Below are positions 1-41,100 of a stretch of 41,100 nt of DNA, one piece after another. Below the pieces are notes generated by a model. That model saw only the letters and a program-made list of their open reading frames with translations. It had not been told where the DNA came from and searched no databases. Source of the DNA: a virus. The DNA is taken from the IMG/VR virus record IMGVR_UViG_3300005439_000007, positions 1 through 41,100 of that record; one strand, given 5' to 3'. Position numbers and translations under genes: made by a program. Every line of letters begins with the position of its first letter. The stretch's first letter is position 1.

Positions 1-40
1 CAACATCCCGCTGCCTCCGCCGATGCCCGGCACGCCGACG
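1..40. repeat. Terminal overlap copy 1 (identical to 41061..41100)
   Basis: caacatcccgctgcctccgccgatgcccggcacgccgacg is present at both window ends. Confidence 0.95.
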
Positions 41-238
41 GCGATGCTCGGCATGTTCATCGCTGGTGGCGGCGCACCTCCAGGCGGCCCGGGACCGGGA
101 GCGCCATCACCCGGCGGCAGCCCTTCCGGGCCGGGCCCGTCTGGACCTCAAAAACGCGATTCGAGCGGCGTGAAGCTGCCGGATGCGTCGAAACCGCCTC
201 CGGGCGCAAACGTTCAAGCGCAGCCATCAGCTGCATAG
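1..238 (+). CDS. Portal protein, C-terminal end (continuation of 39127..41100 across the junction), Pro/Gly-rich tail
   Basis: The frame of the 39127 ORF (..LNIPLPPPMPGTPT) continues from base 2 to TAG at 236-238. Listed ORF 23..238 is the same frame. Confidence 0.8.
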   Translation, partial: NIPLPPPMPGTPTAMLGMFIAGGGAPPGGPGPGAPSPGGSPSGPGPSGPQKRDSSGVKLPDASKPPPGANVQAQPSAA

Positions 239-244
239 GGACCT

Positions 245-1483
245 ATGGAAGCACCGTCTACGTCATTGCCTGCGACACCATCGAACTTCGGCGACGTCGC
301 CGCCGCACGCGGCGCAGCTGCCGAGTCCACCGGCGGCCTATTCCAGCCTCAGACCGGCGGCGATCTCCCGCGTCAGGCGTGGTCACCGCCGCCGCAAAAG
401 GCCGACCCGAGCGCGACCAACCGCGCCAACTCGGCGGCTGCAGAAGACTTCGGCGCGGGCGCGCGCGACTCGGACGAGAGCGAAAACCCGCTGCTCGAGC
501 AGCCGAACCAAGAAACACCGCCCGAGGAGCAACTCTACGACGAGCATGGCGACCCGATCGACATGCAGGCGTACGAGCAAGCCCGCGCCGAAGTCATGAA
601 CAAGGTGCGCGAGCGGCTCGACGAGGGGCAGTTCCCCTTCGACGAGCTGAAGTCGCTGCCGGTGACGGTGAAGGTGAACGGCGAAGAGCGGCAGGTGTCG
701 CTCGAAGAGATGCGCGACGGCTACATGCGCACCGCCAACTACCATCACCAGCTGAAGCAGGCGCATCAGCTACGCGATCAAGCCCAACACGTGCTGAACC
801 TCGAGCGTGCGCGCAACCAGGAGTGGAAGGACCCAAACCAGCTCCGCGCCGGCATGCGGATGCTCGGGCTCGAGGACTCGTTCATGCAGGCGGCGTTTCA
901 GTGGGCGCGCGAGCAGGTCGCATACAACAAGCTTCCGCCGCGCGAGCGCCAGCTGTACGACGCGATGCGAGCGGAGAAGCAGCGCGCCGAGGCGATGGAC
1001 GCGCAGCTTCGCCAACAGCAGATGATGCAGCGCCAGCAGCAAGGGCCCGACCCCGCGACGATCCACGTGGCCAAGCAGATCGAACAGCTCATGCCGCGCG
1101 CGCTGAAGGCGGCTGGTGTGGGCATGTACCCTCTGGCGCAGCAGAAGTTCGTCGAGAACCTCGCGCTCATCTGCCAGGACGGTCAGGTCGACGCCGACCG
1201 CGCGATGGAAGCAGCGCGCTCGACCCGCGAGTTCCTCGAGGACTTGGCGCGCTTGAACGGCGGCCAAGCACCGCGCGCGGCGCGCCAACTGCCGACCGAG
1301 CGTGCGCCGCACGAAGCGACGCCGCAGGTCAATCCGTCCTACCCGCTCGGACCGCGGCGGCTCGCTGGCAGCGCGCGGCCGCAGATGATGCTGGGCGCGT
1401 TCGCCGCTGGTCAGACGGCGAACGGCAACGCCACCAAGCGGCGTAGCCCGAGTGGCTTCAACACGCGATTCGGGCTCGGATGA
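245..1483 (+). CDS. Putative scaffolding protein (412 aa)
   Basis: Lies between the portal and capsid genes. It has a Q/E/R-rich helical or coiled-coil body and a disordered P/A/S-rich N-terminus. AGGGA sits 4 nt upstream of the ATG. Confidence 0.6.
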   Translation: MEAPSTSLPATPSNFGDVAAARGAAAESTGGLFQPQTGGDLPRQAWSPPPQKADPSATNRANSAAAEDFGAGARDSDESENPLLEQPNQETPPEEQLYDEHGDPIDMQAYEQARAEVMNKVRERLDEGQFPFDELKSLPVTVKVNGEERQVSLEEMRDGYMRTANYHHQLKQAHQLRDQAQHVLNLERARNQEWKDPNQLRAGMRMLGLEDSFMQAAFQWAREQVAYNKLPPRERQLYDAMRAEKQRAEAMDAQLRQQQMMQRQQQGPDPATIHVAKQIEQLMPRALKAAGVGMYPLAQQKFVENLALICQDGQVDADRAMEAARSTREFLEDLARLNGGQAPRAARQLPTERAPHEATPQVNPSYPLGPRRLAGSARPQMMLGAFAAGQTANGNATKRRSPSGFNTRFGLG

Positions 1484-1707
1484 ACCGCGACGAGTACGTC
1501 TCGAAAGCCGAGCTCGCGCGCGAAAAGCAGCGAACCGACAAGGCGAATCGTGGCCTCGTGTCGGTGGTGCAGCACCTCATGAAGCAGCTGGGAGCGGCGG
1601 AGGTGCGCCTACCGATCGCAGAGCTCGACGAGGAGCACCGGGTGTCGATCGTCGCTGACGGCGACACCCTCGTCGTTTCGCTGCGGCCAGCTCCCGACAG
1701 GCATTGA
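1480..1707 (+). CDS. Hypothetical protein (75 aa)
   Basis: ATGA overlap with the scaffold stop and GC3-rich codons. Confidence 0.6.
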   Translation: MNRDEYVSKAELAREKQRTDKANRGLVSVVQHLMKQLGAAEVRLPIAELDEEHRVSIVADGDTLVVSLRPAPDRH

Positions 1708-1732
1708 CAATCCACAACCGCGGTTGTGGAAT
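1704..1732 (+). promoter_or_regulatory. Candidate promoter TTGACA-N17-TGGAAT with a perfect 20-bp palindrome (1711..1730) filling the spacer
   Basis: TTGACA at 1704-1709 overlaps the TGA stop of the upstream gene. TCCACAACCGCGGTTGTGGA is self-complementary. The site is 140 nt upstream of the capsid gene. Confidence 0.4.
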
Positions 1733-1784
1733 ACTAACAACCTCGCTCAGTAGAACCGCCCGACGGCCGAGTAGCAGCCCCTGA

Positions 1785-1801
1785 CCCGCGATGAACGCGG
1801 G
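1785..1801 (+). other. Hairpin CCCGCG-atgaa-CGCGGG in the capsid gene leader
   Basis: 6-bp GC stem with a 5-nt loop in the 168-nt intergenic region. Confidence 0.4.
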
Positions 1802-1875
1802 CGCTCAGGCAAGCCAAGTGAAACGCGCAGACGGACACCGGCAATCGAAGAAGCGCTTGGGATCTCCCAACCGTT

Positions 1876-3180
1876 TTGGTGATTGCAGTGTCATCTCTCG
1901 CGAACTGGCTACCTGACTACAAACAACGCTACGGGGAGTTCACCAACCCGCTCCCCGAAGAAAACACGATCGCGGATTGGTTCGACTTCGTCCCGCAAGA
2001 CCAGCGGCCCGGTCAGAATTTCAATTTCCCGGTCGTCGTTCAGAACGAGCACGGTCAAACCGCCGACAACACCGGCACCGCGTTCACGCTGAACTCGGCG
2101 ATCGACAGCGTTCTGAAGAACGCGCAGATCGACGGCTCGACGCTCGCGCTCGTCGGCAACATTCCGTACGACGTGACGTTCCGCGGCCGAAACGGCGCGG
2201 GCAACGGCGGCAACGGCGGCGCGTTCCGGTCTGCATTCGAGCTGAAGACCAGCTTGATGATGCAGTCGATGGAGTTCTACCGGGAGATCTCTCTCCTCTA
2301 CGGTGCGGGCTCCACGACGACGGCTGCGTCGAACATCGGCGTGGTGAACGGCGCGACCGGCACGAACCTCGGCACCGGCGCGGGCATGGCGATCACGATC
2401 ACCGCGGCTTCCGCGGCGCCGGCCATCTACAACAACCTGATCGGCGCGCTGGTGGACGTGTACCAGAGCGACGCGACCACGTTGCGCGCCAGCGGTGTGA
2501 GCGTGACTGCGTTCACCGCGAGCACGGGTGCAGCTGGTAGCTTCAACACCGTCCAGCTCTTCAAGACATCGTCAGCGACGGTCGTCGCGGCGAACGACAT
2601 CATCGTTCCGGCCGGCTGGCTGTCGAAGACGTGCGTGGGCGTCGAAGCGATTTTGACCAACAGCGGCACGCTGTTCGGCATCAACGCTTCGACCTATCCG
2701 ATGTGGAAGGCGGCGACCTTCAGTGCGGCGAGCGGTGCGCTCAACCGCGCCAAGGTGCTCGGTATGATGGCCAAGCTGTTCCCGAACGGCTTGGATCAAG
2801 GCGGCCGTCTCTTCGCGTCGGCGAACACGTTCGCTGACCTCGCGGAAGAGGCCGATGCGCTGCAACGCTTCACCGGCAACACCGACGAAGTGAAGCGGCA
2901 GGGCGCGAACGCGCTCGAGTACAAGTCGCCCGCTGGACCGGTCAGCGTCGTTCTTCACAAGTACATGAAGAACGGGCAGGCGATGTTCTTCCCGCGCGGC
3001 ATCGGCAAGCGCGTCGGATCGACGGACATCACGTTCCGCGGTGAAGGCCAGGACTGGTTCTTCCTCGAGCTGCCGAACAACGCGGGTTGTCAGCTGCGCG
3101 TGATGAGCAACCAAGCGCCGGTGCTCCGCATCCCGTACCGCTGCGCGATCATCAACAACATCGTCAACAACAACACCTGA
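1876..3180 (+). CDS. Major capsid protein (about 434 aa; TTG 1876 or GTG 1879 start)
   Basis: It follows the scaffold gene and has a size typical of HK97-fold or P22-type coat proteins. It is flanked by the promoter-like site and a strong intrinsic terminator. No database search was done. Confidence 0.7.
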   Translation: MVIAVSSLANWLPDYKQRYGEFTNPLPEENTIADWFDFVPQDQRPGQNFNFPVVVQNEHGQTADNTGTAFTLNSAIDSVLKNAQIDGSTLALVGNIPYDVTFRGRNGAGNGGNGGAFRSAFELKTSLMMQSMEFYREISLLYGAGSTTTAASNIGVVNGATGTNLGTGAGMAITITAASAAPAIYNNLIGALVDVYQSDATTLRASGVSVTAFTASTGAAGSFNTVQLFKTSSATVVAANDIIVPAGWLSKTCVGVEAILTNSGTLFGINASTYPMWKAATFSAASGALNRAKVLGMMAKLFPNGLDQGGRLFASANTFADLAEEADALQRFTGNTDEVKRQGANALEYKSPAGPVSVVLHKYMKNGQAMFFPRGIGKRVGSTDITFRGEGQDWFFLELPNNAGCQLRVMSNQAPVLRIPYRCAIINNIVNNNT

Positions 3181-3186
3181 TTCTCT

Positions 3187-3232
3187 GCCGCTGACGGCGG
3201 CGTCGCACCCGCCGTCAGCGGCTTTGATGTTT
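3187..3232 (+). terminator. Rho-independent terminator after the capsid gene
   Basis: Perfect 14-bp stem GCCGCTGACGGCGG / CCGCCGTCAGCGGC (3187-3200 / 3209-3222) with an 8-nt loop, followed by TTTGATGTTT. Confidence 0.8.
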
Positions 3233-3243
3233 GGAGAAAACCC

Positions 3244-3930
3244 ATGGCCACACAGGACGACGACGAGAACAAGAAGTACGCGCAGTCCAACAGCGCGCGC
3301 GGTCAGGCACAGCAAAATGCCAACTCGAACGCGTCGCAGCCGACCGATGGTGGCATGGGTGGCGGCACGAATACGGCGCCGGCACGATCGCAGCAGTCAG
3401 TCGCATACCCGTTCCAGCGCACGCTGCAGACGCCGAGCGCATCGCAGCCCGGCCAGCAAACGGCGATGCCGTGGTCGCAGATGGCTCCGAGCATGGCGAA
3501 CTTCGGCCGCTCAGCGACGCCATGGGCGCAGACGATGCAGGCGCAGCAAGTGCCGCAGACGCCCATGCAAGGCCAGCAGGCGGCTCCGCAAGGCATTCCA
3601 AACTGGCAGGCGCTGATGCAGCGCTTTGGCGGAGGCAACGCCGCAGGACAGGCGACGGCGCCATCGCCGGCCTTCCAGCAGCCTCGCTTCCAGATGCCAT
3701 GGATGCAGGGCGGCGGACAGGGCGCAGCTGGTGGCGGCGGCTTCCAGCTTCCGCCGTTCTTGCAGCAAGCCGCGCAGGCGATCGCCGCTCGTGGCGGCGG
3801 TGGATTCCAGATGCCTGGTTTCGGTGGACCGCAAGGTGCGACGCCTTCGTGGGGCGGCGGGATGGCGATGCCCAACTGGGGCGGCGCGCAGGGTCTGCCG
3901 ATCTTCAACCAACAGCGAAATGTGTACTGA
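3244..3930 (+). CDS. Q/G/M/P-rich low-complexity virion-module protein (228 aa)
   Basis: GGAG RBS (ttGGAGaaaaccc ATG). Composition is dominated by Q, G, A, P and M, with repeated FQ(M/L)P and GGGG motifs. It sits directly after the capsid terminator. Confidence 0.7.
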   Translation: MATQDDDENKKYAQSNSARGQAQQNANSNASQPTDGGMGGGTNTAPARSQQSVAYPFQRTLQTPSASQPGQQTAMPWSQMAPSMANFGRSATPWAQTMQAQQVPQTPMQGQQAAPQGIPNWQALMQRFGGGNAAGQATAPSPAFQQPRFQMPWMQGGGQGAAGGGGFQLPPFLQQAAQAIAARGGGGFQMPGFGGPQGATPSWGGGMAMPNWGGAQGLPIFNQQRNVY

Positions 3931-4301
3931 TGCTGCCGTTCATCATCGCGGCGGCGGCTTCGATCCTGTCGAATCAGCAAAAGAAGCGACAGGAAGCCAA
4001 CCAGCTGTATCTCGATCAGCTTACGCAGAATGCGCGCGAGCTCGGCGGCAACACGCGCATGGCCGACCTCTATCGCGGCGAAGCGCAGATCGGCTCACAA
4101 GGCGCTGACTACGGCAGCGCGTTGGGGCTCGTCGGCAAGCTGGGAGGCAGTGGCGGCTCGGATAGTGGCGACGTGGACGTCACGCCGAACGATCAGACGT
4201 TCGGGGAAGGCAGCGACATCGACGCGCTGCTGAAGGGCTGGAAGCAGGACGACCCGAACAACGACGATGACTTCGCACTCCTGGGGGTTCGTCGCCGGTG
4301 A
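3930..4301 (+). CDS. Small membrane-anchored protein (123 aa)
   Basis: TGATG junction with the upstream gene. It has an N-terminal hydrophobic helix (MLPFIIAAAASIL) and an acidic C-terminus. It is the last third of listed ORF 3231..4301. Confidence 0.6.
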   Translation: MLPFIIAAAASILSNQQKKRQEANQLYLDQLTQNARELGGNTRMADLYRGEAQIGSQGADYGSALGLVGKLGGSGGSDSGDVDVTPNDQTFGEGSDIDALLKGWKQDDPNNDDDFALLGVRRR

Positions 4302-5317
4302 ATACGACCGACCTACTCACTCGCTGTCGCCAAGCAGCGTTTCTCGAGGACACCGCAACCGATTACACGGACAGCGTCATCCTCGGGCAGATGTACGACC
4401 AGATGCTGCAGCTCTACGAGCGCGCGGTCGTCAAGTCGCGTCAGGGGTACTGGTTCCAAACGCAGAAGATTCCGGTGACGGCTGGGCTCGCGACGTATCC
4501 GATCCCCGCGCGCGCAGTGATGAACACGATGGAGCGCGTGCAGATCGCCTACGACAGCACGCTCGACTACGCCGACTTGAACCGCGTCGATGAAGGGCAG
4601 GCGCCGAACTACGAGCTTGGCGTCGGACAGACTGGACAGCCCGCGCGTTACACGACCCGCGGCCGCAACATCGTTCTTCTGCCGCTGCCTGACAGCAGTG
4701 TGTACACGCTACGCGTCGAGTTCTACTGCCGCCCGTCGCGGCTCGTTCCTCCGCAAACGGCATCGACGAACGGACTCATCACCGCAATCAACAACGTCTC
4801 GAAGACCGTCACGGTGTCGGCGGACACGACATCGTTTGACAGCACCGGATCACAGACGAGCATGGCGGCCGGTACGTGGTCGATCGACATCATCAGCGGC
4901 AACGGCACGCCTGCCGGTCTTCTGAATCTGTCTTCAGACACGACTGATGGCAACTGGCACGACTTCGTGATCACGAGTGCGAGCGCCACGGCTTCGACAC
5001 ACGTGTGGACCTTCACGGACTCGACGATCGACCTGTCGGCTGTGCAGGTTGGCGATTACGTGCGCGCCGCGAACCAGAGCGAGTGGCCGCAGATCTCCAG
5101 CGACTTTCACCGCACGGTCGCAGATGCCGCCGCCGACAAGATTCTCATCGAGCGGCGCATGTCGAATCCCGACCTCACGCAGCGACTCGCCGATGACCTC
5201 GCGCGCTTCCTCGATCTGCTGCAGCCGCGCGCGCTCAACACGCCTGCTGCTGTCGTGGTTGCGCCGGTGAGCATGTACCGCGGACTGCGGCGCGCGTGGC
5301 CGGTGAAGTACCCATGA
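4298..5317 (+). CDS. Virion structural protein (339 aa), adaptor or tail-tubular-A-like by position
   Basis: GTGA overlap start. Its position between the head genes and a large tail-like protein is the only basis; no motif was recognised. Confidence 0.4.
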   Translation: MNTTDLLTRCRQAAFLEDTATDYTDSVILGQMYDQMLQLYERAVVKSRQGYWFQTQKIPVTAGLATYPIPARAVMNTMERVQIAYDSTLDYADLNRVDEGQAPNYELGVGQTGQPARYTTRGRNIVLLPLPDSSVYTLRVEFYCRPSRLVPPQTASTNGLITAINNVSKTVTVSADTTSFDSTGSQTSMAAGTWSIDIISGNGTPAGLLNLSSDTTDGNWHDFVITSASATASTHVWTFTDSTIDLSAVQVGDYVRAANQSEWPQISSDFHRTVADAAADKILIERRMSNPDLTQRLADDLARFLDLLQPRALNTPAAVVVAPVSMYRGLRRAWPVKYP

Positions 5318-7938
5318 CGCAGCAGCTCGTATTGAGGCCGCTCGGGCTCATCACCCAGCCAAACAAGCTGGGGACGATCCCGCAGGGCGCGCTCGCGCTC
5401 GCGGACCAATGCTACATGCGCCAGCCCGGCACGATCGAGAACGCCAACACGTACGCACAGAAGGGCGACTCGATCATCGCCAATGCGACCGGTACGAGCA
5501 TCGTCGTTCCGACCGATGGCCCCTACGTCTACTTCAATGAGCTCAGCGGTAGCAATCGCCTGTACGGATGGGTCGACGTCACCAACAATGCGAGCTACCC
5601 GTTTGGCTTCGGCTTATTCGAAGACGAAGCGAGCAACCTTCAGACGCTGAGGACTGATGGTCGTTTCTCGACGACGATCAACCATCAACGTTTGCTCGTC
5701 GCGGCGACGCTCGGAACATTCGTCAACGACCTTCCAACGCATTCGAACACGCGCAGCAGCGGGCTTCTACAGCCGGGGATCAGCAACATCAGCGTGCCGA
5801 CTGCGACGGGATCCGCGCTTCCTGTCAACACGCACGCGATGTACACGGCCACATACGTGCGCCGCTTCGCGGACGGTTATGAGATCGTCTCGCCACCGTC
5901 TCTCGCGATCGAGGCGATCAACGCCAACACGAATGCGACGAACACGTCGATTCAGTTCAACTTCACGGTGCAGTCGACGAACGGCTACGTCGTCGCAGGC
6001 GATTACGTCCAGGTGTGGCGCACGAAATCGCAGGCCTGGAACACCAGCACCAATACGTACACGAACACGGGCAGCGACTACTATCTCGCGCTCGAATATC
6101 GGCTGACGGCAACCGACATCTCGAACGGCGGCATGACGCTGACCGACAGCGTTCCAGACGCATCGCTTGGTGAAGCGCTCTACACCAACGCTGGCGTCAA
6201 GACGCAAGACGGCGTCGCGCTGCCGAGCCCCACGTGCAAAGCGATGTGCACGTTCAAGGGCTACACGTTCTTTTTCAACCGCACCGATCCGCCAAAGTTC
6301 TCGGTGAAGTCGCCCACGTGGTGGGGGCTCATGGGAAACTCGTCGACCGGCCTCAATGCATCGATCCGGGCCAACGGGATCGGCATGCGCGCCGTCGTCG
6401 GCAACATCACGAACGGCAACCCGACCATCAGTTCGGTGTCTGCTGGCGATCTCGTAGGCGTGGTGATCGGACAGGTGAGTAACGACGCTGTGTTTGGTGG
6501 TCTCAACACGACAGTCACCGCGGTAGGCGCGTCGTCGATCACCTTCAATCGCAACTTCAATACGACCGCCACGGGAACGAGCATCAACATCGGCGACGTG
6601 CTCGAGATCGACGGCAACACGATCATCGTGTCGGTCCCGAGTGGCCTTACCGACCTCAACAACCAGTTCGGCGATCTCCAGCATGTCTGCGCGATGAACC
6701 TAAACAACATCGTCGCGCAGTCCGTTTCGACGGCCACCATCTTTCCGCGCGCCGTCCCTGCCATCGGCGTCGACATCTTCCTTCAGCGTCTCAACAGCGG
6801 ACTGAGCTCGACGTCGCTGACGGTGCGCGCCACCAATGGCCTCAACTATGTGCCCGGGTTCCCGCGCATCGAAGCCGCTGAGACTGCGCGCGCGTACACG
6901 ACGACCGAAGTTCCGAATGGTCTCAGCTGGAGTGAGCAGAACCAGCCCGAGAACGTTCCTCCGCTCAACACAGCGTTCTGTGGCAACGGGGAGATTTATG
7001 CGGCGTACCCGACGCGCGACTGCATCTGGATCTTCTGCAGCGATGGGCTCTATCGGCTGAGCGGCACAGGTGGGAGCGCGGGCGCCGAAGGCTTCGACTG
7101 GCGCATCGATCCCGTCGACTCGACGCTCATCATCGCAGGGCCGCAGGCCGGATGCGTGCTGCGTGACATGGTGTTCGCGTACACGAACCGCGGCCTCGTG
7201 ATGATCGAGAGCAACGGGATTATCAAAGAGCTTACGCTCGGTCGCGTCGATGATCGGATTCCCGGTCAGCCGTGGAACGCGCCGTCATGGTCGACGAGCA
7301 ATGCGTTGTTTCTCGTCGCCGACGAAACCAACGACGAAATCTGGATGAAGGAGACCCTGACGCCTGGCAACCGCGTTTGGATCTACAACTACATCACCGA
7401 CTGCTTCACGAACGACTTTATCGGTGTCGACACCAACTCCACCGGCGACGCTGTTCTTCACGGATGCTATTCGCGCTATGCGCAATCAACGCTCTGGCTG
7501 AGTCAGACGCAGGGTTGTCTCGTCGCTCCGAGCGTGGCCACCGCTCGCAAGCGGTTCGACTTCAAGTTTCAGACGCTGTTGGGCGACGACCCGTTTGTCA
7601 CGCGGATGTGGCAACAGGTTGAGTTCTCTGCCTATCTGCCGACGGCGTGGACGCAGGGGATTGGGCAGTCGATCACGCTCATCGTGAACGGCGACATCAC
7701 GCCGCCGCTCACGGTGTGGCCGGGAACGAACTGCGGGCAGCGTCTGTTGCAGACGCCGTTCAACTTCCAAAAGACCGACGCTCGCTTCTGGCGTACGTCG
7801 TGGTCGATTCCGCGAAACGCGCCAGCGATCGCCAACACGATCGGGCTCGAGTTCCAGTCGAGCGGAACGGCGCCCACGTTGGTGCAGGGTATTGCGGTCA
7901 AGTTCGTCGACATCACCGAACAAAGGATGCAGCGATGA
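5314..7938 (+). CDS. Large beta-rich tail protein (874 aa), nozzle or tail-tubular-B-like by position and size
   Basis: ATGA overlap with the upstream stop at 5314-5317, preferred over GTG 5296. T/S/N/G-rich composition. Confidence 0.45.
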   Translation: MTQQLVLRPLGLITQPNKLGTIPQGALALADQCYMRQPGTIENANTYAQKGDSIIANATGTSIVVPTDGPYVYFNELSGSNRLYGWVDVTNNASYPFGFGLFEDEASNLQTLRTDGRFSTTINHQRLLVAATLGTFVNDLPTHSNTRSSGLLQPGISNISVPTATGSALPVNTHAMYTATYVRRFADGYEIVSPPSLAIEAINANTNATNTSIQFNFTVQSTNGYVVAGDYVQVWRTKSQAWNTSTNTYTNTGSDYYLALEYRLTATDISNGGMTLTDSVPDASLGEALYTNAGVKTQDGVALPSPTCKAMCTFKGYTFFFNRTDPPKFSVKSPTWWGLMGNSSTGLNASIRANGIGMRAVVGNITNGNPTISSVSAGDLVGVVIGQVSNDAVFGGLNTTVTAVGASSITFNRNFNTTATGTSINIGDVLEIDGNTIIVSVPSGLTDLNNQFGDLQHVCAMNLNNIVAQSVSTATIFPRAVPAIGVDIFLQRLNSGLSSTSLTVRATNGLNYVPGFPRIEAAETARAYTTTEVPNGLSWSEQNQPENVPPLNTAFCGNGEIYAAYPTRDCIWIFCSDGLYRLSGTGGSAGAEGFDWRIDPVDSTLIIAGPQAGCVLRDMVFAYTNRGLVMIESNGIIKELTLGRVDDRIPGQPWNAPSWSTSNALFLVADETNDEIWMKETLTPGNRVWIYNYITDCFTNDFIGVDTNSTGDAVLHGCYSRYAQSTLWLSQTQGCLVAPSVATARKRFDFKFQTLLGDDPFVTRMWQQVEFSAYLPTAWTQGIGQSITLIVNGDITPPLTVWPGTNCGQRLLQTPFNFQKTDARFWRTSWSIPRNAPAIANTIGLEFQSSGTAPTLVQGIAVKFVDITEQRMQR

Positions 7939-8300
7939 CGTCGCGGTCGCCGGGCATTCGCAAACGCGTGTGGACGACGAGTCCAAGCTCGACGAACGTC
8001 GCCGAGCTCGCGCGTGATGCGCAGGGAGCGATCGACGCGGTCGACGCGAAGCTGCAGATCGCGACGTTCAAGAACGTGGCATGGGCTCCTCCGATCTCCA
8101 TCGACACCGGCGGTCGATGCCCTGACGCGGTGATTCCGGGCAGCGCGCAAAGCGTGGGTGCGCCGATCTTCGCGTCGTTCGCGAGCGGCGGTCTGAACTG
8201 GGATTTCACGACCGGGCAAGTGCGCATCACCAGCGCGCCAAGTCTTCTCGTTGGCACCGCCTACAACTTCTCGGTCCTGCTCTTCTTTGGAGGTGGGTGA
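7935..8300 (+). CDS. Hypothetical virion protein (121 aa)
   Basis: ATGA overlap at 7935-7938, in the frame of listed ORF 7647..8300. Confidence 0.6.
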   Translation: MTSRSPGIRKRVWTTSPSSTNVAELARDAQGAIDAVDAKLQIATFKNVAWAPPISIDTGGRCPDAVIPGSAQSVGAPIFASFASGGLNWDFTTGQVRITSAPSLLVGTAYNFSVLLFFGGG

Positions 8301-10279
8301 TGGCGTTGGTTTACAACCCGCTCGACGGCACCTACGTCGACGACGGCACGTTCTCGGCAACGCCTGTCGCTCCGGTCGCCAGTAGCTCGAACTTTTCGAA
8401 CGGCTACACCGGCAATTACACGGACCCGTACAACACGACGACGGGCATCCCGATGGCACCCGCTCCAGGGTACAGCGCCGGAGTTCCGTACAACCCAGCA
8501 GCTTGGCAGGGAGCTGGACAGCAAAGCTCGGCGTTCCCGACAACCGCAGCACCGTATAGCGGTTACTCGCCTCAGGATTACCTGCGGCAGATGGGCGTCA
8601 ACATCAACAATAGCGGCGCGAATAACACGCAGGTCCTCAACCAGCTCTCGCAAGCAGAGGGTGGGTTCTTCACCGGTCAGAATCAGATTCTCAACCAGAG
8701 CCAGGGCCTCGCCGACCAATCGCAGAACTGGGCCGATCAGCTCACGAACTTGAATGCCGGACTCGCAGGCGCGAGCTGGGGCAGCGCGCAGAATGCCAAC
8801 GCACAAGACCAGCAGACGCTCGGGCAGTACACGAGCGCGCTGAACAACCTGAATGGACTGTCGCTCGGCAACTACACGACGCTCGCGAATAACCTCGGCT
8901 CGCAGCCGGTACTCACGGCCGGCGGCTTCGGAGCTCCGGTCATCTCGCAAGCTGCGACCGCGCAGGCCGACCCGGCTTCGATCGCGGCGCAGAACGCGGC
9001 GCTCTCGCAGCTGCAGGGCTTCGCGAATGGCTCGCACGCGCTGACGTCGCAAGCCGCGCAGGCGTACGCCAACCCGCAGGATGTCGCGAACCAAGAGAAC
9101 GCGGCGAACGCCCTACAGGGCATCGCTGGCGGCTCGCTGAACGTCCAGAACGGCTCAGCCGACCCCCAGGCGTATGCGGCGGCGCACGACGCCCTCAACC
9201 AGCTCAGCGCGCTCACGACGCCGCAGAACACGGCCGCCGAGAAGTTCATCCTCGAGCAGGACCGGCTCGCACAAGAGCAGCAAGAGAGCGCGAGCCGGGC
9301 TGCGATCATGACCGACATGCGCCGCCGCGGCATGAGCGGATCGGGCATGGAGATCGGGCAGAACGCGCTCGCAGGCGCGCAGACCAGCGAGAACCGCCTA
9401 CTCGGCGATCTCGGCGCGCAGGCGCAAGCCGTTCAGCGCAGCATGCAGGCGCTGGGGATGTATGGCGACCTGTCGAGCCAGCTCAACTCGCAGGGAAACC
9501 AGGTCTCGGAGTTCAATTCCGGGCTGCAGGCGCAGGCCGAACAGGCGGCTTCGAACGCATACGCCACGCTGCGAGCACAGGGCTTCAGCGAGGAGTACGC
9601 GCGCGGCCAAGCCGCCGACGCGATGGCGCAGTTCAACACGAACGTCGAGTTGCAGGGCAGCGAAGCCAGCGGACAGCTCGCGAGCAACATGCGTCAGCAG
9701 TCGTTCAACGAATCATTCTCGCGCGGGAGCGCCGCGGACAGCGTCGCCGAGTTCAATAAGGCGCAGAGCCTCCAACAGCAGCGCTTCCAGGATGATTTCG
9801 CGGCGCAGCAACAACAGGCGCTTACGGGGCGCTACGTCGACATCGCGAACCAGGGCAACACGACGCTCGGTCAGCTCACGACGAATACCAACAACCTCGC
9901 CGGTGCACAGTTCGGCGTTACCGACGCGGCGAATCAACGCAACCAGTCGTCCATCGGGACGATCGGCGGCCTCGCCGCGAACAGCACGAACGCGCAGCAG
10001 AACGCGATCAACACGGGTCTCGGTGTGAACGGTCAGAGGCTCAACACGGCCGGTCAGCAGCTGCAGACGATGATGCAGCTCGGAGGCGCGCAGATCTCCA
10101 ACAACAACCAGCAGACCGGCCTGAACAACCAGGTATTGCAAGCAGGCATGGGCGTGATTGCGGGCCAGAACGCAGCGCAGCAAGCGCAGGACTTCGCGAA
10201 GCAGCAAAACAGTTTCCGGTTCGGCCTCGGCGGCAATCGCGGGTTGCTCGGCGGAAACCTCATCCCGGGGCTGATCTGA
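8300..10279 (+). CDS. Q/N/A-rich internal virion (ejection-like) protein (659 aa)
   Basis: GGAGG lies 6 nt upstream of ATG 8300 (GTG 8297 is also possible). It is helical and low-complexity and has an internal duplication, FSEEYARGQAADAMAQFN / FNESFSRGSAADSVAEFN. Confidence 0.5.
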   Translation: MALVYNPLDGTYVDDGTFSATPVAPVASSSNFSNGYTGNYTDPYNTTTGIPMAPAPGYSAGVPYNPAAWQGAGQQSSAFPTTAAPYSGYSPQDYLRQMGVNINNSGANNTQVLNQLSQAEGGFFTGQNQILNQSQGLADQSQNWADQLTNLNAGLAGASWGSAQNANAQDQQTLGQYTSALNNLNGLSLGNYTTLANNLGSQPVLTAGGFGAPVISQAATAQADPASIAAQNAALSQLQGFANGSHALTSQAAQAYANPQDVANQENAANALQGIAGGSLNVQNGSADPQAYAAAHDALNQLSALTTPQNTAAEKFILEQDRLAQEQQESASRAAIMTDMRRRGMSGSGMEIGQNALAGAQTSENRLLGDLGAQAQAVQRSMQALGMYGDLSSQLNSQGNQVSEFNSGLQAQAEQAASNAYATLRAQGFSEEYARGQAADAMAQFNTNVELQGSEASGQLASNMRQQSFNESFSRGSAADSVAEFNKAQSLQQQRFQDDFAAQQQQALTGRYVDIANQGNTTLGQLTTNTNNLAGAQFGVTDAANQRNQSSIGTIGGLAANSTNAQQNAINTGLGVNGQRLNTAGQQLQTMMQLGGAQISNNNQQTGLNNQVLQAGMGVIAGQNAAQQAQDFAKQQNSFRFGLGGNRGLLGGNLIPGLI

Positions 10280-11781
10280 TGGGCGGCTACAACTTCAATC
10301 TTCTCGGCGATGACGAAGAGCAAAAGAGGCTCGCTGATCAGCAAAGCGTGCTGCAGGAGCTCTTGGGCGGCGCTGACGATCACGCGCCGACGGTCGATCA
10401 GACGCCCGCGCCGTTGCAGGCTTCGACGACTGACCCGAAGGTGGCGGACTTCCAAGCTCGGCTCGATCAGGCGAAGGCAGCGCGCGCGTCGAGCATGGGC
10501 AGCACCGACGACTCGAGCGTGCTCGACGACCTCGTCGCGCAGCACGAGCACCGCAGCCACACCGCGGGCGACATCGACACTGCGCTCGCGATGCTGCTCG
10601 ACCTCGGCGCGAACAAGGGCCGCGGCCTCGGGCAAATCGTCGGGGCATACGCAAGCAACCGCGACCACGAAGCGTCGCAGGACGAGCACTTCAAGGAGCA
10701 GGTCGCGTTCGCCAAGGCGAAGCGCAAGGACGCGGATCCCGTCGCGGAGGCACTGCGTACGCAAGCCGTGATGAACGCGATGGGTGGTCACGAGACGCAA
10801 GAAGAACGCGAAAGGCGTCTTGCCGGGAAAGATGCGTATGCGCGTGCGAAGGAAACACCGGGCACTCCGGAGGCCGACGCAGTCGTGAAGCATGCATATG
10901 ACCTATCCCGCGGTCGTAAGGGTGGTCTGCTCGACGAGGAATACGATCAGGCCGATCGAAGTGCCGAAGTTGGAGCGAAGAAAGCCGCCGCGAGCACGAC
11001 CGCGAGCACGACCGCAAAGAACGAGACGCCGCCCGACATCACGCCTCAGCAACAGGCGGAGCTCGACCGCGAAGACCTGCGCATCGCGCAAGCGAAACAG
11101 GCGCACGAAGACGCGCAGATGAACGCCGAAGCGACGCGCGCGGCGACCGCGGAGACGCACCGGCAGGGCGAGCTCAATAGCTTCCGCACGCAGACCAAGG
11201 ATATGCTGACGGCGCTGCAGAAGGCGCGCGACCTGCAGAAGCAGATCGACGCAGCTCCGGGCAACGTGCCGGGGCTCAGCAACTGGCAATACAACGAGCC
11301 CAACCTGATGTTGGATCCCCAAGCGATCCACAACCAGGAGATCCTGCAGCAGCTCATCAACCCCGAGACGAAGCGCTACTTCGGCACGGCGGTGAGCGCG
11401 AACGAGGCGACCGCACGCGAGCGCGCGTATGGCACCGGACGACTGTCCGGCGAAGCAGCGCGCGAGGAAGCGATCAAGACGATCCGTGAGGGTCTCGAGT
11501 CGGGCGTCCGCGGCGCTGGTGTCGGACGCGAGGACGTCGCGCGGCAAGTGCTGAAGGAATACGGCCTCGACGACCTGATGCCGGCGCAAGCGGCTGCGGT
11601 GATCGATGACGCGCCCGCGAGCGCGCGAGACGCGCTTCCGCAAGCGCGCGTGCCAGATCCGCTCGACGTGCCGACAACCGCGGGTGGCATGCAGCAACTG
11701 CAGCAGTCCGCGCCTTCGCTCGGCGTGATGCCGGACTCGCTGCGCAAGAAGTACGAAAAGTACAGGGCGGGCGGCTTATGA
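10279..11781 (+). CDS. Internal virion (ejection-like) protein (500 aa)
   Basis: TGATG junction. It is charged and helical, and its size and position are comparable to podovirus ejection proteins. Confidence 0.45.
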   Translation: MGGYNFNLLGDDEEQKRLADQQSVLQELLGGADDHAPTVDQTPAPLQASTTDPKVADFQARLDQAKAARASSMGSTDDSSVLDDLVAQHEHRSHTAGDIDTALAMLLDLGANKGRGLGQIVGAYASNRDHEASQDEHFKEQVAFAKAKRKDADPVAEALRTQAVMNAMGGHETQEERERRLAGKDAYARAKETPGTPEADAVVKHAYDLSRGRKGGLLDEEYDQADRSAEVGAKKAAASTTASTTAKNETPPDITPQQQAELDREDLRIAQAKQAHEDAQMNAEATRAATAETHRQGELNSFRTQTKDMLTALQKARDLQKQIDAAPGNVPGLSNWQYNEPNLMLDPQAIHNQEILQQLINPETKRYFGTAVSANEATARERAYGTGRLSGEAAREEAIKTIREGLESGVRGAGVGREDVARQVLKEYGLDDLMPAQAAAVIDDAPASARDALPQARVPDPLDVPTTAGGMQQLQQSAPSLGVMPDSLRKKYEKYRAGGL

Positions 11782-13532
11782 GCGGCGGCACCGTTCACAT
11801 CAAGCTCGACAGCGGCGACGAGTACGACATGCCGGAGTCCGTCGCCATGCAGGCGATGAAGGACTTCGACGATCATGGCGTGAAGTTCACCGCCGACGAC
11901 GGCCAGAAGCAGACGGCGCAGCCGCAGTCGATGTTCACCGAGCCCGATCCGAACCTGAAGGCGCCAGACGCGCGGGGCGTGCTCGAGCAGCTGGTCGATC
12001 CGAGCGGTAGATATGGGCAAGCGGTAGCGGATACTGGCGGCGATCCAATCCAGGGCATGGTTGACGCCAATGGCGGACCCAACGCGATGCTGGAGCACCT
12101 CCTTAGCATCGTGTCTCCGGGAGGCGCTGAGGCTGGAGCAACCGAGAAGCTCGCTGATGGCATCTTGCCCTTCATCAAGAAGATCGGCGGCGGTACAGCG
12201 ACGGGCGCAATCGGTGGCGGCGCCATCCGTGCCGGAGATGCCTACCGAGCTGGAGATGACGACCAGCAGGTTTTGGAGCAGTTCATCAGCGGGCTGACGC
12301 CAGGTGCTATTACCGGCGGCTCGGTCGCACTGGCCGGCTCACTTGGTGCAAAGGCCGGTCTTGGAATCGAGAAAGCAGCCGCGGCGAATGCCGACTGGAC
12401 GCTCCTTCGATCGACCGGAATGACCGCTCAAGAAGTCCAGGCGCTTGGCGCCGAGGAGCGTGGCGCGCTCGCCGAGAAGATCCGCGACTCCGGCATGACC
12501 AAGGGTTTCGCGCCGAGCATGCGCACAATCAACGATCGCGCGAAGACATTCAAACAGGGCGGACTCGATCGGATGTCGACGAACGAAGATGCGATCAACG
12601 AGCTCGATCAACCGCCGAACGTTCCTATCGCCGACCTCATCAATCAACAGCGCTCCGAAGCAGCGCGTGAGGGCGCGCTGGCTCCTGCGGGCACCAATTC
12701 AGCTTCCGCCTATCGGTCAGGCACCGCCGATCGGCTCGAAGCCGACACGATTCAGCCAGGCAGAGGCCCTGTTGCGACGATGGAGCCCGCAGGCTGGAAC
12801 GGGCACCAGTACATGCAGCCCGGTGGAAAGGTCGACATCCCGAGCGGCGATCTGTCGTGGAAGCGCGCACTCGAACAACGCCGCGCGTTCGATGATCAGA
12901 CCAATTTCGCAGCGACCAACCAAACTGAGTCGAACCAGAACGCGATCAATAAGCAGTTCGGCGGCGGTCTTCGTGAGCGCATCGACGATGCGCTGAACGT
13001 GCCGAGTGTGCCGCCCGAGATGGCCGCGGGTTGGCGCGGTGGACGCGATGCATTCTCGCTCGGCAGCGACGTGTACGACACGAGCCTGCGCGGGATGCCG
13101 AGCAACAACGCGGGATACATTCCGACCAACGCATCGCAAGCGGCACAGCAAGCCGCAGGGTTCTTTGCACGGAACGGCGGCATGAGCGCGATCTCCAGCG
13201 TGTCAGACGCAACCGCAGGACTTGGTGACTTCGGCGCGCGCATGGGCATGTCCATGGCTAACGAAGCCGGCCGCGTTGGCCAGGGAGCGGCGAGCGCGAC
13301 CGAGCAGCTGCAGCAAGTGCAGAGTCAATCGCGCGGTCAGATGCAGCCGCAGATCGTGGAGTCGCTGCTCGACAGCAATCCGCAAGCGCTCGGTCCGTAT
13401 GCGCAGCCGCTCATGCAGGCGCGCAAGGACGGGACGCTCAACCAGAAGCTCACGCAGCTTCGCAACACCGACGACGTTTGGCAGCGGCAGTACATGCCGC
13501 AGCTGCAGCAGATGAGCGCGCAGGCGCAGTAA
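11778..13532 (+). CDS. Internal virion (ejection-like) protein (584 aa)
   Basis: ATGA overlap. G/A/Q-rich. No transglycosylase motif was recognised. Confidence 0.45.
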   Translation: MSGGTVHIKLDSGDEYDMPESVAMQAMKDFDDHGVKFTADDGQKQTAQPQSMFTEPDPNLKAPDARGVLEQLVDPSGRYGQAVADTGGDPIQGMVDANGGPNAMLEHLLSIVSPGGAEAGATEKLADGILPFIKKIGGGTATGAIGGGAIRAGDAYRAGDDDQQVLEQFISGLTPGAITGGSVALAGSLGAKAGLGIEKAAAANADWTLLRSTGMTAQEVQALGAEERGALAEKIRDSGMTKGFAPSMRTINDRAKTFKQGGLDRMSTNEDAINELDQPPNVPIADLINQQRSEAAREGALAPAGTNSASAYRSGTADRLEADTIQPGRGPVATMEPAGWNGHQYMQPGGKVDIPSGDLSWKRALEQRRAFDDQTNFAATNQTESNQNAINKQFGGGLRERIDDALNVPSVPPEMAAGWRGGRDAFSLGSDVYDTSLRGMPSNNAGYIPTNASQAAQQAAGFFARNGGMSAISSVSDATAGLGDFGARMGMSMANEAGRVGQGAASATEQLQQVQSQSRGQMQPQIVESLLDSNPQALGPYAQPLMQARKDGTLNQKLTQLRNTDDVWQRQYMPQLQQMSAQAQ

Positions 13533-13558
13533 CTCGGATGAACCGGGAGAGCTAACAG

Positions 13559-13933
13559 ATGGCCGTTGTCCAACCCTTCGTCAGTCAGTGGCGCCAATAC
13601 CTGAGCAACCAGGACGGCAGCACGAGCTTCAACGCCGGATGGATCGACACGCGCAAGTGTCGCGAGCTGGTCGCGCATGTGTCATGGACCGCGATCGCAG
13701 CGACGGCCGGCACGCTGGCGCTGCAAGGCAGCGAAGACGACTCGCTATCATCGACCACCGCGGTCACGCTCACTGCCACGGTCACGCACGGCGCACAGCC
13801 GACGGGCGGAACGGCGGGATCGTTGATCCTGGTGGTCGAGTACATCCCCAGCTTCGTGCGTCTCATCTACACGCGCACAGGCGGCGGCGGAGCCAACCAG
13901 TTCACCGCGTGGATCATGGGGCGCGCAACGTGA
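13559..13933 (+). CDS. Small beta-rich virion protein (124 aa)
   Basis: GGGAG RBS 10 nt upstream and GC3-rich codons. Confidence 0.6.
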   Translation: MAVVQPFVSQWRQYLSNQDGSTSFNAGWIDTRKCRELVAHVSWTAIAATAGTLALQGSEDDSLSSTTAVTLTATVTHGAQPTGGTAGSLILVVEYIPSFVRLIYTRTGGGGANQFTAWIMGRAT

Positions 13934-14298
13934 TCTACGAGCCTGAAGCCATCTACATCACGCCGCCGACTGGCTTCGACCAGGCGCTCGATGGCACGGG
14001 CGCGCTCGATCGGTGCCGCTCGCAGGTGATTGCGTTCACGACCGGCTCGAGCTCGCCGACGCAAATCACTGTCGGCGGTCCTGGCTGGTACACGATGACC
14101 GCTGACCAGAACGTGCAGGTGCGTTTCTGGACGAGCGATGGAAGCACCGGCGGCGCGGCGTTCAACGCGAACCAGTCGAGCGACTTCCCGCTCTGGCAGT
14201 ACGCGTATCTCAACATGGTGTTGAACGGGTACGTCTGGGTCCGCCTCAAGGGCATGACGTCGAGCGGGAATCTCTACATCTACTCGAGCAATAGGTGA
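13930..14298 (+). CDS. Small beta-rich virion protein (122 aa)
   Basis: GTGA overlap at 13930-13933, in the frame of listed ORF 13588..14298. Confidence 0.55.
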   Translation: MIYEPEAIYITPPTGFDQALDGTGALDRCRSQVIAFTTGSSSPTQITVGGPGWYTMTADQNVQVRFWTSDGSTGGAAFNANQSSDFPLWQYAYLNMVLNGYVWVRLKGMTSSGNLYIYSSNR

Positions 14299-14302
14299 AA
14301 GC

Positions 14303-14758
14303 ATGGCAACTGGATGGGGACGCCGTTCGCGCGTCGATTACTGCAGCAAGACACTCGTAGGTCAGACGCCGTCAGCGGCACCGAGCGCGTGGTGGGCTTC
14401 GCTCCACACCGGCAACCCTGGTGACGATGGGCAGACGGCCAACGAGGTCACCACGACGACCAGCGGCTATGCGCGCCAGTCGGTCACGTGGAACACACTC
14501 ACGGCGTATACGTCGGTGACCGTCGACACCGCGAGTACCGCGAGCAACAGTGCCCTGATCACGTTCGGTCCGAGTGCTGGAGCGAGCGCGGCGTGGGGAA
14601 CCATCACGTACGCGGGCGTGTGGATCAACGTCTCGAGCACGACCGAGGCTAACTACATGGGCCGCGCGCTCGCAAGCGCGAGCCAAAGCGTCGGCGGCGC
14701 GGGCATCTCGATCACCATCGCGGCGAGCGCGCTCACGATGGGAATCATCTCGGCCTGA
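14303..14758 (+). CDS. Small tail-associated protein (151 aa)
   Basis: A motif LHTGNPGDDGQTANEV...GYARQ recalls small phage tail or fibre-associated proteins. This is from memory only. Confidence 0.5.
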   Translation: MATGWGRRSRVDYCSKTLVGQTPSAAPSAWWASLHTGNPGDDGQTANEVTTTTSGYARQSVTWNTLTAYTSVTVDTASTASNSALITFGPSAGASAAWGTITYAGVWINVSSTTEANYMGRALASASQSVGGAGISITIAASALTMGIISA

Positions 14759-14760
14759 TC

Positions 14761-15036
14761 ATGCAGCTCAACACGCGCTACATCGAGAAGGAGACCGGGC
14801 TCGAAGTGTTGCTGTCCGTTCCGCAGCAGTGGGAGGGCTATCCGACGATCGCCCTCATCACATATCCGGACGGGCAGGTATACGCGATCCCGGACTCCGA
14901 CGTGAATCTCTACTTCGAGATCGTGAGGCCGCAGGAAGTTCGAATCGTGGCGTCTGGTGGCCCTCCTTTCGGCCGACCTTCGCCGCACCAGAATGCGCTG
15001 CGCGAGCAGTCCGAAAAATTATCGATCGTGAAGTGA
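14761..15036 (+). CDS. Hypothetical protein (91 aa)
   Basis: Starts 2 nt after the upstream stop and has GC3-rich codons. Confidence 0.55.
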   Translation: MQLNTRYIEKETGLEVLLSVPQQWEGYPTIALITYPDGQVYAIPDSDVNLYFEIVRPQEVRIVASGGPPFGRPSPHQNALREQSEKLSIVK

Positions 15037-15043
15037 GGCACAC

Positions 15044-15556
15044 GTGGCCAACGTCATCATCCAGATCGACCCGTCGACAGGTCGACCGCCCGGAACGCAG
15101 CTCCCAACCATGACGTACATCGCTGCTGGCACGGTGGGCACCAACCCGACGATCTTCGGTCCTGCGTTCGATGGCAGCGGCACGACAAAGCAGTACATGA
15201 ACTACGTGTTCCGCGCATCGAACTACGCGAGCGGAAATCTGACGGTGGACATCGATCACATCTGCACGGGCTCGGCGACGACGGGCACGGTCAAATGGGA
15301 GTGCGCGATCGCGGTAGTGGCGGCGGGCGCGGCAACGGCATTGACGACCAAGTCCTTCGCAACGGCGACGAGCACGACGACCACGGTCAACAGCACCTCG
15401 AAGGGCACATCTCGCTCGACTGTCACCGTGTCGAATCTCGATTCGCTTGCGATCGACAACATCGTCACGCTGCAGATCGATCGCGATCCCGCGAACGATA
15501 CATGCACCGACAACGCGCTCATCTATTGGATCACTGTCAGCTATCTCAGCACGTGA
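15044..15556 (+). CDS. Small beta-rich tail-associated protein (170 aa)
   Basis: GTG start with GAGG 5 nt upstream. T/S/A-rich. Confidence 0.55.
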   Translation: MANVIIQIDPSTGRPPGTQLPTMTYIAAGTVGTNPTIFGPAFDGSGTTKQYMNYVFRASNYASGNLTVDIDHICTGSATTGTVKWECAIAVVAAGAATALTTKSFATATSTTTTVNSTSKGTSRSTVTVSNLDSLAIDNIVTLQIDRDPANDTCTDNALIYWITVSYLST

Positions 15557-15564
15557 GGTGACGC

Positions 15565-17307
15565 GTGGCGGTCACGTTCTCGGGCACAACCCCGACATAC
15601 CTCAGTACGACGAGCGTACCGGCGAGCCAGACCCTCAAGGGCTCAGCGTGGACGATGTCAATCTGGGTCAACTGCTCGGGGAGCGGCGGCAATCTGGTGG
15701 ACGGCGCCGCTGGCGACAGCGGCGTCTACATGGGTATCGCGGGAAGCGGCACCAACGGATCGGCGTTCACTGACATCGTCAGCCTTCAAAACTCGGCGTC
15801 GAACGGCACTTTTTTTCAGGACCTATCGCAGAGCTCGCAAACACAAGAGCTCTTCATTCAAGGCAACTCGACGACCACCACCGTGTGGCGTCACTACGCC
15901 GCGACGTACGACGGATCGAACACGACCGGCGGCTGCAAGATCTACCAAAACGGCGCTGCCGTAACGCCGACGACGACCGGCGGAAGCCTGACGTCCACCG
16001 TCAGCTGGAACCGCATTATCGTCGGCGGATTCAATGGCGCGGCACAGGACGCGTGGCTTTTCAACCGCGTTCTTACAGCGGCGGAAATCGCTGCACTCTA
16101 CAACGGCGGCCGTGAAGTTGGCCTGAGCTACTCGAATCTCGTCGGCTATTGGCCGATGTACAACGGCGGCAACGCGGGCGTTGACTTCTCCGGCAACGGC
16201 CGAAACCTCACAGCGACCGGCACCGTCAGCGACTCGACGCTACAGGCGCCGCGGCCATGGTTCGGGAGGAGCCCGACGATCATCATCCCGGCGGCTTCGG
16301 CACTGGCAATCACGCCGGCCGGAACGACGCAAACAACGGGCGCCGTCACGCTCGGCGAGCTGGCAGCGATCACTCCAGCAGGTACTACCCAGACGACGGG
16401 CGCGGTCACGCTGACAGCGCTCAAATCGCTGGCGCCGGCGGGAACCACCAACGTCACCGGCGCCGTCTCGCTCACCGAGCTTGCGGCGCTTGCTCCCGCT
16501 GGGACGACGCAGACCACCGGCGCTGTCGCTTTGACGGCGATTGAAGCGCTCGCTCCTGCCGGTTCGACGAACACCACAGGTGCGGTGGCGCTGACCTCCA
16601 TCGAGGCACTGACGCCCGCGGGAACCACGAATGTGACCGGTGTCGTCGCGCTTGGATTGACGGCGCCACTCACGCCAGCAGGCACGTCAAATACGACAGG
16701 TGCTGTGTCGCTGGGAGTGTCCGCGAGTCTTGGCACAACGGCCGGGTCGAGCCAGACGACCGGATCGGTCACGCTCGGAAGCTCAGCCAATCAGGACCTC
16801 GGCGCGACCACTGGATCGACACAGACGTCTGGATCGGTTGCATTCACCGAGATCGCCGCCGTTGCTCCTGCGGGCACGACGCAGAGCACGGGGTCGGTCG
16901 CGCTGACGGCGCTGGAATCGGTCACACCGGCAGGAACAACGAACGCCACGGGCTCGGTCGGGCTGGGCCTCACTGCGCCGCTTGCAGCTCCTAGCGGCAG
17001 CACGCAGACGACAGGCGCGGTTCAGCTTGGGATCCTGCTGCAGTTCCCGGCTCTTGGATCCACGAACACGATCGGAGCAGTAGCGCTCACCGAGCTCGCT
17101 GCGCTCGCTCCCACCGGCACGACCAGCGTTACCGGAAGCTTCGCGATGGGCGCGAAAATGGCTCTTGCGCCGGGCGGAACAACGTCGTGCTTCGGGAGCG
17201 TCACGCTCGGCGGCGGGATAGGTCCAACGGTCACCGGCGGCCCGTTCAAGGGCAACGTGTCGCGCCGCACGATGTACGCGGGCAGGAGACGCATGCGGGT
17301 TGTATGA
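15565..17307 (+). CDS. Tail fibre or receptor-binding protein: N-terminal LamG_3 (concanavalin-like) domain plus about 15 tandem 20-aa repeats (580 aa)
   Basis: LamG_3 signatures are present: AWTMSIWVN, WRHYAATYDGS..GGCKIYQNGAAV, LFNRVLTAAEIAALYNGG and DFSGNGRNLTATG. GTG start with GAGG 6 nt upstream. Confidence 0.7.
   Translation: MAVTFSGTTPTYLSTTSVPASQTLKGSAWTMSIWVNCSGSGGNLVDGAAGDSGVYMGIAGSGTNGSAFTDIVSLQNSASNGTFFQDLSQSSQTQELFIQGNSTTTTVWRHYAATYDGSNTTGGCKIYQNGAAVTPTTTGGSLTSTVSWNRIIVGGFNGAAQDAWLFNRVLTAAEIAALYNGGREVGLSYSNLVGYWPMYNGGNAGVDFSGNGRNLTATGTVSDSTLQAPRPWFGRSPTIIIPAASALAITPAGTTQTTGAVTLGELAAITPAGTTQTTGAVTLTALKSLAPAGTTNVTGAVSLTELAALAPAGTTQTTGAVALTAIEALAPAGSTNTTGAVALTSIEALTPAGTTNVTGVVALGLTAPLTPAGTSNTTGAVSLGVSASLGTTAGSSQTTGSVTLGSSANQDLGATTGSTQTSGSVAFTEIAAVAPAGTTQSTGSVALTALESVTPAGTTNATGSVGLGLTAPLAAPSGSTQTTGAVQLGILLQFPALGSTNTIGAVALTELAALAPTGTTSVTGSFAMGAKMALAPGGTTSCFGSVTLGGGIGPTVTGGPFKGNVSRRTMYAGRRRMRVV
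16297..17214 (+). repeat. In-frame tandem repeat array, period 60 nt (20 aa), about 15 units, consensus xLAPAGTTQTTGAVxLTxLx
   Basis: PAG recurs at residues 251, 271, 291, 311, 331, 351 and 371 of the ORF, then in degenerate units. The units differ mainly at synonymous positions. Confidence 0.85.
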
Positions 17308-17555
17308 CCGCCAAAGACGCCGCCGTTTGGATCTCGATCATCACAGCGATCGCCGTTGGCGTTGCGCGCTTCGCAGCGGTCGAGGAGCGCCAGCAGAACC
17401 AGGCTTCGGGGCTCACTGACGTCCGCGGTTACCTGACGGCTGCCGAGAACCGCATCAGCGCGCTCGAGCGTGACCGAGCGCTGCTCGAACGGATCCACGC
17501 CATCGAGCTGCGGCTCGGTGCGCTCGAAGAACAATCGAAGGAGCACAGACGATGA
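17304..17555 (+). CDS. Membrane-anchored coiled-coil protein (83 aa)
   Basis: ATGA overlap with the fibre stop. It has an N-terminal TM helix (VWISIITAIAVGVA) followed by heptad-like helices. Confidence 0.6.
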   Translation: MTAKDAAVWISIITAIAVGVARFAAVEERQQNQASGLTDVRGYLTAAENRISALERDRALLERIHAIELRLGALEEQSKEHRR

Positions 17556-17794
17556 AGCCGACGATTTCACCTGAACTGCAACGCTGGGGAATGCGCGCGA
17601 TCGCGCTGGCTCTGGCCGGACTATCTGCACTGCTTCTGAAGCAGCAGCCGATCACGCTGGAGGCCGTGCTGTCGATCATTGCCGCAGCCATTGGCGGCAC
17701 AGCATTCGGCAACACGACGCTCGGGCCGGGGCACGTGGATGTCCAGACGCTTCCGGCTGAGATCCAGGAGTCGGTGCGCCCGCCGAAGCCGTGA
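17552..17794 (+). CDS. Two-TM small membrane protein, holin-like (80 aa)
   Basis: ATGA overlap. Two hydrophobic helices, AIALALAGLSALLL and VLSIIAAAIGGTAF. Confidence 0.5.
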   Translation: MKPTISPELQRWGMRAIALALAGLSALLLKQQPITLEAVLSIIAAAIGGTAFGNTTLGPGHVDVQTLPAEIQESVRPPKP

Positions 17795-18072
17795 ACGCGC
17801 GCGTCGAGCGCCACGTCGATCGGCTGGCGACTCGCATCATGCTGACCATCGTGTCGACGCTCGTGCGGGCGTACAACCTGCGCCTCGTGCCAGAGTCGGT
17901 CGAGCGCATCCGGCAAGTCGTCGAAGATGCGCTTCGCGAGGCGGCCACCGCCGGCAAGCTCGACGCTCTGCATCCGATCGAAGACACGCGGCCCGACCAA
18001 TCGATGATCGACACGCGGCCGATGAACAAGAAACCGCCTCCGCTGCCGCCTCCCAAGAAAAAGGACCCGTGA
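17791..18072 (+). CDS. Hypothetical protein with Pro/Lys-rich tail (93 aa)
   Basis: GTGA overlap. It is the last gene of the plus-strand late block. Confidence 0.55.
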   Translation: MNARVERHVDRLATRIMLTIVSTLVRAYNLRLVPESVERIRQVVEDALREAATAGKLDALHPIEDTRPDQSMIDTRPMNKKPPPLPPPKKKDP

Positions 18073-18131
18073 GCGTCGGGCGACAGAAAGCAGCCTCATC
18101 ACGACGCGTGCGCTTCCACCGACGCCCACGG

Positions 18132-18159
18132 GTTTGACCGCGACCATCGCGGATCAAAC
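18132..18159. other. 12-bp hairpin (one bulge) GTTTGACCGCGA-cca-TCGCGGATCAAAC
   Basis: Lies in the lower-GC convergent gap after the late block. It is not followed by a clear U-run. Confidence 0.4.
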
Positions 18160-18186
18160 TTGAATTATGTTGGCAACTTACGCCAT

Positions 18187-18219
18187 GCTGCCGCCAGGGC
18201 AGCGGCGCGGACGGTTTTT
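18187..18219 (+). terminator. Weak candidate terminator (GCTGCC-gccag-GGCAGC ... TTTTT)
   Basis: 6-bp stem, but the T5 run lies 11 nt downstream, so this is a poor fit to a canonical terminator. Confidence 0.25.
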
Positions 18220-18255
18220 ACACTCCAATGTTTGGCCTCCGCGCCGCCACCCGTT

Positions 18256-18981
18256 TCAGTAGCCGTTGTACGGCAGCTTGGGTTCGCGCTCGGGCTGCGG
18301 CTCGTCGCGCAGAGTGGCTGCGATGGACTCTAGCGCCTCACGGTTCGCCGTAATCGGAAGGTGGGGATCGATCCCGCTGATAATCGCCTCCACGCGCGCG
18401 AGCTTGGCCATCGCCGGCTTCCACATCGTGTCGCGCATCTCCTCCCATTGCTGCTTCCACATGTCGTGATGCTCGATCAGCGATGCGTGGTTTGCCTTCA
18501 GCTCGACGATGCGCAGTTCGGCAGCGCGCCCGGCCTCGGCGAACATGTCGCGCTCCTCACGCAACCGGCGCACCTCGGCGGCGAGCGCTAGCACCTCCGG
18601 TTTGTCGAGAGCGATGGCAGGATCGTTTCGGCAGTGGTCGATCCAGTGCATCGCCCGACCGAGTGGCGTATCCAAGCCGCCGTCAGCTGCAAGCCGGGTT
18701 TCTACCGGTTCCGATGGCGAAGCCTGCTCAGTCGCTTCGGTTTCCTTCGGTTTACCCAGACCGTTGGTCTCCGCGTCCGCTTCCCAGCTCACGAGCTCGT
18801 CCCACGCTGCGTCGATGACTCCGCCCGGCGGCGCGGTGTCTTCGCAGACACCTACCAGCTTTCTCACGAGGGGTTCCCGCTTCTGGAACCATTCGAGTGA
18901 TGACTCTCCGTCGAGTTTTGGTGCATCGGCGGTGCACGGATTTGCTGCTTCCACAACCTCTGGATATGGTTCGCGTTTCAT
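18256..18981 (-). CDS. Hypothetical cargo protein next to the integrase (241 aa)
   Basis: GAGGGG RBS. The N-terminus is acidic and the C-terminal half is coiled-coil-like. It is the last gene of the leftward operon. Confidence 0.6.
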   Translation of the reverse strand: MKREPYPEVVEAANPCTADAPKLDGESSLEWFQKREPLVRKLVGVCEDTAPPGGVIDAAWDELVSWEADAETNGLGKPKETEATEQASPSEPVETRLAADGGLDTPLGRAMHWIDHCRNDPAIALDKPEVLALAAEVRRLREERDMFAEAGRAAELRIVELKANHASLIEHHDMWKQQWEEMRDTMWKPAMAKLARVEAIISGIDPHLPITANREALESIAATLRDEPQPEREPKLPYNGY

Positions 18982-19029
18982 GTCCCCTCTGATTCTCGTG
19001 ACGAATGGTTTTCTGTTAGGCCGTTCAGT

Positions 19030-20166
19030 TCAGCGAGTCGGATTGTTGAGTGATTTCGCTGCAGCGCTGTGCTCATCCAGCGACGTAGTTGCCGCGATTG
19101 CCGTACTTTCTGGTGCATCCGCGGTGCACAGACGCGGGCGCGTGATGCGCGGAAGCTTGTCGACTGCGCCGCGCAACGCCTCGGGCTGCAGGTGCGGCTG
19201 CGAGTACGTGCGCATCTGCATCAGCTCGCTGTTGCCCTGCAGTGCGGCGCGCTCGGCGGCCGACACGCCTTGCAGCGCGAGCGCTGTCGCGTACGTGCCG
19301 CGTAGATCGTTGGCGCTGCGCGGGCCGATGCCGGCGCGCTTGCACGTGCTTCGCACGATGTGGTCGATCGCATCGCGACGGATCACCGGGAAGCCCGTCC
19401 ACTCGCCGCGGTTCTTCTGCTCGACCATCAGCTCGAACAGCTCGTCGGGGATCGGAATCCAGCGCGGGCTTCGGTCGGTCTTCGTGCCTTGGCAAAACAG
19501 CATCTGCCGCGACCAATCGATCTCGGTGATCTTGTTCCACTCGCTGGCGCGGATGCCGAGCGACGGCAGCGCGACGCACACGAACTTGTGGTGCGGCTTG
19601 GCGGCCATGAAGAACCGCCGCAGGTCCTCGGGGCTGAGCGGCTCTTGCGGCTTCGCGCTCGTGTCGCCGAGCTCGGGGAGATCGGGCGCCTTGAGGCCCA
19701 CCGCGCGCATCGCGCGCTGCAGCGCGAACAGCTCGCGCATCACGGTCACCGGCAACCTCTTGGCGGTCGCCTGCGTCGCGTAGTCGACCAGCGCCTGGGT
19801 AGCGTCTTCTGTGGTGAGCGTTCGCAAGTCGTAGTCCGGTTTGAAGTGAGCGAGTAGGTGACGCGCTTCGCGCATGGTGTTGCCGTGCGCGAAGTCGGTC
19901 AGCTGAGCGAGGTTTTGTTGTTTGGTGATCTCGCGGAGCGCGTCGTCGAGCCTTTTCGGCTTGCGCTTCTGATCAAGTCCTCCATTCGTTGCGCGTGCTT
20001 GTTCGACCCAGTAGGCGGCGATGGCGGCGCGCTCGGACTCTTTGCTTCCGTCGTCTCGGATGTGGAGAGCGCGCTGTGGTCGACTGCCGTCTGGGAGCTT
20101 GAGGTGGCAGTACCAGTACCGTCCTCGGGCTGTGACGCGCGAAAAGATCGGGACCTGTCTCCGCAT
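19030..20166 (-). CDS. int: Tyrosine recombinase / phage integrase (378 aa from ATG 20166; GTG 20235 possible)
   Basis: Box I is LGIRASEW, followed by GTKTDRSPRWIPIP. Box II is NDLRGTYATALALQG...GNSELMQMRTY. GAGGAG RBS precedes ATG 20166. Confidence 0.85.
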   Translation of the reverse strand: MRRQVPIFSRVTARGRYWYCHLKLPDGSRPQRALHIRDDGSKESERAAIAAYWVEQARATNGGLDQKRKPKRLDDALREITKQQNLAQLTDFAHGNTMREARHLLAHFKPDYDLRTLTTEDATQALVDYATQATAKRLPVTVMRELFALQRAMRAVGLKAPDLPELGDTSAKPQEPLSPEDLRRFFMAAKPHHKFVCVALPSLGIRASEWNKITEIDWSRQMLFCQGTKTDRSPRWIPIPDELFELMVEQKNRGEWTGFPVIRRDAIDHIVRSTCKRAGIGPRSANDLRGTYATALALQGVSAAERAALQGNSELMQMRTYSQPHLQPEALRGAVDKLPRITRPRLCTADAPESTAIAATTSLDEHSAAAKSLNNPTR

Positions 20167-20354
20167 GATTCGTCTCCTCGGGTTCGGGCTCGACGACGGA
20201 TGTAGGCCCGCCACTGGGCGGGTGTCACCACCCACCCGACGTCCGGCTCACGCCAGCCACCAGCGCGGCGAATCAGCCTCGCCGCGCTGGTGCGACCGAC
20301 CTTCGCAAGCTTCTCGATGTCCTGCGTGCGCAGCCACGTCAGGTCCTCGGTCAC
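19899..20354 (-). CDS. Excisionase-like HTH protein; only the first 60 or so codons look genuine and the 3' end is uncertain
   Basis: GTGA overlap with the SpoU gene stop. HTH-like WLRTQDIEKLAKVGRTSAARLIRR. The ORF has no stop until 19899, which is 267 nt inside int. Confidence 0.5.
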   Translation of the reverse strand: MTEDLTWLRTQDIEKLAKVGRTSAARLIRRAGGWREPDVGWVVTPAQWRAYIRRRARTRGDESCGDRSRSFRASQPEDGTGTATSSSQTAVDHSALSTSETTEAKSPSAPPSPPTGSNKHAQRMEDLIRSASRKGSTTRSARSPNNKTSLS

Positions 20355-20839
20355 AGCACCGCGATCCCGCGTTCGAACAGTGCCTGCGTCGGCGTGCCCT
20401 TCGAGATGCGGTCATACAGAACCACGTTTACAGCGGCTGCTAGGTTCAGACAGAAACGCGACGGGATGCGAACGACGTCGCGGCACCTGTTCATCACGGC
20501 CGGCGAGATCGAGCCGTCCTCTGGACCGAACACGTAGTACGCGCGCTCGGGATGCTTGTAGTGCTCGAGCGGTACCGCGCGGTCGGTGATCTCGACCGCG
20601 ACCGGCGCGCAGTCGTATGGCACGACGTTCAGCACGTTGTCGGGCTCGTCGCCGGTGTTGATCAGCGGCATGTGCCGATACGCCTTCTGCGTGTCGGCGG
20701 CGTGCCGCTGGTAGCGTTGGCCGCTGTAGGCGAGGAATGCCGCGCCGAAGCAGCCGCACGCTCGCAGAGCATTGGCGACGTTCTTCGGATCGCGCGGCAT
20801 CCACAAGCCGACGGCGAAGTATCCGCGGAGCGAGATCAC
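20351..20839 (-). CDS. SpoU/TrmH-family (SPOUT) RNA 2'-O-methyltransferase-like protein (162 aa)
   Basis: Three SPOUT motifs in order: PRDPKNVANALRACGCFGA, YYVFGPEDGSIS and VRIPSRFCLNLAAAVNVVLYD. Confidence 0.7.
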   Translation of the reverse strand: MISLRGYFAVGLWMPRDPKNVANALRACGCFGAAFLAYSGQRYQRHAADTQKAYRHMPLINTGDEPDNVLNVVPYDCAPVAVEITDRAVPLEHYKHPERAYYVFGPEDGSISPAVMNRCRDVVRIPSRFCLNLAAAVNVVLYDRISKGTPTQALFERGIAVL

Positions 20840-20845
20840 GGCGCC

Positions 20846-21106
20846 TCACCACGGCAGGTCGTCATCTGGGTCGACTGGCCACGGGAGCTTGCCTCCGAGG
20901 TGGCTGTATCGTCCCCACTCGATGTGCCTCTCGCGGTAGACGGGGCGCGAGTCGATCCATCGCTGGAGTTCTTCGGCGAATGCGTCATGGCGTAGCTCCG
21001 AGTGGTCCGGCGTCGCCGTCTTCTGCTCGGTTGAGCGCGTCGTTCGGCAGAAACGGATCGTCTTGCATCTCGCCCGTCTCCGGATCGGCGCCGACAGCCT
21101 CAGCAT
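20846..21106 (-). CDS. Hypothetical protein; start unresolved (86-aa ORF overlaps the ATPase 3' end by 122 nt)
   Basis: The C-terminal 45 or so codons are GC3-rich and protein-like (DAFAEELQRWIDSRPVYRERHIEWGRY). There is no ATG, GTG or TTG downstream of the ATPase stop. Confidence 0.4.
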   Translation of the reverse strand: MLRLSAPIRRRARCKTIRFCRTTRSTEQKTATPDHSELRHDAFAEELQRWIDSRPVYRERHIEWGRYSHLGGKLPWPVDPDDDLPW

Positions 21107-22049
21107 CGAGCCTGCGCTGCGCCTCGGCTTGTGCTGCGAGGATCGTCGCCTCGACAGCCTTGCGATGGTTCGCCTGCTGTAGAGTCGGCAAGCGCTCGGT
21201 GTAGTAGTTGAGGTAATCGGTCAGCGCGCTGTGCGGCAGCGACGAGAACGGCACCTCGGCGTACTGCTTCACGGCGTAGCTCTTCGCCGTCTTCGTCGGC
21301 AGCGGGCCAGACTGCGCCGGTTGTGTTGGCCGCGGCTCCGCTTGCTTGATCGAGCCCGTGTCGTGGAACTCGCGCATGGTCGCGCCGATCTTCGCAAGCT
21401 CACCGGGCGCGAACTTGGCGCCGTCCAGCTCGGTGATGCGGGTCTTCGACACGCTCACCTCGTGGTCCAAGTTGATGTCGAGCTGCACCGAGAACTCGTA
21501 CTCGACGCCCTCGCGGAAGATGGGAGCCAGGCCGATCTTACGAGGCACCTGCACCATCTTGCCGTAGCGGTTCTCGCGCTCCTCGAGGACGTAGGCGGTC
21601 TTCGTCCGCACGGTGCAGAGCAGGTGAATGGGGCTCGCGCTGATCGCCGTTAGCAGCCTGTTGTGCGACGGCGTGACGTCTTTCCAAGCCGTGAACGCGT
21701 TGCCGCCGTTCGCCTTCTTGTCGACCGTCTCGAGCGCGCCACCTTCGCCCGACCACACGTGCGTGAGCGAGTCGATGACGAGCACGTCGTATGCCTTCGA
21801 CGCGAAGCACGCATTCATGGCCTGCAGGTACTTCTCGTAGGTGTACGGCGGCGACAGCTCGCACACGTCGAACGCGAGCCCGTTCAGCCCGACGTACAGG
21901 CTCGCGCTTCGGTTCTCGCTGTCGATCACGGCGATGCGGTCGCCGAGCCCGCGGGCGATCTCGAGCGCGGCGCGCGTCTTGCCGCTGCCGCTCGGGCCGG
22001 CGAGCAGCACGCGCGCCTTCGTCTTCTCGCGAGACGCCGCCTTGAACAT
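20985..22049 (-). CDS. AAA_24 / Sak4-like RecA-core ATPase (354 aa)
   Basis: Walker A is LLAGPSGSGKT and Walker B is VLVIDSLTHVW. Start MFKAAS lies 5 nt after the upstream stop. The ORF-track extension to 22223 was rejected. Confidence 0.75.
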   Translation of the reverse strand: MFKAASREKTKARVLLAGPSGSGKTRAALEIARGLGDRIAVIDSENRSASLYVGLNGLAFDVCELSPPYTYEKYLQAMNACFASKAYDVLVIDSLTHVWSGEGGALETVDKKANGGNAFTAWKDVTPSHNRLLTAISASPIHLLCTVRTKTAYVLEERENRYGKMVQVPRKIGLAPIFREGVEYEFSVQLDINLDHEVSVSKTRITELDGAKFAPGELAKIGATMREFHDTGSIKQAEPRPTQPAQSGPLPTKTAKSYAVKQYAEVPFSSLPHSALTDYLNYYTERLPTLQQANHRKAVEATILAAQAEAQRRLDAEAVGADPETGEMQDDPFLPNDALNRAEDGDAGPLGATP

Positions 22050-22054
22050 GGCGC

Positions 22055-22369
22055 TCACGGCTGCACCTCGTTCTTCAGCGGGCCGTGCGCCTTGTCGGCG
22101 ATTCTGCTGGCGTAGTCGTGAGTGAACTCGACGTACTGGTCGTCGTCGGCGTCGCGGTAGCAGCGCGCTGCGCCGGCGGAGATCGCGGCGCGGTATGTCT
22201 TCCACCACGCTTCCTCGTGCCACGCGCGCTTGGCTGAGCGTGCTTCGCGCACGTCATCCACGCGGCAGCTGATGAACTCCTCGATCGTCAGCGGCTCCTC
22301 GCCTGCCTCCTTGAGAATGGAGTTCTGCGTGTCGAGCTCCGCCGCCCACGCCCTGAAAAGCTCTTCCAT
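22055..22369 (-). CDS. Hypothetical protein (104 aa)
   Basis: TGATG junction with the upstream gene, in the frame of listed ORF 22055..22828. Confidence 0.6.
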   Translation of the reverse strand: MEELFRAWAAELDTQNSILKEAGEEPLTIEEFISCRVDDVREARSAKRAWHEEAWWKTYRAAISAGAARCYRDADDDQYVEFTHDYASRIADKAHGPLKNEVQP

Positions 22370-22791
22370 CACGCTGCCTCCGTCTTGCGCGGGCGTGTGG
22401 TGCCGGCGTCGCTGCGCTGCTTGCGCGGTCTCGTCCCGAGAGCTGCGAGAGCTGCACGCGCATCTCGCGCGAGCTTTTCGTGAGCTTCCGCATCCTGCCG
22501 AAGCTTGATCTCGAGAACGTTCCTGAGTGCGCCGCATCGCCGCGGGCTCAGGAGGTCGATCAGTTTCATGATCTCCGTGTACGCTTGCTGCTCGCGTTCT
22601 TCTGCCGTCGACTCTTCCTCTGACATGTCTTCCTCCTCGCCGCTCACGGCGGCATGAAATCCTGCGCTGGTGCACAGCGAGCACTCGATCGGATGCTCGC
22701 CGTGCGCGCACTCGTCGACGCTGGTGGTCTCGTCGTCCCAGCCACGCTCGGTGTCGGCGGGGTCCTGGTAGTCGGCGTGCGCTAAGATCAC
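22369..22791 (-). CDS. Hypothetical acidic protein with Cys/His cluster (140 aa)
   Basis: GTGA overlap start. Contains CAHGEHPIECSLC and an acidic stretch. Confidence 0.6.
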   Translation of the reverse strand: MILAHADYQDPADTERGWDDETTSVDECAHGEHPIECSLCTSAGFHAAVSGEEEDMSEEESTAEEREQQAYTEIMKLIDLLSPRRCGALRNVLEIKLRQDAEAHEKLARDARAALAALGTRPRKQRSDAGTTRPRKTEAA

Positions 22792-23015
22792 AGCTTGCCC
22801 TCCAGCACGAGCCGCAACGTGGCGACAATTCCCTTGGGATCGATCTCTGCTTCCGGCGATGCGAGAATCTGACGAACCTTCTTCAGCGTTCTCGTCTGCT
22901 CCTCGAGCACGAATGCAGCGTCGCGCATGCGAAGAGTGTCGCGTTCGATGATGTGGTTCTGACGCGTAATCTGTGCTGACAGCTCATTGCGCGTCAGCTT
23001 GCGATGCTGCGTCAC
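22788..23015 (-). CDS. Hypothetical protein (75 aa)
   Basis: GTGA overlap start. Helical. Confidence 0.6.
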   Translation of the reverse strand: MTQHRKLTRNELSAQITRQNHIIERDTLRMRDAAFVLEEQTRTLKKVRQILASPEAEIDPKGIVATLRLVLEGKL

Positions 23016-23230
23016 GACGCCCTCCGCTCGCGCGCCAGCTCATCCTCGAGCTGCTCCACCACGCGCTTGCGAACCTTGAGCGCGTGAATCTGCTCGCGAA
23101 TCGCCTGGAACTCGGCGGCGATCTTCTTGCGCTCGTCGCGTGCCCAGAACCGTGCGTGCGTCTCGCGATCGATGATCTCGATCGGTCTGCCGAACTCGTC
23201 TCGCAGTGGCATTTGCTCGTGTGTCAGCAT
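23012..23230 (-). CDS. Hypothetical protein (72 aa from ATG 23230)
   Basis: ATG 23230 is preceded by the conserved AAACATTGGAGAACAC motif (GGAG RBS). The ORF-track start at 23257 lies inside that motif region. Confidence 0.6.
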   Translation of the reverse strand: MLTHEQMPLRDEFGRPIEIIDRETHARFWARDERKKIAAEFQAIREQIHALKVRKRVVEQLEDELARERRAS

Positions 23231-23256
23231 TCGTGTTCTCCAATGTTTGGCCGCCA

Positions 23257-23565
23257 TCAGCGGCAGTCGAATCCAGCGTCATCGAGGCGCAGCGCAGCCT
23301 CGGCGCAGAACGTCTCGCGCAGCGAGAGCAGCACGTGCTCGTCGAGCGTCGAGTCCTCGCACCAGCGCTCCCACAGCCACTCCGGCCAGTCGTGCTGACG
23401 CGCCGGCAGGCCGTGGATGCGGCGCAGGTAGAACGAGCTGCCAGCCTGGTCGAAGGCGACCACGTCGAGCGCCAGCTTCTCAGCCAGCCGCTTCGCCGCG
23501 CGCTCGGCCTGAGCGACCAGCTCCGCACTGCGCGCGTATCCGAGTTCTGTGATTGCGCCGTCCAT
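23257..23565 (-). CDS. Hypothetical protein, first gene of the leftward operon (102 aa)
   Basis: GGTGAGG RBS 7 nt upstream of the ATG. Confidence 0.65.
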   Translation of the reverse strand: MDGAITELGYARSAELVAQAERAAKRLAEKLALDVVAFDQAGSSFYLRRIHGLPARQHDWPEWLWERWCEDSTLDEHVLLSLRETFCAEAALRLDDAGFDCR

Positions 23566-23593
23566 CGTCTTGCCTCACCGTTCGTCGCGAGGG

Positions 23594-23640
23594 GGTCGGG
23601 CCCGGCTCCAATGTTGAACGCGTTGCGTCCGGGTCCGACC
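23594..23640 (-). other. Long hairpin in the leftward leader (12-bp arms, 23-nt loop carrying AACATTGGAG)
   Basis: GGTCGGGCCCGG (23594-23605) pairs with CCGGGTCCGACC (23629-23640), with one non-Watson-Crick position. Confidence 0.45.
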
Positions 23641-23660
23641 AACTCACCTCGTCGACATGT

Positions 23661-23707
23661 GTTGACATTAGTCAACCGCGGCTGAGTCGTCAAGATGAAT
23701 CGTTGAC
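23661..23707 (-). promoter_or_regulatory. Leftward early promoter TTGACG-N17-TAATGT with overlapping GTTGAC/GTCAAC operator-like palindromes
   Basis: On the minus strand the -35 is at 23688-23693 and the -10 at 23665-23670, with a 17-nt spacer. The palindrome GTTGACATTAGTCAAC (23661-23676) covers the -10. GTCAA...TTGAC (23689-23707) covers the -35. Confidence 0.55.
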
Positions 23708-23776
23708 AAAAGTAAACCAGGTCGACGGAGCGGGGCGTTTGTGCTTATCGTTCCGCGCATAAACACGGGGGTTTAC

Positions 23777-24118
23777 GTGCGAACGAACTTGATGACTTGT
23801 CTTCTGACAGCGGCGCTCGTCTCGGGCTGCGCGACCGGATACGGCACCCTGGCGGCGGCGGGCGCGGGCGCGTTTCTCGGCACCGTCGGAACCATCGCCA
23901 GCTCTGCGCGCGGCGAACAGGTAGACGGGACGCTCATCGCCGAAGGTGCGGCGGCGGGCGCGCTATTCGGCGTTGTCGGGGCGGCGGTTGCTGCGGCGAT
24001 CGCGGGGAAAGAATCCCGCCATGAGGAAACCGGCAAGAAGTCCGACGAGGCAAGGATACGCGCGCTCGAAGAGGCGCTCGAGCGCCGTCGTTCCGCCGAC
24101 GCTACTTCGGCTCAGTAG
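23777..24118 (+). CDS. Lipoprotein with glycine-zipper segment (113 aa; ATG 23792 alternative)
   Basis: Signal peptide plus lipobox LTAALVSGC. G/A-rich zipper GAGAFLGTVGTIA...GAAAGALFGVVGAAVAAAIAG. GGGGG lies 8 nt before GTG 23777. Confidence 0.65.
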   Translation: MRTNLMTCLLTAALVSGCATGYGTLAAAGAGAFLGTVGTIASSARGEQVDGTLIAEGAAAGALFGVVGAAVAAAIAGKESRHEETGKKSDEARIRALEEALERRRSADATSAQ

Positions 24119-24127
24119 AGCCGACCC

Positions 24128-24664
24128 TTACGTCGTACGCCGGTGACGAGGCGCGGGCGGGCGCTTCTCGAGCTCGCGGCGGAGGTGTGCGATCTCCGAG
24201 TCCTTCGAGATCAGCGCCTTCTGCATGTCGAGCATCAGCGACCGCATTTCGCGCATCTCCTGATCGACTGTGTGTCGCCAGTCGTCGAGCTCGGCATCGC
24301 GTGCCTTCTTCCTCGCCGCATCCAGCGAGTAGATCTTGACCGCGTTTTTTGCCTCACCCTCGTAGTCGTCGAAAAAGTAGTCGGGGGAGATCTTCAGCTG
24401 GTCGCGCACCTTGCGAACTATGTCGGCGGACAGGCCGGTGTAGCTAGCGTTTTCGTAGTTCACCAGCCTACTTAGGTGGCCTTTATCCATACCAAGTAGC
24501 CGACCTATTTGAGCCTGTGACAAGTCCGTGTCTCGAACAAGCTGCGTCACCAGCCAGGAGAAACGACGGAGCTCCCGTGTGATCTCCTTCACATCGTTCT
24601 GCGGTGCGCCTCGCTCCCGACCATTTCCCATGGACTCATTGTCCACGTTTTCGGGTTGACGCAT
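24128..24664 (-). CDS. XRE-family HTH repressor (CI-like), 178 aa (alternative start 24631)
   Basis: HTH is LSQAQIGRLLGMDKGHLSRLVNYE. It is divergent from a Cro-like gene. The C-terminus is coiled-coil-like and no S24 peptidase motif was seen. The ORF-track extension to 24820 would overlap cro and was rejected. Confidence 0.7.
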   Translation of the reverse strand: MRQPENVDNESMGNGRERGAPQNDVKEITRELRRFSWLVTQLVRDTDLSQAQIGRLLGMDKGHLSRLVNYENASYTGLSADIVRKVRDQLKISPDYFFDDYEGEAKNAVKIYSLDAARKKARDAELDDWRHTVDQEMREMRSLMLDMQKALISKDSEIAHLRRELEKRPPAPRHRRTT

Positions 24665-24673
24665 GGCAGAGAG

Positions 24674-24726
24674 AAGTTGCGTACTAGCAACTTGACAAAT
24701 GACAACGCCACTGTCATCGATAGGGA
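24674..24726. promoter_or_regulatory. Repressor/cro divergent control region with two inverted repeats and a TTGACA -35
   Basis: AAGTTGC-N6-GCAACTT (24674-24693) and ATGACA-N7-TGTCAT (24699-24717). TTGACA at 24692-24697. The -10 elements are weak or unclear on both strands. Confidence 0.45.
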
Positions 24727-24948
24727 ATGAGAGCCCCGAACGAGCGCCTGCGGAGCTGGAGAGAATCGTGTGGTCTGTCGATGCGGGGCGCTGCGGAGCG
24801 TCTGGGTTGTTCGGAGTCATACATCTGTCTCATTGAGGCGGGCCGTAGGAACCCCGGCCGAGCCATTGCCGTTCAGATCGAGGCTGTAACAGGTATTCGT
24901 GTCTCCGCGTGGCCCATGCGCACGCGAGCCTCGAACGAGGCCGCATGA
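24727..24948 (+). CDS. Cro-like XRE-family HTH protein (73 aa)
   Basis: HTH is LSMRGAAERLGCSESYICLIEAGRRNP. It is divergent from the repressor with a 62-nt gap. Confidence 0.7.
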   Translation: MRAPNERLRSWRESCGLSMRGAAERLGCSESYICLIEAGRRNPGRAIAVQIEAVTGIRVSAWPMRTRASNEAA

Positions 24949-25112
24949 CCAACTGTGGTCACCGCGCGGCCATCCGCAACGAGTCATCGCTGATCATCGG
25001 AGTCGTGTCCGCGCTCGCGACCGTCATCACCCACGGTGCGATCGCGCGTGCACGACTCGGGCGATCAGCACGCGGACCCGCGAATCGCCCGCGACCCGCC
25101 GCCGTCGGCTGA
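24945..25112 (+). CDS. Small hydrophobic protein (55 aa), below the ORF-track size cut from its ATG
   Basis: ATGA overlap with the cro stop, GC3-rich codons, and a TM-like segment SLIIGVVSALATVITHGAI. Confidence 0.5.
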   Translation: MTNCGHRAAIRNESSLIIGVVSALATVITHGAIARARLGRSARGPANRPRPAAVG

Positions 25113-25190
25113 CCTAGGCCGTGTCCCCCCTCGGCCGCAGCTGACGGCGGCGCCGTCTGTTCGTCACCCCATGAACGACAGGAGATTGCG

Positions 25191-25529
25191 ATGGCAAAGC
25201 GACCGGATGAGGAACGTCAACTGTTGCGCCCGTTCGGAGACACGGTGCGCATGGAGAAAGGGCGCGAGCTCGCCGAGCACGTGCACCAGATGAAGGAGCT
25301 CGAAGAGCAGGCGAAGGCTGCCGCTGCCGAGTTCAAAGAAGCGATCGCGAAGCACCGCGTGAAAGCGCTCGGGCTCAAGGACGACTTGCGCATGGGCAAG
25401 CATCTCGTGCCCGTGCAGTGCCGCTGGCTGATGGAGTCCATGCAGTGGCTGCTGATCGCCGAGGACGGCGAAGTCGTGAAGACCGAGCCGACCACGATGA
25501 CAGACCGCCAAGGAGAGCTGTTGTCATGA
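25191..25529 (+). CDS. Hypothetical protein (112 aa)
   Basis: GGAG RBS (gacaGGAGattgcgATG). Confidence 0.65.
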   Translation: MAKRPDEERQLLRPFGDTVRMEKGRELAEHVHQMKELEEQAKAAAAEFKEAIAKHRVKALGLKDDLRMGKHLVPVQCRWLMESMQWLLIAEDGEVVKTEPTTMTDRQGELLS

Positions 25530-25750
25530 CCAGAAACGAAAAGGCCCCGAGCGTTACAGCGCTCGAGGCCAAACGGAGACCAGACAGGAAACGATGTAGG
25601 AATTATGGGGCCACGCCCCGCGCGTTGCAAGGGTTCACTTTCCACGGCGACCCAAGCAGCGCGCTCCCGAGCGCGGACCCGCGTTCGATCTCTCACAGCC
25701 CAACGCTGATCGCAATCGCCGCCGGCATCGTGCGCGGGGGTCGGCCATGA
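25526..25750 (+). CDS. Hypothetical basic protein (74 aa)
   Basis: ATGA overlaps at both ends, but GC3 is lower than in neighbouring genes. Confidence 0.5.
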   Translation: MTRNEKAPSVTALEAKRRPDRKRCRNYGATPRALQGFTFHGDPSSALPSADPRSISHSPTLIAIAAGIVRGGRP

Positions 25751-26712
25751 GTCGCAAGGTCGGCTACGAGTTTTCGCCGCTGCCGAAGAAGTGGCACGCG
25801 GCGTGGGCTGACTTGTCGATGCCGATGCGCGGCCTGCGCGCGAGCCTGTTCGAGCTCGCCGACGGCGGACCGATCACCGTTGACGGCGACTGGCTAACGT
25901 CCCTCTGCAAGCAGATGAACGTCGGCGGCCGGGAGCGCCCAAACGTCCGCAAATCGCTACTCGACCTCCAGGCTCGCGGAGTGCTCGCAGTCGACGGCCA
26001 AACGGTGTCGATCTGCTTCCGACCTGACAGCCAACTGCATCGACCTGTAGCGGACTTGTCAGCCATCGGTCGTGGGTCCGACATCCCAATCGACTCAACC
26101 CCTCAAAACGACTCAACTACCGTTCGACAGAAAGAAAGAAGAGAAGAGAATAGAAGAGAGAAGATGATGAGCGCGTGTGCGCCTGAGCGCGCGACCGCGC
26201 CAGAGCCACGACCGCCGATCGACACGAGCAAGCTGCAGCAGCGGCCGGAGGATGTCGGGTTTAGATTCGTCGCTTCGCTGCTCGGGCGCTCGCCGTTCGA
26301 CATCGCGCCGGTCGGAAGCTTTCCGCGTGAGTACGCACACATCGGGAGCAAGCCAGCCGAGGAGAGAGAGCGGGTTCGAGTCGCGGTCGAGGCCACGCAG
26401 TACTTCATCGAAAACCCGGCGTGGTGCGACGCCAAGAAGCTCGCAGCAGACTGGCCGAAGCTCCTTGCCGATCGTCCAAAGCCCGTTCTCAAGCAGTTGG
26501 TGGCAACCCCACGGGAGCAGCTCGAGAAGGCGCGAGAACGCCTGCAGGACGCCGCAAAGACCCTTCGCATCATCGAGGGTTTGCCGTGGTTCGACAAAGA
26601 GAAACCGGGCTATCCGGGCCGGCTTGCGCAGGCCACGGCGGACGTATCGCGACTGCGCGGTGAGCTGGCGAAGCTCGAGAGCGGATTCACGCGGCCGGCG
26701 GTGGCGTCATGA
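25747..26712 (+). CDS. Putative replication-initiation / winged-helix DNA-binding protein (321 aa)
   Basis: Its position in the early-right operon is analogous to lambda O. The N-terminus looks like a winged helix (VRKSLLDLQARGVLAVDGQTV). An ori-like patch lies inside the gene. Confidence 0.4.
   Translation: MSRKVGYEFSPLPKKWHAAWADLSMPMRGLRASLFELADGGPITVDGDWLTSLCKQMNVGGRERPNVRKSLLDLQARGVLAVDGQTVSICFRPDSQLHRPVADLSAIGRGSDIPIDSTPQNDSTTVRQKERREENRREKMMSACAPERATAPEPRPPIDTSKLQQRPEDVGFRFVASLLGRSPFDIAPVGSFPREYAHIGSKPAEERERVRVAVEATQYFIENPAWCDAKKLAADWPKLLADRPKPVLKQLVATPREQLEKARERLQDAAKTLRIIEGLPWFDKEKPGYPGRLAQATADVSRLRGELAKLESGFTRPAVAS
26091..26171. promoter_or_regulatory. Ori-like patch: two CGACTCAAC direct repeats followed by an A-rich polypurine tract of about 42 nt
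   Basis: CGACTCAAC at 26091-26099 and 26109-26117. 26129-26171 is agaaagaaagaagagaagagaatagaagagagaagatgatga, in an otherwise GC-rich gene. Confidence 0.4.
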
Positions 26713-27212
26713 GGGGCGATGCAAAGATCGAGCAGCTCCGAGACGCGATCAACACGCCGATCAGCGCGAAGGACCCGATGGCTGCGCTCTACGTGCGGAT
26801 CGCGGCCGAGGGCTCGCCGCTCGACATCGCGCGGCAGGTGTTCAACGACCGGGAGAAGTTCAGGCCGGTCGAGATGACGCCTGCGCTCGTGCGCCATCCG
26901 CTCGCCGATGCGTGGATCGACGGCGTGCCGATCCCCGACGAACAGCGCGACTCGTTCGCCGCGTGGCTCGTCAATCACACGACTCGTCGCCGCGAGGTGG
27001 GCGAGCTCGAGCGGCGGTTGCGCTCGACGATGGACGCGCAGCTCAAGCTCGCTGCGAGCGAGGACGAGAACGACCGGCGCAAAGCAGCGGCATTCGGTCG
27101 CTGGCACATCGAGCATTGGGGCGTTGCTGATGTGCCGAAGCCGGCGCCGGCGGGGTTCGATCAACCTTGCGAAAAGCAGCTGATGGCTGCAGTGCGGAGG
27201 CGAGTGCGATGA
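26709..27212 (+). CDS. Hypothetical protein (167 aa)
   Basis: ATGA overlap start. Confidence 0.65.
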   Translation: MRGDAKIEQLRDAINTPISAKDPMAALYVRIAAEGSPLDIARQVFNDREKFRPVEMTPALVRHPLADAWIDGVPIPDEQRDSFAAWLVNHTTRRREVGELERRLRSTMDAQLKLAASEDENDRRKAAAFGRWHIEHWGVADVPKPAPAGFDQPCEKQLMAAVRRRVR

Positions 27213-27469
27213 ACACGCCAAACGAACACGCATACACGAGCGCGCAGGCGAAAGAAAAGATCGCCATCATCCTCGGCGAACTGAAGCGACTCGCGCAGGA
27301 TCACGGCGTGTGGTGCACGCTCGCCGCGTTCCACGAATTCGTACTGGGCGATCCCGACGTCGGAAAGAAGCATCTCGAGCTGACGATGCTGCTCGCTGAA
27401 GCAGCATTCAAGCGCATGCCGGACCTGTGCCCGTGCCCGACGTGCGCGGCGAAGCGGGGCCAAGCATGA
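27209..27469 (+). CDS. Hypothetical protein (86 aa)
   Basis: ATGA overlap start. C-terminal CPCPTC. Confidence 0.6.
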   Translation: MNTPNEHAYTSAQAKEKIAIILGELKRLAQDHGVWCTLAAFHEFVLGDPDVGKKHLELTMLLAEAAFKRMPDLCPCPTCAAKRGQA

Positions 27470-28041
27470 TCCGCACGCAAGCCACGCCCGAGCAGATCGC
27501 GGCGTTCCGCGCCGGCCTCATGGCGCCGAGCGGAAAGCATGCGGACGCTTCGAAGCGCATCTTCGTGTCCGGATTCGCAAGGCGCGATGATAGCGACTGG
27601 CTCGTCCAGCTCCCGCTGTTCGTCGAGACCAAGCAGGTCAACGGCCACTGGAGAACAGCTCACAACACGACGAGCACGCTGAAGTACGACGTGCTCGACG
27701 AACTAACAAGACTCGCTCAGCTCGCCGACGAGCGCGATCGTGTCTCGTTCGTTCAGTTCACGCGCATCGCTCCCGGAAAACTCGACAGAGACAACGTTCC
27801 GGGCGCTTTCAAGCACGTGATGGACATGACGTGCGTGTTTCTCGTCGAGGGCCTGGAAGCGCGCAAGCGGCTGTGGCTCACGCGCAAAGGCGAGAAACGC
27901 GTGCTCGGGAAGGACATCGGCCACTTCGACAACAAGCTCATCGGAACGGGGAAAGTGACATGCGAATACGCTCAAACGCAGCACGAGAACGACAGGCGGA
28001 AGTATGGGATCCGGATCCGCTTACGCCTCAGACCGAGATAG
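27466..28041 (+). CDS. Hypothetical protein, possibly a RusA-like junction resolvase (191 aa)
   Basis: ATGA overlap start. The motif KLDRDNVPGAFKHVMDM loosely resembles the RusA DxDN..K...D motif, but the spacing differs. Confidence 0.35.
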   Translation: MIRTQATPEQIAAFRAGLMAPSGKHADASKRIFVSGFARRDDSDWLVQLPLFVETKQVNGHWRTAHNTTSTLKYDVLDELTRLAQLADERDRVSFVQFTRIAPGKLDRDNVPGAFKHVMDMTCVFLVEGLEARKRLWLTRKGEKRVLGKDIGHFDNKLIGTGKVTCEYAQTQHENDRRKYGIRIRLRLRPR

Positions 28042-28226
28042 AAGCGGCCTACGCGCAAGCCGTCGCCGCGCTGCACTGGCTCGGACACATCGAGGCCAAG
28101 TACTTCGGCGAGCAAGAGCCGCATGCCGTCGCTGCGCGCACCGACGCTGACAACTTGCACCAGCGCGCGCAACGCCGCCTGCGCAAGGTGATGGCGCACC
28201 TGATGAAGGCGGCTAACGATGTCTGA
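27960..28226 (+). CDS. Hypothetical protein (88 aa); start uncertain
   Basis: This is the only in-frame start for a protein-like C-terminal half. It overlaps the upstream gene by 82 nt. Confidence 0.35.
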   Translation: MRIRSNAARERQAEVWDPDPLTPQTEIEAAYAQAVAALHWLGHIEAKYFGEQEPHAVAARTDADNLHQRAQRRLRKVMAHLMKAANDV

Positions 28227-28836
28227 CCAGCTGTCGCTCGCCGCTGGCACGCAGAACAAAGCGCTCTCGCAGTGGTTCACGCCGCGAGAGACGGCCGAGC
28301 GCATCGTGCGGTGGGCAGAGCCGACACGTCGACTCGACCGCTCGGCGTGGAAGATACTCGAGCCGAGCGCAGGGCGCGGTGCGCTAATCCGGGCGCTTCT
28401 CGACGAGTACACAACGGGTCCGGTTCCGACCATCGAAGCACTCGATATCGACGCCGGCAACGTGGATGCGATCGAGGACTCGTTCAGCAAGTTCTATGTG
28501 CTCGCGCACCAGGCTGACTTTCTCTCGTGGGAATCGACCACGCGCTTCGACGTCGCGATCATGAATCCGCCTTTCGAGGGCGGGCAGACCGAGCGGCACA
28601 TCATGCACGCGCTGAAGTTCTCCGACCGCGTGGTGTGCCATTGCCCGCTGACCACGCTGGAAGGCAAGGCGCGGCGCGAGAACCTGTGGAGCAAGGTGCA
28701 TCTGCATCGCCTCGCCATCTGCAGCTCACGTCCGAAGTACGGCGCCGGAAGCGGCGCAACGGCGATGTGCACGATCGACGTGACGCTGCATGACCCGCGC
28801 GTCGAGGCCTATACCGCAGTCGAGTGGTGGCCATGA
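28219..28836 (+). CDS. N6-adenine DNA methyltransferase, compact orphan (205 aa)
   Basis: Contains FTPRE, motif I ILEPSAGRGAL and motif IV VAIMNPPF. No restriction partner is present in the genome. Confidence 0.8.
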   Translation: MSDQLSLAAGTQNKALSQWFTPRETAERIVRWAEPTRRLDRSAWKILEPSAGRGALIRALLDEYTTGPVPTIEALDIDAGNVDAIEDSFSKFYVLAHQADFLSWESTTRFDVAIMNPPFEGGQTERHIMHALKFSDRVVCHCPLTTLEGKARRENLWSKVHLHRLAICSSRPKYGAGSGATAMCTIDVTLHDPRVEAYTAVEWWP

Positions 28837-29006
28837 TCGAGCTCATCGTCATCGGCATAGCGACACTCGGCGCAGCGCGCTGGCTGCAACGTGACACGCA
28901 CCGTCGCGATCATGATCCTCGCTCGCAAGAGCGCAGTGATTGGCTCGAGACGCGCGAGTGGGATCGCAAACAGCCGCCGCCTTTGCCGCGCAGAAAACGC
29001 GACTAA
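28833..29006 (+). CDS. Small membrane protein (57 aa)
   Basis: ATGA overlap. TM helix MIELIVIGIATLGAA followed by a basic tail. Confidence 0.55.
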   Translation: MIELIVIGIATLGAARWLQRDTHRRDHDPRSQERSDWLETREWDRKQPPPLPRRKRD

Positions 29007-29009
29007 CGC

Positions 29010-29038
29010 TTGACAGCGATCTAACACTGACCTAGTGA
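29010..29038 (+). promoter_or_regulatory. Candidate promoter TTGACA-N17-TAGTGA
   Basis: A perfect -35 lies 4 nt after the stop of the early-right operon. It sits in a lower-GC gap preceding the conserved leader motif. Confidence 0.4.
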
Positions 29039-29072
29039 CACAACTGCAGTAACCACAAACATTGGAGAACAC

Positions 29073-29246
29073 ATGGCACAGCGAATCGATTGGGATGCGA
29101 TGCCGCACGACGAGATGGTCGCGCAGCTATCAGCAGGAGCTGAAGTGCGCGACAAGCGGGTGCGCGAGCTGATGGACGCCGACAAGCCGAAGCGTCGGCA
29201 GTACAGCGGCAAGAACGGCGCGACCGAACACACGGAGGCCGTGTGA
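29073..29246 (+). CDS. Hypothetical protein (57 aa), absent from the ORF track
   Basis: ATG is preceded by AAACATTGGAGAACAC (GGAG RBS). Translation is MAQRIDWDAMPHDEMVAQLSAG... TGATG junction with the next gene. Confidence 0.55.
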   Translation: MAQRIDWDAMPHDEMVAQLSAGAEVRDKRVRELMDADKPKRRQYSGKNGATEHTEAV

Positions 29247-29497
29247 TGGCGGTCCGATCGGCGCCGTACGCGCATCGGGCCTATGCCCGAGGCGGTACGA
29301 GGGAAGCGGTGCTCGAGTGCCTCGAGCTGAACAAGCACACTGACCTGACGGCGCGTGACGTCGCGCGTCTCGCTCGCGTCGGAGTCAGGACGGCAAGCGA
29401 TAAGCTGCGGGAGCTGCGCGACGAAGGCTTGGCGTACTCGCGCATGAACGTGACCCATGTCGGCACCGTGCTGCTTTGGGGTAGAGTCGCGGTATGA
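29246..29497 (+). CDS. Winged-helix (MarR/ArsR-like) DNA-binding protein (83 aa)
   Basis: REAVLECLELNKHTDLTARDVARLARVGVRTASDKLRELRDEGLAY. Confidence 0.55.
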   Translation: MAVRSAPYAHRAYARGGTREAVLECLELNKHTDLTARDVARLARVGVRTASDKLRELRDEGLAYSRMNVTHVGTVLLWGRVAV

Positions 29498-29745
29498 GCA
29501 TCGAGAGCATGGGCGAGAATCCGCCGCTGAACGTTTCACCGGAAATCATCCAACAGAGCGAGCAGGCGTGGAAGAAGCGCGCGCTCGACGCTGAGGCCAA
29601 GCTCAAGCGGTACGAGGAGCGCGAGCCGTTGGTGCAGGCGTTGCTGACCAAATGCGTCGAGTGCCCGCAGTGCGATGTGGTTGATGAGATGTGCGCGAGC
29701 TGCGAACGAACGTTTCAGCTGGTGCGCGACTTCAAGCTGGAGTGA
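29494..29745 (+). CDS. Hypothetical Cys4 protein (83 aa)
   Basis: ATGA overlap. Contains CVECPQC...CASC. Confidence 0.6.
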   Translation: MSIESMGENPPLNVSPEIIQQSEQAWKKRALDAEAKLKRYEEREPLVQALLTKCVECPQCDVVDEMCASCERTFQLVRDFKLE

Positions 29746-29748
29746 CGT

Positions 29749-29901
29749 ATGAGCTGGCGAATGCTGCTGCGGCCCATGTGCTGGATGCGAGGCCATACGG
29801 GGGTGCTTGTTCGCGGATGGAGACTTGGTTACGACGGTGTTCCGTACTCGGACAATACCGAGCTGCAGTGCCGTCGCTGCGACTACGTGCTGCATCTGTG
29901 A
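29749..29901 (+). CDS. Small zinc-ribbon-like protein (50 aa), absent from the ORF track
   Basis: MSWRMLLRPMCWMRGH...LQCRRCDYVLHL. It has the same C-x3-GH...CxRC pattern as 35267..35461. Confidence 0.45.
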   Translation: MSWRMLLRPMCWMRGHTGVLVRGWRLGYDGVPYSDNTELQCRRCDYVLHL

Positions 29902-30290
29902 CCTAACAGACCCGCTCCCCCAGCAGAGCCACCGGTCGCGGGTCCGGAGCGTAGAAGGGCAGGGCGCTCACTCTCAAGGAGAGGGTGGGCGCCCTTCCCC
30001 GGCGATCGAGAGTTGGAAGCAGCGGCGGTGTTCGTCGCCAGAATCACCGGGTAAAGCCGAGTCAAGGCATGCCGGCCGCCGCTGCTTCGAGCTGATCGAT
30101 CGTTGGAAGCTGCATCGACAACCGCTGACAGTGTCGATCGACGGCAGAGGGCCACTGGCACAGGGCCACGACGTCGGTGCAGCTTCGAGCGCTCGTCGCT
30201 CGTCGAAGCCACCAGCCCCAGAGCTGCGCGATAAAGGTCCGGCCGTCTGCCCCCACGATACGGGGGCGTCAAAACATTGGAGAACACAAC
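29902..30290 (+). ncRNA. Structured non-coding region (candidate leader or regulatory RNA) upstream of the membrane-protein cluster
   Basis: No GC3-biased frame. Two tandem units are closed by 13-bp (30016-28/30076-88) and 14-bp (30106-19/30173-86) stems, with further hairpins at 29954-29997 and 30249-30267. The RNA identity is inferred, not shown. Confidence 0.4.
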
Positions 30291-30509
30291 ATGATTCGAA
30301 TCGCATTGGCGCTGACCGCGCTGAGCGTTGCGATGGCGTGGTGGCAGCGGCGCGCCGCCATCGTGCCTCGCAACATCAGCCCGGCAGCAGAGGCGCGCGC
30401 GCAGTCGCGCGTTGACCTGTTGCATCGGCTGAAACAGGCCTCGTTCTACGCCGCGGCAGGGGTGTGGTGCGCGGTGCTCATCCACGCCGCGACGTGGGGT
30501 GCGCCATGA
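30291..30509 (+). CDS. Two-TM small membrane protein, holin-like (72 aa)
   Basis: Preceded by the AAACATTGGAGAACAC motif. TM helices IALALTALSVAMAWW and FYAAAGVWCAVLIHAATW. Confidence 0.55.
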   Translation: MIRIALALTALSVAMAWWQRRAAIVPRNISPAAEARAQSRVDLLHRLKQASFYAAAGVWCAVLIHAATWGAP

Positions 30510-30703
30510 TTCACGACGCGATGGTGCTCACGCGTCAGGTTGGCGAAGCGCTCGGCATTGGCCCCAGCGACATGCTCATGATGTTCGTCGTGCTGCCGCT
30601 GGTCGTGGCCTTCTTCACGCGCAAGATTCTGGTCTGGCAACAGGTCGTGTCTGTGCTCATCACGCCGCCGCTGTTCTGGGCCGGCATGGCGGTGATGCGA
30701 TGA
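30506..30703 (+). CDS. Two-TM small membrane protein (65 aa)
   Basis: ATGA overlap. TM helices MLMMFVVLPLVVAFF and VVSVLITPPLFWAGMAV. Confidence 0.55.
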   Translation: MIHDAMVLTRQVGEALGIGPSDMLMMFVVLPLVVAFFTRKILVWQQVVSVLITPPLFWAGMAVMR

Positions 30704-31080
30704 ACGCGCCCGACTTACTCGCGATGCATGAGTGGATGAAGCACTGGGCGTATGTGCAGGCTCAGGCTCATCCGTTGAATAGCAACGCGTGGCTGCAGGC
30801 GCCCTACTACGCGTACGCGTTCACCGTGCTGTGTGTGGGTGGCTTCATCGGATGGTGGTTGCGCGGACTCGCGCGTCGCGTCGAGTCGGTGCTCGTTCAC
30901 GAGCACAACGGCAAGCGCTACGAGCAGCATGCAAGCGGCCCGTGGTTGCAGCACATGCATGACGTCGAGACGGGCAAGCTGGCGCGTCTCGAGGTGATGG
31001 AAGAGCCGCCGATCGGCCAGCGTCCGCCGCCAGCGGTCAAGCTGAGCTCGCCGAACCAGCGACTCAAGGCCGCTCGTTGA
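30700..31080 (+). CDS. Single-TM protein (126 aa)
   Basis: ATGA overlap. TM helix YAFTVLCVGGFIGWWL. Confidence 0.55.
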   Translation: MNAPDLLAMHEWMKHWAYVQAQAHPLNSNAWLQAPYYAYAFTVLCVGGFIGWWLRGLARRVESVLVHEHNGKRYEQHASGPWLQHMHDVETGKLARLEVMEEPPIGQRPPPAVKLSSPNQRLKAAR

Positions 31081-31086
31081 CAAAAT

Positions 31087-31116
31087 GGCACACCACTGGG
31101 ACGCTGGTGGTGTGCC
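31087..31116 (+). other. Perfect 10-bp hairpin GGCACACCAC-N10-GTGGTGTGCC
   Basis: It starts 7 nt after the stop, which lies within a TTGACAA heptamer (31077-31083). No U-run follows. Confidence 0.45.
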
Positions 31117-31177
31117 TCGCTGGCGCAACAGAGCTCGTGTGCTCCCGATGGGCCGGGCTGCGGAATGGAAGCGAGCG

Positions 31178-31444
31178 ATGTCGCAGAAAGTACGACTGGC
31201 TGATGGAACCGAGCTCGACATGCTCAACCCGGTCAGCATCCGAGACTACGTCCGCAAGACGCTGGCGCTGAACGTCTCACCGACCGCCAGCGAGCTCAGC
31301 CGGCTGACGATGATGCGAGAGCTGGCCGAAGAACTCGAAGCCAAGCAGCCGAAGCCCGACGAGCAGCCCGCGTCGCTCGACGACCTCGCTGCCGCTCGTG
31401 AGCGGCTGAGGCAGGCTCGATTGGCTGAGCGAGGTGGCAAGTGA
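31178..31444 (+). CDS. Hypothetical protein (88 aa from ATG 31178)
   Basis: GGAAG lies before the ATG. The upstream part of listed ORF 31085.. covers the hairpin and is Arg-rich. Confidence 0.5.
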   Translation: MSQKVRLADGTELDMLNPVSIRDYVRKTLALNVSPTASELSRLTMMRELAEELEAKQPKPDEQPASLDDLAAARERLRQARLAERGGK

Positions 31445-31635
31445 CGCCGGAGCAGAAGCTGGAATCGATCCGCAGGCTCATCGCGGCGCGCGAAGACGTC
31501 TATGACGATTGGGTCGGCATCGATGACCTGCGGTCGATCATCGACAACGGCGTCGAGCCTGAGCATGTCGCAGAGCAGCTGAGGCCCTGGTATTTCACCG
31601 AGGAACAGCGGCGGCGAATCGCGGAACAGAAGTGA
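31441..31635 (+). CDS. Hypothetical protein (64 aa)
   Basis: GTGA overlap. Confidence 0.55.
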   Translation: MTPEQKLESIRRLIAAREDVYDDWVGIDDLRSIIDNGVEPEHVAEQLRPWYFTEEQRRRIAEQK

Positions 31636-31838
31636 CGCAGTGGCGCAGCGCTGACTATGTGTTCGCTCGGTGGCGTGACGTCAGCTGGACGACGCTGGAC
31701 GTCATCGATGACCTGAAGTTGGCTGCACGCATGGTCGCCATCCACGAGAGCGCGCTACGAATGCGCGCCAAGAGGCGAGAGGTGGGCATGGACAGCTGTT
31801 CAGCTATGCTTGCTCGTCCCTCGCGCGCAGCTCAGTGA
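31632..31838 (+). CDS. Hypothetical protein (68 aa)
   Basis: GTGA overlap. Confidence 0.5.
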   Translation: MTQWRSADYVFARWRDVSWTTLDVIDDLKLAARMVAIHESALRMRAKRREVGMDSCSAMLARPSRAAQ

Positions 31839-31877
31839 GGGTGCCAGTTCTAAACCTAGAAAGCACCTGAGGTTTTG

Positions 31878-32033
31878 GTGGAAACGTCCGAAGTTCGAGA
31901 AACGCTACCCAAGTACCTGAATGCACGCAGTCTTTCGGAGCTGATGGACCTGCTCCACGACAAGGACATTGGCCGGCCGATCACCGACCGCAAGCGCATC
32001 TGGTCGGCGCTCAGGGCGGCACGTTTCACGTGA
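31878..32033 (+). CDS. Small protein (51 aa), absent from the ORF track
   Basis: GAGG lies 6 nt before GTG 31878. Translation is VETSEVRETLPKYLNARSLSELMDLLHDKDIGRPITDRKRIWSALRAARFT. It sits in a lower-GC pocket and competes with minus-strand ORF 31856..32107. Confidence 0.4.
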   Translation: METSEVRETLPKYLNARSLSELMDLLHDKDIGRPITDRKRIWSALRAARFT

Positions 32034-32105
32034 AAGCTTGACCAGCTGTGCGAATCCGTGCAGTGTGGCTGGCGGTGATGGCGGTCGCTCTCAGGAGCTG
32101 ACTCC

Positions 32106-32294
32106 ATGCAGCCATTTCAGAACAGCGCCGCCGAGTGGCCGATCGTCATCACGGTCGCCGTGTGCGTCGCGGTCGTGTGCCTCTACCTCAGCAGCTGCAC
32201 GCTGCACGAGAACCCGATCGGCCATCGCATCGACCAGCCGCCGGTCGTGGTGCACACGCCGCCCAAGCACGATGACGACGGGGGTGCGCGGTGA
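32106..32294 (+). CDS. Small Pro-rich lipoprotein, o-spanin-like (62 aa)
   Basis: AGGAG RBS. Signal peptide plus lipobox VVCLYLSSC. The mature part is short and Pro-rich. Confidence 0.5.
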   Translation: MQPFQNSAAEWPIVITVAVCVAVVCLYLSSCTLHENPIGHRIDQPPVVVHTPPKHDDDGGAR

Positions 32295-32389
32295 AACGCC
32301 GTCACTCCATGGGCTTCGCCGTGCTGGTCGAGCTCGCCATCGTCGGCGCCGTCATCTGGTCGGCGTTCAACTTGCCGGGAGGACACTGA
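32291..32389 (+). CDS. Tiny TM peptide (32 aa), absent from the ORF track
   Basis: GTGA overlap at the 5' end and a TGATG junction at the 3' end. Translation is VKRRHSMGFAVLVELAIVGAVIWSAFNLPGGH. Confidence 0.4.
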   Translation: MKRRHSMGFAVLVELAIVGAVIWSAFNLPGGH

Positions 32390-32778
32390 TGGGCATCAAG
32401 CCGCTGTGTGGTGAGTGCTATTGGCCGTGGCCATTTCACGCGCCGTGGTGCTCGAATGACTGCCGACACACCGCGGCGGTCGCTGTCGCTCTCACGCTCG
32501 GCGGCTGCGCCACGCTGTCGACCGCCGACAAGGCAGGCGTCGCGCTCTGTCAGCTCTGGCAAGCGACCAACCCGCCGCCGAACACCGCCGACAACGTCGC
32601 GCAGGTGAGCTGTGACGTGATCGAGGTCACAGCGCCGTGGGTGCAGGCCGCGCAGCTGGCGGCTGCCAAGCCCAACGCGCAGGCCGCTGTCGATGCGCTG
32701 GTGGCGCATCCGCCGCTGTCGCTCGCCGCGCCGTGCATCGACCTCAAGAACCCGTACCAGCAGCACGAGGGCGAATGA
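32389..32778 (+). CDS. Cys/Trp-rich protein with internal lipobox-like LTLGGC (129 aa)
   Basis: In the frame of listed ORF 31969..32778. The n-region is unusually long for a signal peptide. Confidence 0.5.
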   Translation: MGIKPLCGECYWPWPFHAPWCSNDCRHTAAVAVALTLGGCATLSTADKAGVALCQLWQATNPPPNTADNVAQVSCDVIEVTAPWVQAAQLAAAKPNAQAAVDALVAHPPLSLAAPCIDLKNPYQQHEGE

Positions 32779-33107
32779 GCGACGAATGGGAAGAGCGCCG
32801 CGAACGTGAGCGGCAAGAAGCGATTGCTCTCGAGCGCGAGAAGATCGCGTCGGCGCGTGAGATCGAGTCGCGCAAGATGGACGTCGAGGAGCGAGCGCAG
32901 GCGATTCGCTATCACGACTGGCACAGCTATCCCGAGCGCTTGCGCGCCCAGCGCCACCACGACGTGCTGTGCCTCGTGCTGAAGGAGTCGATGAGAGCTG
33001 TGAGTAGCGACGTCAGCAAAGAGTTGATGAACGTCGAGGACTTGCTGACCGTGGCTCGCAATATCGCCGACCTAGCTTACCCGCCGCCGAAAGCTGAGGG
33101 AACATGA
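32775..33107 (+). CDS. Hypothetical charged protein (110 aa)
   Basis: ATGA overlap. Confidence 0.6.
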   Translation: MSDEWEERRERERQEAIALEREKIASAREIESRKMDVEERAQAIRYHDWHSYPERLRAQRHHDVLCLVLKESMRAVSSDVSKELMNVEDLLTVARNIADLAYPPPKAEGT

Positions 33108-33403
33108 GCGACGAGTTCGAGAAGCTGTCGGCCATCGTCGGATGCGCAGAGGCAAAGCGTATGCTCGAGCCTCGCGATCGAACACAGTACTTACCAGGCC
33201 ACGGCATCTCACCGGCGCAGCTGCGCGAGAAGGTGGAGGCGTTGCAGGAACGCGCCAACCGCGATGCGGACAAGCACAACCGGCTGTGTGACGTCGTCGC
33301 TGATCAGATGCATCGCCTCGACGCCGCCCTGAAGCGCATCGAGCTACTCGAGCGCGACATGGGCGATGTGCACCCGAACGCGCTCAGCGGAGGCAAGCGT
33401 TGA
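33104..33403 (+). CDS. Hypothetical protein (99 aa)
   Basis: ATGA overlap. Confidence 0.6.
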   Translation: MSDEFEKLSAIVGCAEAKRMLEPRDRTQYLPGHGISPAQLREKVEALQERANRDADKHNRLCDVVADQMHRLDAALKRIELLERDMGDVHPNALSGGKR

Positions 33404-33657
33404 GCCGCTACAGCCACCTCGGCCCGGTCGATGAGCCAAAGGGCTTGCCGCTCGCGCGCGCGGTGCATGAAGCGCTGCAGCGAGTGCATGCAGAAGGCGT
33501 CTCGTGGGGCTCCATCGCCGAGGCGTGCGGCGTGGGCCGGTCGACGATGCACCGGGCGATCAATGGCGGCAACACGCACGTCGGCACGCGTCGAGCGATC
33601 CGGCTGTACCTACAGATCGTGGAGTTCGAGGACAAGGCCATGCGAGGTGCGGCGTGA
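33400..33657 (+). CDS. HTH DNA-binding protein (85 aa, TTG start)
   Basis: TTGA overlap. HTH-like WGSIAEACGVGRSTMHRAING. Confidence 0.5.
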   Translation: MSRYSHLGPVDEPKGLPLARAVHEALQRVHAEGVSWGSIAEACGVGRSTMHRAINGGNTHVGTRRAIRLYLQIVEFEDKAMRGAA

Positions 33658-33863
33658 TCGAGATCGCGTACTGCCCGAAGTGCCACGTGGTGAGCTGGGA
33701 GCGCGCGGTCGGCGCCTCGTGGCATGCGCGTGGTTGGAAGCGTGAATGGTCGAGCTGCACCGATTTGGTCGAGTGGATGAAGTCGGAAGGCTTCGAAGAC
33801 CTCGGCAGCTGCGATGGCTTCATCAAGCGGTGCGATGAGCACGCATCGGAGGAGGCAGCGTGA
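33654..33863 (+). CDS. Zinc-ribbon protein, paralogue A (69 aa)
   Basis: GTGA overlap. Contains CPKC...GFIKRCDEH. Confidence 0.55.
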   Translation: MIEIAYCPKCHVVSWERAVGASWHARGWKREWSSCTDLVEWMKSEGFEDLGSCDGFIKRCDEHASEEAA

Positions 33864-34186
33864 CCAGGGACGGAGCTGTCGCGCTGATCGAGCGCATGAA
33901 GACGATTCGGCCGATGTGCGAGAAATGCGAGACCGCATCGTACGCGTGGGCTCGTCATCTAATGACGCTCGGCATGAACGAAGAGGACACGCCCGGCGAG
34001 TTCATGCACGCACGCGGCTACGAGGAGTCCGCAGATCGCGCCGGCTTCGTGAAGCGCTGCGAGGCATGCGCGGCCGCACAGTCGTATCCGTGGGCCGACA
34101 AGCTCGATCCCGATCGCGTGGTCGAGTACGCGTCGACGACGGTCGAGCCGTTCCTGGTCGCCGAGCTGGAGCAGACGCTGCAATGA
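33860..34186 (+). CDS. Zinc-ribbon protein, paralogue B (108 aa)
   Basis: GTGA overlap. Contains CEKC...GFVKRCEAC. Confidence 0.55.
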   Translation: MTRDGAVALIERMKTIRPMCEKCETASYAWARHLMTLGMNEEDTPGEFMHARGYEESADRAGFVKRCEACAAAQSYPWADKLDPDRVVEYASTTVEPFLVAELEQTLQ

Positions 34187-34449
34187 CCTCAGCCGAAGCC
34201 ATCCGCATCGCCCTCGAGGCCGGCGAACCGTACGAGACTCGCGAGTACCGCATCACAGCGGTCGAGAGCAGCCCGCACGTGCTGGAGCTGAAGCTGACGC
34301 GCATGATTGGCCTCGCCGAGCGCTCGCAGAAGACGCACGCGACGTTCAGCGAGCACGGCGACGTCGACATGTTCAAGCAGCAGTGTGCGCGCGCGTGGCA
34401 GTGGCTGGTCGATCAGCACCGCTTGTCGCGGCAGGAGACGGGGATATGA
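34183..34449 (+). CDS. Hypothetical protein (88 aa)
   Basis: ATGA overlap. Confidence 0.6.
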   Translation: MTSAEAIRIALEAGEPYETREYRITAVESSPHVLELKLTRMIGLAERSQKTHATFSEHGDVDMFKQQCARAWQWLVDQHRLSRQETGI

Positions 34450-35270
34450 GCACTTGGGATGCAGCGAGAATCGCCAGCCGCCGTCAGCTGCCGAAGCCGC
34501 GCAAGATGCATGGGCCGGTGGGGCCTGCAGCGTTGCTGCGACCGGCTGATGGGCACAACTGGACGGATGCGATCCGCGAGGTCGGTGACAGCCCGGACTA
34601 TCCGAGTCGCGTAAACATCGCGCGCGCGTGCAAGGGATGTGGCGTGCACGTCTGCAGCTGCAAGCCGGTCGAGCGTCTGACGCCAGGGAAGTTGATGCGC
34701 CGCGAATGCGTCAGCTGCACCAACACGGTCGAGCCGGGTTGGAACTACTGTGACGACTGCATCAAGCGTCGTTCCGACGAGCTCATGCTGCGTGGTCGGC
34801 GCATCGTCGCGCGCGAAGGAGTCAGCAACGACGAAGCGTTTGTGTACGACGACCGCATCGAGGTGAGCACCAAGACCAAGGACTCGCTGCGGCGAGAAAT
34901 AGACGAGCAGCACCGATTGCAGCAGGCGCCCTACACGGAGACTCCGAAGCATCGCGAGCCGGTCGAGCGCAAGAAGTACATGTTCCCGGTCATGGTCGGT
35001 GTCGAGACCGGTCAGGTAGCGACGAGCACGTGCTTCAGCCTGTCAGATCCAGCGGACACGCGCCCCGGCTCGGTCGACGTCGCTGGCCTCGAGAAGCTGC
35101 GGTCTGAGTGGCAGAAGGATCGCGCGCAGCAGACGGCATCCGATGATTATGCTCGTCATTTAGGCGAGCACATCGCTGTCGCCGATCGACTCGGCATCTG
35201 CGGCCTCTGCCACAGCTACGACCACGCGACCCAAGCATGCCAGGAGATGGCGCGTGGGTTCTACCGATGA
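34446..35270 (+). CDS. Cys-rich protein (274 aa); small-terminase role possible by position only
   Basis: ATGA overlap. Contains CKGCGVHVCSC, CVSC...YCDDCIKRR and CGLCHSYDH. It lies one gene upstream of terL. Confidence 0.3.
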   Translation: MSTWDAARIASRRQLPKPRKMHGPVGPAALLRPADGHNWTDAIREVGDSPDYPSRVNIARACKGCGVHVCSCKPVERLTPGKLMRRECVSCTNTVEPGWNYCDDCIKRRSDELMLRGRRIVAREGVSNDEAFVYDDRIEVSTKTKDSLRREIDEQHRLQQAPYTETPKHREPVERKKYMFPVMVGVETGQVATSTCFSLSDPADTRPGSVDVAGLEKLRSEWQKDRAQQTASDDYARHLGEHIAVADRLGICGLCHSYDHATQACQEMARGFYR

Positions 35271-35461
35271 CCCTGCTCTCCGCCATCCTGTGCCGCGCGT
35301 TCGGCCACCGGCCATACACGCATCCGCACGTGAAGTGGGAGCGCAGCAAGACGTGGAGCGGACACGACGGCACCGCGGTGATCGTCACGCGCTGCTCGCG
35401 GTGCAACGTGAAGCTCGCTGAGCGACCGATGCTCGCGGGAGAGGACACCATCGAGGCTTGA
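35267..35461 (+). CDS. Small zinc-ribbon-like protein (64 aa), DUF1660-like pattern
   Basis: ATGA overlap. Contains ILCRAFGHRP...TRCSRCNVK. Confidence 0.5.
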   Translation: MTLLSAILCRAFGHRPYTHPHVKWERSKTWSGHDGTAVIVTRCSRCNVKLAERPMLAGEDTIEA

Positions 35462-37032
35462 TGCCGCACAGCGACTACAGCGAGAAGCAACGACGCGCCG
35501 ACCTCGCGCTCATGTGGGAGTTCGGCGAGCTCTCAGAGCTCATGCACGAGGGTCAGCTGCGCCTGCGCAACCAGTTCCATGCGTGGCGTGCGATCGACCA
35601 GCTCGAGCTGACGCACGACGACGGCGCTCTACCGCTCGTGTTCGCGGTGAAGGGCGGCAAGCGCTTCGGCAAGACAACCGGCGCGCTGTGGATCGCCCAC
35701 GAGCTCGCGGTGTGGTTCGCCAAGAAGTACGGCCGGCCGGCGATGATGCGCTACACGAGCGCCTTTCAGAAGACGATCGACGAGATCATCGGCTCGGTCG
35801 CGCCGCAGGTGTTCGAGACGGCGCCTGCGAGTTGCGAGGCGCAGTACCACGGCAAGCGCGGCCCGCTGCCCGCAGGCTTCTACTGGCCGACGCAGGGTCC
35901 GACGATGGGCGCACGCATGGCGCTCGCCGGACTCGACATGAACAAGAATGCGCTGCGCGGTCAGGGCAACGACTTCGACTTCATCAGCGAGGCCGCGTTC
36001 ATCGACAAGCTCGACTACACGGTCCGCAACGTGCTTATTCATCAATACCATCAGCGGCCGTGGTCACGGATGATGGTCGAGACGAGCGCGCCCGAGGTGC
36101 TGGGCACGGACTGGGAGATGATCATCCTGCCCGACGCCGAGCGGCGCGGTGCAGTGTTCACGGCGACGATCGAGGACAACCCGCGCCTGTCGCGGCGAGA
36201 GAAAGACTTCTGGATCGGCCAAGCGGGCGGTCGCGGTAACCCGAACTGCGAGCGCGAGTACTTCAATGTCATCAGCGCGTCGCCCGAGCAGCAGGTGATT
36301 CCCGAGTTCGACGAGAAGGCACACGTCATCGATACGCCGCGACCGAAGCACGCGATCGCGATGGCGGCGATGGACCCGGGCATGCGCGACTTGTTCGCGA
36401 TCGTGTGGGGCTATTGGGATGCAGCGCGCGCCAAGCTGGTGATTGAGCGTGACTGGGCGCAGCGCAACGCCAGCACGGCGCAGGTGGCGCAGGTCATCAA
36501 AGAGGCCGAGCGCGAGCTGTACGGCGAGCAGCGCGCGCGCATGGGCCTCGAGCGCGATGGGTTCTGCTGGTGGGACGGCAAGGAGTTCCGCGCCAACCCG
36601 ATGCAGCGCATCTCGGACACTGAGGCGCGGCTCATCGGCGATTTGACGGTCGACTACGGCATTGCCGTGCAGAACACGCTGAAGGACGACAAGGAAGCGG
36701 CGCTCTACGCGCTTCGTAACGCCTTCCGCGATGGCAAGGTGGAGATTCACCCGCGCTGCGTGAAGCTCGTCAGCCACGTGCGCACGGCGCGCTGGAACGA
36801 CAACCGCACCGACTATGAGCGCACGCCGCAGCACGGCCACTATGACCTGCTCGATGCGCTCGTGTACCTATGGCGAATGGTGCAGCCGGTACGCAACCAG
36901 GACCCATTCCCACCCGCGTACGCCGACCAGAACGACCGCAACGTGCTGTTCATGCAGCCGCCGACAGCGGCGCCGCATGCGCTCAAGGGCCTGCAAGAGG
37001 TGTTCGGCGGCCGACGAGGATCGTGGAGATGA
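35461..37032 (+). CDS. terL: Terminase large subunit (523 aa)
   Basis: Walker A is VKGGKRFGKT and Walker B-like is DFDFISEAAF. Nuclease-domain acidic motifs are AAMDPGMRD and HYDLLDALVY. TGATG junction (TTG 35458 alternative). Confidence 0.9.
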   Translation: MPHSDYSEKQRRADLALMWEFGELSELMHEGQLRLRNQFHAWRAIDQLELTHDDGALPLVFAVKGGKRFGKTTGALWIAHELAVWFAKKYGRPAMMRYTSAFQKTIDEIIGSVAPQVFETAPASCEAQYHGKRGPLPAGFYWPTQGPTMGARMALAGLDMNKNALRGQGNDFDFISEAAFIDKLDYTVRNVLIHQYHQRPWSRMMVETSAPEVLGTDWEMIILPDAERRGAVFTATIEDNPRLSRREKDFWIGQAGGRGNPNCEREYFNVISASPEQQVIPEFDEKAHVIDTPRPKHAIAMAAMDPGMRDLFAIVWGYWDAARAKLVIERDWAQRNASTAQVAQVIKEAERELYGEQRARMGLERDGFCWWDGKEFRANPMQRISDTEARLIGDLTVDYGIAVQNTLKDDKEAALYALRNAFRDGKVEIHPRCVKLVSHVRTARWNDNRTDYERTPQHGHYDLLDALVYLWRMVQPVRNQDPFPPAYADQNDRNVLFMQPPTAAPHALKGLQEVFGGRRGSWR

Positions 37033-37571
37033 CGTACGTCTGGAACAAGGCGCGAGACCGCGCCATCCGCAGTGCGTCGACGCCAAAGAGCACGATCGGC
37101 GCGCAGATGATCGTGCGTCCGTGCGGCTACTGCGGGCAGCGTCCTCATGCGCCCAAATGTCCGGTTCCTCGCTACGAGGAACCGGAAGATGGCGTCATCG
37201 AGATGCCGTCGAGCTCGCTCGTGCAGGTGCCGCGGCAGTATGAGGCGATCGAAACGCAGCCGCCGCTCGCCGAGAGCGCCGTCGGCATCGCCGCGCCGTC
37301 GAGCATGACGCCCGCGGAGATCGAGCAGATGATCCGCGTGGCCGTCTCCGAGCAGTACCGACAGCAGTCCCAGATGCTAGCGGCGCACCTCGCCGCAGAA
37401 CGCGAGCGCACGCGGCAAATGGCGCACGCGCTTGCAGTCGCACAGTCCAAACTCGAAGAGTTCAAGTCCAAGCCCGACTTCGTCTGGAACGATGCGACCC
37501 AATCGTTTCATGAGGTCGTCTACGACTCTAACTCGGGCAGAGCGTCGATCGCGCTATCGAGGAAGCGATGA
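37029..37571 (+). CDS. Hypothetical protein (180 aa)
   Basis: ATGA overlap with terL. Confidence 0.6.
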   Translation: MTYVWNKARDRAIRSASTPKSTIGAQMIVRPCGYCGQRPHAPKCPVPRYEEPEDGVIEMPSSSLVQVPRQYEAIETQPPLAESAVGIAAPSSMTPAEIEQMIRVAVSEQYRQQSQMLAAHLAAERERTRQMAHALAVAQSKLEEFKSKPDFVWNDATQSFHEVVYDSNSGRASIALSRKR

Positions 37572-37933
37572 CCCAGCGCAACTCGAAGGACTGGGCATGG
37601 CTCCGAGCGCTCAAGCGCGCGCGCCGTGCCGGCGAGACGCTGCTCCATGCCGTCGGCGACGCGGCGCAGGGACCGATCGGCACGCGCCATCTCGAGACGC
37701 CGGGCGAGATCGTCGAAGGCAAGACCAAGAAGGAACAGGTCTTCGAGTGGCTCAATCAGCGTCAGGCGTACGTCGACGACGCGTTCAACGGCCGCGTGCA
37801 GACCGTCGCCGAGATGAAGGCCGAGATGACGCGAGACATCATGCTTGGCCCCTACGACCCCAAGAACGTGCCCGAACATAGCGAGTACGCATGGGATGAC
37901 GCGCGCGGCGAGTTCGTGCCCAAGAAACCATGA
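37568..37933 (+). CDS. Hypothetical protein (121 aa)
   Basis: ATGA overlap. Confidence 0.6.
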   Translation: MTQRNSKDWAWLRALKRARRAGETLLHAVGDAAQGPIGTRHLETPGEIVEGKTKKEQVFEWLNQRQAYVDDAFNGRVQTVAEMKAEMTRDIMLGPYDPKNVPEHSEYAWDDARGEFVPKKP

Positions 37934-38334
37934 CCGAACTTCTATCTACCATCGTCGTGTGCATCACCGCCGCCGGCATCGTCGGAGTGATCGCGTATTG
38001 CTTCCTCGAGTGGATGAAGAGCTACAAGCGACGGAACGACCTCGCCGACAAGTTCCAGGGCTACGAGCGAGCGACCGAGCAGCGCATCCTGCAGCTCGAA
38101 GTGCTCGACGCGAGCACCAGCGAGAAGGTCGAAGGCTTGACCAAGCGCGTCGACAACCTGCTCGACAGCCAAGAGCGCCTTGTCGCGCGCTTCGGCAAGC
38201 TCGATGAAGAGACCAAAGCAGCTCTCGCCGATCTCGCGAGCAAATGGCTTGCAGAGATCGAGCAGATGAACATGCGCCAAGCGGCAGCGATGACCGCGCC
38301 GCGCGCAGCCCACATACCGAGGTTCAGACCATGA
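37930..38334 (+). CDS. N-terminal TM plus coiled-coil protein, i-spanin-like architecture (134 aa)
   Basis: ATGA overlap. TM helix LLSTIVVCITAAGIVGVIAYCF followed by long helical heptads. Confidence 0.45.
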   Translation: MTELLSTIVVCITAAGIVGVIAYCFLEWMKSYKRRNDLADKFQGYERATEQRILQLEVLDASTSEKVEGLTKRVDNLLDSQERLVARFGKLDEETKAALADLASKWLAEIEQMNMRQAAAMTAPRAAHIPRFRP

Positions 38335-38828
38335 GTGCAGCATCCGCGCGTGAAGTGAAACAAGCGCCGGCCGGCGACTACGAGGGCGTGTACATGCTCC
38401 CGGTCGACGACGAGTACGAGCAGCGCATCGCGAAGCGCTACTTCGACGAGCGCTACGGCGAGCAGAATAAGGCGACCGGCTGGCCGAAGCTCGCCGGCAA
38501 GATTCCCCTTCCCAAGCTGAACCAGCGCGCCATCGTGGTGCCGATCATCCGCGGCGAGGATCGCACGCCGGCCATCAAGTACTTCCGCGACATGAACGGC
38601 TCGCCGCACCAAGAGCGCGTGCCGATCGCCGATCTCGCGACCGAGGTCCGCGAGTGCCCGCGCGTGAAGGTGGCCGATCACTGGGCGCAGGCGCGCGACG
38701 ACTGGGATGCGTTCGGCGGCGAGCTGATCAAGCCGCAGTTCCTCGAGGCGCTCGGCAAGTCGTGCACGCCGGTGCGACCCATGATCCACATCGGCAACGA
38801 GCACGAGCTGCGTCTGACCTTCCTGTGA
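38331..38828 (+). CDS. Hypothetical protein (165 aa)
   Basis: ATGA overlap. Confidence 0.6.
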   Translation: MSAASAREVKQAPAGDYEGVYMLPVDDEYEQRIAKRYFDERYGEQNKATGWPKLAGKIPLPKLNQRAIVVPIIRGEDRTPAIKYFRDMNGSPHQERVPIADLATEVRECPRVKVADHWAQARDDWDAFGGELIKPQFLEALGKSCTPVRPMIHIGNEHELRLTFL

Positions 38829-38836
38829 GGTGAACC

Positions 38837-39037
38837 ATGTCCGGAACCGAGACCACTGACGGCGATGTCATCGAAGAAACCGAGCTGGCGGCGGAGATCT
38901 CCGACAACTCAAGTGCCCGCGAGCTGATCGAGCGCGCATGCAAGCTGCTCGATGTTCCAAACGCATCGTCGGAGGCGAGCATCGCGCTCAGCTTTTCCGT
39001 GCAAGCGGTGGACTGGCTCCGCCGCGGAGGACTCTGA
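38837..39037 (+). CDS. Small acidic protein (66 aa)
   Basis: GGTGA lies 3 nt before the ATG. Confidence 0.55.
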   Translation: MSGTETTDGDVIEETELAAEISDNSSARELIERACKLLDVPNASSEASIALSFSVQAVDWLRRGGL

Positions 39038-39126
39038 TCGTCTGACGTAACCGCCCACCGTGCAGTGCGCGTGCGACCGCGCTGCAGCTCGTAGGAGGCA
39101 TCGGCGAAGGCTGGTGCTAGTCGCAC

Positions 39127-41100
39127 ATGTTCGAAGCTACTCCGACGCCACAGACCGCACCGCAAGCTGCTCCGCAGCCCACGAACAGCAGCTACGTGTA
39201 TTGGGCTTCGAAGCCGGCTGAAGAGCTGGTCGGAGAGCTCCGCGAGAAGGAGCGCATGTACTTCGATGCGGCCACGCGCCGCGGACTGAAGAGCATGTGG
39301 GCCATCGCCTGGGCGCAGTACTACGGCACCGACCCAGCGAACCCGAGCGACCTTGCGACGCAGACGACCGCGCGCACAGGTCCCGAAAGCGAGTTCACGA
39401 GGTTCCGCATCAACGAGGTCCGCAGCTTCATCAAGCAGCAGAACGTGATCGCGCTCGGCGAGCGCCCGGCATTCCAATGCCTCGTGCTGAACAGCGACCA
39501 CGACGCCGTCAGCAGCGTCGAGATCGCGGACAGCATCGTCGAGTACCTCTACAAAAAGGGGCTCGGCGAGGAGAAGGAGCGGCAGACGCTGGAGATGGAA
39601 GGCGTCTTCGGCGGCGCGTACGCGCACCTACGCTGGGACTTCGCCGGTGGCGACGACATCACGACGATGCAGCCGGTCAACGGCCCGGATGGCCGGCCCG
39701 TGATCGGCCCCGACGGCATGCCGGCGATGATGCCGCACGAGCAGAAGTCAGGCGTTCCCTACGTCGACGTGATGGCGCCATGGGAAGTTCCCCGCGGGCT
39801 CACGACGCGCGAGCTCGACTGGGTTCTGGTGCGCGAGCGCGCGAGCAAGTCGGAGATCATTGCGACGTATCCAGCGCTCGCCGATCAGATCGACGGCGCG
39901 ACGACGCTCGACGAGTACACGGTCGAACGCCTGTTCGGCTACGACTACGACTTCAAGGACGACGCCGACGACGGCATCGTGAAGCACTTCTATCACCCGA
40001 AGTGCAAGGCGATGCCCGAGGGTCGCTACGTCGGTCTGTGGGGTGACGTCGTGTTGTGGGACGAGGCGATCCCCGTGCCCGAAGGCACGCCGGTGATCGA
40101 GATGTGCTCGGGCAAGTTCATCGGCTCGAGCTTCGGTTACGCCGACTCGTGGGACCTGATTTCGATCCAAGAGATGATCGATCAGATGGTGAGCGACACG
40201 GCGTCGAACCTGTCGACGTTCGGCCGCAACACCATCGTCTACGACAAGGGCAGCGAGATGGACGTCTCGCTGATCGCCATGGGCCTGCGCGCGCTCGCGA
40301 AGACGCCGGGCAGCGATCCCCCGCAGGCGATCAACTACGCCTCGATGCCGGAGTCGGTGAAGTGGTTCATCGAGTACCTGCACGCGCGGCATGAATCGAT
40401 CTCGGGCTTGAACAGCGTCGCGCGCGGCAACCCGAGCGACAACATCAAGAGCGGCCAGATGGCGGCGCTCTTCCACTCGATTGCCATCGAGTTCCAGAGC
40501 GCGCGGCAAGCAGCGCTCGACAACTTCCGCGAGCGCATGGCGAACATGATGCTCGACATGGTCCGCAGCTACGCGGACACGCCGTTTCTGATCGAGGTGG
40601 CCGGCGTCGAAGAGCGGCCGTATCTGCGCGAGTTCACCAAGCAGAACGTGAGCGGCGTGCGGAAGGTCCGCGTCGAGACAGCGAACCCGATGCTGCGCTC
40701 GCAGGCGGGCCGCTTTGAGATGTTTCAGGCGGTCTTCAATCCGAACGTGCAGCCCGAAGACCGGGACGCGGTCGTGCGTGGGCTCACAACGGGCGATTGG
40801 AGCGGCGTGACCGACAAGGCGCGCTCGCGTGACCTGCGCGTGCTCTGGGAGAACGAGCAGCTGGCGAACGGAGCGACGCAACAGGTGCTCGTCGCCGCGG
40901 GTGACAACCCGTTCAAGCATGTGCCCGAGCACTGGCAGCTGTTCGAGAAGCTCAGCTCTCAGGACGGCGCCGATCCGAAGCTTCTGCAGGGCGTCCTCGA
41001 GCACATTCTCGAGCACTTGCAGCAGTGGCAGATGATCGACCCGCGTCTCGCGACGCTGCTCAACATCCCGCTGCCTCCGCCGATGCCCGGCACGCCGACG
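39127..41100 (+). CDS. Portal protein (658 codons to the window end; about 723 aa when joined to 41..238)
   Basis: An uninterrupted GC3-rich frame runs from ATG 39127, with an in-frame TAG at 39118, to the window end. It is absent from the ORF track because it has no stop. It lies between terL and the scaffold gene, and its size matches P22-type portals. Confidence 0.8.
   Translation, partial: MFEATPTPQTAPQAAPQPTNSSYVYWASKPAEELVGELREKERMYFDAATRRGLKSMWAIAWAQYYGTDPANPSDLATQTTARTGPESEFTRFRINEVRSFIKQQNVIALGERPAFQCLVLNSDHDAVSSVEIADSIVEYLYKKGLGEEKERQTLEMEGVFGGAYAHLRWDFAGGDDITTMQPVNGPDGRPVIGPDGMPAMMPHEQKSGVPYVDVMAPWEVPRGLTTRELDWVLVRERASKSEIIATYPALADQIDGATTLDEYTVERLFGYDYDFKDDADDGIVKHFYHPKCKAMPEGRYVGLWGDVVLWDEAIPVPEGTPVIEMCSGKFIGSSFGYADSWDLISIQEMIDQMVSDTASNLSTFGRNTIVYDKGSEMDVSLIAMGLRALAKTPGSDPPQAINYASMPESVKWFIEYLHARHESISGLNSVARGNPSDNIKSGQMAALFHSIAIEFQSARQAALDNFRERMANMMLDMVRSYADTPFLIEVAGVEERPYLREFTKQNVSGVRKVRVETANPMLRSQAGRFEMFQAVFNPNVQPEDRDAVVRGLTTGDWSGVTDKARSRDLRVLWENEQLANGATQQVLVAAGDNPFKHVPEHWQLFEKLSSQDGADPKLLQGVLEHILEHLQQWQMIDPRLATLLNIPLPPPMPGTPT
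41061..41100. repeat. Terminal overlap copy 2 (identical to 1..40)
   Basis: Exact 40-nt match to the window start. This looks like an assembly-type direct terminal repeat marking a circular or permuted genome. Confidence 0.95.

Follow-up and report, generated by a model that had tools for sequence, protein, structure and literature searches.

What occupies the 389-bp non-coding gap at positions 29902-30290 (plus strand) of this phage genome, and does it serve the genes beside it or carry something of its own? The window, by which we mean the whole 41,100-nt stretch analysed, comes from a complete, circular genome of roughly 41 kb belonging to an uncultured temperate phage from soil. The gap lies at the boundary between the early regulatory genes and a run of small membrane-protein genes that leads to the terminase; immediately upstream is a module of small winged-helix-like and Zn-ribbon-like genes, in agreement with an earlier sequence-only reading that had placed the region after small DNA-binding or Zn-ribbon genes and before membrane-protein genes. 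All flanking genes, and the tRNAs of the related loci described below, are carried on the plus strand. The first small membrane-protein gene (30291-30509, plus strand) has a Shine-Dalgarno context of ACATTGGAGA and ATG (30274-30293, plus strand; RBS 30274-83, ATG at 30291) that is kept in all loci compared, and the same RBS motif also precedes other genes of this phage. Searches with Pfam and PHROGs gave a DNA methyltransferase as the sole match among near neighbours, with an integrase, a Sak4-like protein, TerL, a repressor-like protein and a head protein farther away, while a conserved 84-aa protein encoded upstream yielded a low-confidence AlphaFold model (pLDDT 62) and only weak, non-significant winged-helix-like matches in Foldseek (best E = 0.12). 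Gene order, with no family matches among the neighbours, suggests that the downstream genes are a late operon. Among 50,697 records of cultured phages, neither the region (blastn) nor the large terminase (tblastn) had a match.

The gap is a real non-coding RNA locus. Codon-position GC across 29900-30260 showed no consistent signal, gene calls on the source contig placed nothing here, and relatives differ from the window by wholesale replacements and indels that are incompatible with any reading frame, which bears out the proposal that the region is non-coding and leaves no conserved protein-coding frame among the homologues. A small ORF in the leader was also ruled out, as it lacks a start codon and is interrupted by a 2-nt indel in relatives. 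When both strands were folded, as had been advised, the plus strand of the whole gap reached -189.3 kcal/mol compared with -159 ± 6 kcal/mol in shuffles (z = -5.05, with 0/100 shuffles as good), while the minus strand gave z = -2.1. By part, plus-strand z was -3.96 for the leader, -4.24 for unit A and -3.99 for unit B, and about 0 for the 3' part (30182-30272), where structure is not significant.

The leader opens with an invariant 37-nt block, AGACCCGCTCCCCCAGCAGAGCCACCGGTCGCGGGTC (29908-29944, plus strand), which occurs once in the window and is identical in eight of the nine loci that include the leader. Within it, stem-loop SL0 pairs GACCCGC (29910-16) with GCGGGTC (29938-44) on the plus strand; in the exception, L011, both 7-nt arms are kept around a different and longer loop, and as the stem never varies there is no covariation to see. 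The imperfect hairpin said to precede the units was located at 29957-29999 (hairpin 1, inverted repeat I2, plus strand), as a GC-rich stem of 15 bp + 3 bp with a pair probability of 0.9999. A hairpin of 13-18 bp stands at this position in 9/9 loci with differing distal sequence, and contains 2-7 G.U pairs per locus on the plus strand compared with 0-1 on the minus strand, where the G.U sites become A.C mismatches and the fold is less stable by 5-18 kcal/mol. Because the G.U pairs of hairpin 1 are on the plus strand only, the structure acts as plus-strand RNA and not as DNA.

Downstream of hairpin 1 are two tandem units, and the repeats and stems that had been described for them were all confirmed, both in the sequence and with a repeat finder. 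The 20-nt direct repeat (D1; 30004-30023 and 30094-30113) has copies that are 85% identical and 90 nt apart, the first corresponding to constant linker 1, CGGCGATCGAGAGTTG (30000-30015), conserved in alignments A1 and A3, and the second to the constant inter-cassette linker, GAGCTGATCGATCGTTG (30089-30105). Cassette A (30016-30088) consists of a GAAGC/GCTTC clamp, eight further base pairs and a 47-nt orphan cargo loop (30029-30075), its stem joining GAAGCAGCGGCGG (30016-28) to CCGCCGCTGCTTC (30076-88) through 13 Watson-Crick bp. Cassette B (30106-30186) has the same clamp, nine further base pairs and a 53-nt orphan cargo loop (30120-30172), and its stem joins GAAGCTGCATCGAC (30106-19) to GTCGGTGCAGCTTC (30173-86) through 14 bp, of which one is a U.G pair; linkers and cassettes are all on the plus strand. 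The full fold has the inter-cassette linker and linker 1 paired with each other, which lengthens helix A to 10+4+14 bp. The compensatory change claimed between the units was seen in both arms, an A/T difference between the 5' arms being mirrored by T/A in the 3' arms, and the unit B stem is orthologous to those of L011, L013B, L028B, L030 and L031B, again with compensatory changes. Over the two units both strands fold about equally well, and the cargo loops have no excess structure relative to shuffles (z = -0.19 for unit A, z = 0.00 for unit B). Neither cargo has a homologue in any of the compared loci, and further copies of the units are found neither elsewhere in the genome nor in related loci. 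Two other candidates were rejected, namely that a window cargo is invertible or duplicates another cargo (no matches on either strand) and that the region supplies antisense or small RNAs against phage targets, since nowhere else in the phage is there significant complementarity to the leader, cargos or 3' extension. The demonstrable property of units A and B is limited to stem formation.

For comparison we used nine homologous loci found in other metagenomes; with the window this gives 10 loci, all of them metagenome assemblies. These share a constant scaffold of the 37-nt leader, the GC-rich hairpin, the linkers GAUCGAnnGUUG and GAGC, which are single-stranded, and the 5-bp clamp GAAGC/GCUUC, which in each cassette is continued by 5-9 covarying bp that close a cargo of 45-100 nt. 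A mini-hairpin, GAGCG-CTCGT-CGCTC (30187-30201, plus strand), follows the last cassette and closes just before the RBS; its columns are invariant in alignment A1, its helix appears in the full fold of the gap, and it is present in all loci, including L025 and L030. There are one to three units per locus apart from L025, which has no array at all and still keeps the mini-hairpin and the RBS. The cargos bracketed by this scaffold are mutually unrelated, with wholesale differences between near-identical relatives. L013 and L031 are 100% identical over a 110-nt leader and over a 34-nt stretch formed of the inter-cassette linker and adjoining stem arms, while their cargos bear no relation to each other and identity in the adjacent gene is 79.8%; the window and L031 show the same pattern of retained scaffold and unrelated cargo. 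Flanking genes are 55-80% identical among phages sharing the invariant leader. L016, L027 and L028 share cargo C4 at 92-98% identity and their neighbouring gene at only 68-74%, and cargo C5 is found in slot 2 of L028 and in slot 1 of L031; these two non-tRNA cargos are 91-98% conserved across diverged phages, above the neighbouring coding DNA. In relatives, the slot of cassette A holds tRNA-Asn (L016, L027), a tRNA-like RNA (L013) or cargo C5 (L031).

Collecting homologous regions and examining covariation, a check that had been recommended, showed 97.9% of cells paired in the closing stems of 12 units from the 10 loci, and all seven variable pairs change on both sides, although some of these loci are closely related and the covariation counts are not fully independent. 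None of 500 shuffles reached the observed covariation score or percentage paired, two of 500 reached seven covarying pairs, and slid controls gave 22-48% pairing. This covariation indicates that the closing stems are under selection for pairing, as had been proposed from the two units of the window. Miniature transposons (MITEs) have multiple copies in which terminal inverted repeats and interiors are conserved, and were rejected, as here there are no other copies in the genome or related loci and the arms covary instead of staying conserved. In pattern scans of public collections, GATCGANNGTTGGAAGCWGC matched eight IMG/VR loci (L001-L008), all within unrelated coding genes, and the exact 28-nt leader had 0 matches in IMG/VR. 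The cassette pattern, run with three gap ranges, matched no IMG/VR contig other than that of L011, and in metagenome and genome collections it gave four chance matches in coding DNA (L020-L023). Searching for related loci with a 126-aa protein or its family profile returned the same IMG/VR contig only.

We then asked which cargos are tRNAs, defined by a cloverleaf with D, anticodon and T arms together with the Rfam RF00005 gathering score of 29 bits or an ARAGORN call. L016 and L027 carry tRNA-Asn(GTT), anticodon GUU, by ARAGORN, with Rfam scores of 64.9 and 60.6 bits. The tRNA-like units of L024 (50.7 bits) and L013 (unit A, 35.8 bits) also lie above the gathering score of 29 and have intact acceptor, D and T arms, but their anticodon arms are aberrant, one with a 6-nt anticodon loop and the other with a 10-nt-enlarged anticodon loop, and neither can decode. 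In both, the acceptor-like helix is lengthened by leader-trailer pairing, which covers the acceptor end and would need to open for canonical RNase P or RNase Z cleavage. In the window, ARAGORN called 0 tRNA genes and Rfam gave no tRNA match even at E <= 10; relaxed ARAGORN runs on the two units returned nothing at an 85% threshold and noise-level calls on both strands at 70%. Units A and B are thus two orphan, non-tRNA cargos. The recommended Rfam search of the window returned no family at threshold, the best sub-threshold matches being miRNA or snoRNA models at 10-26 bits, and so bacterial Y RNA (YrlA) and other Rfam families were rejected for want of a covariance-model match. A CRISPR array, or the solitary repeats of RNA anti-CRISPRs, would have 28-37-nt repeats and spacers of about 30-40 nt without terminal inverted repeats; here the repeat is 17-20 nt with 90-nt spacing and the inserts are closed by their own inverted repeats, and the sole Rfam CRISPR-DR match in the window scored 15.5 bits against a gathering score of 39.

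The reading we favour, and to which we give roughly an even chance of being right, is that a small-RNA/tRNA islet occupies the gap, as part of the leader of the operon downstream, and that in this islet a fixed scaffold holds exchangeable stem-clamped cassettes that are probably processed by host nucleases. The locus has the look of a slot in which small RNAs are exchanged, not of a gene switch. Among the three options offered by the sequence-only reading, a stable non-coding RNA fits best, whereas neither a put-like or attenuator role for units A and B nor a DNA-level array agrees with the comparison. The gap would be transcribed from the plus strand as the non-coding leader of the downstream operon, and host nucleases (RNase P/Z, RNase E and/or RNase III) would cut this transcript at the constant linkers, releasing the stem-clamped RNAs as stable accessory payloads and leaving the downstream mRNA with a short 5' hairpin; recombination at the same linkers would exchange cassettes between phages. 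RNase P is known to process the phage M3 and C4 RNAs and polycistronic mRNAs (PMC11143913). Counting against processing, the RCCA motif preferred by bacterial RNase P is missing from the sequence 3' of the stems (GAGC). Should the cargos prove to be cut out and functional, the locus would serve as a compact hotspot of RNA-based accessory functions, ready for recombination, and as a natural source of new phage small RNAs, possibly against tRNA-targeting immunity; if only the stems matter, it would be a leader element of a new type, from a phage lineage whose genes are almost all unannotated. Neither tRNA genes nor leader RNAs are new in phages, but we know of no earlier description of a conserved scaffold with interchangeable stem-clamped small RNAs; the inserts here span a real tRNA, non-decoding tRNA mimics and unrelated loop RNAs.

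A cis-acting leader is the alternative that survives best, and we regard it as possible if on the doubtful side. In this explanation SL0, the GC-rich hairpin and the stems would control read-through, stability or translation downstream, with the cargo loops as unconstrained spacers; the forms considered were put- or nut-like antitermination, a terminator or pause without a U-tract, and RNase III-dependent leader processing. The invariant leader and the hairpin could be a cis-regulatory element, given that the 37-nt block is unchanged between phages with such diverged flanking genes, that a very stable plus-strand RNA hairpin is always present, and that the gap lies directly upstream of the RBS. 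Likewise, the cargo loops of the window are unstructured and unique, and helix A reaches 28 bp with the linkers, a size suited to RNase III. However, conservation of cargos C4 and C5 exceeds that of the coding DNA beside them, C5 changes slot between two loci, genuine tRNAs sit in some slots, and the number of units varies from one to three while L025 manages without any array. Consensus scans of 28800-31200 detected no sigma-70 promoter and no hairpin-plus-U-tract terminator, and none convincing nearby, although the host promoter type may differ; an intrinsic terminator was rejected because no U run comes after hairpin 1 or either unit, the sequences there being CGGCGAUCG and GAGC. The leader is in single copy, and there is no Rfam match. 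A mutually exclusive fold had been suggested between GCTTCGA (30182-88) and TCGAAGC (30203-09), and these arms are complementary, but the pairing is possible only in the two loci with a 3' extension and its equilibrium probability of 0.002 is negligible.

HK022 put and lambda nut are conserved paired stem-loops in nascent leader RNA, ahead of genes that depend on read-through, and are present in two copies downstream of early promoters. The invariant leader and hairpin could be of this type, although here the leader is single, no downstream terminators were found and the units are not conserved in sequence. An RNA of the put/nut type should be conserved among related phages in both sequence and structure, which in this locus holds only for the 5' leader; the interiors of units A and B are replaced, where flanks are 100% identical, by unrelated sequences including real tRNAs, and the claim that these units are put-like or attenuator RNAs is not supported on this point. 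The late leader of lambdoid and Stx phages (PR', 6S/StxS, tR', tRNA genes, stx/lysis) is a parallel in layout, being a non-coding stretch between regulatory and lysis or late genes in which a structured leader RNA is followed by tRNA genes; between the late promoter and stx, Stx phages carry tRNA genes and the leader RNA from which RNase E makes the stable sRNA StxS (PMC7547250). In contrast, our locus has no sequence or Rfam similarity to these leaders, its upstream proteins have no Pfam or PHROG match to a Q-family antiterminator, neither a sigma-70 promoter nor a U-tract terminator was found, and the position of the tRNAs is a clamp-bracketed slot that in relatives mostly holds non-tRNA or non-decoding RNAs.

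An extension of the islet reading, which we consider unlikely, is that clamp and linkers form a dedicated plug-in platform to acquire, display and swap stem-clamped RNAs, with a specific nuclease or recombination step recognising the GAAGC/GCUUC frame and payloads that act on tRNA-targeting defences or other host factors. Non-decoding tRNA mimics and single-stranded loop RNAs would be among these payloads, and the platform, if real, would be an RNA-payload counterpart of the integron or anti-defence island. Integron attC arrays are exchangeable cassettes in which hairpin structure and not sequence is conserved, and their sites work as single-stranded DNA with a GTTRRRY core and need IntI. Our locus resembles them in having exchangeable cassettes bounded by hairpin-forming sites, but the linker GTTGGAA carries an A at the position of the core pyrimidine, the inverse core (RYYYAAC) and IntI are both absent, the cassettes have no ORF, and the strand-specific pairing is RNA-like; attC sites were rejected accordingly. 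Pfam and PHROG searches placed no integron integrase or transposase near the gap, the sole integrase being 10 kb away.

The islet reading also invites comparison with phage tRNA clusters (the T4 operon, mycobacteriophage and T5 arrays), some of which have been proposed to counter tRNA-cleaving defences. These too have accessory content varying between relatives, tandem structured small RNAs that are co-transcribed and matured by host nucleases (PMC11143913), as would be the case here, and anticodon regions that depart from the norm (PMC10264068). Unlike them, our loci contain only one to three units, most cargos are not tRNAs and the two tRNA-like ones are non-decoding, and each unit sits within a constant scaffold of clamp and linkers by which the acceptor stem is lengthened.

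That the units are instead decaying tRNA genes, with A and B as functionless vestiges of an eroding ancestral cluster in which old acceptor-stem pairing persists by chance, seems to us quite unlikely. The loci can be arranged in a series from true tRNA-Asn through tRNA-like units whose anticodon arm is broken to units that are not tRNAs; in many units the stem continues for exactly 7 bp past the clamp, and the fold of L013B resembles a cloverleaf. However, because the stems are perfect over 12-14 bp with all seven variable positions compensatory, selection on them appears to be ongoing; furthermore, the non-tRNA cargos C4 and C5 remain highly conserved across diverged phages, the constant linkers are 100% conserved, and the cargos are mutually unrelated and not graded derivatives. 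Plant mitochondrial t-elements and the MALAT1 mascRNA are tRNA-shaped modules at an mRNA end that also show leader-trailer pairing (PMC1920247, PMC8457004). In architecture alone our units are similar, having acceptor-like modules next to an mRNA and an acceptor helix lengthened by leader-trailer pairing, and RNase P or RNase Z is predicted to cut here and define the end of the neighbouring RNA, whereas those systems are eukaryotic or organellar and most of our cargos, including both in the window, lack the T-arm elbow by which RNase P and RNase Z recognise their substrates.

A DNA-level element (protein-binding or recombination sites, cruciforms, miniature transposon ends or attC-like cassette sites) would account for the near-perfect inverted repeats, constant outer ends, cassette-wise exchange of cargo and equal folding of units A and B on both strands, but we consider it highly improbable, as the strand-specific G.U pairs of hairpin 1 also contradict the protein-binding array that had been suggested, the arm sequences covary unlike a conserved protein site, and there are neither other genome copies nor a recombination core with its enzyme nearby.

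The optional 3' extension (30202-30273, plus strand) is present in the window and L031 only, at 95% identity. Its first letters read TCGAAGC and it may be the remnant of a third unit. Inside it, the hairpin GCCCCC-N7-GGGGGC was confirmed at 30249-67 (plus strand), and the L031 version of this hairpin is one base pair shorter on both arms.

The 389-bp gap at positions 29902-30290 of the window is demonstrably non-coding, with no codon-position GC signal and with the source's gene calls leaving it empty, and every repeat and stem described there by the sequence-only reading was found in place. Folding of both strands gave z = -5.05 for the + strand (-189.3 kcal/mol; dinucleotide shuffles, -159 ± 6) and z = -2.1 for the - strand. 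The leader, unit A (30016-30088) and unit B (30106-30186) each reached z of about -4, and in the full-length fold the linkers lengthen helix A to 10+4+14 bp. The loops within both units showed no more structure than shuffles and the final 90 nt were not significantly structured, while the mutually exclusive GCTTCGA/TCGAAGC fold suggested earlier was discarded at a pairing probability of 0.002.

A cultured-phage collection gave no DNA match to the region, and homologues were gathered with the 126-aa protein encoded 400 nt downstream and then with a profile of its family, contigs were retrieved, and one IMG/VR contig was added via terminase; pattern scans of IMG/VR, JGI and GTDB returned one contig and nothing further. 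The homologous intergenic region was present in nine further loci (L011, L012, L013, L016, L024, L027, L028, L030 and L031; L014 and L015 are identical to L013, and L029 to L028) and absent from L025 and L026, giving ten loci including the window, the relatives all being metagenome assemblies.

These loci have a common scaffold. A 37-nt leader block (29908-29944) is the same in 8 of 9 loci despite differing upstream genes, with L011 keeping both 7-nt arms (GACCCGC and GCGGGTC) and having a different, longer loop. A GC-rich hairpin of 13-18 bp, conserved at its base and variable distally, occurs in all loci and is followed by the constant linker CGGCGAUCGAGAGUUG. One to three units per locus come next, starting with GAAGC and ending with GCUUC-GAGC, and since they are separated by the constant linker GAGCUGAUCGAUCGUUG the 20-nt direct repeat noticed earlier is accounted for. 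After the units stand a mini-hairpin (CGAGCG-n-CGCUCG), an optional 70-nt extension found only in the window and L031, and finally the RBS ACAUUGGAGA with ATG. The gene directly 5' of the leader varies among loci, with the position of its stop codon constant (TGACCTAACAG) in most loci having that junction, L011 and L012 being the exceptions. L025 (1-240) and L026 have neither leader nor cassette; immediately 3' of a different upstream gene, both retain the mini-hairpin (CGAGCG..GCTCG) along with the ACATTGGAGA ribosome-binding context.

L013 and L031 match at 100% in two blocks, the 110-nt leader plus hairpin and 34 nt containing the inter-unit linker and adjoining stem arms, with both unit interiors, or cargos, unalignable and the neighbouring 126-aa gene only 79.8% identical; the window and L031 display the same mosaic. 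Cargo type C4 is 92-98% identical among L016, L027 and L028, against 68-74% for their neighbouring gene, and its closing stem differs at two compensatory pairs (CCUCA/UGAGG versus CAUCG/CGAUG), while cargo type C5 is 91% identical between the second slot of L028 and the first slot of L031. At least 11 cargo types occur among the ten loci. This comparison demonstrates that the scaffold is constant and that the cargos are exchangeable and sometimes conserved; judged on these alignments the interiors are cassettes, not drifted spacers. The L027 array also has two extra inserts (1226-1325 and 1425-1515), one placed after tRNA-Asn, with a canonical terminator-like hairpin (GGCGGGAAAGACCGCCCTTTCTTT) at its end, and a second that is GC-rich, ~90 nt long and after the last unit; neither has a homologue among the other loci. 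Cargo loops that are otherwise unrelated share a short AAUCAC(C) motif (window 30043-30049 in cargo A, L016 940-946 in C4, and L011 ~5308-5316) and C5 contains ACCUCC, resembling an anti-Shine-Dalgarno sequence; both may be coincidence.

The first slot of L016 and L027 holds a tRNA-Asn(GUU), called by ARAGORN and scoring 64.9 and 60.6 bits, respectively, on the Rfam tRNA model; its sequence shows U1-A72 pairing and G73. The gathering score of 29 is also passed by unit A of L013, at 35.8 bits, and by the only unit of L024, at 50.7 bits. Acceptor, D and T arms align normally in the two; the anticodon loop of the L013 unit has 6 nt, and the L024 unit carries a 15-nt insert against 5 in the model. 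Each has its acceptor helix prolonged by the GAAGC/GCUUC clamp, and a 3' CCA is encoded in neither. Unit B of L013 has a cloverleaf-like three-hairpin fold without tRNA signature nucleotides. Clearly, tRNA and tRNA-like occupants share the same slots. Cargos A (30029-30075) and B (30120-30172) of the window are orphan members of this cassette family: the loci compared contain no homologue, and permissive settings still gave no tRNA signal. Their internal structure is not significant, nor is their complementarity to the rest of the phage, and in the window it is the scaffold and the stem pairing whose conservation is demonstrable. A purely cis-regulatory leader is a plausible account of the invariant 5' module, and of the stems as well if the cargos are irrelevant, but it leaves the conserved, relocating cargos and the real tRNAs unexplained.

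We evaluated covariation in 12 units aligned on the clamp, scoring a 12-bp helix. Pairing was found in 97.9% of cells, the five clamp pairs were invariant and the other 7/7 pairs change on both sides, the compensatory A-U/U-A swap first seen between units A and B being one case. Neither the covariation score nor the percentage paired was matched in any of 500 shuffles, two of the 500 matched the count of seven covarying pairs, and sliding the partner by 1-3 columns lowered pairing to 22-48%. Stems are 10-14 bp long and nearly all pairs are Watson-Crick. Eroding tRNA genes would account for the series from tRNA to non-tRNA occupants, but not for these perfect covarying stems or the conserved non-tRNA cargos. 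The leader hairpin contains 2-7 G.U pairs on the + strand in every locus, which become A.C mismatches on the - strand, where the fold is 5-18 kcal/mol worse. The pairing of the stems is demonstrably under selection, and the G.U asymmetry, with the orientation of the tRNAs and the flanking genes, shows the structure to be a + strand RNA, not a DNA element. DNA-level elements (attC-like, MITE or protein sites) conflict with the strand-specific G.U pairs, the arm covariation and the absence of other copies, and the protein-binding array considered previously is refuted.

An RNA locus with swappable cassettes could operate as a leader of the downstream operon, in which host processing enzymes would cut at the constant linkers and release the clamped RNAs, with the mini-hairpin then capping the mRNA. 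Recombination at the constant linkers, which are 20-34 nt long, may exchange the cassettes; the phage has a gene for a Sak4-like annealing protein (20985-22223, -). There are precedents, although the locus belongs to none of them: in Stx phages the sRNA StxS is an RNase E product of the late leader RNA, and the interval from tR' to stx contains tRNA genes (PMC7547250); phage M3 and C4 RNAs, and also polycistronic transcripts, are RNase P substrates (PMC11143913); tRNA-like t-elements and the mascRNA set RNA ends through leader-trailer pairing (PMC1920247, PMC8457004); and phage tRNAs with altered anticodon loops are a proposed counter to tRNA-cleaving defences (PMC10264068). Searches and scans near the gap turned up neither a Q protein nor a promoter or terminator, and the window matched no Rfam family. 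Of the functions suggested by the sequence-only reading, a stable ncRNA fits, but a put-like antiterminator role for the units does not, their interiors being exchanged between relatives. The locus is best filed with phage tRNA/small-RNA islets, its unusual feature being the constant scaffold with swappable cargo.

A Logan contig of 41,090 bp from SRR5456976 is identical to the window, whose 40-bp terminal direct repeat (1-40 and 41061-41100) shows it to be a complete circular phage assembly of ~41 kb. The phage is temperate, with an integrase (19030-20235, -), a repressor-like gene (24128-24820, -), an early operon with its 3' end at 29901 (+), a large terminase (35458-37032) and a head protein (1876-3180). 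Its lineage is almost unannotated: most genes of the window lack a Pfam or PHROG family, a DNA methyltransferase (28219-28836) is the sole gene around the gap with such a match, and the large terminase had no tblastn match among 50,697 cultured phage records. Proteins of 84 aa, 83 aa (CxxC) and 50 aa are encoded 5' of the gap, and 3' of it three small ones of 72, 65 and 126 aa whose sequences show hydrophobic segments. A conserved upstream module (29243-29745) comprises the 84-aa protein, which has homologues in L011, L012 and L028 and for which a weak model suggests a winged-helix-like fold, then one or two proteins with a common KRYEEREPLVQALL ... VRDFKL motif. A strong intrinsic-terminator-like site (25543-25570, -), an 11-bp stem with 9 GC pairs followed by TTTTCGTTTC, lies in the interval from the repressor-like gene to the early operon. 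A second conserved non-coding stretch (31839-32105) precedes a conserved 62-aa gene (32106-32294); its fold as a whole lacks significance (z = -0.56), its more AT-rich 5' part has a hairpin followed by GAGGUUUUGG, and 32037-32105 is 85-87% identical to L012, L013 and L016, the gaps there being 300-535 nt in relatives. Finally, the exact 10-mer ACATTGGAGA lies ahead of several start codons (29059-29068 and 30274-30283 on +, 23237-23246 on -), with 5 matches at ≤1 mismatch versus 1.1 expected, and its recurrence suggests a phage-specific translation-initiation context.
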